Below, piece after piece: positions 1 to 64,000 of a stretch of DNA of 64,000 bases. The notes under the pieces were generated by a model. It ran no database searches. It saw only the letters and a program-made list of their open reading frames with translations, and had not been told where the DNA came from. The stretch is from Candidatus Dormibacteria bacterium (GTDB lineage Bacteria > Chloroflexota > Dormibacteria > Aeolococcales > Aeolococcaceae). Both the position numbers and the translations under genes were made by a program. Numbering within the stretch: position 1 is the stretch's first letter; each line of letters begins with the position of its first letter. Location of the stretch: the NCBI GenBank assembly GCA_049964715.1, contig JBMFXB010000007.1, forward strand, positions 4,698 through 68,697, given 5' to 3'.

Positions 1-357
1 TCACTAAAGGACACGAAGCTCATGCTCAATGTCCTTGGATCACTCCATGTACCTGATACATCAATTGTTCTCGTGCTCAACCATACAGATACTACTACGG
101 GAATAACCAAGGAGCTGACTGAGAAAAATCTTCAGTTCACGGTAGCAGCAGATATTCCCTATGATCCGCGTGCAATTGGAGATTCAATATTCAAGGCTTC
201 TCCTGTTGTTCTGTCTCAGGAGGACACGGACATTAGTCGTGCGTACATGCGTCTTGTGGAGTATGTGCTCCCTGCTGATCTTCGTTCAGTTGTTGCTACA
301 CCAGCAGCAGCAGGGCAGCAGGACAAAAAAAAGCAACGGAAGTTGTTTGGCAAGTAG
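1..357 (+). CDS. CpaE/MinD-like pilus assembly ATPase, C-terminal part (5' end outside window)
   Basis: Frame +1 is open from base 1 (SLKDTKLMLNVLGSLHV...LVLNH...IPYDPRAI). It parallels the C-termini of the two CpaE ORFs downstream and ends in the basic/aromatic tail KKKQRKLFGK. Confidence 0.8.
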   Translation, partial: SLKDTKLMLNVLGSLHVPDTSIVLVLNHTDTTTGITKELTEKNLQFTVAADIPYDPRAIGDSIFKASPVVLSQEDTDISRAYMRLVEYVLPADLRSVVATPAAAGQQDKKKQRKLFGK

Positions 358-381
358 CCTTCCCCAGAGACGATGGAAGGC
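357..381. terminator. Stem-loop between convergent cpaE genes (possible terminator)
   Basis: GCCTTCC (357-363) and GGAAGGC (375-381) form a 7-bp stem with an 11-nt loop. There is no clear U tract. Confidence 0.3.
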
Positions 382-419
382 AGGTACGCTGACGTGATGG
401 ATTGGTCAGGAAAAACTGT

Positions 420-1667
420 CTACTTTACAAATCCGAAGAATCGACGCTGCTTTTTCTTCCCTGCATCCTGTTTTTCTTCCTCGAGTGCAGCTGCTTCTTC
501 ACCTGTTATTCGCTGGCCAAGCCCATTGATGGCTGCTGTAGCTGGAGATGATGGTGCAAGGAGGGTTATAGGTGTTGAAGTCACTTGGGATTTGCTTACA
601 TTGACCCCATCATAGGGGATGACAATATGCGGAGCCATGTGGAGAAAGCTTTCAATACCCGCTTGATCGAGTCCTGGTCCTGTTTCCCGGTAATTCATGA
701 CAAGGGTAATTGTTTCCGGTTCCACATTGAGGACATTGAGAACCTGCATGAAGAGGTGTGCATTCTTTGTTCCTGTGAGCGATGGATCAAAGACCACAAC
801 ACGGAAATCGGACATCTCAATTGCATCGAGGGTAATTTCACTGAGGTATGAGGCAGTATCAGCAATGAGATACGTATATTCCTGCCTGAGATTTTCAATG
901 AGAACCCTGAGATGGGAGGTTGTTACGTAATCTGCCTGTTCAGGGCTCAGTGGAGCAAGCAACACATCGATCCCTTCAGGTCCCTTGACTATGGCTTGCT
1001 CAATAGACTCCATATCAGTAACTGCATCGTTTGTCGCAAGATCAACGATTGTCCGTTGGGAAGGAAGATTGAGGAGTGCACCAATGTCACCGAACTGAAG
1101 GGACAAATCAAGAAGGATGACACGTTCATTGGTGAGACGCTTGAGATCTATTGCAAGGTTTGTAGCAATGAGGGATTTGCCACTTCCTCCCTGGCCAGAA
1201 AGTACTGTGATGAGTGCACCGTTCTTTGTTTGAGCTGTACTGCCAGTTGACTGGGCATCATGAAGTGCACTGTTCGACTGGGAAATGGTCTGCCGCTTCT
1301 GTTCGAACTCAAAGACTCGTCGGACAGCAGCAATAAGGTCATCTCCCCGGTACGGTTTCTGTAGAAACTCACGGGCTCCGACATACATGGCCTGACGGTA
1401 GGCATCGTTTTCACTGTCAAGTGACGTGAGGATAATTCCCGTATAGGGGAGATGCTGCGAGAGAAGCTCAGTGGTTTGGAGACCGTCCATGCCAGGAAGT
1501 GATGCATCGATGATTGCAACATCTGGTTTCAGGCGAATTGCCTCCTGGAACGCAAATTCACCATCCCGAGCCGTGCCACACAGAGCAATACCGTCTTCAC
1601 GTTCTAGACGCTTCATGACGTTGCTTGTTATGTGCTGGCTCTCGTCAGCGAATAGGATGCGGATCAT
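420..1667 (-). CDS. cpaE: CpaE-family pilus assembly protein: receiver domain plus MinD/ParA-like ATPase
   Basis: N-terminal receiver (ILFADE, IIDASLPGMDG, FLQKP), P-loop SGQGGSGKS, LLDLSLQFGDI and a C-terminal RRFFGFVK tail. Confidence 0.88.
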   Translation of the reverse strand: MIRILFADESQHITSNVMKRLEREDGIALCGTARDGEFAFQEAIRLKPDVAIIDASLPGMDGLQTTELLSQHLPYTGIILTSLDSENDAYRQAMYVGAREFLQKPYRGDDLIAAVRRVFEFEQKRQTISQSNSALHDAQSTGSTAQTKNGALITVLSGQGGSGKSLIATNLAIDLKRLTNERVILLDLSLQFGDIGALLNLPSQRTIVDLATNDAVTDMESIEQAIVKGPEGIDVLLAPLSPEQADYVTTSHLRVLIENLRQEYTYLIADTASYLSEITLDAIEMSDFRVVVFDPSLTGTKNAHLFMQVLNVLNVEPETITLVMNYRETGPGLDQAGIESFLHMAPHIVIPYDGVNVSKSQVTSTPITLLAPSSPATAAINGLGQRITGEEAAALEEEKQDAGKKKQRRFFGFVK

Positions 1668-1821
1668 TGGTCAAGCAGTTCCTCGTTCACAGGCAGTGAT
1701 GTGATTGTACTCCCAGTCCAGTAAGGGACTGTCTCCACATATTCAATGATAGATGAGCAATGATGGCAATCCATACAACGTGTTGATGCGAATTGGGTAA
1801 CACCATCGTTACAATGTGCCA

Positions 1822-3093
1822 TTACTTCCCAAAAGCAAAACGCCGGCGCTTGGACGAGCTGGATGATTCCTTCCCTTCTTCAGGCACATCATCTTCACTG
1901 AGGAAGTAGTCAGTCAGAACCTTGAAGGCCTTCGTTATCTCAGCCTTTTGGGTCACAAGGACAAAAGGACTGCCATTGTCGACAGAGTCATCTACTGTCT
2001 TTGGATCGTAGGGAAGGGATGCAACTGCCTGATATCGGAGACTCGATTCAATGGCATCCTTGTTGAACTGAACCTTCTGTGCTGTTTGATTGAGCACAAG
2101 GAGGATCTTTTCCTGGGGTACACCAAGGGACTGCAGGAGTCGGAGTGTAATCTTTGTATTCTTGATTGACGTGACATTGTGTGAAGTCACGATGATGAGT
2201 GCATCAGAAAGTTCGATGGCTTCAAGCAGACGCTCCTCTAAATGGGAGGAGCCATCGATGACGATGTAGTCGAACATTTTCGACATTTCATGAATGATCG
2301 TGCGGATATCCGAGGTCATCACAAGATCTGCTAGTTCAGGACTTGTCGGAGACAGGAGTACCTTGAGTGCAGCTGGCCCATTTGCAAGGGTATCGTCGAT
2401 ATACTCTGCGTCAAGCTCTGGTTGCTGGGCCAGGGCATCAATGTGGTGCGGGTGTGAGGCAATTCCGATAAGGAGTCCGATATCACCAAACTGAAGGTCA
2501 AGGTCGATGAGTGCCACTCTTGCTTGTGACTGCTCGGATAGAGCAGCTGCAAGATTTGTTGCAATCAGTGACTTGCCCACACCACCCTTGCCGGAGAAGA
2601 CCATGAAGACCTCAGCCTTTCCTTCCTTCTTCTTGCTCCGACGGGGAGCAACAGGTTGAATTGGTTCTTCTTCCTCTTGAGGAGCCTCCACAGTTCGCCC
2701 ACAGACATGCTGGATGAGAGAGACAATCTCCTCGACACTCGTTGTGGCATCTATGACGGCTGAAATGGTGGGTCGTGCAGTGTGAGAGATCGTCGTTGTT
2801 GTGGGATTGGGGGAGAGGACAATAACTTTTGCATCCGGAACTATTGAAGCAACCTCGTCTACTGTTGCAAGGAGATCTACATTGCCGAAGTGCTCATTGA
2901 TGAGGATGACATCCGGATGTGTCCTTTCAAGTTCCTCGAAGAGTGTGGATGGCCTGCGGGCAACTCCACATATCTCAATTCCAGCACTGTTCAGACCCGA
3001 GTGGAGATACGAGATTGTGCGAGCAATCTCGGCAGCAATCAGGAGGCGTATTGAGGTGGGTTGAGATACCTGATTTTGTTCCATGGGTTCCAA
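1822..3093 (-). CDS. cpaE: CpaE-family pilus assembly protein: pseudo-receiver plus MinD/ParA-like ATPase
   Basis: Deviant Walker A SGKGGVGKS, LIDLDLQFGDI and a C-terminal RRRFAFGK tail. The receiver-like N-terminus lacks the phospho-acceptor Asp (ILINEH). It lies directly downstream of flp. Confidence 0.88.
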   Translation of the reverse strand: MEPMEQNQVSQPTSIRLLIAAEIARTISYLHSGLNSAGIEICGVARRPSTLFEELERTHPDVILINEHFGNVDLLATVDEVASIVPDAKVIVLSPNPTTTTISHTARPTISAVIDATTSVEEIVSLIQHVCGRTVEAPQEEEEPIQPVAPRRSKKKEGKAEVFMVFSGKGGVGKSLIATNLAAALSEQSQARVALIDLDLQFGDIGLLIGIASHPHHIDALAQQPELDAEYIDDTLANGPAALKVLLSPTSPELADLVMTSDIRTIIHEMSKMFDYIVIDGSSHLEERLLEAIELSDALIIVTSHNVTSIKNTKITLRLLQSLGVPQEKILLVLNQTAQKVQFNKDAIESSLRYQAVASLPYDPKTVDDSVDNGSPFVLVTQKAEITKAFKVLTDYFLSEDDVPEEGKESSSSSKRRRFAFGK

Positions 3094-3203
3094 TGGTATG
3101 TTCCTGGGCTAGTGCAGGGGTCGATACCTATTCTAGGGGATTTGAGGAGTTCCTGTACGGTTCTGGATCACAATTTGGTCACAAGACCATTTTGAAGATG
3201 CGC

Positions 3204-3235
3204 GAAAGGAGCCGCTCAGGAGAGCGACTCCTTTC
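3204..3235 (-). terminator. Strong stem-loop downstream of flp (terminator or mRNA-stabilising hairpin)
   Basis: On the minus strand GAAAGGAGTCGCTC-tcct-GAGCGGCTCCTTTC gives a 14-bp stem with one G-U pair, 26 nt after the flp stop. There is no U tract. Confidence 0.5.
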
Positions 3236-3261
3236 AAGTATCGGTGTAAAAACAACAAGGA

Positions 3262-3480
3262 TTACTTGTTGAGGCCGTTACTGATGTTGGAGAACACGTT
3301 GTTGACCTGCTTTCCAACAATGCTAAGAATGACGATTACGACAACTGCGATGAGAACCAGGATAAGTGCGTACTCGACCATACCCTGACCTTTCTCGCCT
3401 TCTTCCTCTTCAGGAACAACTTTGCGATGAAGCTTCTCGCGAAGCTTGATGTACAGAGAACTCAGCATGTCTTCTTTCAC
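3262..3480 (-). CDS. flp: Flp family type IVb pilin
   Basis: 72 aa with the Flp motif GQGMVEYALIL, a hydrophobic helix and the tail VFSNISNGL. A strong SD (AAAGGAGGTGA) lies upstream. Confidence 0.95.
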   Translation of the reverse strand: MKEDMLSSLYIKLREKLHRKVVPEEEEGEKGQGMVEYALILVLIAVVVIVILSIVGKQVNNVFSNISNGLNK

Positions 3481-3747
3481 CTCCTTTCATTTTAGAAATT
3501 CACAATCCACTGAAGATAATGGTACGTATTTAAAGCTCCATGGCGTTCATTGAGAGACATGTGCCTCCCACTACTATGAGGGATTGCGGGCCCCTTGTTG
3601 TGGTGTAAAAGTGACGCACTTGTAACAGTGTCTCATGCAAGTTCGATCGTGACAATGGTGTCGCACACTTCAATGGCAATACTGGCAATGTTGAGCACTG
3701 AGAAATGGGAAGCCACGGTAGAATTGCAACGTGCGCTGTCATGATGT

Positions 3748-4548
3748 ATGGCGAAAGGGAAGGCTGGTGAACACGTGAGGAATGACAAAGTGGCTGTGGG
3801 TACTGATGATGGTGGTTACAAGCAGCAGAATGCTGGAGAGAGCAGCCCCTCCCCATCTCAGAATGCATGGCAGATGGAAACGTGGAGGTTTATCCTTTTC
3901 GGAAAGGTAGTTCCCTTGCTCGTGTTTGGTTATTTTGCAGTGCTCCAAGCAGAGAATGCTGTAGGACTTACAGTAGAAGCACTTCGCAGGCCAACGGCAG
4001 GGATTCTTGTCTCACTGTTCATTGCAGTCCTATACGCAGCATTTTCCATTGCACCTGTTTTCATCTACCTTGTTCATGCACGCCCCAGAGCGAAAGATGA
4101 ACGTCCCCTCATACGCATGATTGCCATTGTCGATACATTCGTTCTCATTTTTCTCGGAGCAGTTGTTCCCAGAGGAATCCCCTTCTTTCAGCCATCGATT
4201 GCATTCAAACTTGCTGCCGCAAGCGGCATTCTTGTTGCAAGCGTTGTCCAGTTGTGGGCACTTCTCATACTTCGGAGTGGCTTCAGTCTCACTCCTGAAG
4301 CACGGACAGTTGCAACATCGGGTCCGTATCGCATTATTCGTCACCCATTGTATTTTTCCGAAGCACTGTTTGAGATATGCCTTCTCCTTTCAAACCCCAT
4401 ACTCCTTCTCGTCATTTGTGAAGTACTTGTCATCATCCTTGCTGTTGTGCGCATTCGTGCAGAAGAACAATTATTGTCCACGACATTTCCTGCATACAAA
4501 GCTTTCATGAAACGGACACGGTATCGTCTCATTCCATTTGTGTGGTGA
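3748..4548 (+). CDS. Isoprenylcysteine carboxyl methyltransferase (ICMT/PEMT) family membrane protein
   Basis: Multiple TM segments, GPYRIIRHPLY, RIRAEEQLL and the C-terminal YRLIPFVW. Confidence 0.85.
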   Translation: MAKGKAGEHVRNDKVAVGTDDGGYKQQNAGESSPSPSQNAWQMETWRFILFGKVVPLLVFGYFAVLQAENAVGLTVEALRRPTAGILVSLFIAVLYAAFSIAPVFIYLVHARPRAKDERPLIRMIAIVDTFVLIFLGAVVPRGIPFFQPSIAFKLAAASGILVASVVQLWALLILRSGFSLTPEARTVATSGPYRIIRHPLYFSEALFEICLLLSNPILLLVICEVLVIILAVVRIRAEEQLLSTTFPAYKAFMKRTRYRLIPFVW

Positions 4549-4631
4549 TGCGTCATTTGTATCGTTCCGTGCAACAATGGAACAGATCCAACCATGAAGC
4601 ACTTGTGTGTTTCGATTGATTGAGAGCTCAT

Positions 4632-5339
4632 ATGTTTGGCAAGCGGCGCGAAGCGAAGGATGAACAGCGGGGGATTGCACTCCAGGAAGGGAGTGCTCCC
4701 TGTTCATTTGCTCACTGTGCAGCACGAACTGGACTTTCCTGTGAATATGTGGATCGTCGAGGACGTGCATGTACAACAGCGTGGTGTCCAGCACACAGGA
4801 TCATTGTTGATGGGCATGTATACTGTCGTCGACATGCCGGCATTATTGCTGCCATTCCCAGACAATCTGCTGGTAGCGGTCATGCTCAACCTCTTCCCGA
4901 CCTCGAGAACAGGGCGCCGTCACTTGCAAACTGGGTCGCAGATGATTGCGATGCTGATGTCAGATCCATTCTCGTGCATGAGGCCCAAGCACTACATGGT
5001 GGAGAAGTGATTGTTGATCCTCTTGTCATCACGTACACCGGTATGGATAGAAGCAGAGTGTGGGAACGGGTCTGGAAACTCGTCGAACACACTGGGATAA
5101 TCTACCGGATAAGCATTTCAGTGGAGGAGGAACTCGATGCTGAAGTCATCATCAAGGTGAATCAGACTTCTGTGTACCGGGCAATTCCCCCGTGGATAGG
5201 CCAGCGCCTCCTCCAACGGCCCATCCGCCCAGAAGTGGATGCTCAACGACGAAAAGAGTTTCACGACAAGATCATTGGATACGTGTCGCGCGGCATTGCC
5301 CGAGAACGCGAACTTCACAATCGATTCAATCAGGCATGA
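4632..5339 (+). CDS. Hypothetical protein with N-terminal Cys/His-rich putative zinc-binding domain
   Basis: Long ORF with host-like codon use and the motif C-x4-C-x7-C-x9-C-x4-CPAH-x9-CRRH. Confidence 0.7.
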   Translation: MFGKRREAKDEQRGIALQEGSAPCSFAHCAARTGLSCEYVDRRGRACTTAWCPAHRIIVDGHVYCRRHAGIIAAIPRQSAGSGHAQPLPDLENRAPSLANWVADDCDADVRSILVHEAQALHGGEVIVDPLVITYTGMDRSRVWERVWKLVEHTGIIYRISISVEEELDAEVIIKVNQTSVYRAIPPWIGQRLLQRPIRPEVDAQRRKEFHDKIIGYVSRGIARERELHNRFNQA

Positions 5340-5483
5340 GTTCACGGGCATCATGTGGCATGTTGCGATTGTGCAAAACCCAAACGCTCGGGGTACCTGT
5401 CATGTATGCTGGAAAGTGTTTGACGCTCCAACAGCGTGAAATGAGAGTAACCCCTCGGAGATCATGGAGGCAATCTGGAAGAG

Positions 5484-5924
5484 ATGAGTGACGAGCAACG
5501 CAAGCGGATACTCGTTGTTGACGACGATCCACGGTTGCTGCATGTTGTGTCAGTGTACCTTGGTGGTATCGAGAACTACGATGTGGTGACTGCTTCAAGT
5601 GGTGAAGAGGCACTCGAGGTTCTCGCAGGGACAACTCCGGATCTGGTAATTCTGGATGTCATGATGCCAGGAATGGATGGCATTCAAGTGTGCGAGCATA
5701 TACGCCAAGATCCTGTAACCAAAGATCTCCCTGTTCTCATGTTTACTGCACTATCAAGCGATGAGGATGTTGCCCGTGCCCAGAGGGCCGGTGCAAGTAA
5801 GCACATTACGAAGCCCTTTACTCTTGGTGCATTGGGCTCAGTCATTCGCTCTTTCCTTCAGCCACCTGCAGCAGGATCGCAGACCGCAGGGCAGCATGAT
5901 GAGGCTACTGGTTCAGGCATGTAG
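5484..5924 (+). CDS. Single-domain response regulator (CheY-like receiver)
   Basis: ILVVDDD, LVILDVMMPGMDG, MFTA and ITKPF give a complete receiver active site. There is no output domain. Confidence 0.93.
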   Translation: MSDEQRKRILVVDDDPRLLHVVSVYLGGIENYDVVTASSGEEALEVLAGTTPDLVILDVMMPGMDGIQVCEHIRQDPVTKDLPVLMFTALSSDEDVARAQRAGASKHITKPFTLGALGSVIRSFLQPPAAGSQTAGQHDEATGSGM

Positions 5925-6029
5925 GGCGCTTGAAGAGGCTCGCTCAGGAGTTGCTGCTGTGAATTGTGACTTTTCCGAGTGACAGTTATTCTTTGGGAAG
6001 TGGGGATCCAGGTATCTCAAATTGGTGTG

Positions 6030-6599
6030 TCAGCTCAGGGTGAGAAACCCACCAGATGTGAGTTGCATCACGGGTCCCAGGAGTGCTTTGACAGCTGGCT
6101 CAATGAAGACTATTGCACTACCAAGAAGTGAAGAACGAATGGTTTGATCAAGCTGTGCATGGTCAATTGGTACACCATTATTTGCGAAGATCGCGACACT
6201 GCCAATCGATAATGCAATGAGTACGAGGTATCCGCATTCCAGCATCCCGATGAGAAACCCTGCTACTGCGCCGACCCAGTCATCAAGAGCAAACTCTGCA
6301 ACGCCTCGAATTTTGTCGTTGTATAGAAACCCAAGGATCTCGAAGGCAATCGCAATGACAAGGAAAACAAGCAGGTACCCAATACCTGACTGATATAGGG
6401 CAGCAGTGTGAAACACTCCTCCTATGCCAGAGCCGACATGTGTTGCTGCAAATGCTGCAGCATACAGTCCCACAAGAACGAAGAGACGACGAACAAGCCC
6501 GTACCGCCATCCTAAAAAGGTATTGGCTCCGACAAAGAAGATGATGCCGAAGTCGATGAGTAGTTGATTGATTGTGGTGTTGGCTGCAAGGGAAGTCAT
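6030..6599 (-). CDS. CvpA (colicin V production) family membrane protein
   Basis: FLGWRYGLVRRL, DDWVGAVAGFLIG and the C-terminal RSSLLG pattern, with 4 TM segments. The start codon is uncertain (6599 or 6620). Confidence 0.75.
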   Translation of the reverse strand: MTSLAANTTINQLLIDFGIIFFVGANTFLGWRYGLVRRLFVLVGLYAAAFAATHVGSGIGGVFHTAALYQSGIGYLLVFLVIAIAFEILGFLYNDKIRGVAEFALDDWVGAVAGFLIGMLECGYLVLIALSIGSVAIFANNGVPIDHAQLDQTIRSSLLGSAIVFIEPAVKALLGPVMQLTSGGFLTLS

Positions 6600-6721
6600 G
6601 ATCTCGTAGCATACCATCAACTGTACGAATGTGAGTGATGACGCTGTTCTGGATTTTCCAACGTGGTACCATCACTACAAGGTGAACATGGAGTGTGTTC
6701 ACCGAGGTAACAGGAGCAAGG

Positions 6722-7612
6722 ATGCCTTCAGCGAATTCACGGCTTTCGAGCACAGACATCACCGGTCGTCGGACCTATGATCTCATTGATGAGCCCTCGG
6801 GGGATGAATACCGTGCGCTCCTCGTTACAGCTGCCTCAAAATGCACAATGGTTGTACTCCAGCATCCAGATGCACCTAACGCTCATGCACAAGAAATCAT
6901 AATGAAGCTCGCTGAGTTTCGGCATGGAGACCTCAGGGGAACAACAGCCAGATATGATTTCAATCGACAATCACTACCGATCTTCCTTGAAGCAGCAGAT
7001 AGATTGTACGCGTGGCAGCACCCAGATTTCCCAGCGAACCTGTGTCTCTTTCGAGAGGATGGAACTCCGTGGCTCATCTCAGTTGCCGAACAACGGCTAG
7101 GGTATCTTGAACTAACTCCTTTCGAGAAACTTCTCCTTACCCGTGCAATACCAGCGATAGGGGCAAGCCTTGCATATGAAGCTGCGTATGACGCCATTAT
7201 GGTGTACTTTGAACGACGCTGGGAAGATGTGCACGAGTCGTTGGGGCGTGAACTCGTGACATATTCCGATCAGCTCAGGCGAGAAAACCCTGACGGAGTT
7301 GAGGATGTAGTACGTGCTTGGCTCAAGTCACGTAGTCCTGAGCGCATTGAAGTAGCTCTTCAGCTTATACGCGAACTCAATCTCCAGGAATTCTGGGATG
7401 AAGTAAATGAACTTCTCGAATCGTACGCACTCAAAAAGTCTGACATCTCGCCTGCAGTGTTCAAATCTCATCCAGTACTTCGAGATCGGTGGAGAACAAG
7501 GTATGTCATGATGCTACAGAATACGCTCGATACGCTTGAGACGCTTCACGAGGGGGAGAGTGAACCCTATCTCGTTGATACGCCAGTAGATGGACAGTCT
7601 GACGACAACTAG
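6722..7612 (+). CDS. Hypothetical protein (two-domain: alpha/beta N-terminus, helical C-terminus)
   Basis: Long ORF with an AGGAG SD before the ATG at 6722. It contains the motif LYAWQHPDFPANLCLFREDGTPWLISVAE. Confidence 0.7.
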   Translation: MPSANSRLSSTDITGRRTYDLIDEPSGDEYRALLVTAASKCTMVVLQHPDAPNAHAQEIIMKLAEFRHGDLRGTTARYDFNRQSLPIFLEAADRLYAWQHPDFPANLCLFREDGTPWLISVAEQRLGYLELTPFEKLLLTRAIPAIGASLAYEAAYDAIMVYFERRWEDVHESLGRELVTYSDQLRRENPDGVEDVVRAWLKSRSPERIEVALQLIRELNLQEFWDEVNELLESYALKKSDISPAVFKSHPVLRDRWRTRYVMMLQNTLDTLETLHEGESEPYLVDTPVDGQSDDN

Positions 7613-7620
7613 CAACGGTA

Positions 7621-8163
7621 TTGGGGAGGAGTGCATACGTGAGTGAAAAGGATGAAATCCCACAGCATCATCTGCCGCAATTTCTCGTACCAGAGGAGGA
7701 TAACTCGTCTCTCCATGGTTCTCATATTGTTGGAGAGAATGCGGATCGCGATTTTGAACTCGTGTGCAAGCGTTGTGGATTTCTCCTGACTACTCGTCAG
7801 GGTGCACGACAGTGGTGGGTTGAAACGAGCCGGGGAAATCTATGTTCTCGGTGCTTTCTCGTGATGTGGGGAACAGAGGGTGGTTCAGACGACTTTGAGA
7901 TTGGATATATCCATGGCCTTGATCCCATAGATCCAGAACCAGTGCTCCGCCTGTGGGATCTCGTTGCCAGAATGATGGAAGCATGGAAGAGTGGGGTTGA
8001 TGTATCCCGTAAGATGGATGCCCTCTGTAAGGAGGGTGAACACGTGCTGAAAGATACAGTCGTTGGGCAGGTGCCTGCACTCCAACTCATGGAGCAGATC
8101 CAAAACCGACGGGCCCAACGATACAAGATGGTAAAGCTCCGTCCACACGATACGTCGCGGTAG
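7621..8163 (+). CDS. Hypothetical protein with CxxC...CxxC zinc ribbon
   Basis: CKRC and CSRC are separated by 22 aa. The ORF starts 8 nt after the previous gene; the start codon is uncertain. Confidence 0.65.
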   Translation: MGRSAYVSEKDEIPQHHLPQFLVPEEDNSSLHGSHIVGENADRDFELVCKRCGFLLTTRQGARQWWVETSRGNLCSRCFLVMWGTEGGSDDFEIGYIHGLDPIDPEPVLRLWDLVARMMEAWKSGVDVSRKMDALCKEGEHVLKDTVVGQVPALQLMEQIQNRRAQRYKMVKLRPHDTSR

Positions 8164-8305
8164 CGCAGATTTCCCGCCCAGGGACTGCAGCTCTATCGAC
8201 TAGCCACGTTGCGTAGGATGCGTGAAGTCTGGGTTAAGCGAGGATTCGTTACCACCGACTTGCTGGCAAGGGTCATGTGATCTTCTGGACGAGTGCACTT
8301 CGTGC

Positions 8306-9247
8306 TCAGTGGCTGAACTCGGCAAACACCTTGATAAGTGCTGGCCCAAGCAACACGACAAAGAGCGTTGGAAAAATGCAAAACACCATCGGGAGCAGCA
8401 TCTTGATAGGCGCCTTCTGTCCAGCCTCTTCTGCCCGCTGACGTCTACGTCTTCGTATCTCTTCAGATTGAATGCGAAGTACGTTTGCAATACCGACACC
8501 CAGCTGTTCAGACTGGACAATGGCCTGTATGAACGTATTGAGTTCTTCAACATTCGAGCGAATACCCATGTCACTGAGTGCTTCATGCCGTGGGCGTCCG
8601 AGTCGAATTTCGGATAGTACCCTTGCAAACTCGTTTGAAAGGGCATTGTGGTACTTGTCTGTAACTCGAGCAAGGGCAGCATCAAAACCGAGGCCAGCCT
8701 CAACGCTAATGGTCAAGAGATCAAGTGCACTTGGAAGGGCAAGCACGAGTTCGCGCTTGCGTTTGTTCACTGAGACATTGAGCATGAGGGTAGGGAGAAG
8801 GTAGCCAAAGATGCCAAACCCTAACGTGCCGATGAAGACAAGTGAGAAGCCGTATGTCGCGACTGTGAGCCAGAGAGTGAGTAATAGGCCAATCAATGCC
8901 AACACGACGAAGGAGATCATTTGAAGGACAAAGAAACTTGCTGCATTGAGCCCAGCAGGCCTGCCAGCAAGGATCAGTCGGTCCTCGAGGATTGTCTGAC
9001 GGGCTGCTGGTGTGACACGGGCTGTCCAATTCGCCAACCGTTCAAGTGGTGGACGTATGACCCGGTCGAAAAATGACAACGACAGTTCCACTTCGGAGAG
9101 GTTCGTGACTACATGACCGCTTGCATTGAACTGGGCAAGGCGAGCTTCGATGATGTCTGATTGAGATCCCTGGTGGAGATTTGATCCGAGCCCAAGGACT
9201 ATGAGGAGGATCGCGACTCCACCAACAAGTGCAGCAAGAAGAGCCAT
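8306..9247 (-). CDS. tadC: Tad pilus inner-membrane platform protein TadC (T2SS F family)
   Basis: LPSALDLLTISVEAGLGFDAAL and AEEAGQKAPIKMLLPMVFCIFP. It lies immediately downstream of tadB. Confidence 0.93.
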   Translation of the reverse strand: MALLAALVGGVAILLIVLGLGSNLHQGSQSDIIEARLAQFNASGHVVTNLSEVELSLSFFDRVIRPPLERLANWTARVTPAARQTILEDRLILAGRPAGLNAASFFVLQMISFVVLALIGLLLTLWLTVATYGFSLVFIGTLGFGIFGYLLPTLMLNVSVNKRKRELVLALPSALDLLTISVEAGLGFDAALARVTDKYHNALSNEFARVLSEIRLGRPRHEALSDMGIRSNVEELNTFIQAIVQSEQLGVGIANVLRIQSEEIRRRRRQRAEEAGQKAPIKMLLPMVFCIFPTLFVVLLGPALIKVFAEFSH

Positions 9248-9252
9248 AGAGC

Positions 9253-10275
9253 CTATACCTCAATCTTCACAATACGCTGGATTATTCCAAATCCAACGAG
9301 AATTGCAAAAATGGAAATGCCACTGAGTATCCATCCAAAGGTTGTGGAGACAAGTGGGGTAAAGTATGAAGGTTCGATGAAGTACAGAAGCACTGCTACA
9401 CCAATGGGAAGTGCAGTGATGATATATCCGGAAGTTCGAGCCTGGGCAGTGAGAGTGCGGATCTCACCTTCAATACGAACTCGCTCCCGGATGGTGAATG
9501 CAATGGTATCGAGGATCTCTGCGAGATTACCACCAACGACACGCTGAATCTGGACAGCAGTTACCATGAGGTCAAAGTCTTCAGACTGGTTACGGTCCAC
9601 CATATGCTGGAGTGCTTCATCCACGTTTATTCCAAGTGCAATTTCTCGTGTCGCTCGTGCAAATTCATCCCCAATTGGGGGAGAGGAGGACTGAGCAACG
9701 GTACTTACAGACTGTGTGAACGAATATCCTGCCCGTAACGCATTGCTCAAAAGCATCATCGTGTCACCGAGTTGCCTATTGAATGCAGAGAGCCTTCGAG
9801 ACTGACGAATTCTGAGGTAGATCTGGCTACTGATGAGTGCAACGATTATCCCAATGGGAAGGGGAAGAATATTGCTGACACGAACACTGAAAAGTAGTCC
9901 CACAACTGCACCAACGATCACGATGAGGGTTAGCCATTCAGCAGGTTTGATGCGGAGATCTGCACGCGAGAGCTGTTCTGTCAGGTGCGATGTTGCAGTG
10001 GACCGTGAAAGTACTCTGTTCAGACTGCGAAAAAGTCCAGTAAGTGGAGATCGATTGCGATTATCGTCCATCTCGGGAGAACTTGTGGATTGGAGATTTT
10101 GATTTCCGTTAAATCGATTGAGTCTGTTGAGAACATCGTCACCCTGTGATGTAGGGGAGATGATGAACGCAGTCAGCGACATGATTGCAATGAACGCAAG
10201 GAGCGCACTGAGTACAGCGAGAGGCTGGAGTGTCATAGCTCCAACGAACATGCTGATCACTGCTTCATGCAACAT
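9253..10275 (-). CDS. tadB: Tad pilus inner-membrane platform protein TadB (T2SS F family)
   Basis: LSNALRAGYSF, QRVVGGNLAEILD, RERVRIEGEIRTLTAQAR and the C-terminal IVKIEV. Confidence 0.93.
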   Translation of the reverse strand: MLHEAVISMFVGAMTLQPLAVLSALLAFIAIMSLTAFIISPTSQGDDVLNRLNRFNGNQNLQSTSSPEMDDNRNRSPLTGLFRSLNRVLSRSTATSHLTEQLSRADLRIKPAEWLTLIVIVGAVVGLLFSVRVSNILPLPIGIIVALISSQIYLRIRQSRRLSAFNRQLGDTMMLLSNALRAGYSFTQSVSTVAQSSSPPIGDEFARATREIALGINVDEALQHMVDRNQSEDFDLMVTAVQIQRVVGGNLAEILDTIAFTIRERVRIEGEIRTLTAQARTSGYIITALPIGVAVLLYFIEPSYFTPLVSTTFGWILSGISIFAILVGFGIIQRIVKIEV

Positions 10276-10293
10276 GCTGGATTCTCTCCGGTC

Positions 10294-11148
10294 TTACTGT
10301 CCACTGTTAAACATTTGCTCGATCTGTGCTGGTGTGACTGGCGGATCAGTTACCTGTGGCACAGTCGAATTTGCTGCAGTAGAGCTTTCGTAGTTTGGCT
10401 TCGTGGGCGTGCCATACTCGGTTGCAGGACGTATCACGTACTTGATTGCAACTGGAATATATGTGTTTGTTGAAGCTGTGCCAGTGTGAGTTACGAGCCA
10501 TGTGAGTTGTTCTGCCACACCGCGCGGAACCTGCACTATATACACACTTGGAGCTGCATTGCCACTTCCCTGAACTCCCACACACAGTACTTGGATGTCC
10601 TGAAACAGGTAGCGTACATTTCCATGCCCATCATCAGCAATGATGTCGATATGGTCGCCTGGTTGGATGTAGTAGCCAACACTCATGAGGTCTGCGCTCA
10701 CGCCAGTGAGATTGCCCTCACCTTGACCACCTGCTGGAATGGCAAGAGCAACAGTGCCCTTGGCAAGGATCTGTGGAATATTCTGGCAAGCTGTGGTACC
10801 AGATACTGCAGCTGACTGGTTGGTACTGCTGAGGATCATGCTTTGCGTGAGGATCGTATGGGCACTTGCATTGGAGACAAGTGCCTTCCCGACTATTTGC
10901 GTGGGATCAGTGAGGGCATCGGCAGGAACGAGTGACTGGGGTTCACTCGCGATAGTAACCTGCTGTGAAGTAACGCTTGATCCTGCAGAAATGGTCTGGG
11001 TTGCAACGAGGACATTCACTGAAGGACCATACTTGTTGCTTGTACCTTGGGATACTGCATACCAGATCAATGCAGCAGCGATGACAGCACACAGCACCCC
11101 TAATATCAGGAACACCTTTGAGTTGGACTTGTTCGCTGGAATACTCAC
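10294..11148 (-). CDS. cpaB: Flp pilus assembly protein CpaB/RcpC
   Basis: N-terminal TM anchor, SAF-like VLVATQTISAG and RcpC-like GYYIQPGDHIDII...LFQDIQVLCVG. Confidence 0.88.
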   Translation of the reverse strand: MSIPANKSNSKVFLILGVLCAVIAAALIWYAVSQGTSNKYGPSVNVLVATQTISAGSSVTSQQVTIASEPQSLVPADALTDPTQIVGKALVSNASAHTILTQSMILSSTNQSAAVSGTTACQNIPQILAKGTVALAIPAGGQGEGNLTGVSADLMSVGYYIQPGDHIDIIADDGHGNVRYLFQDIQVLCVGVQGSGNAAPSVYIVQVPRGVAEQLTWLVTHTGTASTNTYIPVAIKYVIRPATEYGTPTKPNYESSTAANSTVPQVTDPPVTPAQIEQMFNSGQ

Positions 11149-11276
11149 TCTGCTTCCTCCGTCGATGAGTGTTGTGGGGCTGAAGTAGTCAATCTACTGT
11201 GGGACTGTCCTGCATGGACAGGTGTCACTACGTACTGTACAGGAGTGCGGGATTTTAGTGCACGTCGAATTCGTGC

Positions 11277-12605
11277 TCATTCAAGTCTTCCAGTGGTTCG
11301 TGCCTTCATTAAGAGTTCTAGGATATCTTCACGATGTGGGGCAAGCGTGGAGATCTTTCGATACATCCGGAGTGCTTCCTGCGTGTCTCCCCTGAGACGC
11401 ATGATATGCGCTGCACGTTCGAGGTAGCTCACAGCAGTATTCATGTCCTGGTAGTCAATACACGCATCAGCAAGGCGAGACAGAGCAGGTAGGTGGAGAG
11501 GATCCGCCTTCATGGCTGCAAGGTAGCAGTTGAGTGCTGCGTGCTTCTTCTTGAGTGCTCTGCAGCGATCTCCAGTGTCGAGTGCTAGCTCTGCAACCTG
11601 TGTCCCGCCTGTCTGGAGAGCAACATGCTGGAGTATCGATGCAGCAATGTCGCAGTGTTTTTGCTGGATATGCTTCTCAATCTCACTGCGGAGTCCATGC
11701 AAGGCTGCTTGCTCGTCAGCTGCCTGTTCCCGTTCAGTAAGTTCATGCACTGATTCAAGCTTGCCATCGTATGAACGGATATTCCATGAGCTCTGGTTAA
11801 TGGGGTTCCCAACTGTTGACGTGGGGACAGATGCTGTGGGAGCCTTCGCTCCAAGAGCTCCAGTGACAGGAGATTTTTCGTTCTTCTCTTCACGGATTGG
11901 TACTTCGGATTGTGTTGCTGGGGAAGGGTGCGTTGTCTTCAATGCAGGAGCTTGAGTAGGCGTGGTCGGCGGGGGTGGTGTATATGTTTCCTTGTGGGGA
12001 GCAGTTGCCTTTCCGGTAGTTTCCGTCACTTCCATACCTTCAGCACCTGAAACGGGGATATCGAGATCGTTTGGATGAGCAAGATGAAAACCGTTCCTGA
12101 GACTCACAAGATTCTCGTCCTTTTGACGGGATAGTTCCTCGTTTGCAGGGTTAGCTTTGAGGTGGGGAAGAAGTGCTTCCTCGACTGGAGGTGGTGCGGG
12201 TGGCGCTGGAGCAGGTGGAGTGGGGGCTGAATCCCGAGAGATTGTTTCCTCGATGCCTATCATTTCGGAGCTTCCTGGGGCATTCTCTTTTGAAGACACT
12301 GCATCAATAGCAAGAAGGTACTCAAACAGTGACTTGAGGAGTGCCTTACTTACGCTAATGGCCTTTCCATGCTCGCCATGATCCTCAAGGTATCGTTGGG
12401 CATGGCTCACTGCATCTGTAAGGTGTTCCTCATCAAGATGGTGTGCTTTGATGCATTTGTCGATTTCCTTGTCAAGGAATGCGGGAAAACCATCCAGATT
12501 GTCTGCCTGGGTGCGTGCAATCTGGGTCCAGCTGTCCCGGAGATTTCGTAAGAACTGCTCGTTAAGAGACACGAATGCTCTTCTCCCTGTGGGTGTGAGC
12601 CTCAT
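11277..12605 (-). CDS. Hypothetical cytoplasmic protein: helical (RsbRD_N-like) N-terminus, Pro-rich linker, C-terminal TPR-like repeats
   Basis: 442-aa ORF upstream of cpaB on the same strand, with TPR-like ALNCYLAAMKADPLHLPALSRLA...EALRMYRKISTLAP. Confidence 0.72.
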   Translation of the reverse strand: MRLTPTGRRAFVSLNEQFLRNLRDSWTQIARTQADNLDGFPAFLDKEIDKCIKAHHLDEEHLTDAVSHAQRYLEDHGEHGKAISVSKALLKSLFEYLLAIDAVSSKENAPGSSEMIGIEETISRDSAPTPPAPAPPAPPPVEEALLPHLKANPANEELSRQKDENLVSLRNGFHLAHPNDLDIPVSGAEGMEVTETTGKATAPHKETYTPPPPTTPTQAPALKTTHPSPATQSEVPIREEKNEKSPVTGALGAKAPTASVPTSTVGNPINQSSWNIRSYDGKLESVHELTEREQAADEQAALHGLRSEIEKHIQQKHCDIAASILQHVALQTGGTQVAELALDTGDRCRALKKKHAALNCYLAAMKADPLHLPALSRLADACIDYQDMNTAVSYLERAAHIMRLRGDTQEALRMYRKISTLAPHREDILELLMKARTTGRLE

Positions 12606-12843
12606 ATCGAGGTGTTCGTGGGCCTAGCGCAATGATAGGGTGGCATGACGTTCATGGCAACAATCGTCAATGAACTGTAATATGTCACGATCGTGTGGCG
12701 ATGTCGTCACACATTCTCCAAGGGATGCAATACGTGACACGCTGGGATCAGTCGTGCTGAGGGATGGTGCACGCTGCTTTTTGTCAGATCAGTTTGGAGC
12801 CGCATCGGAATATGCATAGAGGACATACCAGAGTACGCATCAC

Positions 12844-14586
12844 ATGAAGAAGGTTCACACGGTGCCATCAGGCTACGAGCAGGAAGTGCATGGTGAAGTC
12901 GCGACGATGATCGTCGACGAAGTTGGCATTATCGAACATGCCAATGAACATCTGCTTCGGCTTGGGGGGTGGGATCTTAAGATGCTCGTAGGGAAGGTTT
13001 GGTATGACGCACTTGTCCCAGTGAATGTACGTATGTCCGTTGCACAGCGGTTTGGATTTATCGTGAATGTGCGAAATGAACCCCACTATGTTGAAGCACC
13101 GCTCATTACACCAAATGGACAGCAGCGCATCATTGCATGGACCTTTACGGCCCAGCATGAGACTGATCTCGAACCATTCCGGTGGAGGGCTGTAGGAATT
13201 GATGTCACACACTGGATCAAGGAGCGGGATCTCCTTGTTGCGCGTATCGACTATGAGACTGTCCATGATCCACTGACTGGACTCATGAATGGAGTGACGT
13301 TTCGCGGCATGGTTGATACTCTCATTCGTAGTGCAATCGAACGTGAAGAAATCGTTGGTGTCATTCTTCTCAATATCGACAGGTTTCGCTCCATTGATGA
13401 GATAGCTGGGCGGGAAATAGGTGATTCCCTTCTCTTCGAGGTTGCCCAGCGGATCAAGCGGTGTCGTGGCAATGACATTATTGCGAGGTGGGGTGGTGAC
13501 GAATTCACCATTGCAGTCTCTGGCATTCGCACAAAGGAGGAAGTGGAAGCTGCAGCACGCCACATTGCAGAGCATATCCACTCCCCGTACCATATCGACG
13601 GTCGTTCATTTCATCTGCACACACGAATTGGTCTTTCAGTTGCCCCGCATGATGGTGCCCGGGCTGATGATCTCATGCAGCATGTGAGCGTTGCAGTTGA
13701 TGTTGCAAAGACACTTCGCGGTGATCATATTGTCTCCTTTTCTGAAGCTCTTGGCCGGCAGATTGAGGAACAGGTTGTACTTGAACAGGAACTTCATGGT
13801 GCAATTGAGCGGGGTGAAATTGTTGTTGTCTACCAAGCCCAGGTTGATGCTGTCACACGTGAGGTTGTTGGAGTCGAGGCACTTGCCAGGTGGTACCATT
13901 CCCGACTTGGCGAGATCAGTCCCACGGTCTTCATACCTATAGCAGAAGGAATTGGTCTCATTCGGACATTGGGACTGCACATCCTGCGTGAGTCACTTCT
14001 TCAGGCCAAACAGTGGAGAGAAATGGGATACCCTCCGTTTCGCATGGCTGTGAACATCTCTCCGCGGCAACTTGGCCATCCGACATTCGTACATGATGTC
14101 TTTGCACTTCTTGCCACAACAGACACTGATCCACGATTTCTTGAACTGGAGCTTACGGAAAGTGCTGTCATGGAGGACATGGAGTCTGCGACAGAAGTGC
14201 TCCAGTCGCTTGCAAGGTCTGGTATCTCGATTGCACTTGATGATTTTGGTACTGGATATTCATGTCTTGCCTATCTGGATCAGCTTCAGGTAAGTACAAT
14301 CAAGCTCGACCGTATCTTTCTCCGCTCCTCATCTCATGCAAAGGATCCAAATGCATTACTCCGAGGACTTATTGCACTTGGAAAGGCTCTCGACCTTCGC
14401 ATTGTTGCTGAGGGAGTTGAAAATGAGGAACATATTGCAAGGCTCGATCATGAGGGTGCAGATGTATATCAGGGATTTTTCTTCTCCCGTCCACTCACTG
14501 TCGATGAGGTAACACGACTCCTTGATCAATACGGTGTGAAGTCCGAGTTTGACAAGGAAACACCTCTCACTGAGAACGATAATTGA
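12844..14586 (+). CDS. PAS-GGDEF-EAL c-di-GMP metabolising protein (probably a phosphodiesterase)
   Basis: PAS/PAC, RxxD (RGND), RWGGDEF, VEALARW, ELTES, DDFGTGYS and AEGVE. Confidence 0.93.
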   Translation: MKKVHTVPSGYEQEVHGEVATMIVDEVGIIEHANEHLLRLGGWDLKMLVGKVWYDALVPVNVRMSVAQRFGFIVNVRNEPHYVEAPLITPNGQQRIIAWTFTAQHETDLEPFRWRAVGIDVTHWIKERDLLVARIDYETVHDPLTGLMNGVTFRGMVDTLIRSAIEREEIVGVILLNIDRFRSIDEIAGREIGDSLLFEVAQRIKRCRGNDIIARWGGDEFTIAVSGIRTKEEVEAAARHIAEHIHSPYHIDGRSFHLHTRIGLSVAPHDGARADDLMQHVSVAVDVAKTLRGDHIVSFSEALGRQIEEQVVLEQELHGAIERGEIVVVYQAQVDAVTREVVGVEALARWYHSRLGEISPTVFIPIAEGIGLIRTLGLHILRESLLQAKQWREMGYPPFRMAVNISPRQLGHPTFVHDVFALLATTDTDPRFLELELTESAVMEDMESATEVLQSLARSGISIALDDFGTGYSCLAYLDQLQVSTIKLDRIFLRSSSHAKDPNALLRGLIALGKALDLRIVAEGVENEEHIARLDHEGADVYQGFFFSRPLTVDEVTRLLDQYGVKSEFDKETPLTENDN

Positions 14587-14667
14587 CTTGTGGTTGCTAT
14601 GCTGAGTGAGGGGAATGATCCCTTCTGCCCGGCATTCCAGCCAGGTGGGTGTGTGAGTGCAGCAAGT

Positions 14668-15555
14668 ATGGACATCATAGAAGTCGAAAACGTCCGGAAG
14701 GCATATGGCGACAACGAAGCCGTAGCAGGTGTAAGCCTGCGAGTTGGTGAAGGGGAAGTTGTTGCACTTCTCGGTCCAAATGGGGCAGGAAAGACAACGA
14801 CAGTGGAGATCCTAGAGGGGTACCGGAAGCGTGATAGCGGACGAGTATCCGTACTTGGGATGGATCCCTGGCATGCTGGTAATTCGTTCCGATCGAAAGT
14901 GGGTCTTGTCCTTCAAGAATGTGCTCTTCCACCAGGTCTCACTGTACGTGAGCTTCTAACCTTGTACGCAGCGTATTACGAGCATGCACTCGCTCCACGT
15001 GAGGTGCTTGAGCTTGTTGGACTGGAGGGAGTTGAAAATACCCGAGTGCGGAAGTTATCTGGAGGACAACAGCGTCGTATTGATCTTGCACTCGCACTCA
15101 TTGGAGATCCCTCGCTCATTTTCCTCGATGAGCCAACAACTGGATTTGATCCTGGCGCCAGGCGTTCAGCCTGGGACATTGTGAAAGGGATGCAAGCTAT
15201 CGGGAAGACTGTTGTGCTCACTACCCATTACATGGAGGAGGCGTACGCACTTGCCAACAGGCTGTACATCATTACAAAGGGAAGAGTCGTCGAGGAGGGA
15301 ACACCAGATGCAATCATTCAACGTTCCCGCCGGAGGACAAGAATAACTTTTTCACAGGTAGAGAAGCATGAACTCCCACGAGTAGAGGGGGATGTTTATG
15401 TAGACGGATCATCTGTAACTGTGGAGACTGAAACTCCTCTCACTGCACTCCATGCGCTCACAGCATGGGCAATCACGAACACTGTGACTGTCGAGAATCT
15501 TGAAGTGAAAAATCCCTCCCTTGAGGATGTCTATCTGGAGCTGACCAATGCATAA
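14668..15555 (+). CDS. ABC exporter ATP-binding subunit (DrrA/NodI-like)
   Basis: GPNGAGKTT, LSGGQQ, FLDEPT and TTHYMEEA. The likely start is MDIIEV at 14668. Confidence 0.93.
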   Translation: MDIIEVENVRKAYGDNEAVAGVSLRVGEGEVVALLGPNGAGKTTTVEILEGYRKRDSGRVSVLGMDPWHAGNSFRSKVGLVLQECALPPGLTVRELLTLYAAYYEHALAPREVLELVGLEGVENTRVRKLSGGQQRRIDLALALIGDPSLIFLDEPTTGFDPGARRSAWDIVKGMQAIGKTVVLTTHYMEEAYALANRLYIITKGRVVEEGTPDAIIQRSRRRTRITFSQVEKHELPRVEGDVYVDGSSVTVETETPLTALHALTAWAITNTVTVENLEVKNPSLEDVYLELTNA

Positions 15556-16318
15556 TCTCCGAAAGCTTCTTCGCCAGATTCAGTTTGAGCAGCGTGCATT
15601 TTGGCGCAATCCAGCAAGTGCAGTCTTCACTTTTGTCTTTCCCGTCATCATTCTGGTTGTTCTCGGGAATGTCAATTCGCATGCACACTTTCATGTAGGA
15701 GCGCATACATATTCGTACGATGACTATCTCGCACCTTCAATGTCCACATATGGGATTATTTCGGCGACATTTGTCTCACTTGCCATGATTCTTTCGATTC
15801 GGAGAGATTCAGGGGTGCTGAAGAGGTTTCAGGGAACGCCTCTTGGATCGACAATGTTTATCGTATCGATCCTCATCTCATCACTCATCAATGTCATCAT
15901 CATGATGATTCTCACCATAGGTCTTGGCATGATTTCACTTGGAGTACATTTCCCTGCCAATGCGCTCCTGACCATACTCATAATGCTATTCGGTGCAGTG
16001 TGCTTTGCCAGTCTTGGAGTTGCAATGGCTGCTCTCATTCCAAATTCTGATGCTGCACCAGCAATTGTGAATGGCATTTTCTTTCCCATTGCGTTCATCT
16101 CAGGTATTTTTTTCCCTATCAGCGGGACAACACTTCTGGGTCGTATAGGAAATATCTTTCCTATCAGCCATTACGCAACAGCTGTATTTGATGCGTACAA
16201 TCCGATTGGCACTGCTCCATCAGTTGCCGGATCTGATCTGCTTATCCTTGGAGTCTGGGGAGTGATAGGAATCCTTGTCGCTATCCGACGGTTCAAATGG
16301 GAGCCATCACGAAGGTAG
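15548..16318 (+). CDS. ABC-2 type exporter permease
   Basis: About 6 TM segments, FWRNP..FFTFVFP and RRDSGVLKRFQGTP. It overlaps the ATPase stop codon. Confidence 0.9.
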   Translation: MHNLRKLLRQIQFEQRAFWRNPASAVFTFVFPVIILVVLGNVNSHAHFHVGAHTYSYDDYLAPSMSTYGIISATFVSLAMILSIRRDSGVLKRFQGTPLGSTMFIVSILISSLINVIIMMILTIGLGMISLGVHFPANALLTILIMLFGAVCFASLGVAMAALIPNSDAAPAIVNGIFFPIAFISGIFFPISGTTLLGRIGNIFPISHYATAVFDAYNPIGTAPSVAGSDLLILGVWGVIGILVAIRRFKWEPSRR

Positions 16319-16321
16319 AGG

Positions 16322-16972
16322 TCACTTTGTTGATGTACTGGCAATGGCAGAGGTCTCGATTCGCATAGTGATGTTCGCAGCAATTGTTGCAGCATCAGTG
16401 ATGCCATTTCCGTCGTAACGTTGACGAACGTAGAGAATTTCTATAATGTTCGACATTCTCCAGAGAATAGTGTATTGAAGAACAATGACGCGCTCGCTCG
16501 TTGGCGTCACTCGACTCTGCACTGTGGCAAGTGCCTCATCGCCAATTGGTCCTGGAGAGACTTGCTGACTGGTTGGCACTGCCTGGAGCCAGTTTCCCTC
16601 AAGCGAGTAGGCCTGGGAAGCTGCAGAAGCTGTGGGAAACTGTTCTGCATATGAAATGACATCAAGTGGGCCGTTGGAAAAGAGGATGTCGGGTACTGGC
16701 CGAAAATAGTGTGCCATTGCTGTGCTCTTGAGCTGCAACGTGCTGAGCTTTGCTGCCCTCGTAATAGTGACAAACGGGATGGATGTGCTCTTTACGAGAG
16801 CTGGTGCTGAGGTAATCGTAAAACCAGCTGCATCAAGATCAGAGAGCTGAGCTGTGTACTGTTCTGCACCATGGTGATACGAAAGAGATGGAGTGGATGT
16901 TGTGCCACAAGCAGCAAGTACAAGTGCACAGACAGCTATCCAGAACCATGCCAGTCCCCTACCTCCTCTCAT
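16322..16972 (-). CDS. Putative lipoprotein co-transcribed with a MacB/FtsX-type ABC system
   Basis: Signal peptide with lipobox LAAC. A 4-nt overlap with the upstream permease. Confidence 0.7.
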   Translation of the reverse strand: MRGGRGLAWFWIAVCALVLAACGTTSTPSLSYHHGAEQYTAQLSDLDAAGFTITSAPALVKSTSIPFVTITRAAKLSTLQLKSTAMAHYFRPVPDILFSNGPLDVISYAEQFPTASAASQAYSLEGNWLQAVPTSQQVSPGPIGDEALATVQSRVTPTSERVIVLQYTILWRMSNIIEILYVRQRYDGNGITDAATIAANITMRIETSAIASTSTK

Positions 16973-19506
16973 TCCGCACCCTCGATACGAAGTACTGGGT
17001 GACGAAGGATGGAAATGGCTGACGGAAGAATGCTGATGCAGGGAATGAGTAGTGCTGCAAGTACGAATGCGCCTGCAAGTGGGAGTGAAAAGGCAGGCGT
17101 GAAATGAAATGTGCCACTTCCTGCCATATCAAGCGTTGGTGGGAGTTCAATAGTTGCAAGAAGAACTCCCACTACTAGTCCAGCAAAACTGTATGTTATT
17201 GCCTCAGTAAGGAGAAACCCGGCAGTCTGGGTATTTGTCATGCCTATGACACGGAGAAGGCGAAGCGTTCGGGCGCTCTGGCGCGACGAACTACCCATGA
17301 TGGTCATGAAGGAGAGTACAGCTAGTAGTGCTATGACTCCTGTGAGTGGATACAACGGACCAAGAGTTGCATTGAGACCATGGAGAGTCGCAGCCACAAG
17401 TGTGGATGTTGGAACTGCTTTCATTCCGTAGTAGAGAGCAAGGGTATTGAGTTCAGAAGCAGGTCGTGAGCTTGTGATATCGAGATCTGAGAAGCCAGTA
17501 CCGTTTGCTCCAAGTACGTGGGCAGCTGTCACAGAGCCGATTAGTACACTTTCTGAACCTGCAACAGAAGGAAGGGTATGGGAGGCGATTGCAATGATGA
17601 GAAGGGGCTCATTGCCCTTGATGCCAGTAATCTGTAGCCGTTCGCCAACTTGCCAGTGGTACGTGTCTGCAAGCGAGACTGGGACGATCGCAGTATTGAG
17701 ACCTGCGAGCTCGTGTAGTGCAGCTGTATGGGACTCGGTGAGGATGTCAGGTACGGAAGTGTGGACATACTCTCCTGGGATGATGACCGAAACTGGCAGG
17801 CTGCGATGTGCAATGTCAGCAGTTGTAAGGAGAAGTGGCCGAACTGCTGTAATTCCAGGGAGGACAGCAATATCCTTTGCAATGGTTGAGGGTTGATTGA
17901 CTGAACTTGTGAAGAGTTCGTTTCCAGCAACGAGGCTTCCCACCCAGGTCTTGGCAGTCACGGCAGTACTGCCAGAAATGACAAGGAGGAGAAGTGTAAC
18001 TGCAAATCCTATGCCAATTCCTCCAGCAAGGAGACGGGACCGGGCTTGATTGTTGACGATGTTTCGCGTGGCAAGCGTTCCAAACCATGTAAATGACTGA
18101 AGCATGATGCCAATTCCAGCAGTTATGAGCGGCAGGACAAGTCGGAGGGCAGCAAGGGTTGCAAGTAGGAAGGACGTTGCAGCAAGGATGAGAAATGGTG
18201 CACTTTGTTCTTGGAGGAGTAGAAGGCCCCCGCCTGCAAGTACCAGGGTGAGTACCACAGCAGTTCCATAATGTGTTCTTGATCGGAGTGGGTCCCAGGA
18301 CTCATCGAGTAGTGTCAAGGGTGAGCGGCTCGTTAAACGGATGGTGGCTGCCCATGTGACTATGCTTGGTATGGCTATGCTTGCAAGCGCAATGAGAAGA
18401 AATTGATTCCATGGGATAACGAGCTGGAGAGGTACACCCTTCCAAGTCGAAGTAGACCCAACAATGGCACGTGCGCCTGCAAGTCCAACAAGCAGGCTCA
18501 GAATGCCTGCTGGGACTGCAATAACCAGTACAGCCCTGAGAAAGACACGTGCAACAAGTGACTGTGAGGATCCAGCAATGAGGAGAAGTGCAATATCACG
18601 GTGGAGCTCGATGACGCCCAGGATTGTGATGAGGAGAACAATTGCAAGTGCAATGCCTCCAGCGAGTATTGCAAACAGAATCAGCAACGACATAAAGGAT
18701 GTGAGTGCTGGCTCTTGGTACTGCGTTGGGTACACTGACACATGAGGAGTAGGGCGAAGACGGGAAACTTCAGCTGAGAATGAGGAAATAGATTCTCCAG
18801 GAGCAAGTGCTATGCCTGCAAATGGTGTTGCCATACCCGTTCCAAACCATGCCCGTACACTTCCTTGGGATACGAAAACTGCTGAAGGGGTGAAGCCAGG
18901 TCCCCCGGATGTGCCATCGGTGATTCCAGCAATCGTGAATTGCTGGAATCCTGAACCCGTAAGTAGGTACAATGTTGAACCGATATGCAGAGGATGGTGA
19001 GGATCTGGAGAGAGAGCAGTGAGGAGCCCACTATCAAGGGCTATATCCGAGGTGGACCTTGGAGAGGGAAGGTGTCCCTCCCGAAGGATAATCGGCCGGA
19101 GAGCAACACTATTGTCAGTGAATGCCACAATACTCACGATGGTTGAAGTACTGCTCGTGAGTGTTGGTCGGGCTACAACTGATTTGACGGAATATGGGGC
19201 TATGGCACGAACGCCATGGAGATGTGCAAGTTCGTCAATGAAGTTTGGAGAGAGCGAGTATCCTGCGCCTACATTGAGATCGAGTGTTGCTGTCCCTGCA
19301 GCTCGTTGCTGTTCGTTGTGCACACTTGTACTGAGTGAAGCAGCAACAGCACTTGTTGCTATGAGTGCAGCTGAGGCAAAGACGAGAGTGCAGAACAAGA
19401 ACACGGTTCTGAGAGGGTGGCTCCGTAGGAGCTGGCGAACGAGCTGAGTAGTGAGATGGATCATGGAAGGTTTTGAAGGGTTGGAGTTTGAAGCAGCTTT
19501 GGTCAC
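16969..19506 (-). CDS. FtsX/MacB-like ABC permease (two FtsX modules)
   Basis: 845 aa with two repeats of TM, large extracytoplasmic domain and 3 TM. RLLRVIGMT and LLLIAGSS coupling-helix patterns. Confidence 0.85.
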   Translation of the reverse strand: MTKAASNSNPSKPSMIHLTTQLVRQLLRSHPLRTVFLFCTLVFASAALIATSAVAASLSTSVHNEQQRAAGTATLDLNVGAGYSLSPNFIDELAHLHGVRAIAPYSVKSVVARPTLTSSTSTIVSIVAFTDNSVALRPIILREGHLPSPRSTSDIALDSGLLTALSPDPHHPLHIGSTLYLLTGSGFQQFTIAGITDGTSGGPGFTPSAVFVSQGSVRAWFGTGMATPFAGIALAPGESISSFSAEVSRLRPTPHVSVYPTQYQEPALTSFMSLLILFAILAGGIALAIVLLITILGVIELHRDIALLLIAGSSQSLVARVFLRAVLVIAVPAGILSLLVGLAGARAIVGSTSTWKGVPLQLVIPWNQFLLIALASIAIPSIVTWAATIRLTSRSPLTLLDESWDPLRSRTHYGTAVVLTLVLAGGGLLLLQEQSAPFLILAATSFLLATLAALRLVLPLITAGIGIMLQSFTWFGTLATRNIVNNQARSRLLAGGIGIGFAVTLLLLVISGSTAVTAKTWVGSLVAGNELFTSSVNQPSTIAKDIAVLPGITAVRPLLLTTADIAHRSLPVSVIIPGEYVHTSVPDILTESHTAALHELAGLNTAIVPVSLADTYHWQVGERLQITGIKGNEPLLIIAIASHTLPSVAGSESVLIGSVTAAHVLGANGTGFSDLDITSSRPASELNTLALYYGMKAVPTSTLVAATLHGLNATLGPLYPLTGVIALLAVLSFMTIMGSSSRQSARTLRLLRVIGMTNTQTAGFLLTEAITYSFAGLVVGVLLATIELPPTLDMAGSGTFHFTPAFSLPLAGAFVLAALLIPCISILPSAISILRHPVLRIEGAE

Positions 19507-20318
19507 AGATTGTGTGCAGAAAGATGTCGCACCAATGCATCAGTACTCGGAGGACTCTTTGGTGGTATATCTCGGTCACGAAGTTGGAGTTCTGAGATAA
19601 TGCTGCCGTCTCGCATGACGAGAACTCGGTTTGCATATGCAGCGACATGAGCAGCATGAGTGACGACAACAATTGTCTGTCCTGCCTCATGTTGGAGCCG
19701 TGTGAGGAGGGTCATCACATCGTGGGTTGTTGACCAGTCAAGGTTACCCGTTGGCTCATCTGCAAAAAGGAGCAGTGGTGCTGTGGAGAGTGCTCGTGCT
19801 ATGGCTACCCGCTGCTGCTCTCCCGTGGAAATTTCTTGAGGTCCGTGACCTTGAAGACCATGGAGGCCAAGTTGCTCCATGAGAGCATTGACACGGTCAT
19901 GTATAAGGTCTGGTGGAACAACTGACGGGGCTGCTTTGGCATGTTCTCGAGTGTGGATTTGGAGGGGAAGTGCAATATTTTCCGCTGCAGTGAGGCTTGG
20001 CAGCAAGTTGAAGTTCTGAAAGACAAAGCCGATGTTAGCATGTCGAAATGCTGCTCTTCGAGTTTCGGGCAAGGAAAAGAGAGACGTGCCGCCTATATGA
20101 ACATCTCCAGAATCTGGTTCCAGGAGTCCTGCAAGGAGATAGAGAAGTGTGCTCTTTCCTGCACCACTTGGGCCCATTATGGCAACGAACTCTCCCTTGG
20201 ATACGGAGAGGCTGCAGTCACTCACAATGGATCGGGGCGGAACAGTTACAGTATCTTGCTTCAGAAGCCCAGCTGCTGTAAGGATGGTCTCTATGTCTGG
20301 AGAAGGGGATGCAGTCAC
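19503..20318 (-). CDS. ABC ATP-binding protein, LolD/MacB family
   Basis: GPSGAGKST, IGFVFQNFNL, STGEQQRVAIARAL, ADEPTGNLD and VTH. Confidence 0.93.
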   Translation of the reverse strand: MTASPSPDIETILTAAGLLKQDTVTVPPRSIVSDCSLSVSKGEFVAIMGPSGAGKSTLLYLLAGLLEPDSGDVHIGGTSLFSLPETRRAAFRHANIGFVFQNFNLLPSLTAAENIALPLQIHTREHAKAAPSVVPPDLIHDRVNALMEQLGLHGLQGHGPQEISTGEQQRVAIARALSTAPLLLFADEPTGNLDWSTTHDVMTLLTRLQHEAGQTIVVVTHAAHVAAYANRVLVMRDGSIISELQLRDRDIPPKSPPSTDALVRHLSAHNL

Positions 20319-20341
20319 AATACGGTTAACTATACCGCCAC

Positions 20342-21484
20342 TCAGGAAGCAAGATAATTTGCAATCACGCCCTGGATGGTACCGGACAGAAGGTCCTCTG
20401 ATTCTTTTGGAGTTGGAAGAAGCACGAGTACAGTTCCCGAATTGGGAAGTATGGTAGGAGAAACGCTCGTCGTTGGCGAAATAACGATGGTCACGGGGGG
20501 GATGAGTTTAACTGTTGTTGTTGGGGGTGGTGTGGCTGTGGAGTGCTGTGTTGTAGAGGGAATCGGTGTTGGTTGCGTTACGTGCGTCGTGGGAGGAGGA
20601 GTTGCTGGTGGAGGAGTTGATGGTTGAGGAGTCGAGGGAGGAGGAGTTGCTGGTGGAGGAGTTGATGATTGCGCTTGAACGTTGGCAAACTCCACAGCGA
20701 ACATCCATGCAGAGTAGTACGTTGCGCCACCACTATAGGTCCAGGTAGATGATCCACTCGATTCTGCAGTCCCAACACCTATTTGGTTATAGCTTCCCAT
20801 GATGTTTGCATAGTGTTCTGGGCTATTCATGAACTGCTGGTTGATGTACGTGGCTGCATCTGAAGGCGAGTATGAGGGATCGGGTCCTGATGTAAATCCG
20901 ACAAAGCCTATATTCTCGCCTGCACCAAGATTTGTATTGATACCTGACTCCTGCATGATGACAAACACATACTGATCGCACGGAGGAATTGGATGCGAGA
21001 AGTATTCTCGCTGGATCATGTCGGCTGCACGGCCATCTACAGTAATGCCACATATTGCATGAGGTACATTGCCGCCAATTCCATCAAGGGTGGCATTTTC
21101 TGCAAGGGCTGGTTTTCCATTTGAAGTGCGATCCTGATTCGTGAGACTTATGAGAATGCTCGAAGCGGAAGGCTGCATTGTGTATGGGGTAGCATGGACT
21201 GTGCTCTCTGGAAGAGAGACCATTGCTGTTGCACCTGCGACAGCAAGCAGGCCTGCAAGGACAGACCATCTCTTGACCCATGGGTAGCGGGCGATCTTGT
21301 GCTGGGGAGCATTTGAGGGTGCTATGGCATTTTGTACTGCATGGTGCGTTCGAAGCACTGCATCCCACGACTGGGCACTTGCACCTGGGAAGTGTGTGCT
21401 GGATGCGCTGGAATGGTGGATGTCTCTCATGCTGTCAAGCCTTTTCCCCTCTGGTTCCGTACTTGTAGTATTGCAGCCTTTCAT
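20342..21484 (-). CDS. Secreted CAP/SCP domain protein with Pro/Thr-rich tail
   Basis: TM/signal segment, LTNQDR, GENIG, FMNSPEHYANI and IGVG. A C-terminal STPPPATPPP repeat region. Confidence 0.82.
   Translation of the reverse strand: MKGCNTTSTEPEGKRLDSMRDIHHSSASSTHFPGASAQSWDAVLRTHHAVQNAIAPSNAPQHKIARYPWVKRWSVLAGLLAVAGATAMVSLPESTVHATPYTMQPSASSILISLTNQDRTSNGKPALAENATLDGIGGNVPHAICGITVDGRAADMIQREYFSHPIPPCDQYVFVIMQESGINTNLGAGENIGFVGFTSGPDPSYSPSDAATYINQQFMNSPEHYANIMGSYNQIGVGTAESSGSSTWTYSGGATYYSAWMFAVEFANVQAQSSTPPPATPPPSTPQPSTPPPATPPPTTHVTQPTPIPSTTQHSTATPPPTTTVKLIPPVTIVISPTTSVSPTILPNSGTVLVLLPTPKESEDLLSGTIQGVIANYLAS
20591..20667. repeat. 32-bp direct repeat (45-bp period) within the CAP gene tail
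   Basis: GGGAGGAGGAGTTGCTGGTGGAGGAGTTGATG occurs at 20591-20622 and 20636-20667. It encodes the repeated STPPPATPPP. Confidence 0.85.
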
Positions 21485-21615
21485 GATTCGAACAACACGC
21501 AGGAGGAACAGTTTTGGTCACGTTACGTGAAATTGACACAGCTGTTGCGCATTGGCTATGGCGCGCAGGCCTTTAGCGATGTAGGCTCGTAGGAGAAGTC
21601 AATGGGAGGTAGTCC

Positions 21616-23340
21616 GTGTCCCTTTTGGATAGAGTTCAGCAAAAGTCGCAACAAGCAGCAGGGCAGCAGGGCGCCAATCCTGCTACTTCAGGTGTGCCTC
21701 CTGCTGCACCACAAGTTGCATCTCCGAATTCACCACCACCCCCACCACCCCCACCAGTACTTCCTCCAAAGCAACAAATCCCGCCAGTTCAGGGAGGGGC
21801 AGGTCTTCTCAGCAGGACACAGCCACCTCAGGCACCAGTGCAACAGGCACCTCCTCTAGCGCTAACAGCGACTCCTGTACAACAGTCTCTTCAGGCACCA
21901 CAAGATGAAGAAGAGGATGCTGGTGGTGCAGGATGGGGTGTACGGAAGTCTGCAGGCGATAGTACTGAAACCCCGCCCGCGCCCCAGCAAATGCGTCAGA
22001 CACTCCTCAGCAGAACTGGGGGGATTTCAACAGTCACTCAGCGGCAGAATGCAGCTGGAGCTTCCTTCCAGAACCTTCGGCAACTTGTGAAGCAACGTCT
22101 GGTTGGTGAAATGGCAGAGGAGGAGGATATTGCACTTCCGCCACATGTCATTCGACAAAGAATAGAGGAACTTGTTGGTGAGATTTCTATCGAGTTGAGC
22201 CTCAATCTCACGAGGATTGATCGTCAACGTGCTGTGGAAAGCATTGTTCAAGATGTTATCGGCTTCGGTCCTCTCGACAGTCTCATTGCAGATCCAGACA
22301 TTTCAGAAATAATGATCAATGGTCCAAAGCAGATTTATATTGAGCATGCTGGAAAGCTTGTCCTTTCGGAAGTACAGTTCGAAACCAATGAACAACTCAT
22401 GCAAGTCATTGACAAGATTGTCAGCAGTATTGGACGTCGTGTTGATGAGTCATCACCTATGGTAGATGCTCGTCTCAAGGATGGCTCCCGTGTAAATGTC
22501 ATCATTCCTCCACTTGCTCTCTGCGGTCCTACTATGACAATCCGAAAATTTGCGAAGGAACGATACCAGACGAACGATCTCATTCGATTCGGCTCTGTCA
22601 CGGATGACATGCTCACGTTTCTTCGGGCATGTGTTCGTGGACACCTCAACATGATTGTTAGTGGTGGTACTGGTTCTGGTAAGACGACAACACTCAACAT
22701 CCTGAGTGCCTTTATTCCGGATACTGAACGGATAGTAACCATCGAGGATGCTGCTGAACTTCAACTCCAGCAGGATCATGTCATTACGTTGGAGTCACGA
22801 CCTGCAAACGTGGAAGGAAAGGGAAGAATTGCCATTCGTGATCTCCTCATGAATGCTCTGCGCATGCGACCAGACCGTATTGTCGTTGGTGAGTGTCGTG
22901 GTGGAGAAGCTCTCGACATGCTCCAGGCCATGAATACTGGTCATGATGGCTCGATGACTACCATCCATGCGAACAATCCACATGACTGTATTGCGCGACT
23001 TGAGACTCTCGTGCTCATGGCTGGTGCGGAACTTCCTGCCCGAGCCATTAGGGAACAGATTGGCTCAGCTGTGCACATCATCACGCAGCAGTCTCGGCTT
23101 CGAGATGGCACCCGTAAGATGATCAGCATCACCGAGGTGCTCGGAAAGGTTGGTGACTCGGTGAAGACGCAGGAGATTTTCACGTTCAAGCAAACAGGCA
23201 TTGGCGAAGACGGCAAGGTTCTTGGGTACTTCACTCCTACTGGCAACATTCCCCGCATTCTCAGAAAACTCCGTGCTGAAGGCGAAGATATTCCAGAAGA
23301 GATCTTTGACCCGTCACGAGTTTCGAAACTGGCCTCGTAG
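21616..23340 (+). CDS. cpaF: Tad pilus assembly ATPase CpaF/TadA
   Basis: GGTGSGKTT, TIEDAAEL, RIVVGECRG and NTGHDGSMTTIHAN. A Pro/Gln-rich N-terminal extension; GTG start with a GGGAGG SD. Confidence 0.95.
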   Translation: MSLLDRVQQKSQQAAGQQGANPATSGVPPAAPQVASPNSPPPPPPPPVLPPKQQIPPVQGGAGLLSRTQPPQAPVQQAPPLALTATPVQQSLQAPQDEEEDAGGAGWGVRKSAGDSTETPPAPQQMRQTLLSRTGGISTVTQRQNAAGASFQNLRQLVKQRLVGEMAEEEDIALPPHVIRQRIEELVGEISIELSLNLTRIDRQRAVESIVQDVIGFGPLDSLIADPDISEIMINGPKQIYIEHAGKLVLSEVQFETNEQLMQVIDKIVSSIGRRVDESSPMVDARLKDGSRVNVIIPPLALCGPTMTIRKFAKERYQTNDLIRFGSVTDDMLTFLRACVRGHLNMIVSGGTGSGKTTTLNILSAFIPDTERIVTIEDAAELQLQQDHVITLESRPANVEGKGRIAIRDLLMNALRMRPDRIVVGECRGGEALDMLQAMNTGHDGSMTTIHANNPHDCIARLETLVLMAGAELPARAIREQIGSAVHIITQQSRLRDGTRKMISITEVLGKVGDSVKTQEIFTFKQTGIGEDGKVLGYFTPTGNIPRILRKLRAEGEDIPEEIFDPSRVSKLAS

Positions 23341-23449
23341 GGTTCGGTAACAGGAACGTATCGTCGTTGCTGGAGCATCACGGTGATGTGTTCGCATACC
23401 ATTGAATGAGGCGAACGGTAAGTCGCTTCGGTACGATGTTCCAATATGT

Positions 23450-23531
23450 GCGCGGATGGCGGAACTGGTAGACGCGCGAGACTTAGGATCTCGTGGGGCA
23501 ACTCGTCCGAGTTCGACTCTCGGTCCGCGCA
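23450..23531 (+). tRNA. tRNA-Leu(TAG)
   Basis: Acceptor GCGCGGA/TCCGCGC, anticodon arm CGAGA-CTTAGGA-TCTCG, long variable arm and GTTCGAC T-loop. CCA is not encoded. Confidence 0.95.
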
Positions 23532-23622
23532 GGTACATAACTGCACCTCAATCTCATTGAGAGCAGCAACAAGGTAGAAAACGGTGCGTTACATCCCGCA
23601 CCGGACACATGTGGGGAAGGAC

Positions 23623-24927
23623 ATGGAAACAGCAGAGCATGAGGTAACTGGAGAAGGCGTACAGGTTGAGCGACTTCCTGGGTCAAAGGTACGGTTGAGC
23701 GTTCATGTGGGTTCAGGTGAAGTTGCACATGCAGTTGATCATGCAACACGTGCCCTATCACGAAAAGTGAAGATTCCCGGGTTTCGTCCTGGAAAAGCAC
23801 CTGCTCCTGTCGTTGAACGTCATATTGGTTGGGAATCCATCCGGAGCGAGGCTGTAGAGCACCTTCTCAATGATGTGTTTCTTCGGGTTGTATCTGAACA
23901 GCAGATCGTGCCAGTTGGAGATCCCACAGTTGAATCCATGGGCACGCTTGAGAAGAACCAGGAATTGGATGTTGTACTGGTCGTGGCAGTTCGGCCTGAT
24001 GTGACCATTGATGGGTACGAGGCAATTCGAGTCGATGTTCCTTCGGACGAAGTGACTGACGAAGAAGTAGGCAGGGCACTCGAAGATGTACGCTCCCGAT
24101 TTGCTGAGACAACTGATGTCGATCGACCTGCCCAGGCAGGTGATGTCGTTGTAGTTAAGGCGGTCATGAAACGTGGCGACGAAATCGTCGGAGGCAGTGA
24201 CGAGCAGGAGCAGGAAATGCTTCTCGACAGGGAACGTCTCCTCGACGGCATGGTAGATGGAATTGTTGGTCTCAAGATTGGTGAATCACATACTTTTCCC
24301 GTGACCTTGCCTGACTCATATCCGACTGAGGAACTGCGGAATGTAACAGTCGATACGACAGTACAACTCGTGGGAGTGAAGGAGCGAACATTGCCCCCGC
24401 TCGATGATGCACTGGCAGTCAAGGATGGCCATGGAGAAACGCTGGAGGAGCTTCGTGCCCACTATCGTTCTGTCATTGAGAGCCAGAAGCACCAGCAAAA
24501 TCAGGATGCATTTGAGCAATCCGTGATTGAAGAGCTGGACAGCATTCTTAAGGTTGATCTTCCTGAGGTAATGGTGGAACTTGAACTTGACCAGTGGCTG
24601 TACGACACGGCAATGCGTTTCAGTCAGTTGGGAATTCCGTTCGAAAGGTATATGGAATATACCAATGCCACGCCTGAACAGTGGAAGAGTGAGCGTCGGG
24701 ATGAGGCTACCCAGCGAGTTCGGGTCCGGCTTGCCCTTGATGAGATTGCAAAGCGTGAAGGGGTTGAGCTTGATGAGTCAGCTGTGGAGGCAGAAGTCGT
24801 CAGACTCGCTGAGGGTCAGAAGGCAACAGCTCAGGATCTTGAAAGGCTGCGGCAAATGACTCGTCGGCAACTTCTCCGACAGGGTGCACTCAATCGCATG
24901 ATTGAAATTGCTCGTGGAGAGGAATAA
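23623..24927 (+). CDS. tig: Trigger factor
   Basis: Signature [10 protein letters not shown] and an FKBP-like middle domain. Canonical tRNA-Leu-tig-clpP-clpX context. Confidence 0.95.
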
Positions 24928-24967
24928 CTGGTACAACACCAAACAGCTGCTGAAGGAATCCGATACA

Positions 24968-25636
24968 ATGACTGCAATGAATACTCAGATCAACAACCTT
25001 ATCCCCATGGTTGTGGAATCAACCAACCGCGGCGAGCGTGCCTTTGATATCTATTCACGATTGTTGAAGGATCGCATCATCTTCATCGGAACTCCCATTG
25101 ATGACCAGGTAGCAAATGTGGTCATGGCCCAACTGCTCTTCCTTGAGGGCGAGGATCCTGAGAAGGACATAATGCTGTACATCAACTCGCCTGGGGGATC
25201 TGTGTATGCAGGTCTTGCAATCTACGACACGATGCAGTACGTGAAGCCTCGGGTTGGGACGATCTGCATGGGTCTTGCAGCATCCATGGCAGCCATTCTA
25301 CTTGCAGGTGGAGCAAAGGGCGTTAGGTACAGTCTTCCCAACGCACGCATCATGATTCACCAGCCATCAGGTGGTTTCCAGGGGCAGGCTACGGATATAG
25401 AAATACATGCTCAGGAGATTCTCCATATCCGGAAGCGCATCGACGAAATTCTTTCAGAGCATACAGGCAAGCCTGTAGAAGAGATTCACCGGGATTCTGA
25501 ACGTGACCACTTCCTCACTGCTGAGCAGGCGAAGGACTATGGTCTTATTGATCAGATCATCGTTGGCAAGTCACCTCTCCTTCCGACTGCGGATGTCAAA
25601 GCTTCTTCAGTCACTGGGAAGGACGGGAAAGAATAG
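24968..25636 (+). CDS. clpP: ATP-dependent Clp protease proteolytic subunit
   Basis: [22 protein letters not shown], catalytic GLAASM, MIHQP and RDHFL. Confidence 0.97.
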
Positions 25637-25803
25637 CCGTTTTACCTCTGATCATATGTGCCTCGGTGACTCTTCCTGTATGAGTTTTGCAGAGGTGCAG
25701 TTCATGGGTATGAAACAATTGCGTCGCCACCTATGATAGGGAGAGAGGGCGTATTACCATATAGAGAAAGATCAACTGCAGTTCGAACAGGTGAGGTGTC
25801 ACG

Positions 25804-27099
<1,296 letters not shown>

Positions 27100-27104
27100 G
27101 TCCC

Positions 27105-27740
27105 GTGAGTACGGAGCAGAGGAGGGATCGACGGGAACGTGTGGTGCGCTGGCTACGGATGCATGTCAGGGCTGTCATGCTTGTTGGAACTATCGTAATC
27201 GTGCTTGTAGTGTCAGGTGGATATGTACTGGCACTTCGGTCAGTTCCTGCAGCGTGCACATATCCTGCGCCAATTATTTCATTGCCAGTCTCCCTTCGTG
27301 CAGCAGGAGAACTTGAACAGCCCCTGCCACTGGTAAACGGGAATGTGGATGCAACAAGTGCGACTGAGGCTATTCAGACAATGTATCCGGATATTGCTGC
27401 ACCACTTGCACTCCCGGAAATTCGTGAACTACCTCTCCGGCAGTCAGCACCCCCTGTCATCGTTATTCCGTTCAGAAGTCAAGTAGGGACAAATCATGTA
27501 GAGGCAGTCTTGGTGTTTGCAGTGAGTTGCAGTAATGAAGCGTACTTCAGTACTGCAGAAAACTGGCAGCGAGGACCGAATGCAAAGTCTCCTCCAGTCT
27601 CTTCGTACATTCAGGTGTCTGCGCAGCAAGCAAAGGATCTGCTTCACGTATCATCGCCGTTGAGACTCGTGTACAGGAATAATCCGCTCAACCCACTCTG
27701 GGAAGATCCACGTACAGGGATGAGAACGAGCGCACGATAG
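27105..27740 (+). CDS. Hypothetical membrane-anchored/secreted protein
   Basis: GTG start 5 nt after clpX. A basic N-terminus, one TM segment and a soluble domain with two Cys. Confidence 0.65.
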   Translation: MSTEQRRDRRERVVRWLRMHVRAVMLVGTIVIVLVVSGGYVLALRSVPAACTYPAPIISLPVSLRAAGELEQPLPLVNGNVDATSATEAIQTMYPDIAAPLALPEIRELPLRQSAPPVIVIPFRSQVGTNHVEAVLVFAVSCSNEAYFSTAENWQRGPNAKSPPVSSYIQVSAQQAKDLLHVSSPLRLVYRNNPLNPLWEDPRTGMRTSAR

Positions 27741-27794
27741 ATCAATGCATGGAACGGCACAGGATGCAGGCCGTTGCTCTGTATACTCGGACGT

Positions 27795-30455
27795 ATGGAT
27801 TCATCGTTTCGTCCGCATACAGTAGAAGATCGTTGGCGGGCTAGGTGGGATGACCTCGCTGTTGGAACTCCACCAGCACCTTCAAACCGACCAACATTCA
27901 CGATCGCTCTCCCCCCTCCCAATGTCACTGGAGTTCTGCATTGTGGGCACGCAGCTGGCTCTACAGTCCAGGACATTCTCATCAGATTTCATCGAATGAA
28001 TGGCTACGATGTCGAGTGGACTCCTGGCACTGACCATGCAGCCATCGCTACACAGAATGTCATAGAACGGCAGCTTGCACGTGAGGGCACGTCGAAAGAG
28101 CAACTGGGACGTGATGCATTCAACGAACGGGTAGAACAGTGGTACAAGGAATACGGGGGAAAGATCCTTGACCAGATGCGTCGCTTGGGATTCATCTGTG
28201 ATTGGAGCAGAACACGATTCACGCTCGATGAGGCATACGTTCGTTCCATTCGCATGCTGTTCAAGCATCTGTTTGATACTGGCAAGATTTACCGCGGGCC
28301 ACGATTGGTCAACTGGTGTCCCAGGTGTCGGTCTGCAATTAGTGATGAAGAGGTGGAGTGGAAGGAGCATGAGGATGCTCTCTACCAGATTTCATATCCC
28401 GTGGATGGGGGAGGTGTCCTCGTCGTTGCCACTGTACGGCCAGAGACAATGCTGGGGGATGCTGGGATTGCAGTAGCACCCGGAGATGAACGTTACCGTG
28501 CATTCGTTGGGAAGATGGCAACAGTTCCCCTTGCAGGACAGTCTATACCCGTGTTTGAGGATGCAGCTGTAGAGAAGGAGTTTGGCACTGGGGTACTCAA
28601 GGTCACACCAGCGCACGATCCCACGGACTATGCCATTGGTGAGCGGCACGGACTCGAGGTTCATTCAGTAATTGCAGAAGACGGCACTATCGATTTTCCT
28701 GCACTTCCAGAACTTCACGGTATGGATGCTGCAGAAGCTCGTCCCAAAATCGTTGAGATGCTCCGTGCAGTCGGAGCTCTTGTGGGAGTGGATCCATACG
28801 TACATTCTGTTGGACACTGCGATCGATGCGGACATGTCATAGAACCCCTCATCAGTTCACAGTGGTGGGTGGCAATGAAGGACTTCATTGGTCCAGCAAC
28901 CGCTGCCGTAACATCTGGCAGCATAGCTTTTCATCCGAAACGGTATGAAAACGGGTATCTCAACTGGCTCGAAAATCTTCGTGACTGGTGCATTAGTCGC
29001 CAGCTTTGGCTTGGTCATGCCATTCCTGTATCGACGTGCAGCAACGGGCATGTCTTTGCCTGGGTGGATGCACCGGAAACCTGCCCAACGTGTGGTGATA
29101 CGGCACTCACTGCAGATCCCGATGTGCTTGATACCTGGTTCAGCAGCGCAATCTGGCCATTTGCAATTTATGGGTGGCCGGAGTCTTCGGAGGATCTCGC
29201 AAGGTTCTATCCAACCGATGTTCTCGTAACAGCGAGGGAGATCATTCCACTCTGGGTTGCACGCATGATAATGATGGGAGAGGAGTGCATGGGAAAACTT
29301 CCTTTCCATGATGTCATCATCACAGGAACGATTCAGGCTCCAGATGGCAGCAGGATGTCGAAATCAAAGGGCAATGTTGTCGATCCACTCGACATGGTTG
29401 AGAAGTACGGTGCAGATGCTGTCCGTGCATGGGCATCATCCGTAGGTACTTCAGGACAGGATGTACGCTTCGATGAGAGCAAGATCGCCTCCTACCAGAA
29501 ATTTGGAAACAAACTGTGGCAGGTGACACGGTTCCTTCTTGGTCGACTTGCACCTGAAGGGGTGGACGAGCTTCCATATATAGAGAAGCCTTCTATCCTT
29601 GCTCTAGAAGACTTGTGGATTCTTGACAAGTGCAATGAAGCAATTGTCACTGTGACAAAGGGGATCAACGAGTTCCATTTTCTTGAGTCAATCGACAGCC
29701 TGTACGAGACGATTTGGCATGTCTTCTGTGACTGGTATGTCGAGATGGTAAAGTCAAGAATTCCCATGCATTGGGACGGAACTACTCCACTCTCTCAAGA
29801 TGAAGCAGCTGCTGCTTGGACAGCGACATCAGTGTTGCATGTCCTTCTTCGTCTCCTTCATCCCATCATGCCGTTTGTGACTGAGGAATGTGGGCAACTT
29901 TTTCCCCAGGCACTGCCCACTCTCCTGGATGCAGCATGGCCAGAAGTGTACCCCGATACATTGGCTGCACGTACTTCCATCGAGGAAGTTGCACGAGCAC
30001 TTGAAGCTGTCACAGCAGTGCGTGCTGCTACGCAACACGGGACGCTTTCACTCAAAGGGGGTGCGACAGTGTACTTGGAGAGAACTTCTTCAACTGCACC
30101 CATTTCTGGAGATGTAGTACGGATCATGTCGAACCTTCTCCGTTGTCAGGTGGTCACTGGCAACACACATCCCCAGTCTGCATCCAATCTCCAGATTGTA
30201 GCTGGAGGTTTGACGTGTGCAGTCCATGTCAGTGTGCACCAGGGACAGGATTTGCAACGAACTCAATCGACCTCTGCACGGCTTGCGGAGAAAGAAAAGT
30301 ACCGGGATCGTCTCCGTGCACAACTGAGGAATGATGCATTCTTGACCAAGGCACCACGAGAAGTGGTTGCAAAGACAGAGCAGACACTTGCTGAAGTGGA
30401 GCACGAGATTGCAGCACTTCGGGGAGACAGACAGCCAGCGGAGGAGCATTCGTGA
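27795..30455 (+). CDS. valS: Valine--tRNA ligase
   Basis: PPPNVTGVLHCGH (HIGH), GTDHAAIATQ, DWCISRQLWLGH, DVLDTWFSS and RMSKSKGN. C-terminal coiled coil. Confidence 0.96.
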   Translation: MDSSFRPHTVEDRWRARWDDLAVGTPPAPSNRPTFTIALPPPNVTGVLHCGHAAGSTVQDILIRFHRMNGYDVEWTPGTDHAAIATQNVIERQLAREGTSKEQLGRDAFNERVEQWYKEYGGKILDQMRRLGFICDWSRTRFTLDEAYVRSIRMLFKHLFDTGKIYRGPRLVNWCPRCRSAISDEEVEWKEHEDALYQISYPVDGGGVLVVATVRPETMLGDAGIAVAPGDERYRAFVGKMATVPLAGQSIPVFEDAAVEKEFGTGVLKVTPAHDPTDYAIGERHGLEVHSVIAEDGTIDFPALPELHGMDAAEARPKIVEMLRAVGALVGVDPYVHSVGHCDRCGHVIEPLISSQWWVAMKDFIGPATAAVTSGSIAFHPKRYENGYLNWLENLRDWCISRQLWLGHAIPVSTCSNGHVFAWVDAPETCPTCGDTALTADPDVLDTWFSSAIWPFAIYGWPESSEDLARFYPTDVLVTAREIIPLWVARMIMMGEECMGKLPFHDVIITGTIQAPDGSRMSKSKGNVVDPLDMVEKYGADAVRAWASSVGTSGQDVRFDESKIASYQKFGNKLWQVTRFLLGRLAPEGVDELPYIEKPSILALEDLWILDKCNEAIVTVTKGINEFHFLESIDSLYETIWHVFCDWYVEMVKSRIPMHWDGTTPLSQDEAAAAWTATSVLHVLLRLLHPIMPFVTEECGQLFPQALPTLLDAAWPEVYPDTLAARTSIEEVARALEAVTAVRAATQHGTLSLKGGATVYLERTSSTAPISGDVVRIMSNLLRCQVVTGNTHPQSASNLQIVAGGLTCAVHVSVHQGQDLQRTQSTSARLAEKEKYRDRLRAQLRNDAFLTKAPREVVAKTEQTLAEVEHEIAALRGDRQPAEEHS

Positions 30456-30916
30456 TTGCATTAGCCATTCCCCATGCACTTGTCGTAACGACACAGTGGC
30501 TTATTGCGTATGGTGTCGTACTATGGCTCGTTGTTGCATGGTCAGTAGTTCACGATGCGATGCGCCGGAGTGACCAGTACTGGTTCTATGCCATTGCTCT
30601 CATTCTTGGGCTGTTTCCTCCATTTCTGGGAGCAATCCTGTATTGGATCATCCGTCCTGCAAGTACGCTAGCCGAGCGAGAAACACAGAAGTTGGAACAG
30701 GCAATGCTTCGTGAAGCTGGAGGACCTCTTTGTCCAACATGTCACTCACAACTTCACGAGGATTTCCTTCTTTGTCCTGTGTGCCGCACGAGAGTTGCTC
30801 ATGCATGTAGATCATGTTCAAAGACTCTTGATGTCGCCTGGAAGGTATGTCCATATTGTGAGACACCAGTGGAGGTGTCTGGATCGAAGAAGGAAACTGC
30901 TGCAGGCACGGTGTAG
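30452..30916 (+). CDS. Membrane protein with PLDc_N-like hairpin and C-terminal double zinc ribbon
   Basis: Two TM segments (..DAMRR...PFLGAILYWIIRP), then CPTC, CPVC, CRSC and CPYC. A 4-nt overlap with valS. Confidence 0.85.
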   Translation: MIALAIPHALVVTTQWLIAYGVVLWLVVAWSVVHDAMRRSDQYWFYAIALILGLFPPFLGAILYWIIRPASTLAERETQKLEQAMLREAGGPLCPTCHSQLHEDFLLCPVCRTRVAHACRSCSKTLDVAWKVCPYCETPVEVSGSKKETAAGTV

Positions 30917-30917
30917 T

Positions 30918-32576
30918 ATGCCTGGAATCGTCACAAACGGTGCATCCCTCCTCATTGCGACGATAGTAGCGATGGCAGGAGTGGTTGCTGCTCACAGGTC
31001 TAGGAGGGCTGTGAAGAGTATCGTTGTCGTGACTGCTGCTCTCATGCTGCCACTTGCTGCACTAGCAGTTCGTGCAGTGGTACAGGGCGGGCCAGAGGTT
31101 GCAAGTCTTTGGCTTCTTCTGCCGCAGGTGCATGTTGTGTGGGACATGAGCCAGGTTGCTGCTGTGGGATGTTCCTGCATTTGCCTTGCATTCGGTGCGA
31201 TTGCCCTTGGGGATTGGACAACTGCCCGCACAGTGCTTCCACTCTTCGTAGGTGGCATCGGAGGAATTCTTGCATGGTGCACAGGCAATTTTGTCTGCAT
31301 GCTTGCAGCACTCATCTTGGTGAATGGATCGTTCATACTTCAGGAGCGGCCGAAGCTGCAGCTTTCGTGGGGAATTGCTGTTCTCCCCATTGCAATCCTT
31401 GCCCTTGCGAATATAACGCTCCTTTCAAGCTTTGGTACGAGCGACTATTTCCTCATAGGGAGCAATGCTGGTGGGTATTGGGTGGGATTTGGCTTGCCTC
31501 TTGCTGGTTATCTGGAATGCGTGCTGCCTGCTGTTGTTGCCTGGAAGTCAGGAACACTTCAACGAGGAATATGGACTGCAGTAGTTGGTGCTGCACTCCT
31601 GGCTCACACAGCTGAGGTAATTGGTCTGCAACAGCTGCAAAGCGGTCCAATTGCAGCTGCAACAATAGTGAGCTGTACGACTATCATGTTGGGCATCCTG
31701 GGATACCACTGGCGGGAATCCGGCCGTCATGCCCTTCTTGCCCTGTATGCAGCAGTCTCTGGACCAGCAGTGATATCACTGTACTTTTCTGATGAGGCAA
31801 CCATCCTTGTCATGATTCTTTGCACTGCAGTCTCACTGCTTGTAATCTGCACTGTTGTTCCGGATGTCCGGTTTCTTGAAGCAAATCGCTATCGCTGGAC
31901 AGGTTGGTTGCATCGGGCAATACTTCTTGGTGCAGCAGGTGTACCGCCCGGGGCTGCAGCCATTGGTTGGTGGTCCATCCTTGCCCTCCTTATTGCACGT
32001 GGTCCAACGTGGACTGCTGCCAGTATCCTTGCACTTGCTGCATGGCTTTCAGTGATTGCACTTGCTGTGGTTCTTGCACGTGGCTTCTCACCCTTGCGGA
32101 GCGATGCCACTCAATCACGTTCACCATGTCTTCGTGAACGCATGGCAGCAATTCTTGGCATTATTGTGCTGTTTGGCACAGGTCTCATTCCAGCTGTGCC
32201 TGTTGGGGGAGTGCTGAGTCTTCTTGCATCAGCAAACCTGGTTGTTGCTTCCTCAACTACACTTCAACTTCCTGGTGGCGTTGTCGGCAGTGCTGCACTT
32301 GGTAGTGCAGTGATCGTGCTTGTACTCTTCGGGTGGGCACTTGGAACCCTGTCGGGAACTGTGGTGTATCAGGATGTGGAGTTACCAGCAACTCATGAAA
32401 CATTACCAATTGGCCTGCATGCAGGCCAGGCAATTCGAGGTCTGGGTGCACTAGGATGGCACATGTGGAGACGTGGTGTCCACTACCTCAATGAAGGTGA
32501 TCTTTTGCTCCGGGATCAACCCCGACTTGCCATGATTCTCGTTGGGGCAGCAATCATCATAGTATTGGTGCATTGA
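30918..32576 (+). CDS. Divergent proton-translocating-subunit-like (NuoL/MrpA/HyfB-like) membrane protein
   Basis: 552 aa with about 14-16 TM segments. LLGAAGVPP resembles the antiporter-like LxGxPP motif. The conserved Glu/Lys are not evident. Confidence 0.55.
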   Translation: MPGIVTNGASLLIATIVAMAGVVAAHRSRRAVKSIVVVTAALMLPLAALAVRAVVQGGPEVASLWLLLPQVHVVWDMSQVAAVGCSCICLAFGAIALGDWTTARTVLPLFVGGIGGILAWCTGNFVCMLAALILVNGSFILQERPKLQLSWGIAVLPIAILALANITLLSSFGTSDYFLIGSNAGGYWVGFGLPLAGYLECVLPAVVAWKSGTLQRGIWTAVVGAALLAHTAEVIGLQQLQSGPIAAATIVSCTTIMLGILGYHWRESGRHALLALYAAVSGPAVISLYFSDEATILVMILCTAVSLLVICTVVPDVRFLEANRYRWTGWLHRAILLGAAGVPPGAAAIGWWSILALLIARGPTWTAASILALAAWLSVIALAVVLARGFSPLRSDATQSRSPCLRERMAAILGIIVLFGTGLIPAVPVGGVLSLLASANLVVASSTTLQLPGGVVGSAALGSAVIVLVLFGWALGTLSGTVVYQDVELPATHETLPIGLHAGQAIRGLGALGWHMWRRGVHYLNEGDLLLRDQPRLAMILVGAAIIIVLVH

Positions 32577-33217
32577 CAATGGACCAGACGCTGTATAGCT
32601 CCATTGCATTTATTGCTGCATTCATCGTTAGTGCAGTAGATGGAAGGCGTGCTGTATCGTGGTCACTTATTGCAGCAGGCGTTGGATTAGCCGGGACAGC
32701 AGCCTCTGCAGCAGGCCTTGATGGTGCCCTCCTGCTTGTGGGTGCTGTTGTGTGTGGAGGTATTCTTGAAAGAGTCGCTGAATGGCTCGTGAGGAGCCGT
32801 TGGCAGTCTTCTGCACAGGATCCACTCCGGGAATTCAGGAGTGTCCAAGAGAAGCTCTTTGGGCCCAGAAGTCAGCGCGTCATTGCAGCAGCAATTGCTG
32901 TTCCGGCAGCCTCCTGGGTGAGTTTCAACATACCTGTTGGATCTGTTGCAAATATTGAGGGGGTCCTGTTTGCATCCTGCATTCTCTGGTTGTGTGGCAT
33001 TTTTCGGCTCGTACTTGCCCGGACGATTGAGGATGTCTGTGCAGGAACCGGAGTCGTACTCCTGGCAACAGCAGTCGGCTGGCTCGAACGGACAGGACAA
33101 AGTGGCCTACCAGAGTATGTCGTTCTCCTTGTGAGCACGGCTGGTATTGCACTTCTTGCCGGTATTCTCAATGGTCGTTACCTGCACCACGTGGATCAGG
33201 GAGTTGAGCATGCCTGA
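32573..33217 (+). CDS. Membrane protein, HyfE/NuoJ-K-sized
   Basis: 214 aa with about 7 TM segments, translationally coupled to its neighbours. The C-terminal GIFRLVLAR pattern loosely resembles NuoK/HyfE. Confidence 0.45.
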   Translation: MTMDQTLYSSIAFIAAFIVSAVDGRRAVSWSLIAAGVGLAGTAASAAGLDGALLLVGAVVCGGILERVAEWLVRSRWQSSAQDPLREFRSVQEKLFGPRSQRVIAAAIAVPAASWVSFNIPVGSVANIEGVLFASCILWLCGIFRLVLARTIEDVCAGTGVVLLATAVGWLERTGQSGLPEYVVLLVSTAGIALLAGILNGRYLHHVDQGVEHA

Positions 33218-34466
33218 TATCCGCTTGGTCCTTGGTATCTGGCTCATCACGGGCGTGGTGGATGGAGTTGTGCATGTTGCTCTTCGGAGAAGAAGGTGGA
33301 ACTGGAGTGTTGGTCTCGTGCTCCATGTAGGCTGGTCGCTTTTGTTGTGGTGGGGTGTATTGGGGATGGGGGTACATCCTGACCCAATGATTCGGGCTGG
33401 AGTAGGTATTATCCTCACTGCAGCAATGGCAACAGCAGTTCTTATGCCACTCACGGGAGAAGTAGATCTCCGGGACTACGCAGTCCTCGCATGGATCACT
33501 GGTGCAGTCTTGTATGCAGTCCAGGTGACAGATCCTCTTGCTGTGGCATTCATGATCGGAGCTGGCAGTGCCCTTGTGGCAGGATGGTGGTTCTACTGCG
33601 CACCTGGCACAGAGACGCTCCGTGCAGCACGATTGCTTGGTGTTGCAGCAGGACTGCTGCTTGCAGCTGCCATATTTCTGCCAGTTCAGGTGACTGCAGT
33701 GGCGACAAAGTTTGCTTTTGTTGCATGGCTGTATATCGCTGTCCTTGTCATTTATACGGGATGCATTCCTGTACAGGGGTGGTTAGTGAGTGTTCTGCAT
33801 CGGCTTCAGGGAAGACATCTCCTGCTGTGGATTAGTGTTGTTGTGCCAGGCACACTCATCGTGCTGGAACGAGCAATCCAGATACAGCCACTCCCTGTCC
33901 AGAACATTATTCTCCAGACGACGCTAGGCATCGGTTGCATCAGTGCAGTGTGGGAGGGGATTCTTTCAGTCCGAATATCTTCACCACGTGAGCGGCATGC
34001 ACGACTCCTCCTTATGGACATTGCATTGATGGTTGTGGGAGTGGGAAGCGGATCGCCATACGGATGGACGGGGACTTTCTTGCTGGTACTGGTTCATGTG
34101 GGAACCCTCGCATTTGTCGGGGACAGGGAAGGAAGTACAACGGGAAGGAAGGGTCGCATGGGTGCCTGGATATTCCTTGGAGGGATACCTTTTACAGGAG
34201 TGTTCTGGGGAAGATGGTTGATACTTCTTGCAGCATGGGATGTAGGGTCATGGTATCCATGGTTCGTCCTTGCTGCAATGGGCCTTGCTTCTTTCTCCAG
34301 CTTCCGACAGGCCCGCTTCGAAAGAGACCTTCCTGAAGTAACTCCTGCCTTTCGATCATGGATACCACTTGGAATCCTTTCGTTGCAACTTGTTCTGGGG
34401 CTTGCTCCTGCAACAATATGCAGCTTCGTGTTCGGAATGACACTCCTCCCGGGGGTGGGACACTAG
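33210..34466 (+). CDS. Divergent NuoN/MrpD/HyfF-like membrane protein
   Basis: 418 aa. GCIPVQGWL resembles GxxPFHxWL, GWTGTFLLVLVH resembles the TM11 His motif, and LGGIPFTGVFWGRWLI resembles LAGxPPxxGFxGKxxI. Confidence 0.65.
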   Translation: MPDIRLVLGIWLITGVVDGVVHVALRRRRWNWSVGLVLHVGWSLLLWWGVLGMGVHPDPMIRAGVGIILTAAMATAVLMPLTGEVDLRDYAVLAWITGAVLYAVQVTDPLAVAFMIGAGSALVAGWWFYCAPGTETLRAARLLGVAAGLLLAAAIFLPVQVTAVATKFAFVAWLYIAVLVIYTGCIPVQGWLVSVLHRLQGRHLLLWISVVVPGTLIVLERAIQIQPLPVQNIILQTTLGIGCISAVWEGILSVRISSPRERHARLLLMDIALMVVGVGSGSPYGWTGTFLLVLVHVGTLAFVGDREGSTTGRKGRMGAWIFLGGIPFTGVFWGRWLILLAAWDVGSWYPWFVLAAMGLASFSSFRQARFERDLPEVTPAFRSWIPLGILSLQLVLGLAPATICSFVFGMTLLPGVGH

Positions 34467-35209
34467 TGGATCCTGTCGTGCTCTTCGCTTCCATTGTCGC
34501 AGTGATGGTGTATCCAGGAGGAGTGGTGCTGTATCTCCCTGCAATGTGTGCACGAGTTGCCCATCTTGTGGAGATGCGAGCACAACAACTCCCGTCAGGT
34601 CGTCCACTTATTGGAACCGGCACTGTGATTGCCCTCCTTGCCTGTGCAGTTGCTGCAGCCCAACTTCCCTTGCCAGGAAATCTCCTTACCTCGAGCATTG
34701 TCGTTGCACATGGTTCATATACGGATGTGGCAGTGTTCCTTGTTGCGTCCTCCATTGCATTGGTTGCAAGTGTTCGTAACCGGTTGGCACCATCACAAAT
34801 GCTCTCTGCTGGCGCTGCTGTCCTTGCGTTACTTGTGCTTGCAATTCATGCCCGATCTCTGACGTTTGCTGCTGTAGTGGAGACTGGTGGATCCCATGCA
34901 GCCTTGCTGCATGTCATTGCAGGTATTGTGTATGTACTTGTTGCACCAGGATTGTTGAGTGTATTCAACAGCAGGATTCATCTCACAGCCCCACTTACTG
35001 TTACATTTCTCTTGTGGGAACTCATCGTTGCACTGGCGATCCTTCCAGCTTTTGCCACTTGGGTTGCATGGGTTGGGGCCGTGTTTGTACTCCTGGTATT
35101 GGGTGGAGCAGTTTGGAAGGCACGCAAGATGACAGTACTTGTGCGGATAACGAGCATTGCATCAATACTCTGTGCTTGTGTGCTGATGGTCATTGGCGTG
35201 AAGAACTAG
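34466..35209 (+). CDS. Divergent NuoH/HyfC-like membrane protein
   Basis: GTG start overlaps the upstream TAG. MVYPGG, QLPLPG, TDVAVFL and AIHARSLTFAAVV resemble NuoH-family motifs; about 8 TM segments. Confidence 0.5.
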   Translation: MDPVVLFASIVAVMVYPGGVVLYLPAMCARVAHLVEMRAQQLPSGRPLIGTGTVIALLACAVAAAQLPLPGNLLTSSIVVAHGSYTDVAVFLVASSIALVASVRNRLAPSQMLSAGAAVLALLVLAIHARSLTFAAVVETGGSHAALLHVIAGIVYVLVAPGLLSVFNSRIHLTAPLTVTFLLWELIVALAILPAFATWVAWVGAVFVLLVLGGAVWKARKMTVLVRITSIASILCACVLMVIGVKN

Positions 35210-35240
35210 ATCTTGTTCCACTGACTCATGTTTGCAACAA

Positions 35241-35263
35241 CCCCCCTTCACAAACTGGGGGGG
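35241..35263 (+). terminator. C6/G7 stem-loop after the membrane-gene cluster
   Basis: CCCCCC-ttcacaaact-GGGGGGG, 31 nt after the stop at 35209. There is no U tract. Confidence 0.3.
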
Positions 35264-35296
35264 CTGGATGGTACGATTAAAAGGCAGGAGGTACCA

Positions 35297-36028
35297 GTGC
35301 GTATGACCAGTTCCACATCTAAATCAATTCGTGGTGGGGAATCCCCGCTGCCTACTGGTCCATCACCTATTATCCTTGCTTCCACGAGTCCACGACGACA
35401 GGCTCTTCTCGCCCGATGTGGAATCCGGTTCAGTGTCCAGGAACCTGGTACTGAGCTCCAAATGCCTCCTGGACTGAGTTGTGATCTTGGAGTACAGCTT
35501 ATTGCACGTCAGAAGGCTCTCTCAGTTGCAGAGCACTCAAGTGCGAATGCATTCATCATTGCAGCGGATACAATCGTTGTTGGCCCTGAAGGACCATTGG
35601 GAAAACCATACACTCCAGAACGTGCTCGGGAGATGCTAAAACTCCTCATTGGGAACAGGCACACTGTGCTAACGGGGGTGTGTGTTGCAACAGCCCATGG
35701 TGAGACCATTGAGCTTGGTGTGAGTCGTTCAGCCGTGAAAATGCGCGATGTAAGTGACGAAGATCTTGATACGTACGTAGCTTCTGGCGAGCCTCTCGAC
35801 AAGGCAGGTGCATATGCAGTGCAGGAAGGCGGAAGGGATCTTGTTGAGGCTGTGATGGGACGTGTTGACACAGTGGTGGGTCTTGATGTGGAGCTTACGC
35901 TACAGCTTCTTTTGCGGGTTGGATATCCGAATCCACTGCCAGCATCGACTGACATTGCACTTCCTCCACGTGGGAATGCAAGGCGACCCTTTGCATCGCT
36001 CCAGACGAGTGGAACGTTTCGCGTCTAG
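35297..36028 (+). CDS. maf: Maf/YhdE family nucleoside triphosphate pyrophosphatase
   Basis: ILASTSPRR, ARQKA, IAADTIV, LGKP and DKAGAYAVQ. An AGGAGG SD precedes the GTG. Confidence 0.92.
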   Translation: MRMTSSTSKSIRGGESPLPTGPSPIILASTSPRRQALLARCGIRFSVQEPGTELQMPPGLSCDLGVQLIARQKALSVAEHSSANAFIIAADTIVVGPEGPLGKPYTPERAREMLKLLIGNRHTVLTGVCVATAHGETIELGVSRSAVKMRDVSDEDLDTYVASGEPLDKAGAYAVQEGGRDLVEAVMGRVDTVVGLDVELTLQLLLRVGYPNPLPASTDIALPPRGNARRPFASLQTSGTFRV

Positions 36029-36079
36029 GGAACGGGAGGAGTAGGGGAAACCGTGCAGAACTACTTTCGTGGGCTGCGG

Positions 36080-37108
36080 ATGCGTTTCCTGTTCACATGG
36101 ACAAGTGTACCTGTCCTGGGGCTGATCCTCATGGCAGGAATCACAGCATGTGGAAGTGGGGGTTCACCGCTTCACGTGTCAATTGCACCAGTGACAGGTG
36201 GAGCACTGCAGGCTGGAAATGCCTTTACCTTCAATGCAACAATTCACAATACGAGTGCCAACCAGGTAGATAATGTTGGACTCAGTGTTGCCCTACCAGC
36301 AGAATCGCGTTACCGTTCTACCCTTGCAAGTAGTGATGTGCAGGTTTCCCGGGTAAGCCCGATAGATCCACAGATCAACTCATCGAATCCTGTGTGGGGG
36401 ACTTGGTCTCTTGGACCTGCTGGAAGTGCCTCCGATACCCTTAGTGTTGAGTTCGTTGTTGCTGTTGCTGGTTCACCTGGAACATATCCTATTACAGCCT
36501 ACGCCACAGGAGGTTCTGCAACCGTTACCTCGACTCGTACCGTGCAGATCGTAGGTGAGCCAAACTATGAGGTTGGGCTTTCTGCAACACCAGGTTCTGC
36601 CCCTGCGGGGAGTATTGTCGCCTATGCTGTCACTATCATCAATACTGGACACGGGGATGCACACCAGGTCGAGATCCTGCTCAACCTTCCTCCTGGCATA
36701 CAGTATGTGAAGACACTGCACATTGCTGGAAGTGCAGATATCCAGCGCACCACAACTTTCGATCCTCCATCAGGATCTGAAGAAGTGTTTTTTGGGAACT
36801 GGTCAATGCCCGGTGTGTCAAACGCGACAGGGTCATCTACACTCACGATTGAGTTCGAGGCGAGTATTCTTCCAGATGCGAAAGCTGGTACAACGTACGT
36901 GACTGGACAGCTTACTGACGGAGCAGATGCAATCATACCCATCGTCAAGGCTGCAGAGCTTACAATCACTCCTGCATCAAGTCCTAGTGCCTCACCTTCA
37001 GGAGGGAGCAGTAGTGGGACAGGGACTGCTCCCACACCATCCGAAACACCACTTCCCAGTGGTGCAGCAACTGAAGGTGGAGTCAGTCCAACACCCAGTC
37101 CGAGCTAG
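36080..37108 (+). CDS. Lipoprotein with two DUF11-like Ig domains and Ser/Pro/Thr tail
   Basis: Lipobox ITAC. Two repeats of the FTFNATIHNT / YAVTIINTG ... LP..xYxxT pattern. Confidence 0.75.
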   Translation: MRFLFTWTSVPVLGLILMAGITACGSGGSPLHVSIAPVTGGALQAGNAFTFNATIHNTSANQVDNVGLSVALPAESRYRSTLASSDVQVSRVSPIDPQINSSNPVWGTWSLGPAGSASDTLSVEFVVAVAGSPGTYPITAYATGGSATVTSTRTVQIVGEPNYEVGLSATPGSAPAGSIVAYAVTIINTGHGDAHQVEILLNLPPGIQYVKTLHIAGSADIQRTTTFDPPSGSEEVFFGNWSMPGVSNATGSSTLTIEFEASILPDAKAGTTYVTGQLTDGADAIIPIVKAAELTITPASSPSASPSGGSSSGTGTAPTPSETPLPSGAATEGGVSPTPSPS

Positions 37109-37197
37109 GGAGCAGGAGCAGAATTCCCCTATGATTGTGGTATGCTCAACTATCGTAATGGTATGTGAGTAATGGGAAGAGAGAGGAGTTGGCGAAT

Positions 37198-37638
37198 ATG
37201 ACGTACGCCATCATTGCAGAAGGCGGTCACCAGTATCGCGTTCATGAGGGAGACAGGCTTCTCGTCAATCGTCTCGAGGCATCAGTTGGTCAGTCTGTCA
37301 CACTTGGAGAGGTCCTCTTTCTCGTGGAAGAATCCAAGGGATCTTCTACACTCGTGCAGGAAGGCTCAGTTGAGGCAACTGTTGTTGCGCATCGTCGTGG
37401 CAAGAAACTCAGAGTGTTTACCTACAAGGCAAAGAAGCGGGAACGGCGTACACTCGGCTTCCGGAGTGATCTTACTGAGGTCGAGATTGCGAAGATTCAC
37501 AAATCCCGTGCAGACCATGCACCAAAAGGACATAAAGAAGCTGCATCAGCTACAGAGTCTGCAGCAAAGGCTCTTGCACGTGCACATACACCACGTAAGA
37601 CAGTTGCTCTTGATGATTCGGAAGGGAAGGGAGAATAA
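37198..37638 (+). CDS. rplU: 50S ribosomal protein L21 (with C-terminal extension)
   Basis: MTYAIIAEGGHQYRV and VFTYKAKK...GFRSDLT. It precedes rpmA. Confidence 0.95.
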   Translation: MTYAIIAEGGHQYRVHEGDRLLVNRLEASVGQSVTLGEVLFLVEESKGSSTLVQEGSVEATVVAHRRGKKLRVFTYKAKKRERRTLGFRSDLTEVEIAKIHKSRADHAPKGHKEAASATESAAKALARAHTPRKTVALDDSEGKGE

Positions 37639-37641
37639 GAG

Positions 37642-37938
37642 ATGGCACACAAGAAAGGCGGCGGCAGTTCCCGGAATGGTCGCGATAGCCGTGGACGTCG
37701 TCTTGGCATCAAGCGCCAGGATGGGAATCTCGTACTTGCAGGCTCGATCATAGTCAGGCAACGTGGCACGAAGATTCTTCCTGGTGAAAATGTAGGAGTC
37801 GGTAGGGATCACACCCTGTACGCACTCTCCACTGGTGTTGTTGTCTTTGACAAGACCAGGGCAGAGCGGACCCGTGCAAATGTGGAAGAGATCCCAATTC
37901 TCGAACTCATCGAGGAGACCGTTGCTGCCGCGGAGTGA
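37642..37938 (+). CDS. rpmA: 50S ribosomal protein L27
   Basis: [21 protein letters not shown] and IIVRQRGT. Confidence 0.97.
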
Positions 37939-39241
37939 CCGATTTTCGTTCGATGATGTCACCATAGCAGTAACTGCTGGGACTGGCGGACGAGGGGTAA
38001 CAAGTTTCCACAGGGAGAAGTTTATCCCGGTTGGCTTTCCTGATGGAGGTGATGGCGGACGCGGAGGGAATATTGTTGTCCGTGTCGATTCCCAACTCTC
38101 AACCTTGGACCAGTTCAAGGATCGTCGTATCTTTCGGGCGAAACATGGTGGTGCAGGAAGCAGAAACAACTGTCATGGTGCAAGTGCACCGGATCTCGAA
38201 CTTCGCGTTCCACCAGGGACTGTCATTCGGGATGCGATATCCGGTGCTCTCATTGCTGACCTGGATCATGAGAATGTCACATGTATCATTGCTCATGGTG
38301 GCAGGGGTGGAAGAGGGAATGCAAAGTTTGTGAATTCACGGCGGCAGGCTCCGACGTACAGTGAACTTGGCGAGCCTGGTGAGGATCGACGGATAGAGCT
38401 TGAGCTGAAGCTCATTGCAGATGTTGGACTCATAGGTCTGCCCAATGCCGGGAAGTCGACCCTCCTTGCAGCCCTTACTCGTGCTCATCCTGTTATCGCT
38501 TCATATCCATTTACAACACTCCGGCCCAATCTTGGTGTCCTGTACGGACCACATGATGAACGAGTCGTCCTTGCAGATGTTCCAGGAATCATAGAGGGAG
38601 CACATGTCGGTGTTGGACTGGGTATCGAGTTCCTCAGACATGTGGAACGCACACGGATGCTCATTCATGTTATTGATGGCAGTGCAGGAAAGAATGAGGC
38701 TCTCATGGCACTATCCACTGTCGAGAATGAACTTCGGGCATATGGACATGGACTCATGGAGAAGCCCCATATCATCGTTGTGAACAAGACGGATCTTATG
38801 GATGAAGCCACTGTGAAGGAATTGTGTGATGCCGTTCCTGGGTCACGCAAGATTGGCATTGCTGCAGAGGCGGGCACTGGATGTGAACATCTTGTCGAGC
38901 TCATCATGAGCGAACTTCCTGAACGGCCTTCTGGAGTGGAAGCCAACACTGAGGAACGAATATATGAGCTACCGCATAGTGCGATCTCGAGTGAGTTCAT
39001 GGTCTCTTCTGAGGAAGGTGCATACCGTGTGGCTGGAGCTGAAGTGGAACGGCGCGTTGCCATGACAGACCTGAACAACGAAGAGGCACTGGGTCGTCTC
39101 CAGCGATGGCTACGGTATCGTGGTGTGGAGCAGGCACTCATGGATGCAGGATGTGCTGAAGGTGAAACAGTGCGAATAGGCAAGCAGGAGTTTGTTTTTT
39201 ACCCGGATCATCGAGATGCTGTCCGATCAGATGCAGACTAG
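37922..39241 (+). CDS. obgE: GTPase ObgE/CgtA with C-terminal OCT domain
   Basis: [25 protein letters not shown] and NKTD. The start is inferred as the TTG at 37922 after a GAGGAG SD. Confidence 0.95.
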
Positions 39242-39851
39242 TGCAGTCGTCATTCTTGGTGGAACATTCGATCCATTCCACATTGGCCATCGTGCAATCC
39301 TGACTCAGGTCATGGAACAGCTTGACATTCCCGCTGGATGGGTCATTCCACTCAACTCCCCAGGGCACAGACATGAACCAGTTGCTTCCCCAAGAGATCG
39401 TCTTGCAATGGCAACAATTGGCGTTCGGGATCTTCCAGGTGTGCAAGTACGCGATCTCGAAGTGATCCGGGGTGGAGTGACGTTCACAATTGATACAGCA
39501 AAGGAAATCGCACGAAGCTACCCACAACTCACCCAGTGGTACATCGTAGGTGCTGATGAGGCACGGACGCTTCATGAATGGCATGAATGGCCACTCCTGC
39601 TTGAGTTTGCGAAGGTAGCAATTGTGAACCGTACTGGGAAGGACCCGATATCACGTACAGAGTGTGCAGCACTTGGCATACCTGCTACACACATGGAACT
39701 CCTCACGGTTGACTCTCCACCTATCAGTGCAACGACACTCAGGAATGCACTTTGTGATGCTGATGAGAAACACCTTGTACAGACGTACCTTGCACCTGGA
39801 GTCCTTGCCTACATACAGGAACATCATCTCTACGGGGAGCAGACACACTGA
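39231..39851 (+). CDS. nadD: Nicotinate-nucleotide adenylyltransferase
   Basis: GGTFDPFHIGH, FTIDT, IVGADE and ISATTLR. Located between obg and rsfS. Confidence 0.93.
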   Translation: MQTSAVVILGGTFDPFHIGHRAILTQVMEQLDIPAGWVIPLNSPGHRHEPVASPRDRLAMATIGVRDLPGVQVRDLEVIRGGVTFTIDTAKEIARSYPQLTQWYIVGADEARTLHEWHEWPLLLEFAKVAIVNRTGKDPISRTECAALGIPATHMELLTVDSPPISATTLRNALCDADEKHLVQTYLAPGVLAYIQEHHLYGEQTH

Positions 39852-39865
39852 AGGGGTATGCGATA

Positions 39866-40225
39866 ATGCAAATCATGGAATCGGAAGAGCTTGCACGTTT
39901 TCTTGCCAACTGTCTTGAAGACAAGAAGGCTCGTGATGTCGTCATCATTGATGTTCGTGAGCAGACATCCATGACAGACTTCCTTGTTGTGTGCGAGGGT
40001 GACACTGATCGACAGGTACGTAGCATGGTTGAGAATCTTCAGGAAGCATGTAAGGCCCAGGAAATTGATGTGTACCATGTTGATGGGATGAAGGATGGAA
40101 CCTGGGTATGTCTCGACTGTGGTGAGGTGATAGTTCATGTGCTGCTTCCAGGAGAACGAAGCTACTATCGTATTGAGGATCTGTGGGGCATGACAGAACC
40201 CAGGCTCAATGCTATTCGTTCCTGA
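39866..40225 (+). CDS. rsfS: Ribosome silencing factor RsfS
   Basis: EDKKARDVVIIDV, WVCLDCGEVIVH and YRIEDLW. Confidence 0.95.
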   Translation: MQIMESEELARFLANCLEDKKARDVVIIDVREQTSMTDFLVVCEGDTDRQVRSMVENLQEACKAQEIDVYHVDGMKDGTWVCLDCGEVIVHVLLPGERSYYRIEDLWGMTEPRLNAIRS

Positions 40226-40246
40226 GTGGGACCACACGTTTCCCAA

Positions 40247-41578
40247 TCAGCTGAACTGCCCCTGCATGAGCTGTTGAGCCACGAATCCCAGACAGATGAC
40301 TGTGATGGCTGCAGCTCCAATGGATGCCACGACAACTATCTTCGGTGTTCCTCGACCGCCCAGTGCACGCAGTGGGGAAGCGATAACTCCGATAACAATT
40401 CCTGAAATGACACCGCCAATATGAGCCCAGTTGTTGATATTTGTCACAGTGAAACCAAAAGCAATATTGAAGACGGCCCAAAGCACTGCTTGTGTTCGGA
40501 CGCTGGATATGAATTGTTGCGGAAGGAAGCTTCCCTGCACACGTCCCAGCATGACAAGAAGTCCCATGAGACCCATGATTCCTCCAGATGCCCCAAAGCT
40601 TATATAGACAACTGGAGTTGCAAGCGTGTATCCCGGCACAATGAGGAACCATGCCACAGAGCCTACAACTGCTCCAAGGATAAATGTGAGGAAGAGCCAT
40701 GCCCTCCCGTAGATACGCTCCACGAGTGGTCCGATGAAGAACATGGCAAGTGCATTGAAGCCTACATGAAGAATATCTGTATTGTCATGGACAAACGCTG
40801 AGGTGACAAACCTCCACCAGTCGGTGTAGCCAACATTGCGGTTGGACAATGCACCGAAATTGATGAGTGTCTCGACCCCATGGCCTGAATACAGAAGCTC
40901 TCCAAGATATATAAGTATCCAGGATGCAATGAGTGTATACGTGAGCCACGGAACGGCACGCATGACACGGACAGGGGAGGATGTTGCCTGGGGAATTCCT
41001 GCAGTTGAGCTTTGCATGACCTGATGCTCAGCAAGTCCAATTGCTGCAACTGTGGGAATGGACTCAGTTTTTTTTGCTGCGAGACCCAGTGCATGTTTGA
41101 CATCACGGGCACGGATGATGGGGCTGTTTACGATCATGTCCTGGGCAGTGGAGAATGCAGGATCGACAGTAATGAGTGAGATGCCAGTGCTATCACAGCT
41201 TGCTGGGAGTATCTGCTCTGGTGAGGTCACTGTACTGTCTTGGGTGGCTGCAGATATGATCGTTATTCCTGTGCGGGAAATACCATTCCGTGAACGAAGT
41301 GATGTGCACCACTGGGAGGCCCGGGTGATGAGATCCTTCAGTGAACCTGCAGTCTGTCCAGGTGAATCATAGCGGAAGAGGATGATTCTCGCATCCTCAC
41401 CACTGAGCATGCCAACTGCAAGCTGAAAGTCGCCTTCCAGTATTTCAATCCGGGAATCTGTTCGCGGTATGAGCCGGTAATGGTGGTGCAGTACCAGATC
41501 GTACGCAAGTAAACGAACGAATGGCGGGGGTTCCTGTGGCATGTACACCACATTCGAGGGGGACGTGTTATCGGCCAT
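40247..41578 (-). CDS. Rhomboid intramembrane serine protease with large N-terminal soluble domain
   Basis: WWRFVTSAFVH, HVGFN, catalytic GASGG and NNWAHIGG. Confidence 0.9.
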   Translation of the reverse strand: MADNTSPSNVVYMPQEPPPFVRLLAYDLVLHHHYRLIPRTDSRIEILEGDFQLAVGMLSGEDARIILFRYDSPGQTAGSLKDLITRASQWCTSLRSRNGISRTGITIISAATQDSTVTSPEQILPASCDSTGISLITVDPAFSTAQDMIVNSPIIRARDVKHALGLAAKKTESIPTVAAIGLAEHQVMQSSTAGIPQATSSPVRVMRAVPWLTYTLIASWILIYLGELLYSGHGVETLINFGALSNRNVGYTDWWRFVTSAFVHDNTDILHVGFNALAMFFIGPLVERIYGRAWLFLTFILGAVVGSVAWFLIVPGYTLATPVVYISFGASGGIMGLMGLLVMLGRVQGSFLPQQFISSVRTQAVLWAVFNIAFGFTVTNINNWAHIGGVISGIVIGVIASPLRALGGRGTPKIVVVASIGAAAITVICLGFVAQQLMQGQFS

Positions 41579-41622
41579 CTGTCATATAGTCTACGCTTGG
41601 ACGATATATGTACTGGGCAGTA

Positions 41623-43932
41623 TTATCCATTCGCTCCGACAGGATTGAGACTGCAGGTTGAGTTGAGCGTAGTGTACGTTGACTGGAAGAAGTAACTTGA
41701 TCCGCAAGCAGACTGCGTATATGGCACACCATTTGGACCTTCCATGTTAAAGGTTCCATCATTCCCTCCTCCACCAACAGCTACGACACCAGAAGGCATT
41801 GTGTACCACGTTGGAGGAGTCATGGCGAGTGCACGGTTCATGTAGTCATGCCAGATTGGAGCTGCCCCTGTGATACCTATGGAGTTCACAAGATGACCGC
41901 AGATGGAGTTTGCTGGTTTAAGACCATATGCAGCAAGGTCTTCTGGGCTGTAGGGATCTGTGATGTTCTGCCCTGCATAAATGATGTGCGTTTGCATGTC
42001 CTTTGCGAGAGTTGCAGTGTCCTGAGGCTTGAGGCATGACGGGTCAGGATTTCCAACCCAGACAGAGGTTGCAAGGGTTGGTGTCCAGCCGACTGTCCAG
42101 TTGTCAACGAAAAAGTCTGTTGTTCCCGTTTTGGCACTGACCCTGCGGTTGGGGAGGATGAGTGCGTTGTTCGCACCAAACTCAGTGATACGGGCATTAT
42201 TGTCACTTGTGATTTGGGACATGATGTACGCAACGTTTGGAGGGAGAACCTGCTGGGCTACACTGCTTGGGTTGTAGGAGTACACAGTTGTCCCAGTAGC
42301 AGCATCCACAATTTTTGTTATTGGTGTGGGAGGATGGTGTACACCAAGATCAGCAATGGTCGAGATGCCGTCTGTCATTTCAAGGGGCGAGACTCCATAG
42401 GTAAGACCACCCAGGGTAGCTGCATAGTTGTAGTCAGTAGGACGGTTTGCGGGTTCTGCAAGGGAAGTGAGCCCCATCTCGATCTCAAGATTGGTGATGA
42501 ACGGTATTCCTGTGGCGTATTCAATCTTGACAGCAGGGATGTTGATGGAGTCATCAAGACAGACAGGGACAACACATGTCCCACGATATACATGGCCATA
42601 GTCAGATGGTGAATATCCACCAGGCCATACTGTGGGTTCGTCACGAATAGTGGTTGTCATGGTGATTCGATCTGTTGCAATGCCAGCTGAGTACGTAAAA
42701 AGCTTGATGGTTGAACCTGGCTGGCGGGGGAGTATAGCCATGTTCAGTTGATTGACAGATGGATCATTCTGGTTCCAGGCGCCAACCATGGCAACAACTT
42801 CTCCAGTTCTTGGATCCATGCTTACGAGTGCAGCATCGTGGGCATTGTGGGAGGAGTATATTGCCTTGATGTTTGAGTAGGTCTCCTGTTCAGCAACAGA
42901 CTGGTCGTATGTGTTGAGACTTGTGTAAATATTCCAGCCACCAGGATCAAGATAGGCATCACCAAAGTGGCTTGTGAGGTACTGCTCAAGATATCCAACG
43001 AAATATGGTGCTTTAAGGACTTCTGATGTTGTCCATGAATACACAGTGATGGGCTCGTTGAATGCAGCGTCCGCCTGGGACTGGGTGATGTAATGATTGG
43101 TCACCATGGACTGAAGTACCTGTCCTTGACGTCGCTTGGCCTGAGGGTTGATTGCGACATTTGCAGCATGATTGAGCGGGTTGTACAGTGTTGGTGCTTC
43201 GGGGAGGCCTGCAAGCATTGCAGCCTGTGCAAGATCAAGCTTCTGAACAGGCTCATGGAAGTAGAGCACTGCAGCAGTACCAACTCCAATTGCATGATTT
43301 CCGTACGTTACACGATTGAGATACATGTCGAGAATCTGGTTCTTCGTAAAGGTTTGTTCAATCTCATTGCCAAGAATGACCTGTTCGATCTTGCGGTTGA
43401 TGGTCTTCTGGAAGGAAAGGAAACTGATCTTGGCTAGCTGTTCAGGAATGGTCGATGCACCCTGTGCTGCAGCTCCACTCTTGAGGTCTGCAATTGCAGA
43501 AGATATGACACGGGGAAGGTCCAGAGAACCTTCAGTGTAGAAATGCCGATCTTCTATGGAGATTGTGGCATCGATTACGGACTTGGGAATGGCAGAGAAG
43601 GGTACCTCGATGTGACGGAAGTTTGGATCATGCAGGTCTGCCAGAAGTGTGCCATCTGAGGCATAAACGAAGGAGTCACTTGGCGGTCCGAGTTGGGGAA
43701 GAAGAGCGACATCAGGAAGCTCACTGAGGTAACCGGAGTAACCGGTGTACACAAAGCTGAGGCCAACCATGTCAAGAATGGTTGTTGCAGCAATGGTCAG
43801 GAGGAGTAAACGAAGGACACGCCTTCGTGGATACTTTTTTCTTGGTGCTGGGCGTCGTAAATCCGGGACGCGTTGAAGCCACGCAACGAGCGCATGATAG
43901 CCATGAATGAGTCGTGCACGAATGTCGGACAT
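41623..43932 (-). CDS. Class A penicillin-binding protein (transglycosylase/transpeptidase)
   Basis: EDRHFY, GASTIPEQLAK, SxxK (PGSTIK), SxN (SIN) and KTGT. Confidence 0.95.
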   Translation of the reverse strand: MSDIRARLIHGYHALVAWLQRVPDLRRPAPRKKYPRRRVLRLLLLTIAATTILDMVGLSFVYTGYSGYLSELPDVALLPQLGPPSDSFVYASDGTLLADLHDPNFRHIEVPFSAIPKSVIDATISIEDRHFYTEGSLDLPRVISSAIADLKSGAAAQGASTIPEQLAKISFLSFQKTINRKIEQVILGNEIEQTFTKNQILDMYLNRVTYGNHAIGVGTAAVLYFHEPVQKLDLAQAAMLAGLPEAPTLYNPLNHAANVAINPQAKRRQGQVLQSMVTNHYITQSQADAAFNEPITVYSWTTSEVLKAPYFVGYLEQYLTSHFGDAYLDPGGWNIYTSLNTYDQSVAEQETYSNIKAIYSSHNAHDAALVSMDPRTGEVVAMVGAWNQNDPSVNQLNMAILPRQPGSTIKLFTYSAGIATDRITMTTTIRDEPTVWPGGYSPSDYGHVYRGTCVVPVCLDDSINIPAVKIEYATGIPFITNLEIEMGLTSLAEPANRPTDYNYAATLGGLTYGVSPLEMTDGISTIADLGVHHPPTPITKIVDAATGTTVYSYNPSSVAQQVLPPNVAYIMSQITSDNNARITEFGANNALILPNRRVSAKTGTTDFFVDNWTVGWTPTLATSVWVGNPDPSCLKPQDTATLAKDMQTHIIYAGQNITDPYSPEDLAAYGLKPANSICGHLVNSIGITGAAPIWHDYMNRALAMTPPTWYTMPSGVVAVGGGGNDGTFNMEGPNGVPYTQSACGSSYFFQSTYTTLNSTCSLNPVGANG

Positions 43933-44021
43933 GTTGCTTAGTGTCCTGCCACACTATCAGGCAGAAGTACAGCCATAGCATTGATCATACGAAAATATGC
44001 CACCTTGCTGAGATCGGTGAA

Positions 44022-44168
44022 CTAGTGGGTGGCTGCAGCAAGATACAGGATGACGATGACAATGAACACTCCAAGGGCACCAATATTGAGGGCAAGTGTG
44101 TCTTCGAACCAGAATGGTCCCCGTCGTTTTCGTTCGTGTTCCATGTGATGAAGAGGAATGCCACTCAT
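44022..44168 (-). CDS. Small single-TM protein (48 aa), absent from the ORF track
   Basis: MSGIPLHHMEHERKRRGPFWFEDTLALNIGALGVFIVIVILYLAAATH*. A strong SD AGGAGGTGA lies 12 nt upstream. Confidence 0.6.
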   Translation of the reverse strand: MSGIPLHHMEHERKRRGPFWFEDTLALNIGALGVFIVIVILYLAAATH

Positions 44169-44281
44169 GATCTCACTCTATCACCTCCTGCGAGCTGTCT
44201 CATCAACCCATGCGACAAGTCAATGACAACATGCGTTTACCATGCCAACCACCCGCTCGACCATGTCACAATCGAGTGGCA

Positions 44282-45586
44282 ATGACAGCCTCTCGCGCCC
44301 CATCATCAACCGGAATCGCCCTTCCAGTCGCAATACAGTCCATTGAAGATACAGGATTGCCGTTTGCATTTGTCAGTGATCTCGTCCTCAAGACGCTGTA
44401 CTTCACTGGAAGCATGCTCGGCAGGGATCTCTCGAATCATCTGTGCTTGCCCTTCCCAGTCATAGAGACTGCACTGAAGTTTCTTGCTGATGAGGGGTAC
44501 ATTTCAGCAGCTGGTGTGCAAACCTCGGTACTCAGTCGAGGTGAAGCTATTGGAGCTGGCATGCAGTATTTTATCTCGAGTGCTGGAAGGCAACGTACAC
44601 GGGAAATACTGATGCTCAATCAATATGCTGGTCCAGCTCCAGTCACGATTGAGGACTATCGTTCCCTTGTTGAGCAGCAGTCGAGCCGTGGCGTGGTTGT
44701 GAACCGACAAATGCTCAAGGATGCGTGTAAGAACATTGTTGTCACAGACAAGGTGCTTGATGGATTTGGCCCTGCACTCAATGCTGGACATGCAACCTTT
44801 GTGTATGGACCGCCAGGAAACGGCAAGACTACGATTGTTGAGAGGATAGCTCCCCTGCTTGGGGATCCCATATTTGTACCCCGTGCGCTCTACGTGCAAG
44901 GAGAGGTAATCAGGTTTTTTGATCCCCTCCACCATGCTCCCATCACAGAAGAACTCCCTGACTACGACATGAGATGGCAGCTCGTTGAGCGTCCAGTCGT
45001 TAAAGTGGGAGGTGAACTCATCCCGGAAATGCTCGACCTTCGGTTTGATCCGACACTGGGATTCTACGAAGCATCCCTCCAAATGAAGGCAAATGGTGGA
45101 ATTTTCTTTATTGATGACTTTGGACGACAGCAATACCTCTCACCTGCAGCACTTCTCAACCGACTTATCGTTCCCTTGGAAAACGGGATTGACTATGTGA
45201 ATGTAGCCCGCATAGGTACGAGTGTTGCTGTCCCGTTCACCTGCCAACTTATTCTTTCGACGAACCTGCAACCGCAGAATCTCATGGATGAAGCGTTCCT
45301 TCGAAGAGTGCGCTTCAAGGTCCATGTCGACAATCCAACAGTTGATGAGTACCGCGAAATCTGGAAGACGGTCTGCAAGAATGAAAACATCAAGCATGAG
45401 CCAGCGAGCATCGAGTACCTTATCCAGGAACACTACATGAGGTCGAAACGGGCATTCCATGGAGTCCACCCAAGAGACCTTCTCAATCACCTCATTCATA
45501 TTGCATCGTATCTCGGTGTTGAGCCAACACTCTCACATGAGCTCATTGATGCTGCATGCCGGACATACTTTGTAGATGTCGACTGA
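44282..45586 (+). CDS. Uncharacterised AAA+ ATPase with N-terminal winged-helix-like region
   Basis: GPPGNGKT, FFIDDFG, DEAFLRR and the N-terminal IEDTGLPFAFVSDLVLKTLY. Confidence 0.85.
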   Translation: MTASRAPSSTGIALPVAIQSIEDTGLPFAFVSDLVLKTLYFTGSMLGRDLSNHLCLPFPVIETALKFLADEGYISAAGVQTSVLSRGEAIGAGMQYFISSAGRQRTREILMLNQYAGPAPVTIEDYRSLVEQQSSRGVVVNRQMLKDACKNIVVTDKVLDGFGPALNAGHATFVYGPPGNGKTTIVERIAPLLGDPIFVPRALYVQGEVIRFFDPLHHAPITEELPDYDMRWQLVERPVVKVGGELIPEMLDLRFDPTLGFYEASLQMKANGGIFFIDDFGRQQYLSPAALLNRLIVPLENGIDYVNVARIGTSVAVPFTCQLILSTNLQPQNLMDEAFLRRVRFKVHVDNPTVDEYREIWKTVCKNENIKHEPASIEYLIQEHYMRSKRAFHGVHPRDLLNHLIHIASYLGVEPTLSHELIDAACRTYFVDVD

Positions 45587-45641
45587 GTATGTGTTCGAGG
45601 CAGTGCATTCCCCTTTCGTATACTGCAAGTGCAGGAAGCAT

Positions 45642-45717
45642 GGGGCGGTAGCTCAGCTGGAAGAGCGTTGCCTTCGCACGGCAGAGGCCCGGGGTTCGAT
45701 TCCCCGCCGCTCCACCA
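45642..45717 (+). tRNA. tRNA-Ala(CGC)
   Basis: 76 nt. G3:U70 acceptor pair, anticodon loop TTCGCAC, GGTTCGATT T-arm and encoded CCA. Confidence 0.95.
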
Positions 45718-45739
45718 TGGTCCCGGAAAGGAGGTGCAT

Positions 45740-46225
45740 GTGCGGAACTTGTGGGCGCCATGGAGGATGACGTACGTGACTGGACAGGAAGGCGTAAGCG
45801 TGGAGTGTGTACTTTGTGATGTGTATGACCATCGTGATGAAGCCGACAGTCATGTAGTTGTAGTGGGTGGCACTGTATTCACGATGCTCAACAAGTTTCC
45901 ATATAGTTCAGGACACCTCATGGTTGTACCGGTTCGGCATGTGCGATCCCTGCCGGAACTTGACGATGCGGAGCTTCTGGATGCAATGCATGCAGTTGGT
46001 CAGGCAATGAAAGTACTGGAACAGGTGTACGGTCCGGATGGCTTCAATGTGGGAATCAATGATGGTGAGGCAGCCGGAGCAAGTCTTCCGCATATACACA
46101 TTCACGTTGTACCGAGATGGTCTGGCGATACGAACTTCATGCCTGTAATCAGTGGTACAAAGGTCATGCCAGAATCCCTCACGGATTCAGCAGTGCGGCT
46201 TCGTGAGGCATATCACAATCTGTGA
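45740..46225 (+). CDS. HIT family hydrolase
   Basis: LWAPWRMTYV, CVLC, LNKFPYSSGHLMVVP and HIHIH. GTG start after an AGGAGG SD. Confidence 0.93.
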   Translation: MRNLWAPWRMTYVTGQEGVSVECVLCDVYDHRDEADSHVVVVGGTVFTMLNKFPYSSGHLMVVPVRHVRSLPELDDAELLDAMHAVGQAMKVLEQVYGPDGFNVGINDGEAAGASLPHIHIHVVPRWSGDTNFMPVISGTKVMPESLTDSAVRLREAYHNL

Positions 46226-46294
46226 TGAAGTTTTGCGAGTGAAGCGGGTATGCAAAGCAGAACGCACGCAGTTTCTGGTAATGTCCTATCCATT

Positions 46295-46387
46295 GTGGGT
46301 TCAATAATCAAGAAGCGTCGCAAGAAGATGCGGAAGCATAAGCATAAGAAGATGCTGAAGAAGACGCGTTGGCAGCGACGCGGCTAG
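46295..46387 (+). CDS. 30S ribosomal protein bS22 (AURKAIP1/COX24 domain), absent from the ORF track
   Basis: MGSIIKKRRKKMRKHKHKKMLKKTRWQRRG* matches the known MGSVIKKRRKRM..KKHRK..RxTR pattern. Confidence 0.9.
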   Translation: MGSIIKKRRKKMRKHKHKKMLKKTRWQRRG

Positions 46388-46474
46388 ACCAGCTTATTTA
46401 GCTTTGCTTTTCAATGAGCAGTACAGCCCGTTCGCACAGTGCATGTGCAGGGAAACTGTAGAATGGCACACCCT

Positions 46475-46651
46475 ATGGAACATCGAGGAACTAACCTGTG
46501 CCAGTCGTGCAGGTATGGTCGGCACATCCATGGCAGGCACTCCACATTTCTTCTCTGTGAGAAGTCGTTGACTGATCTCATGTATCCGAAGTATCCGCGA
46601 CTGCCAGTTGTCTCATGCACTGGGTATGAGAATCTCGACAAGCAAGGATAA
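46475..46651 (+). CDS. Small Cys-containing hypothetical protein
   Basis: LCQSCRYG...FLLCEKS..D..YPKYPRLPVVSCTGY has four Cys and resembles a conserved small-protein family I recall. The start codon is uncertain (46463 or 46475). Confidence 0.7.
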   Translation: MEHRGTNLCQSCRYGRHIHGRHSTFLLCEKSLTDLMYPKYPRLPVVSCTGYENLDKQG

Positions 46652-46894
46652 ATATTGCGTATCGCATGCCTGTCAGGGACCCGTCTTCATGTCAGATCAG
46701 GGGTGTCATGACATGGATGAATTCCCCACGTGGATCAGTGGAGCTGCTTGTTCCTTTGACTGCGATTACGCTGTCATTGCATGAAGTCGTGCATTCTCAT
46801 GATGAATCCGGCATCATGTCCAGCAAAGGCTTGCTAACGAAGGCACACATGTTGGCAGTTGCGATCCCCTGTTCCGTGGTTGTAGCTGATGCAA

Positions 46895-47452
46895 TCATGC
46901 CCAATAGAAACCGACCAGCGATCCTGAACGGGCATCAACGAGTGCCCACGCATAGCGGTCAGAATTTGGGTTTCCTGATGAGCCTACATTTCCACCACCG
47001 ACACCGTTGAATGGCATTGCAGGCGATATGTTCACGACCCAGACAAGGAGCCCCTTTGCAGGACTGCCATTGCGGTTGTGTAGTTCAGCCAGTGTTGCAC
47101 CCCGTACAGAAGCACCAGGAATGAACCCAAGTTCTCCAGAATGCTGGACTATGCTTGAGGCTGCAGCGGAAGTGATGGCTGCATTGGAACGGTCACTCGG
47201 TGCACGTGTCAAACTTTGGTCGTTCCAGATGAATTGTTGGTCAGGCAATGACGCAATATGCACAGGTAGCTCATTGAGACGCAACTCCTCTGGTGTTTCA
47301 CAAAAGGTGGTTGCCAGTGCTGGAGAGGTTCCCTTGCAACGTGGGACGTGGCCAATTGATGGTGGTGAATAGGCAGGGGAAATCTGGGAACTGCATGCTG
47401 TGAGGGTCACTATCAGAGACAGGGTGAAGATGATGGAACGTGTGCGTATCAT
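46895..47452 (-). CDS. Putative lipoprotein
   Basis: MIRTRSIIFTLSLIVTLTAC lipobox at the internal ATG 47452. The C-terminal WALVDARSG..VG resembles a PepSY-like strand. Confidence 0.65.
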   Translation of the reverse strand: MIRTRSIIFTLSLIVTLTACSSQISPAYSPPSIGHVPRCKGTSPALATTFCETPEELRLNELPVHIASLPDQQFIWNDQSLTRAPSDRSNAAITSAAASSIVQHSGELGFIPGASVRGATLAELHNRNGSPAKGLLVWVVNISPAMPFNGVGGGNVGSSGNPNSDRYAWALVDARSGSLVGFYWA

Positions 47453-48027
47453 TGGTGCTTCGATTGTCCCACCACTTTCTTGCATGATCCAATACTTGCA
47501 CGCAATCCGTTTCACAATGCAATTGGATATTTCCTTTCGCTGGCGTTTTTGCTCAGAGTCGAGTCCGGAATACTTGCGGAAATGAATCGTATCCATCCTT
47601 TGAGTAATGTCGAGAGAGCTAATACTGAACGTTGGTGCATCCCTAGTTGGTGAGCACACAGGGGAGAAGAGACACCCCGAGGGGATGTAATTCCAGTGGA
47701 CAAGGTTGATGTCTGGGAAGAAAGAATCCTGCAGTCTGCCATAAGAAAAGCAAACGTGTTGGGCAAGTCAGAGTGGTGAAGGGGCAATGAAGCAAAGACA
47801 TGTGGTACTCGGTCGTAGGCAGACTGGTCCGGCTGGAAATGCATGAACTATGGGTTTGCCAACTTCGAGACTTTCAAAATGCATTCCCTGCACTGTGCTG
47901 GACATCTGGCATGGAGAGTTCAGATGTCAAAACTCAAGTTCTGCTTCTCGACAGGCTTTATCAGTGCTGATTGGCATTTTGCAGTACGCGTCGCCATCCT
48001 GCACATCAGTGAAGGGGTGGAGGTGGG

Positions 48028-48103
48028 TGGTGGAGCCAGACGGGATCGAACCGTCGACCTCCTGCATGCCATGCAGGCGCTCTCCCAGCTGAGCTATGAC
48101 CCC
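48028..48103 (-). tRNA. tRNA-Ala(GGC)
   Basis: The reverse complement is GGGGTCATAGCTCAGCTGGGAGAGCG-CCTGC-ATGGCAT-GCAGG...GGTTCGATCCCGTCTGGCTCCACCA. Confidence 0.95.
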
Positions 48104-48261
48104 ATGCCCTGCTTGATTCACATTGTGTGGATCAGCAGTACTGCAATCCATTGTGGCAGATTCTACATCCTCAGGTTATGTTGGTGCATCCCCATGGCGA
48201 ACGAGGGATCTGATTCAATGAGAGGGAGATCGAGGGGAGTGTGAGTAAGGAGGTGTTCCGC

Positions 48262-49275
48262 ATGGAAAACAGTGCAATGCAACCACCTGCCCTCCTCCTT
48301 GTACATGGTGGGGAACCTTACCTTGTCTCTCGTAGTGTTCAGTCCTGGCTCCAGTCATGGCAACTGGAAGATCCGGATGTTGAAGTGAAGGTGTGCCGCT
48401 TTCCTATGGATACAGCATCTCTTCAGCAAGCGTTGGTTGAGCGGACTTTGTTTGGAGAACGTATTTGTCTTGTCATCCATGCATCTGTTGGAACTACTGG
48501 GGCACCTGCCAAAGGGGAAGTTCCTTCATGGGAAATGCTGGCTGCAGGACTTGGTGCACGGGATGCAGAACAGCCATGCGCAATTGTAGTGCAGGGGGTA
48601 TTGAAGACTTCTTCACCCTTGCTGCGTGCTGTTCTCGATGCAGGAGGAAAGGTTCAGTATGTTGAAGCGTTCAAGGGACGAGAAGTGGAACAGTGGTGTG
48701 CAAAGGAAGCATCTATCCGAGGTCTCCATCTCACTCCTGAAATGGTTCACTACATCGCCCTCCAGTCCCGGGGTAATGTGGCACAGATTAGTCAGGAGCT
48801 GGAGAAATGCAAGGCGTATGCAGCTTCCAGGCCAATAACGATGGATGTTCTGCAGTGGCTCGTGGTGGGAAGTGAGGAAGGGTCAGTCTGGAGTATTGTC
48901 GAAGCACTTGGATCCCCCCAGCCAGTACGTGCACTTACGGTGTATCGTCAAGTGACTGAAGATGGAAAGCCACCCCAATTCCTTGTCGGCGCATTCAGCA
49001 CTGCACTTCACGATCTGCTTCTTGTCGGTGCAGCAAATAAGGAGATGAAGGGACGAAAAGGTGATATTGCACGTCATTGCAGCATGCCGGACTGGAAGGT
49101 TGAAAAGGCACTCAGGCAATTGCAGTATTTGCCATTGTCACAGCTTATGAAGTGGATGACTGACCTTGCAATATTGGATGCAGGAATAAAGAGGGGCACA
49201 GTTGATGGAGATAGTGGCCTTGAATCAATGCTCACTGCAATGGTTGCAACGTGCCAAGGGAATATCCATCGATAA
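48262..49275 (+). CDS. holA: DNA polymerase III delta subunit
   Basis: LLLVHGGEPYLV, RTLFGER, ISQELEK and LDAGIKRG. An AAGGAGG SD precedes the ATG at 48262. Confidence 0.85.
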   Translation: MENSAMQPPALLLVHGGEPYLVSRSVQSWLQSWQLEDPDVEVKVCRFPMDTASLQQALVERTLFGERICLVIHASVGTTGAPAKGEVPSWEMLAAGLGARDAEQPCAIVVQGVLKTSSPLLRAVLDAGGKVQYVEAFKGREVEQWCAKEASIRGLHLTPEMVHYIALQSRGNVAQISQELEKCKAYAASRPITMDVLQWLVVGSEEGSVWSIVEALGSPQPVRALTVYRQVTEDGKPPQFLVGAFSTALHDLLLVGAANKEMKGRKGDIARHCSMPDWKVEKALRQLQYLPLSQLMKWMTDLAILDAGIKRGTVDGDSGLESMLTAMVATCQGNIHR

Positions 49276-49692
49276 CGCAGGTAGCTGCTCTCCTACATGA
49301 CGGAAGATTGCTTCCGATTCAACAGACAGCATCTGGGTGAGGGGATCATGGACAGGTTGCTCTATGCATTCGTTATCAGCGTTCCTATCCGGATAGTGGA
49401 AAGAGCCTGATACGCAAGTGGGACGTGCGGTTCTCGACTCCCTGGCGCCTGATTTGTCCGGAGGGACTCATTTCGGCCATCGCTGGTCGGCGCATTGTGC
49501 TCAGCAATCCTTCAGAAGGCCCGTTGCACTAGTCACTCCGCAGTACTGGGCAACGTTTTGAAGCTGGCCCGATTACAAGCTGTCGTCAGTCGACGGACAC
49601 GCAGAATACACGAAGCGCTATACGGGTGGCTGGCGTGAATGACATACCGAGTAACGTCGAACAAGGAAATCGATGCCCGCTACCTTGTGCAG

Positions 49693-50955
49693 TTACGACA
49701 ACTCACCCCGCGTAGGTGAACGGGGTACCACATTGACTTCTCCCGGAAGAACACTCAATGTGCTTCCCGATTCGATCTGAGGCAGACATTTCCCATTTAT
49801 GCTATCCAACTCATGTGCCCGAACTTTCCGAAGCAATTCTTGACTCGCCTCGATACACGCAAATTGCACGTCAAATGGCATGCTCGTGACAGACTTCATG
49901 GAGTAGTCTGTGCCATCGATGTTGAGATAGTTCTCATCATCGGGATTGAACGTAAATGTGAACGTATGATCAGCAGTCCTGAACATCCGCTGTTTGCGGA
50001 GTGGCACGATTGGCCAAACGGTTTTCATCACTTTCATACAGGCATCACGGACAAGTACGCGATTCTCAACTGCCCGACGTCCCATGTTGATGAGCGCAAG
50101 CCAATCGATGGGATCGATTCGAGTTCCCGTTGCTGCTTGGAATGCATTGAGGGCAGCTGCATCCTTATCGCTGATCGAAACTGGGGCACTCGGCTGTAGC
50201 CGACTGCGAAGTGCAGCTATCTCATCATCGCTTTGGGCAAGGGTACACAGCGTTTGCACTGCCATCCTCCGGATGTCCACAGATGCATCTCCTGCAAGGA
50301 TGCGTACGACCTCTGGCACTAGGTGAGGAAAATCAGCCATGAGTGTCTGTCGTTCTTCCATATTCGGCTCACGCCGTTCCAGAATCATGCCAGTTCTGGT
50401 GCGCTGGAATTCAAAGATCCTTTGGTCAAACGATGGCCGATACTTTCTGACGTGCTCTTCCAAAACTACAAACGAGTAGGTATCCTTATCAATATGGTGG
50501 AAACATTCCGAAGTGAGTGAACTGAATTTGACCGGCTGCGGCAGCCGGAATAGGACCGCAACTGTGCGAAATGTGCAATCGTTAGAATACCTATGGGGAG
50601 CGGTATCATTACACACTTCTTGGCTACCCACTCCATACCTGCCTCCTTGGAGCAATTCTCCAGGCAGCAAATCTGCGACCAAACGACCAGCGAGATAGGG
50701 GAGCGTCCTTGACGCAACTTTTTCCCGATCAGCAGCTGCTGACACTGCCTCGCCGACGTTCCACGGCATGTCTTCTTTCCGAGCACCATCAAGGATGTCC
50801 TGCAATGCAGCATCATGAGCAGTGACCTCGGCCTCAGTCCGCCGCAGAATCCATTCGGGGAGCTCTCCACTCACTGCGCCTTGGGGTACGGCACGAACTC
50901 GTGATTTACTTTGTCGAGTGAACATGTTGTTACTGTAGTTTCTCCAAAGGGACAT
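49693..50955 (-). CDS. Hypothetical protein (420 aa)
   Basis: Long ORF with no recognisable family motif. It lies downstream of rpsT on the same strand. Confidence 0.65.
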   Translation of the reverse strand: MSLWRNYSNNMFTRQSKSRVRAVPQGAVSGELPEWILRRTEAEVTAHDAALQDILDGARKEDMPWNVGEAVSAAADREKVASRTLPYLAGRLVADLLPGELLQGGRYGVGSQEVCNDTAPHRYSNDCTFRTVAVLFRLPQPVKFSSLTSECFHHIDKDTYSFVVLEEHVRKYRPSFDQRIFEFQRTRTGMILERREPNMEERQTLMADFPHLVPEVVRILAGDASVDIRRMAVQTLCTLAQSDDEIAALRSRLQPSAPVSISDKDAAALNAFQAATGTRIDPIDWLALINMGRRAVENRVLVRDACMKVMKTVWPIVPLRKQRMFRTADHTFTFTFNPDDENYLNIDGTDYSMKSVTSMPFDVQFACIEASQELLRKVRAHELDSINGKCLPQIESGSTLSVLPGEVNVVPRSPTRGELS

Positions 50956-51118
50956 TGTATGGACAAACGAACAGTGGATGGGAAAATTCAGCGATTATGA
51001 CGGGACAAAAGGGAACAGTGGCTGTCCGAGACCCATAAACTTGCGTCTCTTGCCGCAATGTTGCGGTTCCCGCGCGTCATCTGACTGTTGTAGTCGTCAG
51101 ACGAAGGATATGCAGATC

Positions 51119-51502
51119 TTACTTCTTTGCTGCAGTCTTGGCAGGAGCTTTCGCTTTTGCTGGAGCCTTCTTCGCTTTTGCAGCAGTTGTACGAGGCGTT
51201 ATCTCAGCAGGAGTCTTCTCTGGCTCAGCATGGAGAGCGAGAAGCCTCTTGTGAACCTGGGACATGAGTCGGGCCTTTCGCCTGGCAACGTTGTTCTTGT
51301 GAAGCACACCCTTTTCTGCTGCCTGGTCGAGAGCCTGGACTGCAGTCTTGAGTTCACTCTCAAGAGTAGCTGCATCCATCCCGGAGAGAGCACGACGGGT
51401 GTGGGTGACCCTCGTCCGAACAGCTGAACGAATCGAACGGTTGCGGATTCTCTTCCGCTCGCTCACTCGAATTTGTTTTTTTGCTGATCGTGAATTTGCC
51501 AC
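51119..51502 (-). CDS. rpsT: 30S ribosomal protein S20 (with Lys/Ala-rich tail)
   Basis: MANSRSAKKQIRVSERKRIRNRS and KGVLHKNNVARRKARL. GTG start with a GAGGA SD. Confidence 0.95.
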   Translation of the reverse strand: MANSRSAKKQIRVSERKRIRNRSIRSAVRTRVTHTRRALSGMDAATLESELKTAVQALDQAAEKGVLHKNNVARRKARLMSQVHKRLLALHAEPEKTPAEITPRTTAAKAKKAPAKAKAPAKTAAKK

Positions 51503-51576
51503 TGCCCGTTCCTCTTGTACGCTCATGATCTGCAGTCATTCACTTGGGAAATGAACTGCGATATAACTGTGATTAT

Positions 51577-52527
51577 ATGCCTGATGAGTATATCAACTTG
51601 AACCGCAATACTGTAGTGCTTGCTCCCAGAGCAAAGATCAATCTTGGCCTTGGGGTTCTTGGACGGGATGGAGAGGGTTGGCATGAACTCGATTCCATCA
51701 TTGCTCCTGTGTCCCTTTCAGACAGGATGTCCTTAACGTTCACGAGCTCGGATGAATGGAAAATGCACCTCAGTGGTCCGTATGCTGCAGGCATACCAGA
51801 ACGCGAGGGGAACCTTGTGCATCGTGCATTCGATGCTCTTCATAACCGCTATCCAGCGTGGCATGGTGGGTGTCAGTGCACACTTGAAAAGTGCATTCCG
51901 TACGGGGCAGGACTTGGTGGTGGGTCATCTGATGCAGCTGCATTCTTTGTCAGTACTGAGGAAATACTTCAGCGCAACGGTCTTGTCCCTGCTGAGGAGT
52001 ACACAATACATGACTGTGCAGCTGGGCTCGGAAGCGATGTCGTGCCTGCACTTGGTAGAGGGTGGAGCAGAATCCGTGGACGGGGGACAGAAGTTGAGGA
52101 CATTGAAGGCTCAACCTTGTACCTCGTCATTGTGTTTCTCGGAGAGAGCAGTACCCCTGAAACTTATCGTGCTGTCCTGGAGCAGGATTATTCTCCACAT
52201 GTTCCAGAACTTCTCGACCAGGTTGGCACAGCGCTTGCTGAAAAGGCAGTGGGCTCTACGATCATGCCGCTTCTTGTGAATGCACTCACGTCAGCTGTCT
52301 TTCGAACCAATCGAGCAATTCGGGTGCAGTATGAGCAGCTGTTGCAGGCAACACCAGAGGTGCTGTGGGCAATGACAGGCTCTGGTGGTGCGTTTTACAC
52401 AATCGTGGACACTCCTGCAGACCAGTATCAACTAGAGCAAACTGTTCGACACGTGTGCAAGGATGTCTTTTCTTGCACCACTGTTCAGGGTTTTATTCCG
52501 TGCAATGTCGGACTGGAAGGGGTGTGA
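51577..52527 (+). CDS. ispE: 4-diphosphocytidyl-2-C-methyl-D-erythritol kinase
   Basis: APRAKINLGL, IPYGAGLGGGSSDAAA, GSDV and MTGSG. Confidence 0.9.
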   Translation: MPDEYINLNRNTVVLAPRAKINLGLGVLGRDGEGWHELDSIIAPVSLSDRMSLTFTSSDEWKMHLSGPYAAGIPEREGNLVHRAFDALHNRYPAWHGGCQCTLEKCIPYGAGLGGGSSDAAAFFVSTEEILQRNGLVPAEEYTIHDCAAGLGSDVVPALGRGWSRIRGRGTEVEDIEGSTLYLVIVFLGESSTPETYRAVLEQDYSPHVPELLDQVGTALAEKAVGSTIMPLLVNALTSAVFRTNRAIRVQYEQLLQATPEVLWAMTGSGGAFYTIVDTPADQYQLEQTVRHVCKDVFSCTTVQGFIPCNVGLEGV

Positions 52528-52575
52528 TGCGATACCATCTTTCATGTACACAGCAACGGGCTTGAGGAGTACAGC

Positions 52576-53535
52576 ATGCCGAGCCGAACAACGTCACCTG
52601 CACCTGAACTAGTCACGCCAGAAACGTGCGAGCATCCAAACCCAGTACTGGGTGTGCTCTCTCATGAATTTGGACACTACAGTGGGGCAATGGGACCTGA
52701 GGGACTCAGGAGGACCGTTACGTATTACGGCCCTGTTGTTGGCGGCAGGCCAATCAGTGCATGGCACTGCGAGGCATGTGGCCTGCTCAGGCTGAACTAC
52801 CCGGATGGTCGGCATGAAGAACGACAATTGTGGCCTGGTCCACAACCAGGTCTCCTGGCAACTACTTCGGACCTTGATGCACCACATGCATTTGATGGAA
52901 GACAAGGGCATGTCTCAGGTCTCTCTGTAGAGGAGACAGTACCTGTCATTGAACGCATCAGGAGACCTGCAGCGAGAGTCTGGCTCAGTATCTTCGAGAC
53001 CATTGCTGTTGTTGCTTTAGGACTCTTGCTCCTTGTACTTGGTGTTGCAGGAGTTGCAGCAATGGCTGCCTACTCCACTCCGCCCTTTGAAGGCATGCTG
53101 ATGCAGGGTGTTGCAATCCTCGTGGGAGTCATCTTTATCACAATCATTGTGGAAGCCCTCATACGGCATTATTGCCATGCATCTCTTGATGTGTACAGGA
53201 TTGCCCGTGAAGAGGAGCGTGCTGAAAAGCACGTTGCCAAGGAAGTTACAAAACCTGCTGGGAAGGAACAGCATCAACGGGAGCTTTTTCCTGCATGGCA
53301 CTGGGTTGAATGGATTGCTGTACCGCTGCTTGTTGTCCTTGGGGTTCTCCTGCTTGTTGCTGGGATTGCAGCTGTTGTGAGTACCTCAACTCCGCCATAT
53401 GAAGGAGTGGTCATGCTTCTCATTGCGATTGATGTTGCTGCCATTGCAGTAGTGGTCATTGCAGGAGGCATTGAATCAGTAATGCTCAAGCGTGCTGGAG
53501 AGCAGGCAATGCATACCCGGAACGGGAAAGAGTAG
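52576..53535 (+). CDS. Hypothetical membrane protein: N-terminal Cys/His domain plus duplicated TM hairpin
   Basis: CEH...HCEAC, followed by two TM hairpins each containing STPP(F/Y)EG. Confidence 0.72.
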   Translation: MPSRTTSPAPELVTPETCEHPNPVLGVLSHEFGHYSGAMGPEGLRRTVTYYGPVVGGRPISAWHCEACGLLRLNYPDGRHEERQLWPGPQPGLLATTSDLDAPHAFDGRQGHVSGLSVEETVPVIERIRRPAARVWLSIFETIAVVALGLLLLVLGVAGVAAMAAYSTPPFEGMLMQGVAILVGVIFITIIVEALIRHYCHASLDVYRIAREEERAEKHVAKEVTKPAGKEQHQRELFPAWHWVEWIAVPLLVVLGVLLLVAGIAAVVSTSTPPYEGVVMLLIAIDVAAIAVVVIAGGIESVMLKRAGEQAMHTRNGKE

Positions 53536-53551
53536 GGCTCGTTTTCCACAG

Positions 53552-54979
53552 ATGCTCACGCCACCAGAACACCAAGACATTGTCATTGTCGGAGCATCCG
53601 GAGACCTTGCATCCCGGAAGCTCATTCCTGCGCTGTACAATCTCTTCCTTGAGGGTGCACTTCCAGAAGTGTGCACCATAATTGGTGCCGCAATCATGGA
53701 GTGGGACAGGGAGAATTTTGTTGAGCACGCCCACGATGCAGTTGCATCCTTCTCAAGGACACCATTGGAAGAGTCCCAGTTCCGGAAATTCGCCAAGCAT
53801 CTCACTTTTGTTCCACTGTCGGAACATGGTGGGATGGAAAGAGTACGTGCAGCCTGTGAAGCACCAAAGAGACTCATGTACCTTGCAATTCCACCTGGGG
53901 CAATTGTTCCTGTTGTTCATGAACTTGAACAGGCACGTCTTGTGGAAGGAACATCACTCGTCATTGAGAAGCCATTCGGCTTTGATCTTTCCACAGCGAA
54001 GGAACTGAACAGAACGATAGAGGCAGTCTTTCCCCGTGAGCAGATCTATCGCATTGATCACTATCTTGGCAAGGAGACTGTGCAGAATCTCCTCGTGTTT
54101 CGCTTTGGCAATGCGCTGTTCGAACGCATCTGGAACAGGGACTCCATTCACCACGTGGAGATCACAGTGGGTGAATCCCTCGGAGTGGAACACCGCGGTG
54201 CCTTCTACGAGAGCGTTGGGGCACTTCGGGACATTGTGCAAAATCATCTCCTGCAGGTCGTCTCGTTCATTGCAATGGAACCACCTGCATCATTCACTGC
54301 TGAATCGATGTTCTACGAGCAGCACAAGGTCTTCCAGGCTATGGAACCGCTCGATCCAGCACGGGTAATACGGGGCCAGTACGGGCCTGGAATGCTCAAT
54401 GGAGAAAAGGTTCCAGGCTATCGTGAGGAACCAGGAGTTGCAAGTGATTCACTCACAGAGACATATATTGCAGCAACGCTTCATGTCGATACATGGCGTT
54501 GGGCAGGAGTTCCATTTTACATCAGGACAGGAAAACGTCTTGCACGGCAGGATTCGCGGGTCGTCATCGTATTCAAGGATGTACCGCTGAATGTCTTCAA
54601 GGGTACTGAGGTGCAGGAAGTAAAGAAGAACTTCGTCACTATCCGCCTTCAACCACATGAAGGAATTTCCCTCGCCTTTTCAGCCAAGCTTCCAGGACCT
54701 TCCATTCAGATTGATCCCGTAACAATGGATTTTTCTTATGCACGGGCCTTCAAGGGGACACCTCCTGAAGCGTACGAGAGACTCCTCCACGATGCACTTG
54801 TGCACGATCACACACTGTTCATTGCTACTGACATTGTCGAACGTGCATGGGAAGTGGTACAAGGAGTCATTGACCATCCGTCGCCGGTCATTCTGTATCC
54901 TTCAGGAAGCTGGGGACCAGAGGAGGCGAATACCATGATGCCATCAGCACACTGGCATATGGAGGAAAGTGAGGAATGA
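53552..54979 (+). CDS. zwf: Glucose-6-phosphate 1-dehydrogenase
   Basis: GASGDLASRKL, EKPFG, RIDHYLGKE, RDIVQNHLLQ and WAGVPFYIRTGK. Confidence 0.96.
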   Translation: MLTPPEHQDIVIVGASGDLASRKLIPALYNLFLEGALPEVCTIIGAAIMEWDRENFVEHAHDAVASFSRTPLEESQFRKFAKHLTFVPLSEHGGMERVRAACEAPKRLMYLAIPPGAIVPVVHELEQARLVEGTSLVIEKPFGFDLSTAKELNRTIEAVFPREQIYRIDHYLGKETVQNLLVFRFGNALFERIWNRDSIHHVEITVGESLGVEHRGAFYESVGALRDIVQNHLLQVVSFIAMEPPASFTAESMFYEQHKVFQAMEPLDPARVIRGQYGPGMLNGEKVPGYREEPGVASDSLTETYIAATLHVDTWRWAGVPFYIRTGKRLARQDSRVVIVFKDVPLNVFKGTEVQEVKKNFVTIRLQPHEGISLAFSAKLPGPSIQIDPVTMDFSYARAFKGTPPEAYERLLHDALVHDHTLFIATDIVERAWEVVQGVIDHPSPVILYPSGSWGPEEANTMMPSAHWHMEESEE

Positions 54980-55956
54980 GTCCCTGTTTTGTCGGCGTCG
55001 ATCTTGGCGGTACGAATATTCGTGCTGCTGTTGCCACATCTGCATCTACATTTGCGAATCATGTGTCTGAACGGACTCCTGCACAGGAAGGACCTGATGC
55101 AGTATGTGATGCAATGGCTTCTGCAATACGGAAAGCTGCAGGGGAAGCACCTCTTGGAGGGGTAGCAATTGGCGTTCCAGGACCCCTTAACCCGGAGACA
55201 GGGATTGTTTTTGCTGCTCCCCACCTGAAACGCTGGACGAATGTACCTCTCGTACAGATGATGGAAGATCGTCTTCGATGTCCAGTAGCCATCCAGAATG
55301 ATGCAAATCTTGCTGGATATGGTGAGTGGACAGCTGGAGCAGGGAAAGGCGTGAAGACTCTCGTGTTCATCACCATCTCCACTGGCGTTGGAGGTGCACT
55401 TATTCTCGACGGGAAATTGTGGGCTGGTGTGACAGGAACAGCTGGCGAAATTGGCCATACACCACTTGGTCCAAATGATCCCCCTTGTGCACAGGGACAT
55501 CCAGGCTGTCTTGAGGGAAGTGCTTCAGGTACTGCAATCGCAAGAAAGGGTCGTGAAGCTGTTGCGAGTGGAAAGGAGACACGTCTTCGGGACATACCAG
55601 ATGAGTCTCTTGATGCGGAGGCTGTCGAGATGGCTGCGAGGGCAGGTGATGCTGTTGCCCTAGAGATCTACCATGAAGCTGCACGTGCCCTTGGACGCAT
55701 GCTTGGTGGACTCATCAATCTCATTAATCCTGAGCTCATTGTCATAGGGGGGGGGCTCATACAGGCACATGAAATCATCTTTCAGCCAATGATTGATGCA
55801 GTTGCAGAGATGGCGTTTGAGGTTCCAAGAAAGGATACGAAGATTGTCATTGCAGGCCTTGGTACGGATGCAGGTCTTGTGGGAGCTGTAGCATGGGCCA
55901 TGCATGAGTTTGGCTCTGTCCACAGTTCTGTTGCAGTTTCCTCCCATTTATCGTAG
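54976..55956 (+). CDS. ROK family sugar kinase (glucokinase-like)
   Basis: GVDLGGTN, NDANLA, STGVGG, GEIGH, C-x5-GCLE and IGGGL. A 4-nt overlap with zwf. Confidence 0.92.
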   Translation: MSPCFVGVDLGGTNIRAAVATSASTFANHVSERTPAQEGPDAVCDAMASAIRKAAGEAPLGGVAIGVPGPLNPETGIVFAAPHLKRWTNVPLVQMMEDRLRCPVAIQNDANLAGYGEWTAGAGKGVKTLVFITISTGVGGALILDGKLWAGVTGTAGEIGHTPLGPNDPPCAQGHPGCLEGSASGTAIARKGREAVASGKETRLRDIPDESLDAEAVEMAARAGDAVALEIYHEAARALGRMLGGLINLINPELIVIGGGLIQAHEIIFQPMIDAVAEMAFEVPRKDTKIVIAGLGTDAGLVGAVAWAMHEFGSVHSSVAVSSHLS

Positions 55957-56013
55957 GGCTCCAGTACACTTTGCCTTGCGATAGAGGAAAGTCGTTCGGA
56001 GATTGCATTTTAC

Positions 56014-56706
56014 ATGGACATGGTTGGCGTTTCAGCCCTTATTGCACTGGCATTTATCGTGGGTGCTGCATGTATTTCCATCCTTTTGGTCCACCTGATC
56101 CATCGAACGTCATGGCTCACAGACAGTGGAGTGCGTACAAGATTCTGGTTGATCACAGAGACTGTTCCCTATAGCGATATTGCACACGTGCACGCAGTCT
56201 ACCAGTACGGGACAACTGGAACGAATGACAAGGGAATTGGAACGGACTGGACAGTTTTTTACTGGACTCACGCCGGAACTCCGCACATGCTGACACCCTC
56301 AATGCTTGGCAAGCGTTTCATGCATCCGGGCTCTACTGCAGAAAAGATAGTGGACCGGTTTTCAGCAAAGGACATGGAACTGCTTGCCAGTGACAAGGAA
56401 GGGGATGATTTCCTTCGAAAGTGCGCAGCTCTCGAGCTTGGGACAATGACGATTGAGCATCTTGAGTCAACACCAGAATTTGTATTGGCGAAGAAACTGG
56501 TATCAAAACTCCCTTTGAATCAGGGTTCACCATCTTTTCCCAAATGGTCGACTCTTCAGTTTGCAGGGCCCTTTGGTGGAGGAATGAGTGGAAGCAAAAC
56601 TCCCTATGCTCAGTGGTCCTTCACAGGGAGTACCAGCCTGATTCCAAAACACGAAGCGATACAACAACTGCATGCACTGAGTGGTGATTTTGATGATGAT
56701 GAATGA
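56014..56706 (+). CDS. Hypothetical protein, N-terminal TM plus possible bacterial PH-like region
   Basis: One TM segment followed by WLTDSGVRTRFW...TVPYSDIAHV. Confidence 0.6.
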   Translation: MDMVGVSALIALAFIVGAACISILLVHLIHRTSWLTDSGVRTRFWLITETVPYSDIAHVHAVYQYGTTGTNDKGIGTDWTVFYWTHAGTPHMLTPSMLGKRFMHPGSTAEKIVDRFSAKDMELLASDKEGDDFLRKCAALELGTMTIEHLESTPEFVLAKKLVSKLPLNQGSPSFPKWSTLQFAGPFGGGMSGSKTPYAQWSFTGSTSLIPKHEAIQQLHALSGDFDDDE

Positions 56707-56755
56707 ACAGTGTAGACATAAAAGCTGTGTGAACATTTCTCATGGGAAACAGTGA

Positions 56756-57310
56756 ATGGACGGTGAAGTTTTTCCCAGAAAGATCCGGCCCCATTCCCCT
56801 CGGGCAAGGATGCTGGGGCATATCATCGGAATGCTCCCCATCTTTATTGGTGGCTGTGCGCTAATTGCATATTTCGTCATGAGTTCATTTACTGCGGACT
56901 GGGCTAAACCATGTGCTGGTCATCAGACATCCTGGTGCATCGAGGATGTCCACAATGCTGTCATTGAGTCACTGACTCCTACAGTTCGTGGTTCTGGCGA
57001 GGAGGTGTATGTTGCTTCTCCTGCGATCACAACTGCATTCGTACTTCAACCCACACCATATCCGAATTTCCGCAAAGGGGAACATGTCTTTCTTACAGTT
57101 TGGAATGGGACTGTCATGACAGTGACAGGTCAGGGCTATACGGATACAACAGCAGATGCTCCAGGGTGGAATTACGGATCCGTAGCAGGAACACTTGCAG
57201 GCATTGTCCTTGAAGCGATTGCAGTTAATGTGTTCCTTGCACAGTTCCGGAAATACCGCATTGACAGGCATTTCGCAACGGCTACGAGTGCTGGAACGTT
57301 TCCTTCCTGA
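56756..57310 (+). CDS. Hypothetical two-TM membrane protein
   Basis: Two hydrophobic segments flank an extracytoplasmic loop containing a Cys pair. Confidence 0.6.
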   Translation: MDGEVFPRKIRPHSPRARMLGHIIGMLPIFIGGCALIAYFVMSSFTADWAKPCAGHQTSWCIEDVHNAVIESLTPTVRGSGEEVYVASPAITTAFVLQPTPYPNFRKGEHVFLTVWNGTVMTVTGQGYTDTTADAPGWNYGSVAGTLAGIVLEAIAVNVFLAQFRKYRIDRHFATATSAGTFPS

Positions 57311-57364
57311 CAACAGCTGCTGGAGAAGTGAATGTGACTGCTGCACGGGATGTGCGCAGAAAAC

Positions 57365-57919
57365 CTAGGCTTGCTCATTGGAACTGTGCATTGAGGGCGT
57401 GAAGACCCGTCCTGCAAGGGCTTTAGCCACTGCGTACAGACCAAAGAGCAGACCTGTGTAGATGATGTCGCTCAGCAATGTGTTTCGGAAAAACGGAACT
57501 GCCATTGCATAGCACTGAACGAGTCCTGACCATGTGTGGATGTACATACCACTCCAGAGCCATACAGCGAAATTCGACACGAGGAAAAAAAACACGGAGC
57601 CTGCAGGTGTGATGAGTGCGAGCTTCCAAAGGGAGAACCTACGAAGGGTCGTACTGCTTGCAAGTGCAATAAGGACATAGCATCCCCAGACTGAGAGCAT
57701 GATTGGGAGAGTGTAGAAACCGATGAGTGCATCCGAGGCAACCATTGCAGCAAGCGGAACCCAAATGGCATGACGTCTCGGGAGAACACTCCCTCCAAAG
57801 ATGGAAATGGCTGCAACTGGTGCGAAGTTTGCAGGATGGGGAAGAAGACGCATGGTTGCTGCAAGTGCAACAAGCACAATGGCAATTGCAACGGTGAAAC
57901 GTGTCTTAGAGTGCGACAT
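57365..57919 (-). CDS. DUF6580-type ECF S-component-like transporter (predicted cobalamin uptake)
   Basis: RLLPHPANFAPVAAISIFGG, SDALIGFY, FFLVSNFAVW and CYAMAVPFFRNTL. TAATG coupling to the upstream gene; riboswitch upstream. Confidence 0.85.
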   Translation of the reverse strand: MSHSKTRFTVAIAIVLVALAATMRLLPHPANFAPVAAISIFGGSVLPRRHAIWVPLAAMVASDALIGFYTLPIMLSVWGCYVLIALASSTTLRRFSLWKLALITPAGSVFFFLVSNFAVWLWSGMYIHTWSGLVQCYAMAVPFFRNTLLSDIIYTGLLFGLYAVAKALAGRVFTPSMHSSNEQA

Positions 57920-58299
57920 TACTGGAGCTTCCATGTAATCGTCTCCTTGCTTGTGGTAATCAGGTCGCTTGCACCGACAGTTGCTTCCTTGCCGTTGACA
58001 TAGAGAGTCCAGTATTTTGGTCCATTTCCTGCCACACCATCAATCGACATCACCATATCACCAAATGAATAGTGCTTCACTGTGACTGTTGCATGTCTTT
58101 TGAGCAGGACAAGTGCATTTACTCCATTCACACCGGGATAGCTAATTGAAGAGAGCTCATGGTGGGAAGTAGTTGTCGAGACATCGTTCGTTGCAGCAGT
58201 AGCATGGTGAAGCAGTGCAAAAGCAACACCCCCTGCAATGACAATGACAACGATGAGTGCAGCAATCTTTGCTGTCAGGCGTTGAGCTGTCCGGCCCAT
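57919..58299 (-). CDS. DUF4430 (transcobalamin-like) anchored substrate-binding protein
   Basis: N-terminal TM segment, NALVLL, FGDMVMSIDGV, YWTLYVNGK..VGA and ITWK. A GGAGG SD precedes the ATG at 58299. Confidence 0.85.
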   Translation of the reverse strand: MGRTAQRLTAKIAALIVVIVIAGGVAFALLHHATAATNDVSTTTSHHELSSISYPGVNGVNALVLLKRHATVTVKHYSFGDMVMSIDGVAGNGPKYWTLYVNGKEATVGASDLITTSKETITWKLQ

Positions 58300-58390
58300 G
58301 GAAAACCTCCGTGCCTCCGCTCTCTTGGGAACAGGGTACCGAGGAAGTAGCCTCTCGGGTCCTGCTCGGGACATTGGTGGCGAATGTATT

Positions 58391-58456
58391 GCTGGGTCGG
58401 ACTTCGCGATAGCGTAACCGTTGCGGCACAGTTCCGGATTTTCACCAGATTCCAGC
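58391..58456 (-). promoter_or_regulatory. Cobalamin riboswitch (short, class II / AdoCbl-variant type)
   Basis: The minus strand reads GCTGGAA-TCTGGTGAAAATCCGGAACTGTGCCGCAACGGT...AAGTCCGAC-CCAGC, giving the GGAA, GGTGAAAATCC and GCAAC elements with GCTGG/CCAGC closing pairing. It is upstream of B12-type transport genes. Confidence 0.85.
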
Positions 58457-58535
58457 TGATGGATTGTGTGGAGATATCGTAGCAGATCCTGAGGCGTGCA
58501 GATTCAGCCGGGAAGAAAGGTGAAGGCCTTCTTTC

Positions 58536-59768
58536 CTAGAAGGCTCCTGAATGTCCTTGCTGCTTCTTCGGAAGGAAGGGAACAAAGGTGAGTGCCTTCC
58601 CTACACGGCCAGCCCGGCCAGTTCGCCCAATTCGGTGGATGTACGATTCGTATGAGTCAGGCTCATCGTAATTGATGACATGGCTCACATCAGGTATATC
58701 GAGTCCACGTGCTGCAACATCTGTTGCGACAAGTACCCGGAGTCGTCCTTCCTTGAAGAGGTTGAGTACTCGTTGCCGCTGAGGCTGGGTCTTGTTGCCA
58801 TGGATGGAGTCTGCATGGAATCCCCGTCGTTGGAGTTCATCTGCAAGTCGCTGCACACTCCGCTTTGTGTTTGCGAATACGAGAACCTTGTCAAATGCAT
58901 CATCTGCAAGGTATTCAGTAAGCTTCATGAGCTTTTCTGCCTGGGATCGGGTTTCGATGCGGTCTTGCTCAATGGTCTTTGCAACTGCAGTCTGTTGCAC
59001 GGATATGATCTTCGGATCGTGCGCAAAACGGGGGAGTAGTTGCTGAATGTCAGGCGTTATCGTTGCACTGAAGAAGATGGACTGTCGAAGCTTAGGCATC
59101 TGCTCAAGCAGGCATGTGACATCTTCGATGAATCCCATGTCCAGCATGCGGTCAAATTCATCGAGGACAACAGTCGCTGCATGCTTGAGATGCAGTGCAT
59201 CGTAGTTTGCAATGAGATCCCGAAGTCGACCAGGAGTGCCAACAATGAACTGCGGAAGCGGTCTGAGGGATCGAAGCTGCCTCTCAATATCCTGACCTCC
59301 GACATACAGTCCAGTGCGAATTTGCGTCCCCTTTGTGAAGAGCACGCAATCATCCCGTATCTGTTGTGCAAGCTCACGTGTTGGAGAGACGACAAGTACA
59401 CTGCCAGTGAGCTCCTTTTCAAGGATGCGGTGTATGAGGGGAAGGCAGAAGGCAGCAGTCTTACCTGTACCAGTGTTTGCAAGTCCTACTACATCATGGC
59501 CCTGAAGAAGAAGCGGTATGGTTGCCTGTTGGATTGGGGTTGGTGCAACGAATCCGCGGTCCGCAATGTTGCGGGTAACCTGCGGGTGAAACCCAAAATG
59601 GGTGAAGTCTGCAGCTTCAGGAGTGTCATTCGCTGGAAGGATATTTTGCGCACGTGGTGCACCCTGCAGCAGCGGATTTGGTGTTGACATACCCCGGAAT
59701 GACGTTGAGGAACGACGAGAGGAACGGCTCCTTCCACTGGAGGAGGAGCGGGGTTGCGATGTATACAT
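58536..59768 (-). CDS. DEAD/DEAH-box RNA helicase (DEFD variant)
   Basis: PTPIQ, TGTGKT, PTRELA, TPGRL, DEFD, SAT, ARGLD and HRIGRTGRAG. Confidence 0.95.
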   Translation of the reverse strand: MYTSQPRSSSSGRSRSSRRSSTSFRGMSTPNPLLQGAPRAQNILPANDTPEAADFTHFGFHPQVTRNIADRGFVAPTPIQQATIPLLLQGHDVVGLANTGTGKTAAFCLPLIHRILEKELTGSVLVVSPTRELAQQIRDDCVLFTKGTQIRTGLYVGGQDIERQLRSLRPLPQFIVGTPGRLRDLIANYDALHLKHAATVVLDEFDRMLDMGFIEDVTCLLEQMPKLRQSIFFSATITPDIQQLLPRFAHDPKIISVQQTAVAKTIEQDRIETRSQAEKLMKLTEYLADDAFDKVLVFANTKRSVQRLADELQRRGFHADSIHGNKTQPQRQRVLNLFKEGRLRVLVATDVAARGLDIPDVSHVINYDEPDSYESYIHRIGRTGRAGRVGKALTFVPFLPKKQQGHSGAF

Positions 59769-59948
59769 TGACCCTACCTATGCCTGTGCTTTTGTACAGG
59801 CTTCGTGTTGATGATGGAACAGACGATCCAGCGAACAACCGCTGGAATACGTCAGGTATTCGGGTCGTTCAGGCTTGGTACATATGCTCAAGATATAGAA
59901 AGTGTACCAATTTTTGGCAAAGTGTGCAGAATGATGCGATTGACGCGT

Positions 59949-60674
59949 TTATTCCAGCATGTTAACTGGTAGTGTGAAGGTGTCGCCAGCATGGTATATC
60001 GTTGGTTTATCCTTCTCATGAAGTTCAATGGAGCTTCGTCCAACAACAAGTGCGTGATCTCCCGTGACAAACACGCCAGTATCTTCATCAATCCCCATCC
60101 AGGACGGTGGGCCCGCTTCTGTGAGGAGATTCAGTCTGTGTGAAGCATCTTGCCACCTGTCAAAGTGGGGAAAAATCGTTAGCCTGACAAGTAAAAAGGC
60201 TGGAACCCATTCTGGTGGAGTTGCGTTGATCGAAGGTGCCCGGATGTTTTTTGGAATACTGCTACCAAGTACCATTGCACCTGCAGAACTTCCTGCAAGG
60301 ATGACACCCGTGTGTACCCGGGAGAGTATCGTGGTCCAAAGACGTGATCCAGCAAGAATGGAGTGGAGATATGTTGGGTCTCCTCCTGAAAGGTAGATAA
60401 GATCCACGTTTGCAAGTGCACTGTCCCATGCTGTGCTGTTGGCCTCTTCTGGAGTGAAGGCAGGGATGCCAGTAATGTCAATGCCAAGGGAAGCATAGTG
60501 GTGTTCTGCCATGGTGATCCATTTCATGGCATCAGGTTCCTTCCCGGCAGCAGCGGGAATGACTGCAACGGAGTGCACATGCATGGTGTCCCTGAGCATG
60601 GTGTCAACGGGGAGAACTGCAGGAGTGAATTCGCCAGATCCCATAAGGAGGATTCGGGGAGCTGCACTGGTCAT
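59949..60674 (-). CDS. Peptidase S51 / cyanophycinase-like serine hydrolase
   Basis: LMGSGE, YLSGGD, nucleophile GSSAG, PHFD and GIDEDT. Confidence 0.82.
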   Translation of the reverse strand: MTSAAPRILLMGSGEFTPAVLPVDTMLRDTMHVHSVAVIPAAAGKEPDAMKWITMAEHHYASLGIDITGIPAFTPEEANSTAWDSALANVDLIYLSGGDPTYLHSILAGSRLWTTILSRVHTGVILAGSSAGAMVLGSSIPKNIRAPSINATPPEWVPAFLLVRLTIFPHFDRWQDASHRLNLLTEAGPPSWMGIDEDTGVFVTGDHALVVGRSSIELHEKDKPTIYHAGDTFTLPVNMLE

Positions 60675-61468
60675 AGCGTGCGTCTCGTTGATCCATATGC
60701 ATCAAGCTCATGCATCACTTCATCCTCTAGGGTGAATCCGAAGACATCTGCATTGGATCTGATATGGGATTCCTGCGATGACTTCGGAATAACGACAAAG
60801 TCATGTTGGAGTGCCCACCGGATGAGAATCTGGGCTGGTGACACATGATATGCCTTGGCTATTGCTACAAGCCTTTCGTCTGCAAGATGCCTGCCACGTG
60901 TTAGTGGGCTGTACGCTTCGACTGCTATGCCATGGTCCTGGCAGTATGAAACAAGTTCCCAATTGCAGTGATATGGGCTGAGATGGATTTGATTGACCTG
61001 AGGAAGGATGCTGCACGCTTTTCGAATCTTCTCGAGGTTGGAAATGCTGTGGTTGCTTACACCGATTGCTCGTACCTTGCCTTCATGGTAGAGACGTTCC
61101 ATGCGTTTCCATGTGGGAACAACGAGGCCTGGAGGCGGAAAGTGGACAAGATACAGGTCGACCACATCAACACCAAGGCGTACTCGACTTTCATTGAATG
61201 CATGGTCCACATGAAGGGCATCGATGGGGAATAGTTTTGTGGTAATCCATACATCATTGCGGGACACTGAATGGTCGTGAATGGCAGCACCGACACTGCG
61301 CTCATTTCGATAAATCCGGGCAGTATCGATGTGTCGGTATCCAGCATCGAGGGCCCACTGAACAGCCCTGTATGCTGGTTCACCATCCGGTATTTGCCAG
61401 ACCCCAAGACCAAGTCGTGGCATACGTGAACCGTTGTTGAGTGAGAGTGTTGATGAGAGGGTGAGCAT
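60671..61468 (-). CDS. Aldo/keto reductase (2,5-DKG reductase-like)
   Basis: GLGVW, GYRHIDTARIY, ITTK, DLYLVH and IGVSN. Confidence 0.93.
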   Translation of the reverse strand: MLTLSSTLSLNNGSRMPRLGLGVWQIPDGEPAYRAVQWALDAGYRHIDTARIYRNERSVGAAIHDHSVSRNDVWITTKLFPIDALHVDHAFNESRVRLGVDVVDLYLVHFPPPGLVVPTWKRMERLYHEGKVRAIGVSNHSISNLEKIRKACSILPQVNQIHLSPYHCNWELVSYCQDHGIAVEAYSPLTRGRHLADERLVAIAKAYHVSPAQILIRWALQHDFVVIPKSSQESHIRSNADVFGFTLEDEVMHELDAYGSTRRTL

Positions 61469-61809
61469 TATGGTCGTGGATCCTTCTTTTCCTTCTGCAC
61501 GTACTTCTATACGATACCGGGCAATGTATGGATTCGTCTCCATGGAGTGCAACAGGGTGAGCGTCTGAAGTTACTACATATGCACCACAGACTTGTTCTC
61601 AAAGCTTTCGTGCAGTGTTGCGGGGTGCAGGCGAACAGCAGCCCTTGATGCTTGAGACATATAGGGGTTCTCGACTTGTTAGGTAGAAGCCCCTTCTGGT
61701 GAAGATTACTGGTACAGGGATTGCAGAGGGGAATTGGAGCAACGACAGGAAATTGAGGATTTGCAGTGGTACGCAGGTGCGATCTTGGCTACGAATCGCT
61801 GTATGGATG

Positions 61810-61884
61810 TGGTTGGGGAGGCAGGATTCGAACCTGCGCATGGCGGATCCAAAGTCCGCTGCCTTACCGCTTGGCGACTCCCCA
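61810..61884 (-). tRNA. tRNA-Gln(TTG)
   Basis: The reverse complement is TGGGGAGTCGCCAAGCGGTAAGGCA-GCGGA-CTTTGGA-TCCGC...GGTTCGAATCCTGCCTCCCCAACCA, with a U1:A72 pair. Confidence 0.95.
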
Positions 61885-61994
61885 GAGGAGATGGCGTATC
61901 GACCTCATGATACGAGTTTCCTCGATGGACATTCATGCCAGGAGGAGATGTAGTGACATCGCTCGGGGCAGGGAACTTCGTATACTCGCATCAC

Positions 61995-63428
61995 ATGGTA
62001 CCGATGTCACTGCGCGCTGTGATTCTCGCTGCTGGACAAGGCAGCCGGCTTAGGAGTTCGACTCCGAAAGTGCTTCATGCCCTTGCTGGCCGAACAATCC
62101 TTTCGTATGTAGTTGATACAGCACGTGAAGTGAGCACGGAACAACCTCTTGTCGTTGTGCATTTGTCACATGCGGAAGTTCGTGAACATGTCCAGTCTCT
62201 TGGCGGCATACCTGTACTCCAGCAGGAGTCCCGTGGAACTGGGGATGCAGTCCGTTCAGTTCCAGAGGAATTCTGGAAAGCGGATACATTTGTCATTTTG
62301 AGTGGAGATACTCCGCTTGTCACTGCAGCTACAGTACGGATGATGATTGAGCAGCACGAGAGGACTGGAGATGCAGCAACAGTTGCCACATTCCGTCTTC
62401 GTGGCAAGAATACCTATGGCAGGATTGAACATGATGATGCAACTGGAGCTGTGTGCGGAATACGTGAGGCAAGGGATCGTGGTGAAGAAACGGGAAATGA
62501 CGAATTCGAGTACAATGCTGGCCTGTACTGCTTTGCGACAGGTCCTCTCAAGCAGGCACTGAAGAAACTCACGCCGGACAATGCACAGGGTGAGTACTAT
62601 CTTTCCGATGTCATTGGCCTCCTCGTTCCTGAGGGAGTTGGTACATACGTACTGGACGATGCAGAAGAGCTTGCAGGCATCAATGACCACAAAGACTTCG
62701 CTCGAGTTGAACATGCGATGCGAAGAAGAATTGCAGACCGCCTCATGGAAAAGGGGGTCCATATCACAGATCCTGCAACAACGTACTGTGACTGGGAGGT
62801 GGATATTGAACCTGGAACGACCATACAGCCTGGCTGTGTTCTGCGGGGCAGGACGAAAATTGGCAGAGACTGCATGATTGGACCGTATGCACAGCTTCGT
62901 GACATGACTGTGGGAGACGGCTGTACTGTAGGAAGCTCAACGCTTGAGGAATCCACGCTGGGAGCTTTTGTGACAATTGGACAGTATTGTCGAGTTCGTG
63001 CTGGGTGCACCATTGGCAATCATGTCTATCTTGGAACAGCAGCTGAAGTGAAAAATGCTGAAATTGGCGAGAGAAGCTTCATCAGCCATTTCTCGTGCGT
63101 TCTTGATGCCAGGGTAGGCAGTAATGTGAATGTGGGTGCAGGCACAGTAACGTGCAACTTTGACGGAATATCAAAGCATCGTACAATCATGGGAGACGGA
63201 GCATTTATCGGGAGTGACAGTATTCTCGTCGCTCCGTGTGTCATCGGGAAGCATGCCTATGTGGGAGCAGGTTCAGTGATTACCCATGATGTTCCTGACG
63301 ATGCACTTGCTGTAGAGCGAAACCAGCAGCAAAATGTCGAAGGCTGGGCTCTCCGCCACAGGGCACACATGAGTATCCAGGAAACAGGAGCATCCCCCAC
63401 CACACCACCACTGGAGCCATCATCATGA
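61995..63428 (+). CDS. glmU: Bifunctional UDP-GlcNAc pyrophosphorylase/glucosamine-1-P acetyltransferase
   Basis: VILAAGQGSRL..TPKVLH, GTGDAV, SGDTPL, QGEYYL, hexapeptide repeats and NFDG. Confidence 0.95.
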   Translation: MVPMSLRAVILAAGQGSRLRSSTPKVLHALAGRTILSYVVDTAREVSTEQPLVVVHLSHAEVREHVQSLGGIPVLQQESRGTGDAVRSVPEEFWKADTFVILSGDTPLVTAATVRMMIEQHERTGDAATVATFRLRGKNTYGRIEHDDATGAVCGIREARDRGEETGNDEFEYNAGLYCFATGPLKQALKKLTPDNAQGEYYLSDVIGLLVPEGVGTYVLDDAEELAGINDHKDFARVEHAMRRRIADRLMEKGVHITDPATTYCDWEVDIEPGTTIQPGCVLRGRTKIGRDCMIGPYAQLRDMTVGDGCTVGSSTLEESTLGAFVTIGQYCRVRAGCTIGNHVYLGTAAEVKNAEIGERSFISHFSCVLDARVGSNVNVGAGTVTCNFDGISKHRTIMGDGAFIGSDSILVAPCVIGKHAYVGAGSVITHDVPDDALAVERNQQQNVEGWALRHRAHMSIQETGASPTTPPLEPSS

Positions 63429-64000
63429 ACATTGGGAACCCGTACGGCGAAATCATGCTCCTTGCCGGGAGCGGTAATCATCTTCTGGGTGAACGTATTG
63501 CATCCGAACTCGGAGTTGAGCTTGCTCCGCTTGATATTTCACACTTTGCGGATGGTGAACTCAATATCAAAATCACAGAATCCGTTCGTGGGTACGATGT
63601 GTTCCTTATCCAACCCACATGCTTTCCTGTCAATGAGAATTACATGGAGCTCTTTCTTGTTCTCGATGGGCTCCGACGTGCATCTGCATCACGGATCACA
63701 ACAGTCATGCCATATTACGGGTATCAACGGAAAGAAAAAAAGACCCAACCACGGGACCCAATCAGTGCAAAGCTTGTAGCAAATGTCATTGAGCTTGCAG
63801 GATCGAACCGGGCAATGCTCATCGATGTGCATGCAGAGGCGATCCAGGGATTCTTTGATATCCCGGTGGACCACCTTACTGCAGTGAAAATACTTGCCCA
63901 ACATGTTCGTGATCGCCATGCAGGGAGTCCGATCGTTGTGGTTTCGCCAGATGCAGGTGGTGCACAGCGTGCCCGTACACTTGCGAAGCACCTTGAAGCT
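63425..64000 (+). CDS. prs: Ribose-phosphate pyrophosphokinase (3' end outside window)
   Basis: ATGA overlap with glmU. The frame reads FADGELNIKITESVRGYDVFLIQPT..PVNENYMEL, PYYGYQRKEKK and VSPDAGG. Confidence 0.95.
   Translation, partial: MNIGNPYGEIMLLAGSGNHLLGERIASELGVELAPLDISHFADGELNIKITESVRGYDVFLIQPTCFPVNENYMELFLVLDGLRRASASRITTVMPYYGYQRKEKKTQPRDPISAKLVANVIELAGSNRAMLIDVHAEAIQGFFDIPVDHLTAVKILAQHVRDRHAGSPIVVVSPDAGGAQRARTLAKHLEA

Follow-up and report, generated by a model that had tools for sequence, protein, structure and literature searches.

Triplication of the Tad pilus hub protein TadZ/CpaE in a low-GC Candidatus Dormibacterota bacterium, and a candidate non-catalytic, phospho-responsive scaffold subunit

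In the reading favoured here, to which a probability of roughly 0.55 is given, the 64,000-nucleotide stretch of DNA that was analysed (the window) comes from a low-GC Candidatus Dormibacterota bacterium of mine-drainage habitats and contains a portion of its Tad (Flp) pilus genes, which are dispersed. The hub protein TadZ/CpaE is encoded in three paralogous copies, and one of the three products, C1, would act as a non-catalytic, phospho-responsive scaffold within the motor ring. Of the core components of the Tad pilus, TadZ/CpaE is the one least understood, and the examples studied are single-copy proteins with a dead receiver.

The three genes are arranged as flp > C2 > C1 >< C3 (Table 1). 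The initial annotation had described a two-member system comprising two CpaE genes with odd active-site residues; both open reading frames are real and lie on the minus strand, and the third paralogue, C3, had been overlooked at the window edge. Each of C1, C2 and C3 begins with a receiver-like domain, continues with a MinD/ParA-type nucleotide-binding domain and closes with a short, basic tail similar to the membrane anchor of MinD. In C1 and C2 this TadZ/CpaE domain layout is recovered by Pfam, hhalign and AlphaFold, and by Foldseek alignment to 3FKQ, with 3EA0 as the top match. The two proteins share 30% identity along the whole of their length (E 1e-50). The C2 reading frame can be opened from a TTG; the ATG at 3084 is more likely to be the start, because the database protein P0078 has 420 aa.

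The order and orientation of the triad (C2 > C1 >< C3) are the same in 69 of 80 Dormibacterota loci, the adjacency of flp and C2 recurs in the gene order of relatives, and the C1, C2 and C3 families are each monophyletic in a rough neighbour-joining tree. Judged from these sequences, the three families have been together since the base of Dormibacterota, an uncultured phylum. The tandem linkage of C1 and C2 was borne out as a tight and conserved one: in 51 of 72 loci no more than 20 nt separate the C2 stop codon from the C1 start, the commonest gap being 9 nt, and the two genes are usually translationally coupled. Moreover, the pair follows directly on the Flp pilin gene, which places it within or beside a tad/flp locus, as is the case for TadZ/CpaE genes. 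A 1.5-kb gene that separates C2 from C1 in 11 loci was considered as a possible TadA and rejected, being a secreted coiled-coil protein with an M23-peptidase-like C-terminus; this gene is absent from the window.

Table 1. Coordinates of the features discussed, in window positions
Feature	Position	Strand	Remarks
C3, C-terminal 118 codons	1..357	+	Third CpaE/TadZ paralogue; gene cut by the window edge; convergent with C1
C1	1667..420	-	415 aa; receiver plus TadZ/MinD-type ATPase domain
C1 Ser189	codon 1103..1101	-	Catalytic-Asp position; aligns with MinD D40 / FlhG D60
C1 Gln159	codon CAG, 1193..1191	-	Signature-Lys position, read from the P-loop
C1 D54	codon 1508..1506	-	Phospho-acceptor, from the receiver motif
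C2-C1 spacer	1668..1821	-	Inverted repeat GTAAC-N6-GTTAC and GAGGA Shine-Dalgarno-like site
C2	3084..1822	-	Pseudo-receiver plus canonical MinD-type site; alternative TTG start at 3093
C2 Asn63	codon 2898..2896	-	Acceptor position, aligned to C1 D54
flp-C2 spacer	3085..3261	-	GC-rich hairpin (GGAGTCGCTC...GAGCGGCTCC) and terminator-like hairpin over the flp stop
Terminator-like site	3271..3253		
Flp/Fap-type Tad pilin gene	3262..3480	-	Pfam PF04964, E 2.9e-9; directly upstream of C2
Single-domain CheY-like response regulator	5484..5924	+	Pfam Response_reg, E 6.6e-30; between two tad gene groups
Two T2SSF-family platform genes	8306..10275	-	TadC-like 9247..8306, TadB-like 10275..9253; PF00482 on L001 orthologues
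CpaB/RcpC-like (SAF domain) gene	10294..11148	-	PF08666 SAF on L001 orthologue
T2SSE-family secretion ATPase	21616..23340	+	Candidate TadA/CpaF motor; Pfam T2SSE, E 1.7e-64, residues 217-493 of 574

C1 matches the Pfam Response_reg family over residues 4-116 (E 8e-19), together with MinD/ParA-type P-loop families. The receiver residues, read directly, are D8-E9, D54 (in IIDASLP), T81/S82, F101 and K104-P105. In the AlphaFold model (pLDDT 85), D8-E9, D54, S82 and K104-P105 are located at the ends of predicted strands (residues 2-7, 50-54, 77-82 and 100-103), as is characteristic of response regulators, and the modelled receiver superposes on Spo0A and DesR at 1.2-1.3 Å in Foldseek, where the top matches of the model are 3ea0 and 3fkq. 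The protein ends in a basic tail, KKKQRRFFGFVK. The acceptor Asp is present in 75/75 aligned C1 orthologues, the K-P pair in 76/76 and the Ser in 73/76. The initial annotation was therefore right to credit C1 with the acidic DE pair, the acceptor Asp and the Lys of QKP; the Thr that it had included should be replaced by S82, the family-invariant residue at the end of β-strand 4. Since the acceptor Asp, K-P and Ser are all kept, it is reasonable to connect the Tad machine with two-component signalling, as had been proposed. The acidic pair itself is DG in 36 orthologues and DE in 33, and because its second residue is Gly in half of them, phosphorylation of C1 may not be a family-wide property.

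The portion of C3 within the window, the translation of which ends ...QQDKKKQRKLFGK, matches exactly the end of the complete 417-aa gene of a ~98.6%-identical strain (L087:5311-6564). In that strain, and likewise in locus L001, the full-length protein has a canonical receiver (DD, the D of LMDINMP, S and KP) and the P-loop GGKGGVGTS, and the receiver motifs are invariant in the C3 family (75/75).

The receiver of C2, by comparison, had been described as a pseudo-receiver (AAE, ILINEH with Asn for Asp, and no KP) attached to a canonical SGKGGVGKS P-loop, and this description is accurate. The Response_reg match of C2 reaches only E 1.4e-3, which is below the Pfam cutoff; A-E stands in place of the acidic pair, Asn (ILINEH) in place of the acceptor and D-A in place of K-P, and in a full-length profile-profile alignment (hhalign) the Asn and D-A sit opposite D54 and K104-P105 of C1. 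Among 71 C2 sequences the acceptor position is never Asp, with H, Y, S, N or G found instead. The AlphaFold model of C2 (pLDDT 79) shows a receiver-like β/α fold without helix 4; it aligns with 3ea0 at a target-normalised TM-score of 0.90 and with 3fkq over both domains (Foldseek). C2 thus lacks what a phosphorylatable receiver needs and fits the atypical receiver of the TadZ type. The P-loop reads FSGKGGVGKS and belongs to a complete MinD-type site (GKGGVGKS, DLD), and the C-terminal tail is KRRRFAFGK.

The nucleotide site of C1 is altered at two positions. Gln occupies the signature-Lys position of the P-loop (LSGQGGSGKS), as had been reported, while the Walker Lys, Lys164, is kept; the second substitution, Ser189, escaped the first reading. 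This Ser, found at the catalytic-Asp position in all 76 C1 sequences, falls opposite FlhG D60, where PDB entries 4rz2 and 4rz3 have different residues. Catalysis in this protein family depends on the Walker A' Asp, and ATP is contacted in trans by the signature Lys (PMC6582323, PMC8684754). The Ser that every C1 carries in place of the catalytic Asp of MinD and FlhG is a TadZ-type feature, and the ATPase domain of C1 is accordingly read as non-hydrolysing already in the common ancestor of the phylum, before the Lys-to-Gln change took place.

The Lys-to-Gln change itself is restricted to the window's low-GC mine-drainage lineage. The signature Lys is kept in 73/73 C1 orthologues outside this lineage, and 190 of 197 homologues have Lys. 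By the same comparison the change is recent and lineage-specific, in a site whose catalytic role had already lapsed. Gln159 is encoded by the same CAG codon in the window, in the ~98.6%-identical strain, which was assembled from separate runs and shows 50 differences from the window in 3,600 bases, and in two more relatives at species level, whose proteins are about 93% identical and whose synonymous sites are saturated. A metagenome-assembled genome, and the long branch of this lineage, in which C1 carries 111 fixed differences from other C1 proteins, might raise the suspicion that the Gln stems from a fault of assembly or sequencing, or that C1 is a decaying pseudogene. Both suspicions can safely be rejected: the second, independent strain has a coverage of 23-30x without any variant at 1191-1193, the codon is shared, the open reading frame is intact, the fold is confidently predicted, and dN/dS is 0.01-0.02 for the Gln-bearing C1 (0.01-0.03 over C1 and C2 together, with dS saturated), indicative of strong purifying selection. 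Independent Gln variants number three among the homologues, and in each of them the Walker Lys is retained and the catalytic-Asp site carries Ser or Asn. Besides that of the window lineage, these are P0051 and P0070, which lie on contigs of only 2.4-5.3 kb, too short to show a partner gene, with P0070 just after a secretin gene.

A different possibility is that C1 of the window lineage is a competent dimerising ATPase in which another basic residue has taken over the role of the signature Lys. A precedent exists in McdA, a ParA-type protein that has lost the P-loop signature Lys yet dimerises and hydrolyses ATP by means of Lys151 from a distant helix (PMC6582323), and in which function is partly regained when the Lys is returned to the P-loop (PMC8684754). 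Indeed, C1 of the window lineage has gained R107, K176, K228, R289 and K359 while under strong purifying selection. These residues are, however, only candidates for reaching a neighbour's nucleotide; the general low-GC compositional shift of the lineage accounts for many of its substitutions, and hydrolysis would be unlikely whichever Lys acted in trans, since C1 has no catalytic Asp. A relocated Lys is accordingly regarded as very improbable.

In the initial annotation the Gln of C1 and the pseudo-receiver of C2 had been taken as complementary degeneration, from which a C1-C2 heteromer or relay was proposed, with C1 sensing phosphorylation and C2 supplying the ATPase switch. The expected co-occurrence of the K-to-Q and D-to-N substitutions in orthologous pairs was not found, as the former belongs to one lineage whereas the pseudo-receiver is phylum-wide and ancient, so the two did not co-evolve. 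Being recent, lineage-limited and situated in a copy with an already non-catalytic site, the K-to-Q change is not evidence of a matched pair, and in itself it matters less than was first thought. Complementarity does persist at the level of the families, with Ser at the catalytic Asp of every C1 and no acceptor Asp in any C2, throughout the phylum. The adjacent, co-oriented genes, usually 9 nt apart across the phylum, would also suit a C1-C2 heteromer, as would the Caulobacter CpaE, which is modelled as dimers in a ring, and the fact that in the window lineage C2 is the only copy with signature Lys, Walker Lys and Asp-x-Asp. Against this, the Walker Lys is absent from C2 itself in about half of the genomes (GKGGTGTS). 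A division of labour between C1 and C2 is moreover not required, because C3 combines a canonical receiver with an ATPase site that is canonical too in 61 of the 66 genomes in which all three paralogues were scored. The MinD/ParA mechanism also speaks against C2 as a switch for C1. The signature residue acts in trans in a MinD-type sandwich dimer, so the Gln of C1 would disable the C2 pocket, and with this Gln facing the ATP of C2 and no catalytic Asp in the C1 pocket, a locked heterodimer with both sites crippled would be predicted. An obligate two-protein arrangement is therefore considered unlikely.

At least one complete site is present in 65 of these 66 genomes. In the exception, L045, none of the paralogues is fully canonical, which means that a catalytic C2 or C3 cannot be a strict requirement. 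Half-sites have been lost in different copies in different lineages, the Walker Lys of C2 in one clade, and the signature Lys of C1 and the Walker Lys of C3 in the window lineage. A test of whether C2 and C3 avoid losing the Walker Lys together gave no significant result, with one double loss observed and ~2.7 expected under independence, there being few independent events and no phylogenetic correction. Formation of heteromers among C1, C2 and C3 is plausible. A stronger version is offered only speculatively and is doubtful: the CpaE ring around the motor would be an obligate heteromer of C1, C2 and C3, its ATP sites composite and asymmetric, the dead half-site would fall in one copy or another depending on the lineage, and phosphorylation of C1 and C3 would gate assembly. 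If true, it would be the first phospho-controlled, heteromeric TadZ hub.

The three paralogues might instead not co-assemble at all, each serving different machines or conditions (pilins, poles or division placement) and being clustered through tandem duplication only. MinD/ParA paralogues commonly position different cargos (PMC11407121), C3 is oppositely oriented and adjoins a ribosomal L1/L11/NusG cluster rather than tad genes, and C1 has its own conserved upstream spacer in the window lineage. The tad genes are also dispersed, not gathered in one operon: the tadB, tadC and cpaB homologues lie 5-8 kb from C2/C1, and the T2SSE ATPase gene stands apart from the other tad genes at 18 kb. A secretin gene was not seen among the dispersed tad genes of the window, and the CheY-like response regulator has the same position in L001. 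Within the 64 kb, however, the flp gene, the tadB/tadC pair and the T2SSE gene were each seen only once, the three families have been linked since the base of the phylum, and C2 and C1 are usually coupled, all of which makes separate machines an improbable arrangement.

The C2-C1 spacer, in place of the 9-nt gap of most other Dormibacterota, has 93% nucleotide identity to L004/L005, compared with about 80% in coding DNA, and so exceeds the flanking genes; it is probably a C1 promoter or operator in the window lineage. The flp-C2 spacer is 88% identical to that of relatives, and its GC-rich hairpin was read from the sequence. The conserved spacers gave no Rfam match and fold no better than shuffled sequences, and scans for sigma-70 promoters and terminators returned counts within those of shuffled sequence. 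In the metatranscriptomes of the same study the locus is absent; one 136-nt contig over flp is only 90-95% alike. Scanning of the large open reading frames, as far as about 56 kb into the window, turned up no histidine kinase.

In the favoured reading, that of a triplicated hub with C1 as scaffold, C2 would be the classical TadZ type, with a non-phosphorylatable atypical receiver and the sole complete catalytic set of the window lineage. The canonical receivers of C1 and C3 are presumably phosphorylatable. All three are read as membrane-tethered, TadZ-type subunits of the motor hub. C1 would bind ATP through its intact Walker Lys without hydrolysing it, and would serve as a scaffold subunit responsive to phosphorylation, joining C2 and C3 in a ring of the CpaE type that surrounds the TadA/CpaF motor. 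Whether, or where, the pilus machine is built may then be controlled by phosphorylation of the receivers of C1 and C3. Two copies with intact phospho-acceptor sites point to direct two-component control at the pilus hub, the loss of site residues in different copies in each lineage provides a natural mutational series for the TadZ nucleotide site, and the triplication makes the recent ring-of-dimers model of CpaE testable with heteromers. A search of the accessible literature returned no relevant report of a phosphorylatable TadZ/CpaE, of heteromers of TadZ paralogues or of Dormibacterota Tad pili.

Among known systems, the deviant Walker A proteins MinD, FlhG and FleN resemble the three paralogues in fold, in the P-loop and Asp-x-Asp of C2 and C3, and in a basic tail with Phe/Leu-Gly. 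They differ in that C1, C2 and C3 have an N-terminal receiver and a Tad gene context, and C1 departs further from MinD and FlhG in lacking both the signature Lys and the catalytic Asp (the FlhG D60 equivalent). C1 and C2 match the MinD models TIGR01968/TIGR01969 at E 1e-18 to 1e-26, with 65.9-92.7 bits that fall short of the cutoffs of 201.75-212.9. The NCBIfam model TIGR03815 (CpaE_hom_Actino / Ssd) gives 40.2 bits for C1 and 49.4 for C2, below its cutoff of 154.45. The cyanobacterial McdA, a functional member of the ParA/MinD family, is like C1 in being conserved despite the natural absence of the signature Lys, which Ser/Thr replaces in McdA; it keeps the catalytic Asp that C1 lacks and is a very active ATPase with the relocated Lys151, and its cargo and domain layout are different.

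The closest likenesses are with TadZ and CpaE. Both the Eubacterium rectale TadZ (3FKQ) and the Caulobacter crescentus CpaE have a receiver-like domain followed by a MinD/ParA-like domain and are encoded with flp and tad genes, and a basic/amphipathic C-terminal tail has also been proposed for CpaE. Proteins of the TadZ/CpaE type are characterised as dimerising, ATP-binding and low in ATPase activity, and as necessary for the Tad machine to be assembled or localised. In the Caulobacter model, CpaF is ringed by six CpaE dimers that touch one another through REC-REC contacts, and CpaE has an amphipathic helix at its C-terminus (PMC13170226). TadZ typically has an atypical receiver and the motif K/RGGXGXS/T (bioRxiv 10.64898/2026.07.08.737194). 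The receiver of C2 is non-phosphorylatable, like that of TadZ, and C2 (KGGVGKS) and C3 (KGGVGTS) conform to the motif, whereas C1 (QGGSGKS) is without the defining K/R. Both proteins are single-copy, in contrast to the three Dormibacterota paralogues with canonical receivers in C1 and C3. A PDB sequence search did not detect 3FKQ even at E <= 1, and the entry surfaced only by fold comparison. The best sequence match of C2 is instead the TadZ-like ParA-family ATPase of Chlorobium tepidum (3EA0, E 5e-21), the crystallised chain of which has no receiver domain and which is also the best structural match of both models, with target-normalised TM-scores of about 0.9. In its P-loop the signature Lys is kept and the Walker Lys is absent (KGGdGgS), the reverse of C1, and at the catalytic-Asp position (vDiSlpFGD) it has Ser, as does every C1.

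The two tandem cpaE genes, C1 and C2, described in the initial annotation were confirmed as intact ORFs, with coordinates and unusual residues borne out by direct reading of the motifs. That description needs correcting in that both genes lie on the minus strand and that C2 more probably starts at the ATG at 3084, rather than the TTG at 3093, matching database protein P0078. C1 matches Pfam Response_reg (E 8e-19, residues 4-116) together with several MinD/ParA P-loop families. The receiver active site ascribed to it is present as D8-E9, D54 (in IIDASLP), T81-S82, F101 and K104-P105, all of them precisely where strands 1, 3, 4 and 5 end in a confident AlphaFold model (pLDDT 85), but the conserved β4 residue is Ser82 and not the Thr originally named. 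The P-loop of C1 is LSGQGGSGKS, with Gln159 at the signature-Lys position and Walker Lys164 retained; that of C2 is FSGKGGVGKS. C1 and C2 are 30% identical (E 1e-50). The N-terminal region of C2 matches Response_reg at E 1.4e-3 at best, and profile-profile alignment with C1 is full length (probability 100%) and pairs Asn63 with D54 and Asp-Ala with Lys-Pro. The C2 AlphaFold model displays receiver-like strand/helix alternation, with helix 4 absent.

Features of the window that bear on the cpaE paralogues and their surroundings
Feature	Position	Strand	Remarks
C3, C-terminal 118 residues	first 357 bases	plus	CpaE-like; convergent with C1
C1	1667..420	minus	415 aa
C2-C1 spacer	1668-1821		93% identical to relatives
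C2	3093..1822 (TTG) or 3084..1822 (ATG)	minus
flp-C2 spacer	3085-3261		88% identical to relatives
GC-rich hairpin	about 3200-3232		10 bp; minus-strand, follows the terminator-like hairpin
Terminator-like hairpin	3253-3271	minus	overlaps flp stop codon
Flp/Fap pilin gene (flp)	3480..3262	minus	PF04964; directly upstream of C2
CheY-like single-domain regulator	5484-5924
Two T2SSF platform genes and CpaB-like SAF-domain gene	8306-11148	minus
TPR protein gene			grouped with cpaB/tadB/tadC
GGDEF-EAL protein	12844-14586	plus	beside the TPR/cpaB/tadB/tadC group
T2SSE ATPase	21616-23340	plus	574 aa; only T2SSE-family ATPase seen
Four consecutive ORFs	30711-37108	plus	621, 214, 439 and 283 aa; no Pfam match; followed by a DUF11 protein

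The full gene for the third paralogue, C3, was read in a ~98.6%-identical strain (L087), whose C3 tail is identical to that in the window, and also in a relative (L001) whose C1 protein shares 93% identity with that of the window. C3 has 417 residues, a canonical receiver (DD, the D of LMDINMP, S and KP) and the P-loop GGKGGVGTS, which keeps the signature Lys and has Thr for the Walker Lys. A second active-site change is found in C1, whose LLDLSLQFGD corresponds to [LV][IV]DLDLQFGD in C2 and C3. HMMER alignments to solved structures place C1 Ser189 at FlhG Asp60, the only position at which PDB entries 4rz2 (LLDMDIG) and 4rz3 (LLDMAIG) differ. The functional background to this position comes from the Walker A' Asp mutations MinD D40A and FlhG D60A. 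This Asp of Walker A' is catalytic, and its mutation serves to trap ATP-bound dimers in the ParA/MinD family (PMC6582323, PMC8684754).

An assembly or sequencing error, or a pseudogene, was ruled out as the source of the Gln. Relatives that match the window at 93% in protein match it at only about 80% in coding DNA; synonymous divergence is saturated (dS 1.2-2.7), dN/dS for both C1 and C2 lies at 0.01-0.03, and every one of these relatives retains the Gln codon CAG. Moreover, a second strain, assembled from independent runs at 23-30x, has no variant at 1191-1193. Together with the confident structural model, these data show that C1 is a maintained protein. Very few C1 positions that are invariant elsewhere have changed radically in the window lineage; besides K-to-Q, examples are V162S (in the P-loop) and T293F. 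This lineage, which includes loci L004 and L005, occurs in mine-drainage and tailings metagenomes and is low in GC (about 51-56%, against 58-72%, mean 67.6%, for other Dormibacterota loci); many replacements of C1 Arg by Gln, His, Lys or Thr are consistent with such a compositional shift.

Related loci numbered 336, all from Candidatus Dormibacterota genomes, and in 80 of these every CpaE-like ORF was classed against C1, C2 and C3. The arrangement C2(+) C1(+) C3(-) is found in 69/80, the remainder being mostly cut by contig ends, and each family is monophyletic in a rough neighbour-joining tree. The C2 stop lies no more than 20 nt before the C1 start in 51/72 loci, most commonly 9 nt. In 11 loci (L039, L040, L048, L054, L055, L058, L059, L062, L067, L068 and L076), though not in the window, a 1.53-kb gene lies between C2 and C1 (L054:8621-9943); its product is a secreted coiled-coil protein whose C-terminus resembles M23 peptidases.

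Among C1 orthologues outside the window lineage the signature position is Lys in 73/73, Gln being confined to the window, L004, L005 and the near-identical strain. Every C1 except that of L067, which has Arg, keeps the Walker Lys; the catalytic-Asp position is Ser in 76/76, and the receiver retains the acceptor Asp (75/75), K-P (76/76) and Ser (73/76), with the second acidic residue Glu in 33 and Gly in 36. C2 carries the signature Lys, and its Walker Lys is replaced by Thr (GKGGTGTS) in roughly half, the rest being canonical; its catalytic position is mostly Asp, with Asn in a few, and its receiver acceptor is H (37), Y (12), S (10), N (6) or G (3), never Asp. C3 has the signature Lys, a mostly canonical Walker Lys (Thr in few lineages, the window's included), mostly the catalytic Asp, and invariant receiver motifs (75/75). 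Scored per genome as signature Lys, Walker Lys and catalytic Asp for C1, C2 and C3 in order, the combinations were KKS, KTD, KKD (33 genomes), KKS, KKD, KKD (20), KKS, KKN, KKD (5), QKS, KKD, KTD (3, the window's lineage) and four rarer ones (5 in total). At least one copy is fully canonical in 65/66 genomes; in the exception, L045 (JAJZNI010000098), neither C2 nor C3 retains the Walker Lys (both read GTS), and the catalytic position of C1 is Ser.

The initial annotation had proposed that K-to-Q in C1 and D-to-N in the C2 pseudo-receiver form a complementary pair, and that C1 and C2 act as a heteromer or relay. In the tallies for the 80 loci the two changes do not co-occur in orthologous pairs: the C2 pseudo-receiver is ancient and C1 K-to-Q recent, and so the argument from paired substitutions fails, which leaves such a relay unlikely. 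What survives is a weaker, phylum-wide complementarity at family level, C1 combining a live receiver with a dead catalytic Asp and C2 a dead receiver with a usually live Asp. The earlier interpretation is thus partly supported. As judged from the motifs, the real feature appears to be a phylum-wide triad of TadZ paralogues in which nucleotide-site residues are lost from different copies in different lineages, and C1 K-to-Q a late, lineage-specific step in an already non-catalytic copy. Of 197 homologues, 190 carry K at the signature position, 2 carry R and 5 carry Q. These five Q cases come from three separate lineages, namely that of the window, P0051 (a member of the C1 family) and P0070 (adjoining a secretin gene), and all combine the Walker Lys with Ser or Asn in place of the catalytic Asp. 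In keeping with this, hydrolysis may have been lost first, making the signature Lys less needed and Gln tolerable.

TadZ/CpaE proteins bind ATP, dimerise, have little ATPase activity and act as a hub for the Tad machine. The three paralogues would form membrane-tethered subunits of such a hub, with C2 as its classical, catalytically complete structural member and C1 and C3 as its phosphorylation-responsive members. A fit to Caulobacter cryo-tomography data arranges six CpaE dimers about the CpaF hexamer, with the dimers touching one another through their receivers (PMC13170226). When MinD-type proteins form a sandwich dimer, the signature residue of one subunit acts on the nucleotide bound by the other (PMC6582323). 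C1 would bind ATP and not hydrolyse it, and Gln159 would further weaken or alter its ATP-bridged contact to a partner. By analogy, a C1:C2 dimer of the window lineage would have no competent site, because the C1 pocket lacks the Asp and it is Gln that reaches into the C2 pocket; two such sites would form in C2:C2 and one in C2:C3. These predicted sites would count against C2 'supplying the switch' to C1 and are compatible with C1 as a stable, non-turning-over adaptor. A relocated signature Lys in C1, as in McdA (PMC6582323, PMC8684754), is improbable and, without the catalytic Asp, would not restore catalysis; Lys or Arg residues peculiar to the window lineage stand at C1 positions 176, 228, 289 and 359.

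The paralogues may also serve separate machines, given that C3 is oppositely oriented, beside ribosomal L1/L11/NusG genes, and that C1 is preceded in the window lineage by a conserved spacer of its own. Both the C2-C1 and flp-C2 spacers are more similar to those of relatives than the flanking genes (about 80% DNA identity). Neither has an Rfam match or an unusual RNA fold, which makes a conserved promoter or operator more likely. The C2-C1 gap is only 9 nt in most other Dormibacterota; here, a perfect inverted repeat (GTAAC-N6-GTTAC) lies right behind the C2 stop. The hairpins at the flp end would be consistent with attenuation between flp and the cpaE genes that follow it, with site counts not above those of shuffled sequence. 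The GGDEF-EAL neighbour suggests a c-di-GMP input to the pilus system, and no histidine kinase was found among large ORFs scanned to about 56 kb of the window. The T2SSE ATPase, the candidate TadA/CpaF motor, has an N-terminal extension of ~200 residues without Pfam match; its gene lies 10 kb from the nearest tad gene and adjoins those for trigger factor, ClpP and ClpX. At 30711-37108 the AT skew is strongly negative compared with the rest of the window.

Overall, C1, C2 and C3 are TadZ/CpaE-like in architecture and gene context. Among the papers searched, none described phosphorylatable TadZ proteins, TadZ paralogue sets or Dormibacterota Tad pili, and the triad, read from the sequences of uncultured organisms alone, is worthwhile for research on Tad pili and ParA/MinD ATPases. 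The consensus TadZ motif is K/RGGXGXS/T and the receiver is normally atypical (bioRxiv 10.64898/2026.07.08.737194). C2 shows every sequence-level character of TadZ/CpaE, C1 lacks the K/R of the motif, and the receivers of C1 and C3 are canonical. C1 and C2 score far below the cutoffs of the NCBIfam MinD and Ssd/CpaE models. The two-domain E. rectale TadZ 3FKQ aligns over both domains of their structural models, and the best match of both is 3EA0 (target-normalised TM-score about 0.9), a Chlorobium TadZ-like protein with the P-loop KGGdGgS and, like C1 at Ser189, a Ser at the catalytic position (vDiSlpFGD). At the C-terminus of all three paralogues, a few basic residues precede F/L-x-F/L-G (KKKQRRFFGFVK, KRRRFAFGK, KKKQRKLFGK); this tail, invariant as RRRFSLGR in the C2 family, resembles both the membrane-targeting tail of MinD and the amphipathic helix proposed for CpaE (PMC13170226).

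Follow-up and report, generated by a model that had tools for sequence, protein, structure and literature searches.

A valS-linked membrane protein set of Dormibacterota derived from the Mrp/complex I antiporter module, with a dismantled charge relay

In the 64-kb stretch of DNA from an uncultured Dormibacterota bacterium analysed here (the window), the valyl-tRNA synthetase gene valS is followed by five closely packed, unannotated genes, P1 to P5, raising the question of what membrane system they encode. The original prediction described them as an operon of complex I-, hydrogenase- or Mrp-like membrane subunits, depleted in charges and devoid of redox partners. The valS gene (27774..30455, + strand) encodes an 893-aa enzyme whose orthologues have Pfam tRNA-synt_1 and Anticodon_1 on record; it opens the predicted transcription/translation unit, and P1 to P5 lie behind it on the same strand, tightly coupled and at the coordinates predicted. 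The P1 start overlaps the valS stop by 4 nt, and the recurrence of this overlap in many related loci indicates a genuine, conserved coupling to valS. P2 begins after a 1-nt gap from P1, the P4 start overlaps P3 by 8 nt and the P5 start overlaps P4 by 1 nt. The order valS-P1-P2-P3-P4-P5-maf is common to about 60 Dormibacterota loci from MAGs and metagenomes, with gene junctions of -4 to +5 nt and a DUF11 gene after maf. P1 is missing at three of these loci (L010, L016 and L017) and P5 at one (L015), so neither is strictly required. The maf gene, encoding a nucleotide pyrophosphatase (35228..36028, + strand; Pfam Maf, E 8e-50) and separated from P5 by a gap of mostly 80–110 nt (about 43 loci), is a conserved downstream neighbour at which the cluster stops; we do not claim its membership in the complex. 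The neighbours maf, the gene for a DUF11/CLIPPER surface protein, rhomboid and PBP1 are envelope- or division-related.

All five genes are real and under purifying selection. Their dN/dS values range from 0.05 to 0.16, similar to those of valS (0.07–0.09) and far from the value near 1 expected of decay, and no internal stops were found across three species. P1 (30452..30916, + strand, GTG start, 154 aa) is a membrane-anchored double zinc ribbon, in which a pair of TM helices at the N-terminus, carrying a PLDc_N-like motif (matched only at E 0.2), precedes a linker helix and a cytoplasmic 8-Cys DZR domain (PF12773, E 2.3e-8, 34.5 bits for a cut-off of 27.3 bits). The eight cysteines (C94, C97, C108, C111, C119, C122, C133 and C136) and a PPFLG..IY...RP motif are kept in at least 85% of 36 orthologues.

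The other four proteins are polytopic and, in Pfam and NCBIfam searches, P2 to P5 gave no match; for these proteins of the window, Pfam is empty even at E<=1. PDB sequence searches with shallow profiles were equally empty. Deep family alignments were more informative for P4 (33210..34466, + strand, 418 aa), which hhalign matched to the E. coli NuoL/M/N and HyfB/D/F set with 88.8–93.4% probability (E 2.5e-7 to 2.5e-6). Nine of nine PDB sequence matches of its profile at E<=10 are antiporter-like subunits, and weak PF00361 matches were obtained for 4 of 28 relatives, with none to Pfam or NCBIfam for the P4 of the window itself. Its AlphaFold2 model (pLDDT 83.5, pTM 0.87) gave 178 Foldseek matches at E<=1e-3; the best 50 are all antiporter-like (NuoN, ND2, ND4, NdhB/D, MrpA/D, MbsH or HycC), with a best TM-score of 0.79. 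The model has 14 TM helices, with a discontinuous TM7 (break at 183–190) and TM12 (break at 323–330).

P2 (30918..32576, + strand, 552 aa) was aligned with P4 by hhalign over 343 columns (90.9%, E 1e-6) and, using deep family alignments, with the E. coli set (69.6%, E 4e-5), a comparison that does not rise above noise with an input of just three sequences. The sole PDB sequence match of the P2 family profile (34 sequences) is MrpD (7qru_D, E 2.1e-5), the two staying in register all the way from TM1 to the TM5 Glu motif, and MrpD and NuoN are the closest proteins to its N-terminal half. Its C-terminal extension consists of a TM segment, an amphipathic stretch and a further TM segment. Shuffled and reversed controls scored at most 24, compared with 48.6–59.3 for the real deep alignments. 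P2 and P4 are thus paralogous, very remote antiporter-like proteins (NuoL/M/N, MrpA/D), an assignment that for P2 is deduced from profile comparisons; alignments, PDB profile match, P4 fold search and shuffle controls all agree with the NuoL/NuoN-type subunits originally proposed. The motifs quoted in the prediction were found in P2 (GVPP, 341–344), P4 (GCIPVQGWL, 184–192, and GGIPFTGVFWGRW, 324–336) and P5 (VYPGG, 15–19).

To locate the residues of the ion relay, the P4 profile was aligned to E. coli NuoN and that of P2 to P4. In P4, the TM5 Glu is replaced by a hydrophobic residue, the TM7 Lys by Tyr182 and the TM12 Lys by an invariant Arg335; TM5 Glu, TM7 Lys and TM8 Lys are missing in 38 of 38 relatives. 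The only relay-type residues left are His296 (TM11) and Arg335, and they are part of an invariant set that also includes Pro187 and Trp191 at the TM7 break, and Pro327 and Phe332 at the TM12 break. In P2 of the window, the TM5 Glu position is occupied by Ile133 (Glu in 28 of 34 relatives) and that of the TM12 Lys by Trp351. The TM7 Lys has no direct counterpart in the alignment, the nearest family-conserved charge being Arg200 in the relatives, a Glu in the window. Five family charges have been lost in this lineage (E133I, R200E, R230H, R274L and E354I), and since most P2 relatives retain Glu133 in TM5, Arg200 close to the position of the TM7 Lys and Glu354 in TM12, the strongest depletion of P2 is lineage-specific. 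The absence of the TM5 Glu from both proteins and of the TM7 Lys from P4, and the replacement of the TM12 Lys by Trp in one and Arg in the other, had been correctly predicted. The description of the proteins as charge-depleted holds for lysine (K/(K+R) is only 0.07–0.11) and for specific buried relay residues; it does not hold for the overall charged fraction, which is normal (0.085–0.105, versus 0.087–0.098 in E. coli NuoL/M/N). Judged from these alignments, the canonical Lys/Glu relay is dismantled.

P3 (32573..33217, + strand) was predicted from a TTG codon as a 214-aa protein; its orthologues start at the ATG at 32579, giving 212 aa and a 2-nt gap, which is likely the true start. P3 has about seven helices and is conserved better than any other protein of the cluster (83–88% identity among close orthologues, dN/dS 0.05). 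All 55 sequences compared share D23, F96, R99, R102, W115, R145, G175 and R202, two conserved motifs (LFGPRSxR and ASWVSFN) stand on either side of helix 4, and the conserved residues lie on loops predicted to be cytoplasmic. AlphaFold2 predicts its fold with confidence (pLDDT 91.8, pTM 0.89) and this predicted fold has no solved analogue: the best Foldseek hit against the PDB has an E-value of 0.2 and TM-scores do not exceed 0.32, and no PDB sequence was matched at E<=10. P5 (34466..35209, + strand, GTG start, 247 aa, about seven hydrophobic segments) is named "hypothetical protein" in Candidatus Dormibacteria records and is the least conserved member (67–71% identity among close orthologues, dN/dS 0.12–0.16), with only about 14 columns that reach 85% conservation across 33 sequences, among them P17, G18, P70 and G71. 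It gave no Pfam match and its profile no PDB sequence match at E<=10, and by sequence comparison it has no detectable relatives outside the cluster. The proposal that P3 is HyfE-like and P5 NuoH/HyfC-like is therefore unsupported. For P3, hhalign gave a probability of at most 2%, and PF00420 matches were sub-threshold and confined to 3 of 55 relatives. For P5 the probability was at most 0.6%, and with only 5 acidic residues this protein cannot carry the acidic PFD..E.E.EL...EYSG loop invariant in NuoH/HyfC.

As predicted, redox partners are lacking: no gene of the hydrogenase, Fe-S, NuoB/C/D/H/I or MrpC/E/F/G families was found beside the cluster, elsewhere in the 64-kb window or at about 60 related loci (flanks up to 10 kb). 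Neither could homologues of MrpB, C, E, F or G be detected in the cluster itself.

Among known systems, Mrp (Mnh/Pha/Sha, MrpA-G) is similar in being a stand-alone membrane complex without a redox arm, as the cluster's product is predicted to be, and in combining in one operon two paralogous antiporter-like subunits with small polytopic ones. MrpD is the only PDB sequence match of the P2 profile, MrpD and MrpA are among the fold matches of P4 (TM-score 0.71–0.77), and the C-terminal extension of P2 may recall the lateral helix of MrpA/NuoL. Unlike Mrp, with its six or seven polytopic subunits, the cluster has four, lacks the TM5 Glu/TM7 Lys/TM8 Lys/TM12 Lys relay in P4 and, in the window lineage, in P2, is too diverged for PF00361, and adds a zinc-ribbon membrane protein and translational coupling to valS. 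With the complex I subunits NuoL/M/N (ND5/ND4/ND2), P4 shares the predicted 14-TM fold with discontinuous TM7 and TM12, E. coli NuoN being its best fold match, and the positions of the TM7 Pro and Trp, of NuoN Arg296 and of the TM12 Pro...Phe. The cluster differs in having two antiporter-like subunits where complex I has three, with other residues at the positions of the canonical buried charges, in lacking NuoA/H/J/K and peripheral-arm genes and in its unrelated partner subunits. Group 4 [NiFe] hydrogenases (Hyf, MBH/MBS) contribute HyfB/D/F to the reference profile matched by P2 and P4, and HycC and MbsH to the fold matches of P4, and HyfE is about equal in length to P3; the resemblance ends with the P3–HyfE and P5–HyfC comparisons and the lack of hydrogenase or Fe-S genes. 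DabAB/MpsAB, inorganic-carbon or cation transporters, are two-component NuoL-like systems without a redox arm, and they too employ an antiporter-like protein independently of any respiratory complex, paired with a dedicated non-Nuo partner. They consist of a single antiporter-like subunit, readily recognised by PF00361 and with its charges kept, and a large soluble DabA/MpsB partner, whereas the cluster has two cryptic antiporter-like subunits with small membrane partners, and the window contains no DabA-like gene.

How should such a protein set be explained? Chance similarity among hydrophobic proteins, or decaying remnants, would account for the empty Pfam, NCBIfam and shallow-profile searches and for the noise-level score of P2 with three sequences, but is already refuted by the deep-alignment scores compared with the shuffle maximum, by an HMM search of PDB sequences and a fold search, which independently return only antiporter-like proteins, and by the low dN/dS and uninterrupted frames; its probability is negligible. 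Antiporter-like subunits normally serve respiratory or hydrogenase-like complexes and split operons exist, so that the cluster could be the distal membrane arm of such a complex, with redox and NuoH-type subunits encoded elsewhere in the genome. We consider this very unlikely: the cluster contains no NuoH-like or NuoA/J/K-like subunit, neither the window nor the related loci hold a redox gene, the operon is tied to valS and to no energy-metabolism gene, and the divergence goes far beyond that of any NuoL/M/N.

A non-transporting scaffold, in which the fold is reused as a membrane platform, for example with a role in the envelope or in division, or as an anchor through which P3 and P1 bind a cytoplasmic partner, is also unlikely, if less so. 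Purifying selection persists despite the loss of relay residues, most extreme in the window lineage, and the conserved P3 residues fall on predicted cytoplasmic loops; the envelope- and division-related neighbours carry little weight, as all loci have merely inherited one gene order. Against it, the invariant P4 residues coincide precisely with the fold's functional hot spots (the TM7 and TM12 breaks and TM11), a placement that packing alone would not explain well. A working Mrp-type cation/proton antiporter, using non-canonical Arg/His/Glu residues and unrecognisably diverged small subunits in ordinary pH/Na+ homeostasis, deserves somewhat more credit, although we still regard it as doubtful. 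The gene content is Mrp-like and free of redox genes, selection is strong, the genomic context is of the housekeeping type and most P2 relatives retain the TM5 Glu, the Arg near the TM7 Lys position and the TM12 Glu. On the other hand, every P4 relative has lost its TM5, TM7 and TM8 charges and carries at TM12 an Arg, a poor proton carrier; P2 of the window has none of its family's charges, and the remaining Mrp subunits are undetectable.

We favour, with about an even chance of being right, an antiporter-derived complex with a dismantled relay that is not a canonical pump and moves or senses a single ion species. The four polytopic proteins P2–P5 would assemble side by side as MrpA–MrpD or NuoM–NuoN do, P3 and P5 replacing the small Mrp/Nuo subunits. 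The remaining charge chain may cross one interface, from His296–Arg335 of P4 to Glu133–Arg200 and then Glu354 of P2, by analogy with the contact between the NuoN TM12 Lys and the NuoM TM5 Glu. The pair Arg335(P4)–Glu133(P2) displays no covariation, Arg335 being invariant even in lineages without Glu133. Since Arg is unable to pass protons on and a central Lys is missing from P4, the complex is probably no canonical multi-site proton pump; most likely it still relies on the half-channel conformational mechanism of the fold to move or sense ions of one species. Docking would probably take place on the conserved, Arg-rich cytoplasmic side of P3 (LFGPRSxR), possibly with the zinc ribbon of P1 as the partner. 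The lineage of the window occurs in acid-mine metagenomes and has lost the P2 half of the chain, so P2 is probably a structural partner there, and function would be carried by the conserved sites of P4 and P3.

The cluster encodes a Dormibacterota-specific membrane protein set that depends on no neighbouring redox module and derives from the Mrp/complex I antiporter module. With its two small subunits devoid of detectable relatives, it represents a strongly derived form of this membrane module.

The valS gene (27774–30455, + strand) opens an unbroken run of genes on the same strand, in which P1 (30452–30916, GTG start), encoding a zinc-ribbon membrane protein, overlaps valS by 4 nt and is followed by four genes for polytopic proteins: P2 (30918–32576), separated from P1 by a 1-nt gap, P3 (32573–33217, TTG start as called), P4 (33210–34466), which overlaps P3 by 8 nt, and P5 (34466–35209, GTG start), which overlaps P4 by 1 nt. 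The coordinates thus bear out the five coupled genes that the original prediction had placed behind valS, and all the motifs it quoted were located in the sequence. The ATG at 32579 is the most likely start of P3 (MDQTLYSS..., 212 aa, 2-nt gap after P2), because all orthologues begin there; the TTG at 32573 (214 aa, overlapping P2) is less likely. Downstream of P5 lie maf, a gene encoding a DUF11/CLIPPER repeat protein and then rplU-rpmA-obg-nadD-rsfS.

Orthologues of the cluster were found in two MAGs, with 67–88% identity and unchanged gene order. The proposed dN/dS check gave pairwise values of 0.05–0.16 across P1–P5, compared with 0.07–0.09 for valS, ratios that are approximate since dS is saturated, and there were no internal stops. 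The reading of the cluster as a decaying remnant is ruled out by these ratios despite the saturation. When concatenated P2, P3 and P4 were run by exhaustive HMMER against 1.84 billion representatives, about 25 distant homologues of P3 (28–44% identity, about 210 aa) and some 30 of P4 (22–31% identity, about 410–420 aa) were retrieved, and P2 matched nothing except itself. Contigs carrying the distant P4 homologues, together with a metagenome scan based on a P3 motif, provided about 60 further loci, which we annotated with local HMMs. The order valS-P1-P2-P3-P4-P5-maf-DUF11-rplU was found in essentially all those of judgeable length, and the gene junctions were similarly tight, with a 4-nt overlap between valS and P1, −4 or +5 nt between P2 and P3, a 4-nt overlap between P3 and P4 in about 50 of 57 loci, and −4 to +5 nt between P4 and P5. 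The cluster is thus translationally chained to valS.

The composition of the cluster varies at a few of these related loci. P1 is absent from L010 (7556–7618), L016 (3213–3264) and L017 (3410–3546), and P5 from L015 (4366–4562), where P4 and maf are merely 196 nt apart with no P5 between them. At two other loci, P2 is broken into two overlapping ORFs (L045, 3330–5010) and P3 and P4 are in fragments (L064, 366–2172); these breaks are due to frameshifts or misassembly, and local pseudogenisation is a further possibility.

All labelled records belong to Candidatus Dormibacterota, Dormibacteria or Dormibacteraeota, and the names given by the source in the records seen are always "hypothetical protein". 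The cluster is so far restricted to Dormibacterota and nowhere annotated, and literature searches found no description of it. A scan of GTDB genomes with P2-specific patterns recovered two close species only. Word-indexed protein searches returned only three to four close relatives even when queried with a 28-sequence alignment, whereas exhaustive HMMER returned about 60; absence from an indexed search is uninformative for such proteins, as the prefilter is swamped by Ala/Leu-rich words. The lineage of the window was detected in acid mine drainage and mine tailings metagenomes. The metatranscriptomes of the same study gave no coverage of the locus, with just clpX cross-matches from other organisms, and promoter and terminator scans stayed at chance level.

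Direct scans of P2–P5 returned zero Pfam or NCBIfam matches, even at E ≤ 1. Neither P2 nor P4 of the window reached the gathering threshold of PF00361, and among their relatives this family gave weak matches to 4 of 28 P4 sequences (best E 4.6e-4) and to none of eight P2 sequences. Using three sequences per family, hhalign was at noise level for P2, P3 and P5 and suggestive only for P4 (E 0.003–0.011 against E. coli NuoN/M/L and HyfB/D/F, barely exceeding the shuffle controls), and the corresponding profiles matched nothing relevant among PDB sequences. With 28 to 38 family members, P4 aligned with 88.8–93.4% probability (E 2.5e-6 to 2.5e-7), colinearly over TM7–TM12; the real alignment scored 59, and no shuffled or reversed control exceeded 19. 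The family profile had nine matches at E ≤ 10 among all PDB sequences, all of them antiporter-like, including NdhD (3e-4), MrpD, ND5 and ND2. The confident AlphaFold2 model of P4 (pLDDT 83.5, pTM 0.87) has 14 TM helices, with helix breaks at residues 183–190 (GCIPVQG) and 323–330 (GGIPFTG), where TM7 and TM12 of the antiporter-like fold are interrupted. Foldseek matched this model to 178 PDB entries at E ≤ 1e-3, the top 50 of which are all NuoN, ND2, ND4, NdhB/D, MrpA/D, MbsH or HycC, with a best query-normalised TM-score of 0.79.

P2 evolves fast, sharing only 15–23% identity with its syntenic orthologues. Its profile, built from 34 non-redundant orthologues, aligned with that of P4 over 343 columns (90.9% probability, E 1e-6) and with the E. 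coli antiporter-like set over TM1–TM8 (69.6%, E 4e-5; controls at most 24). Its single match at E ≤ 10 among PDB sequences was MrpD of Bacillus pseudofirmus (E 2.1e-5), in register from residue 4–7 through the TM5 motif, with GNLVLLFAGVEIA opposite GDLFNLFVFFEV. Judged from these profiles, P2 is a paralogue of P4. Remote homology of both proteins, together with the fold of P4, places P2 and P4 in the antiporter-like superfamily, as originally predicted, the fold being confirmed for the P4 model only. Chance resemblance is excluded for both, with controls of at most 24 against 48.6–59.3 for the real alignments. The C-terminus of P2 (32271–32576, residues 453–552) consists of a TM helix (453–476), an amphipathic stretch of about 55 aa with a hydrophobic moment of up to 1.35, and a last TM helix preceded by the conserved motif D528-x-[WL]-L-x-x-Q534-P535; as an impression only, this arrangement is reminiscent of NuoL and MrpA with their lateral helix and TM16.

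In NuoN, the columns of E133 (TM5), K217 (TM7), K247 (TM8) and K395 (TM12) form the lateral proton relay. All six E. coli paralogues share E133 and K217; at the K247 column four of them have Lys, and at K395 either Lys or Glu occurs. Across 38 P4 sequences, the TM5 position is Leu, Ala or Ile, the TM7 Lys position is Leu in 29 (Tyr182 in the window), the TM8 Lys position is Val or Ala, and the TM12 Lys position is Arg335 in all 38. A 57-sequence alignment of P4 shows invariant R141, W191, W207, P213, R265, D270, P327 and R335, of which R141 aligns with NuoN K158 and R265 with NuoN R296; at least 90% of these sequences retain P187 and F332, and His296 is present in 36 of the 38 non-redundant ones. 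The P2 family retains the TM5 Glu in 28 of 34 members (Ile133 in the window), Arg200 near the TM7 Lys position in 23 (Arg, not Lys), Arg230 in 30 and Arg274, which aligns with NuoN R296, in 29. It has Gly at the TM8 position and Leu, Ala or Trp (Trp351) at the TM12 Lys position, three residues past which a Glu occurs in 19 of the 34 relatives and is absent from the window.

Profile alignment thus confirms that both large subunits of the window lack the TM5 Glu and TM7 Lys, and that Trp in one and Arg in the other replace the TM12 Lys, but in P2 the erasure is lineage-specific, as most relatives keep their charges. P2 of the window clade has Ile133, Glu200, His230, Leu274 and Ile354 and, compared with loci L018–L076, lies on a fast-evolving branch in which most of the residues that the other family members conserve have been replaced, E133I, R200E, R230H, R274L, E354I and P192G among them. 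The deep lineages without P1 (L010, L016 and L017) also lack P2 Glu133. The full set of P2 charges is found in peat and soil lineages and none of it in the acid-mine lineage; most of the charge-retaining relatives sit on JGI metagenome contigs. The window clade may have shed them as an adaptation that limits proton leak, or the subunit may have lost its function. The description of the operon as charge-depleted does not hold for total charge (0.085–0.105, compared with 0.087–0.098 in E. coli NuoLMN) and stands for lysine, K/(K+R) being 0.07–0.11 in the cluster and 0.24–0.51 in the soluble proteins of adjoining genes.

P3 is the best conserved protein of the cluster (83–88% identity, dN/dS 0.05). 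Residues D23, F96, R99, R102, W115, R145, G175 and R202 do not vary across 55 sequences, and helix 4 lies between the motifs LFGPRSxR and ASWVSFN. Foldseek found no PDB match for the very confident model of P3 (pLDDT 91.8, pTM 0.89), the best E being 0.2 and no TM-score exceeding 0.32, and HMM searches of PDB sequences gave nothing relevant. Against single E. coli reference sequences, a comparison of low sensitivity, hhalign gave 0.5–2.1% for HyfE, 0.2% for NuoK and at most 2% for NuoJ and NuoA, and PF00420 gave sub-threshold matches to 3 of 55 P3 relatives (best E 0.029). With neither fold nor PDB sequence in its favour, the HyfE-like assignment of P3 is not supported, nor is a NuoK-like one; P3 is a core subunit whose confidently predicted fold matches no solved structure. 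By the positive-inside rule, the conserved Arg residues would lie on cytoplasmic loops of the model. Residues 152–213 are modelled as one unbroken 62-residue helix crossing a polar segment, ERTGQSGLPE, which is replaced by RGGP..P in most orthologues. This could be a tilted or lateral helix of great length, or modelling the subunit singly may have produced it artificially.

P5 is poorly conserved and gave no match of any kind in Pfam, NCBIfam, PDB sequences (E ≤ 10) or hhalign, the last scoring 0.08–0.6% against NuoH and HyfC. The acidic loop of NuoH/HyfC is invariant, and with 5 Asp+Glu in 247 aa P5 cannot carry this signature; we therefore reject its proposed kinship with NuoH/HyfC. The double zinc ribbon of P1 (DZR, PF12773) scored 34.5 bits against a cut-off of 27.3 (E 2.3e-8) and sits behind two TM helices, its eight Cys, in two CxxC...CxxC pairs, being conserved in at least 85% of 36 orthologues. 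The N-terminus reached 12.1 bits with PLDc_N (PF13396; cut-off 23.3, E 0.2), which the orthologue motif RDA.RR...PPFLG..IY...RP resembles by eye, and the orthologues retain the PLDc_N-like two-helix anchor.

No hydrogenase, Fe-S, Nuo (NuoB/C/D/I included) or Mrp families were found among the remaining genes of the 64-kb window or in the related loci with flanks of up to 10 kb, so that the predicted lack of an adjacent redox module extends to about 60 loci. The other genes of the window encode a Tad-type pilus, ABC transporters, a GGDEF-EAL protein, tig-clpP-clpX, a rhomboid protein, PBP1, a MoxR-like ATPase, G6PD, a ROK kinase and others. The pilus-like genes (420–11148 and 21616–23340, Tad/type IV), unrelated to the membrane cluster, include a T2SSE ATPase, two T2SSF proteins, a SAF/FlgA-like protein and two ParA/MinD-like ATPases, one with a receiver domain. 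Over 23584–40225 the order is tig-clpP-clpX ... valS ... maf ... rplU-rpmA-obg-nadD-rsfS, which we take to resemble the valS...maf...rplU-rpmA-obg neighbourhood of Firmicutes, the membrane cluster presumably standing where other lineages carry different genes. The interval between clpX and valS holds a conserved 209-aa ORF (27111–27740), also present at the related loci L001 and L005 (dN/dS 0.10–0.20), with one N-terminal hydrophobic segment and a very weak sole match to FtsQ (NF004039, E 0.044). The DUF11/CLIPPER protein (36053–37108) has a signal-peptide-like N-terminus and a Ser/Pro-rich tail; it follows maf in about 45 related loci and is as fixed there as the membrane cluster.

The cluster is therefore conserved, under selection and adjoined by no redox module, and comprises two cryptic antiporter-like paralogues, an accessory membrane zinc ribbon and a variable fourth subunit in addition to P3. 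The closest known system is Mrp (MrpA–G), which likewise combines two antiporter-like subunits, here P2 and P4, in a single operon that has no redox genes. Pfam and NCBIfam detected neither MrpC (PF00420) nor MrpB/E/F/G in P3 and P5, and no small-subunit fold was matched. The best fold match of P4 is NuoN. Complex I and group 4 hydrogenases differ in that a NuoH/HyfC-type subunit and neighbouring redox genes are missing here; literature searches gave no usable statement on the complex I content of Dormibacterota. P4 also departs from NuoN in lacking the TM5 Glu/TM7 Lys pair and the TM8 Lys, with Arg for the TM12 Lys. Three rival readings of the cluster are less likely: an ordinary Mrp antiporter with non-canonical residues, a pure scaffold, and a distal arm serving a redox module encoded elsewhere. 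The loss of the relay residues, most extreme in the acid-mine lineage, would suit a scaffold, and the unvarying Arg335 of P4 speaks against one. No PF00361 match above threshold, Glu/Lys relay, small Mrp/Nuo subunit, NuoH or neighbouring redox gene was found, and the cluster falls outside the Mrp, complex I and Hyf families as defined.

We infer that the proteins of the cluster assemble into an Mrp-like complex. Its residual charges may make a single chain over the P4–P2 interface, from His296 and Arg335 of P4 to Glu133, Arg200 and Glu354 of P2, much as TM12 Lys contacts TM5 Glu between adjacent subunits of complex I. With Arg in place of Lys and no central Lys, this complex would not be a canonical proton pump; it probably still moves or senses one ion species by the half-channel mechanism of the broken helices, P2 having probably turned into a structural partner in the acid-mine lineage. 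A more speculative proposal, which we consider rather unlikely, is that the cluster is a hitherto unrecognised class of housekeeping machine of Dormibacterota combining an antiporter-like fold, an Arg/His site, a non-proton substrate, signalling from P3 to P1 and co-expression with valS. The Arg335/His296 site of P4 would then substitute for the Lys/Glu proton relay, the machine would transport or sense, for example, an anion, a metal ion or the membrane potential, and a signal would pass via the invariant cytoplasmic face of P3 to the membrane-anchored zinc-ribbon protein, with stoichiometric co-expression of valyl-tRNA synthetase.

Ion translocation in complex I, Mrp and membrane-bound hydrogenases is carried out by antiporter-like subunits, whose Lys/Glu relay is regarded as the invariant mechanistic core. 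Here, a whole lineage keeps both subunits under strong purifying selection with the relay mostly removed or converted to arginine, with small partner subunits that matched no known ones and with no redox arm. The cluster is thus a natural experiment on what this fold can do without its canonical chemistry, in a branch of the superfamily invisible to Pfam and NCBIfam, and, because the number of P2 charges varies among relatives, it offers a ready-made comparative series for the importance of individual residues. If the housekeeping-machine proposal were true, the complex I/Mrp module would have acquired a new function, with a protein of new fold for its core partner.
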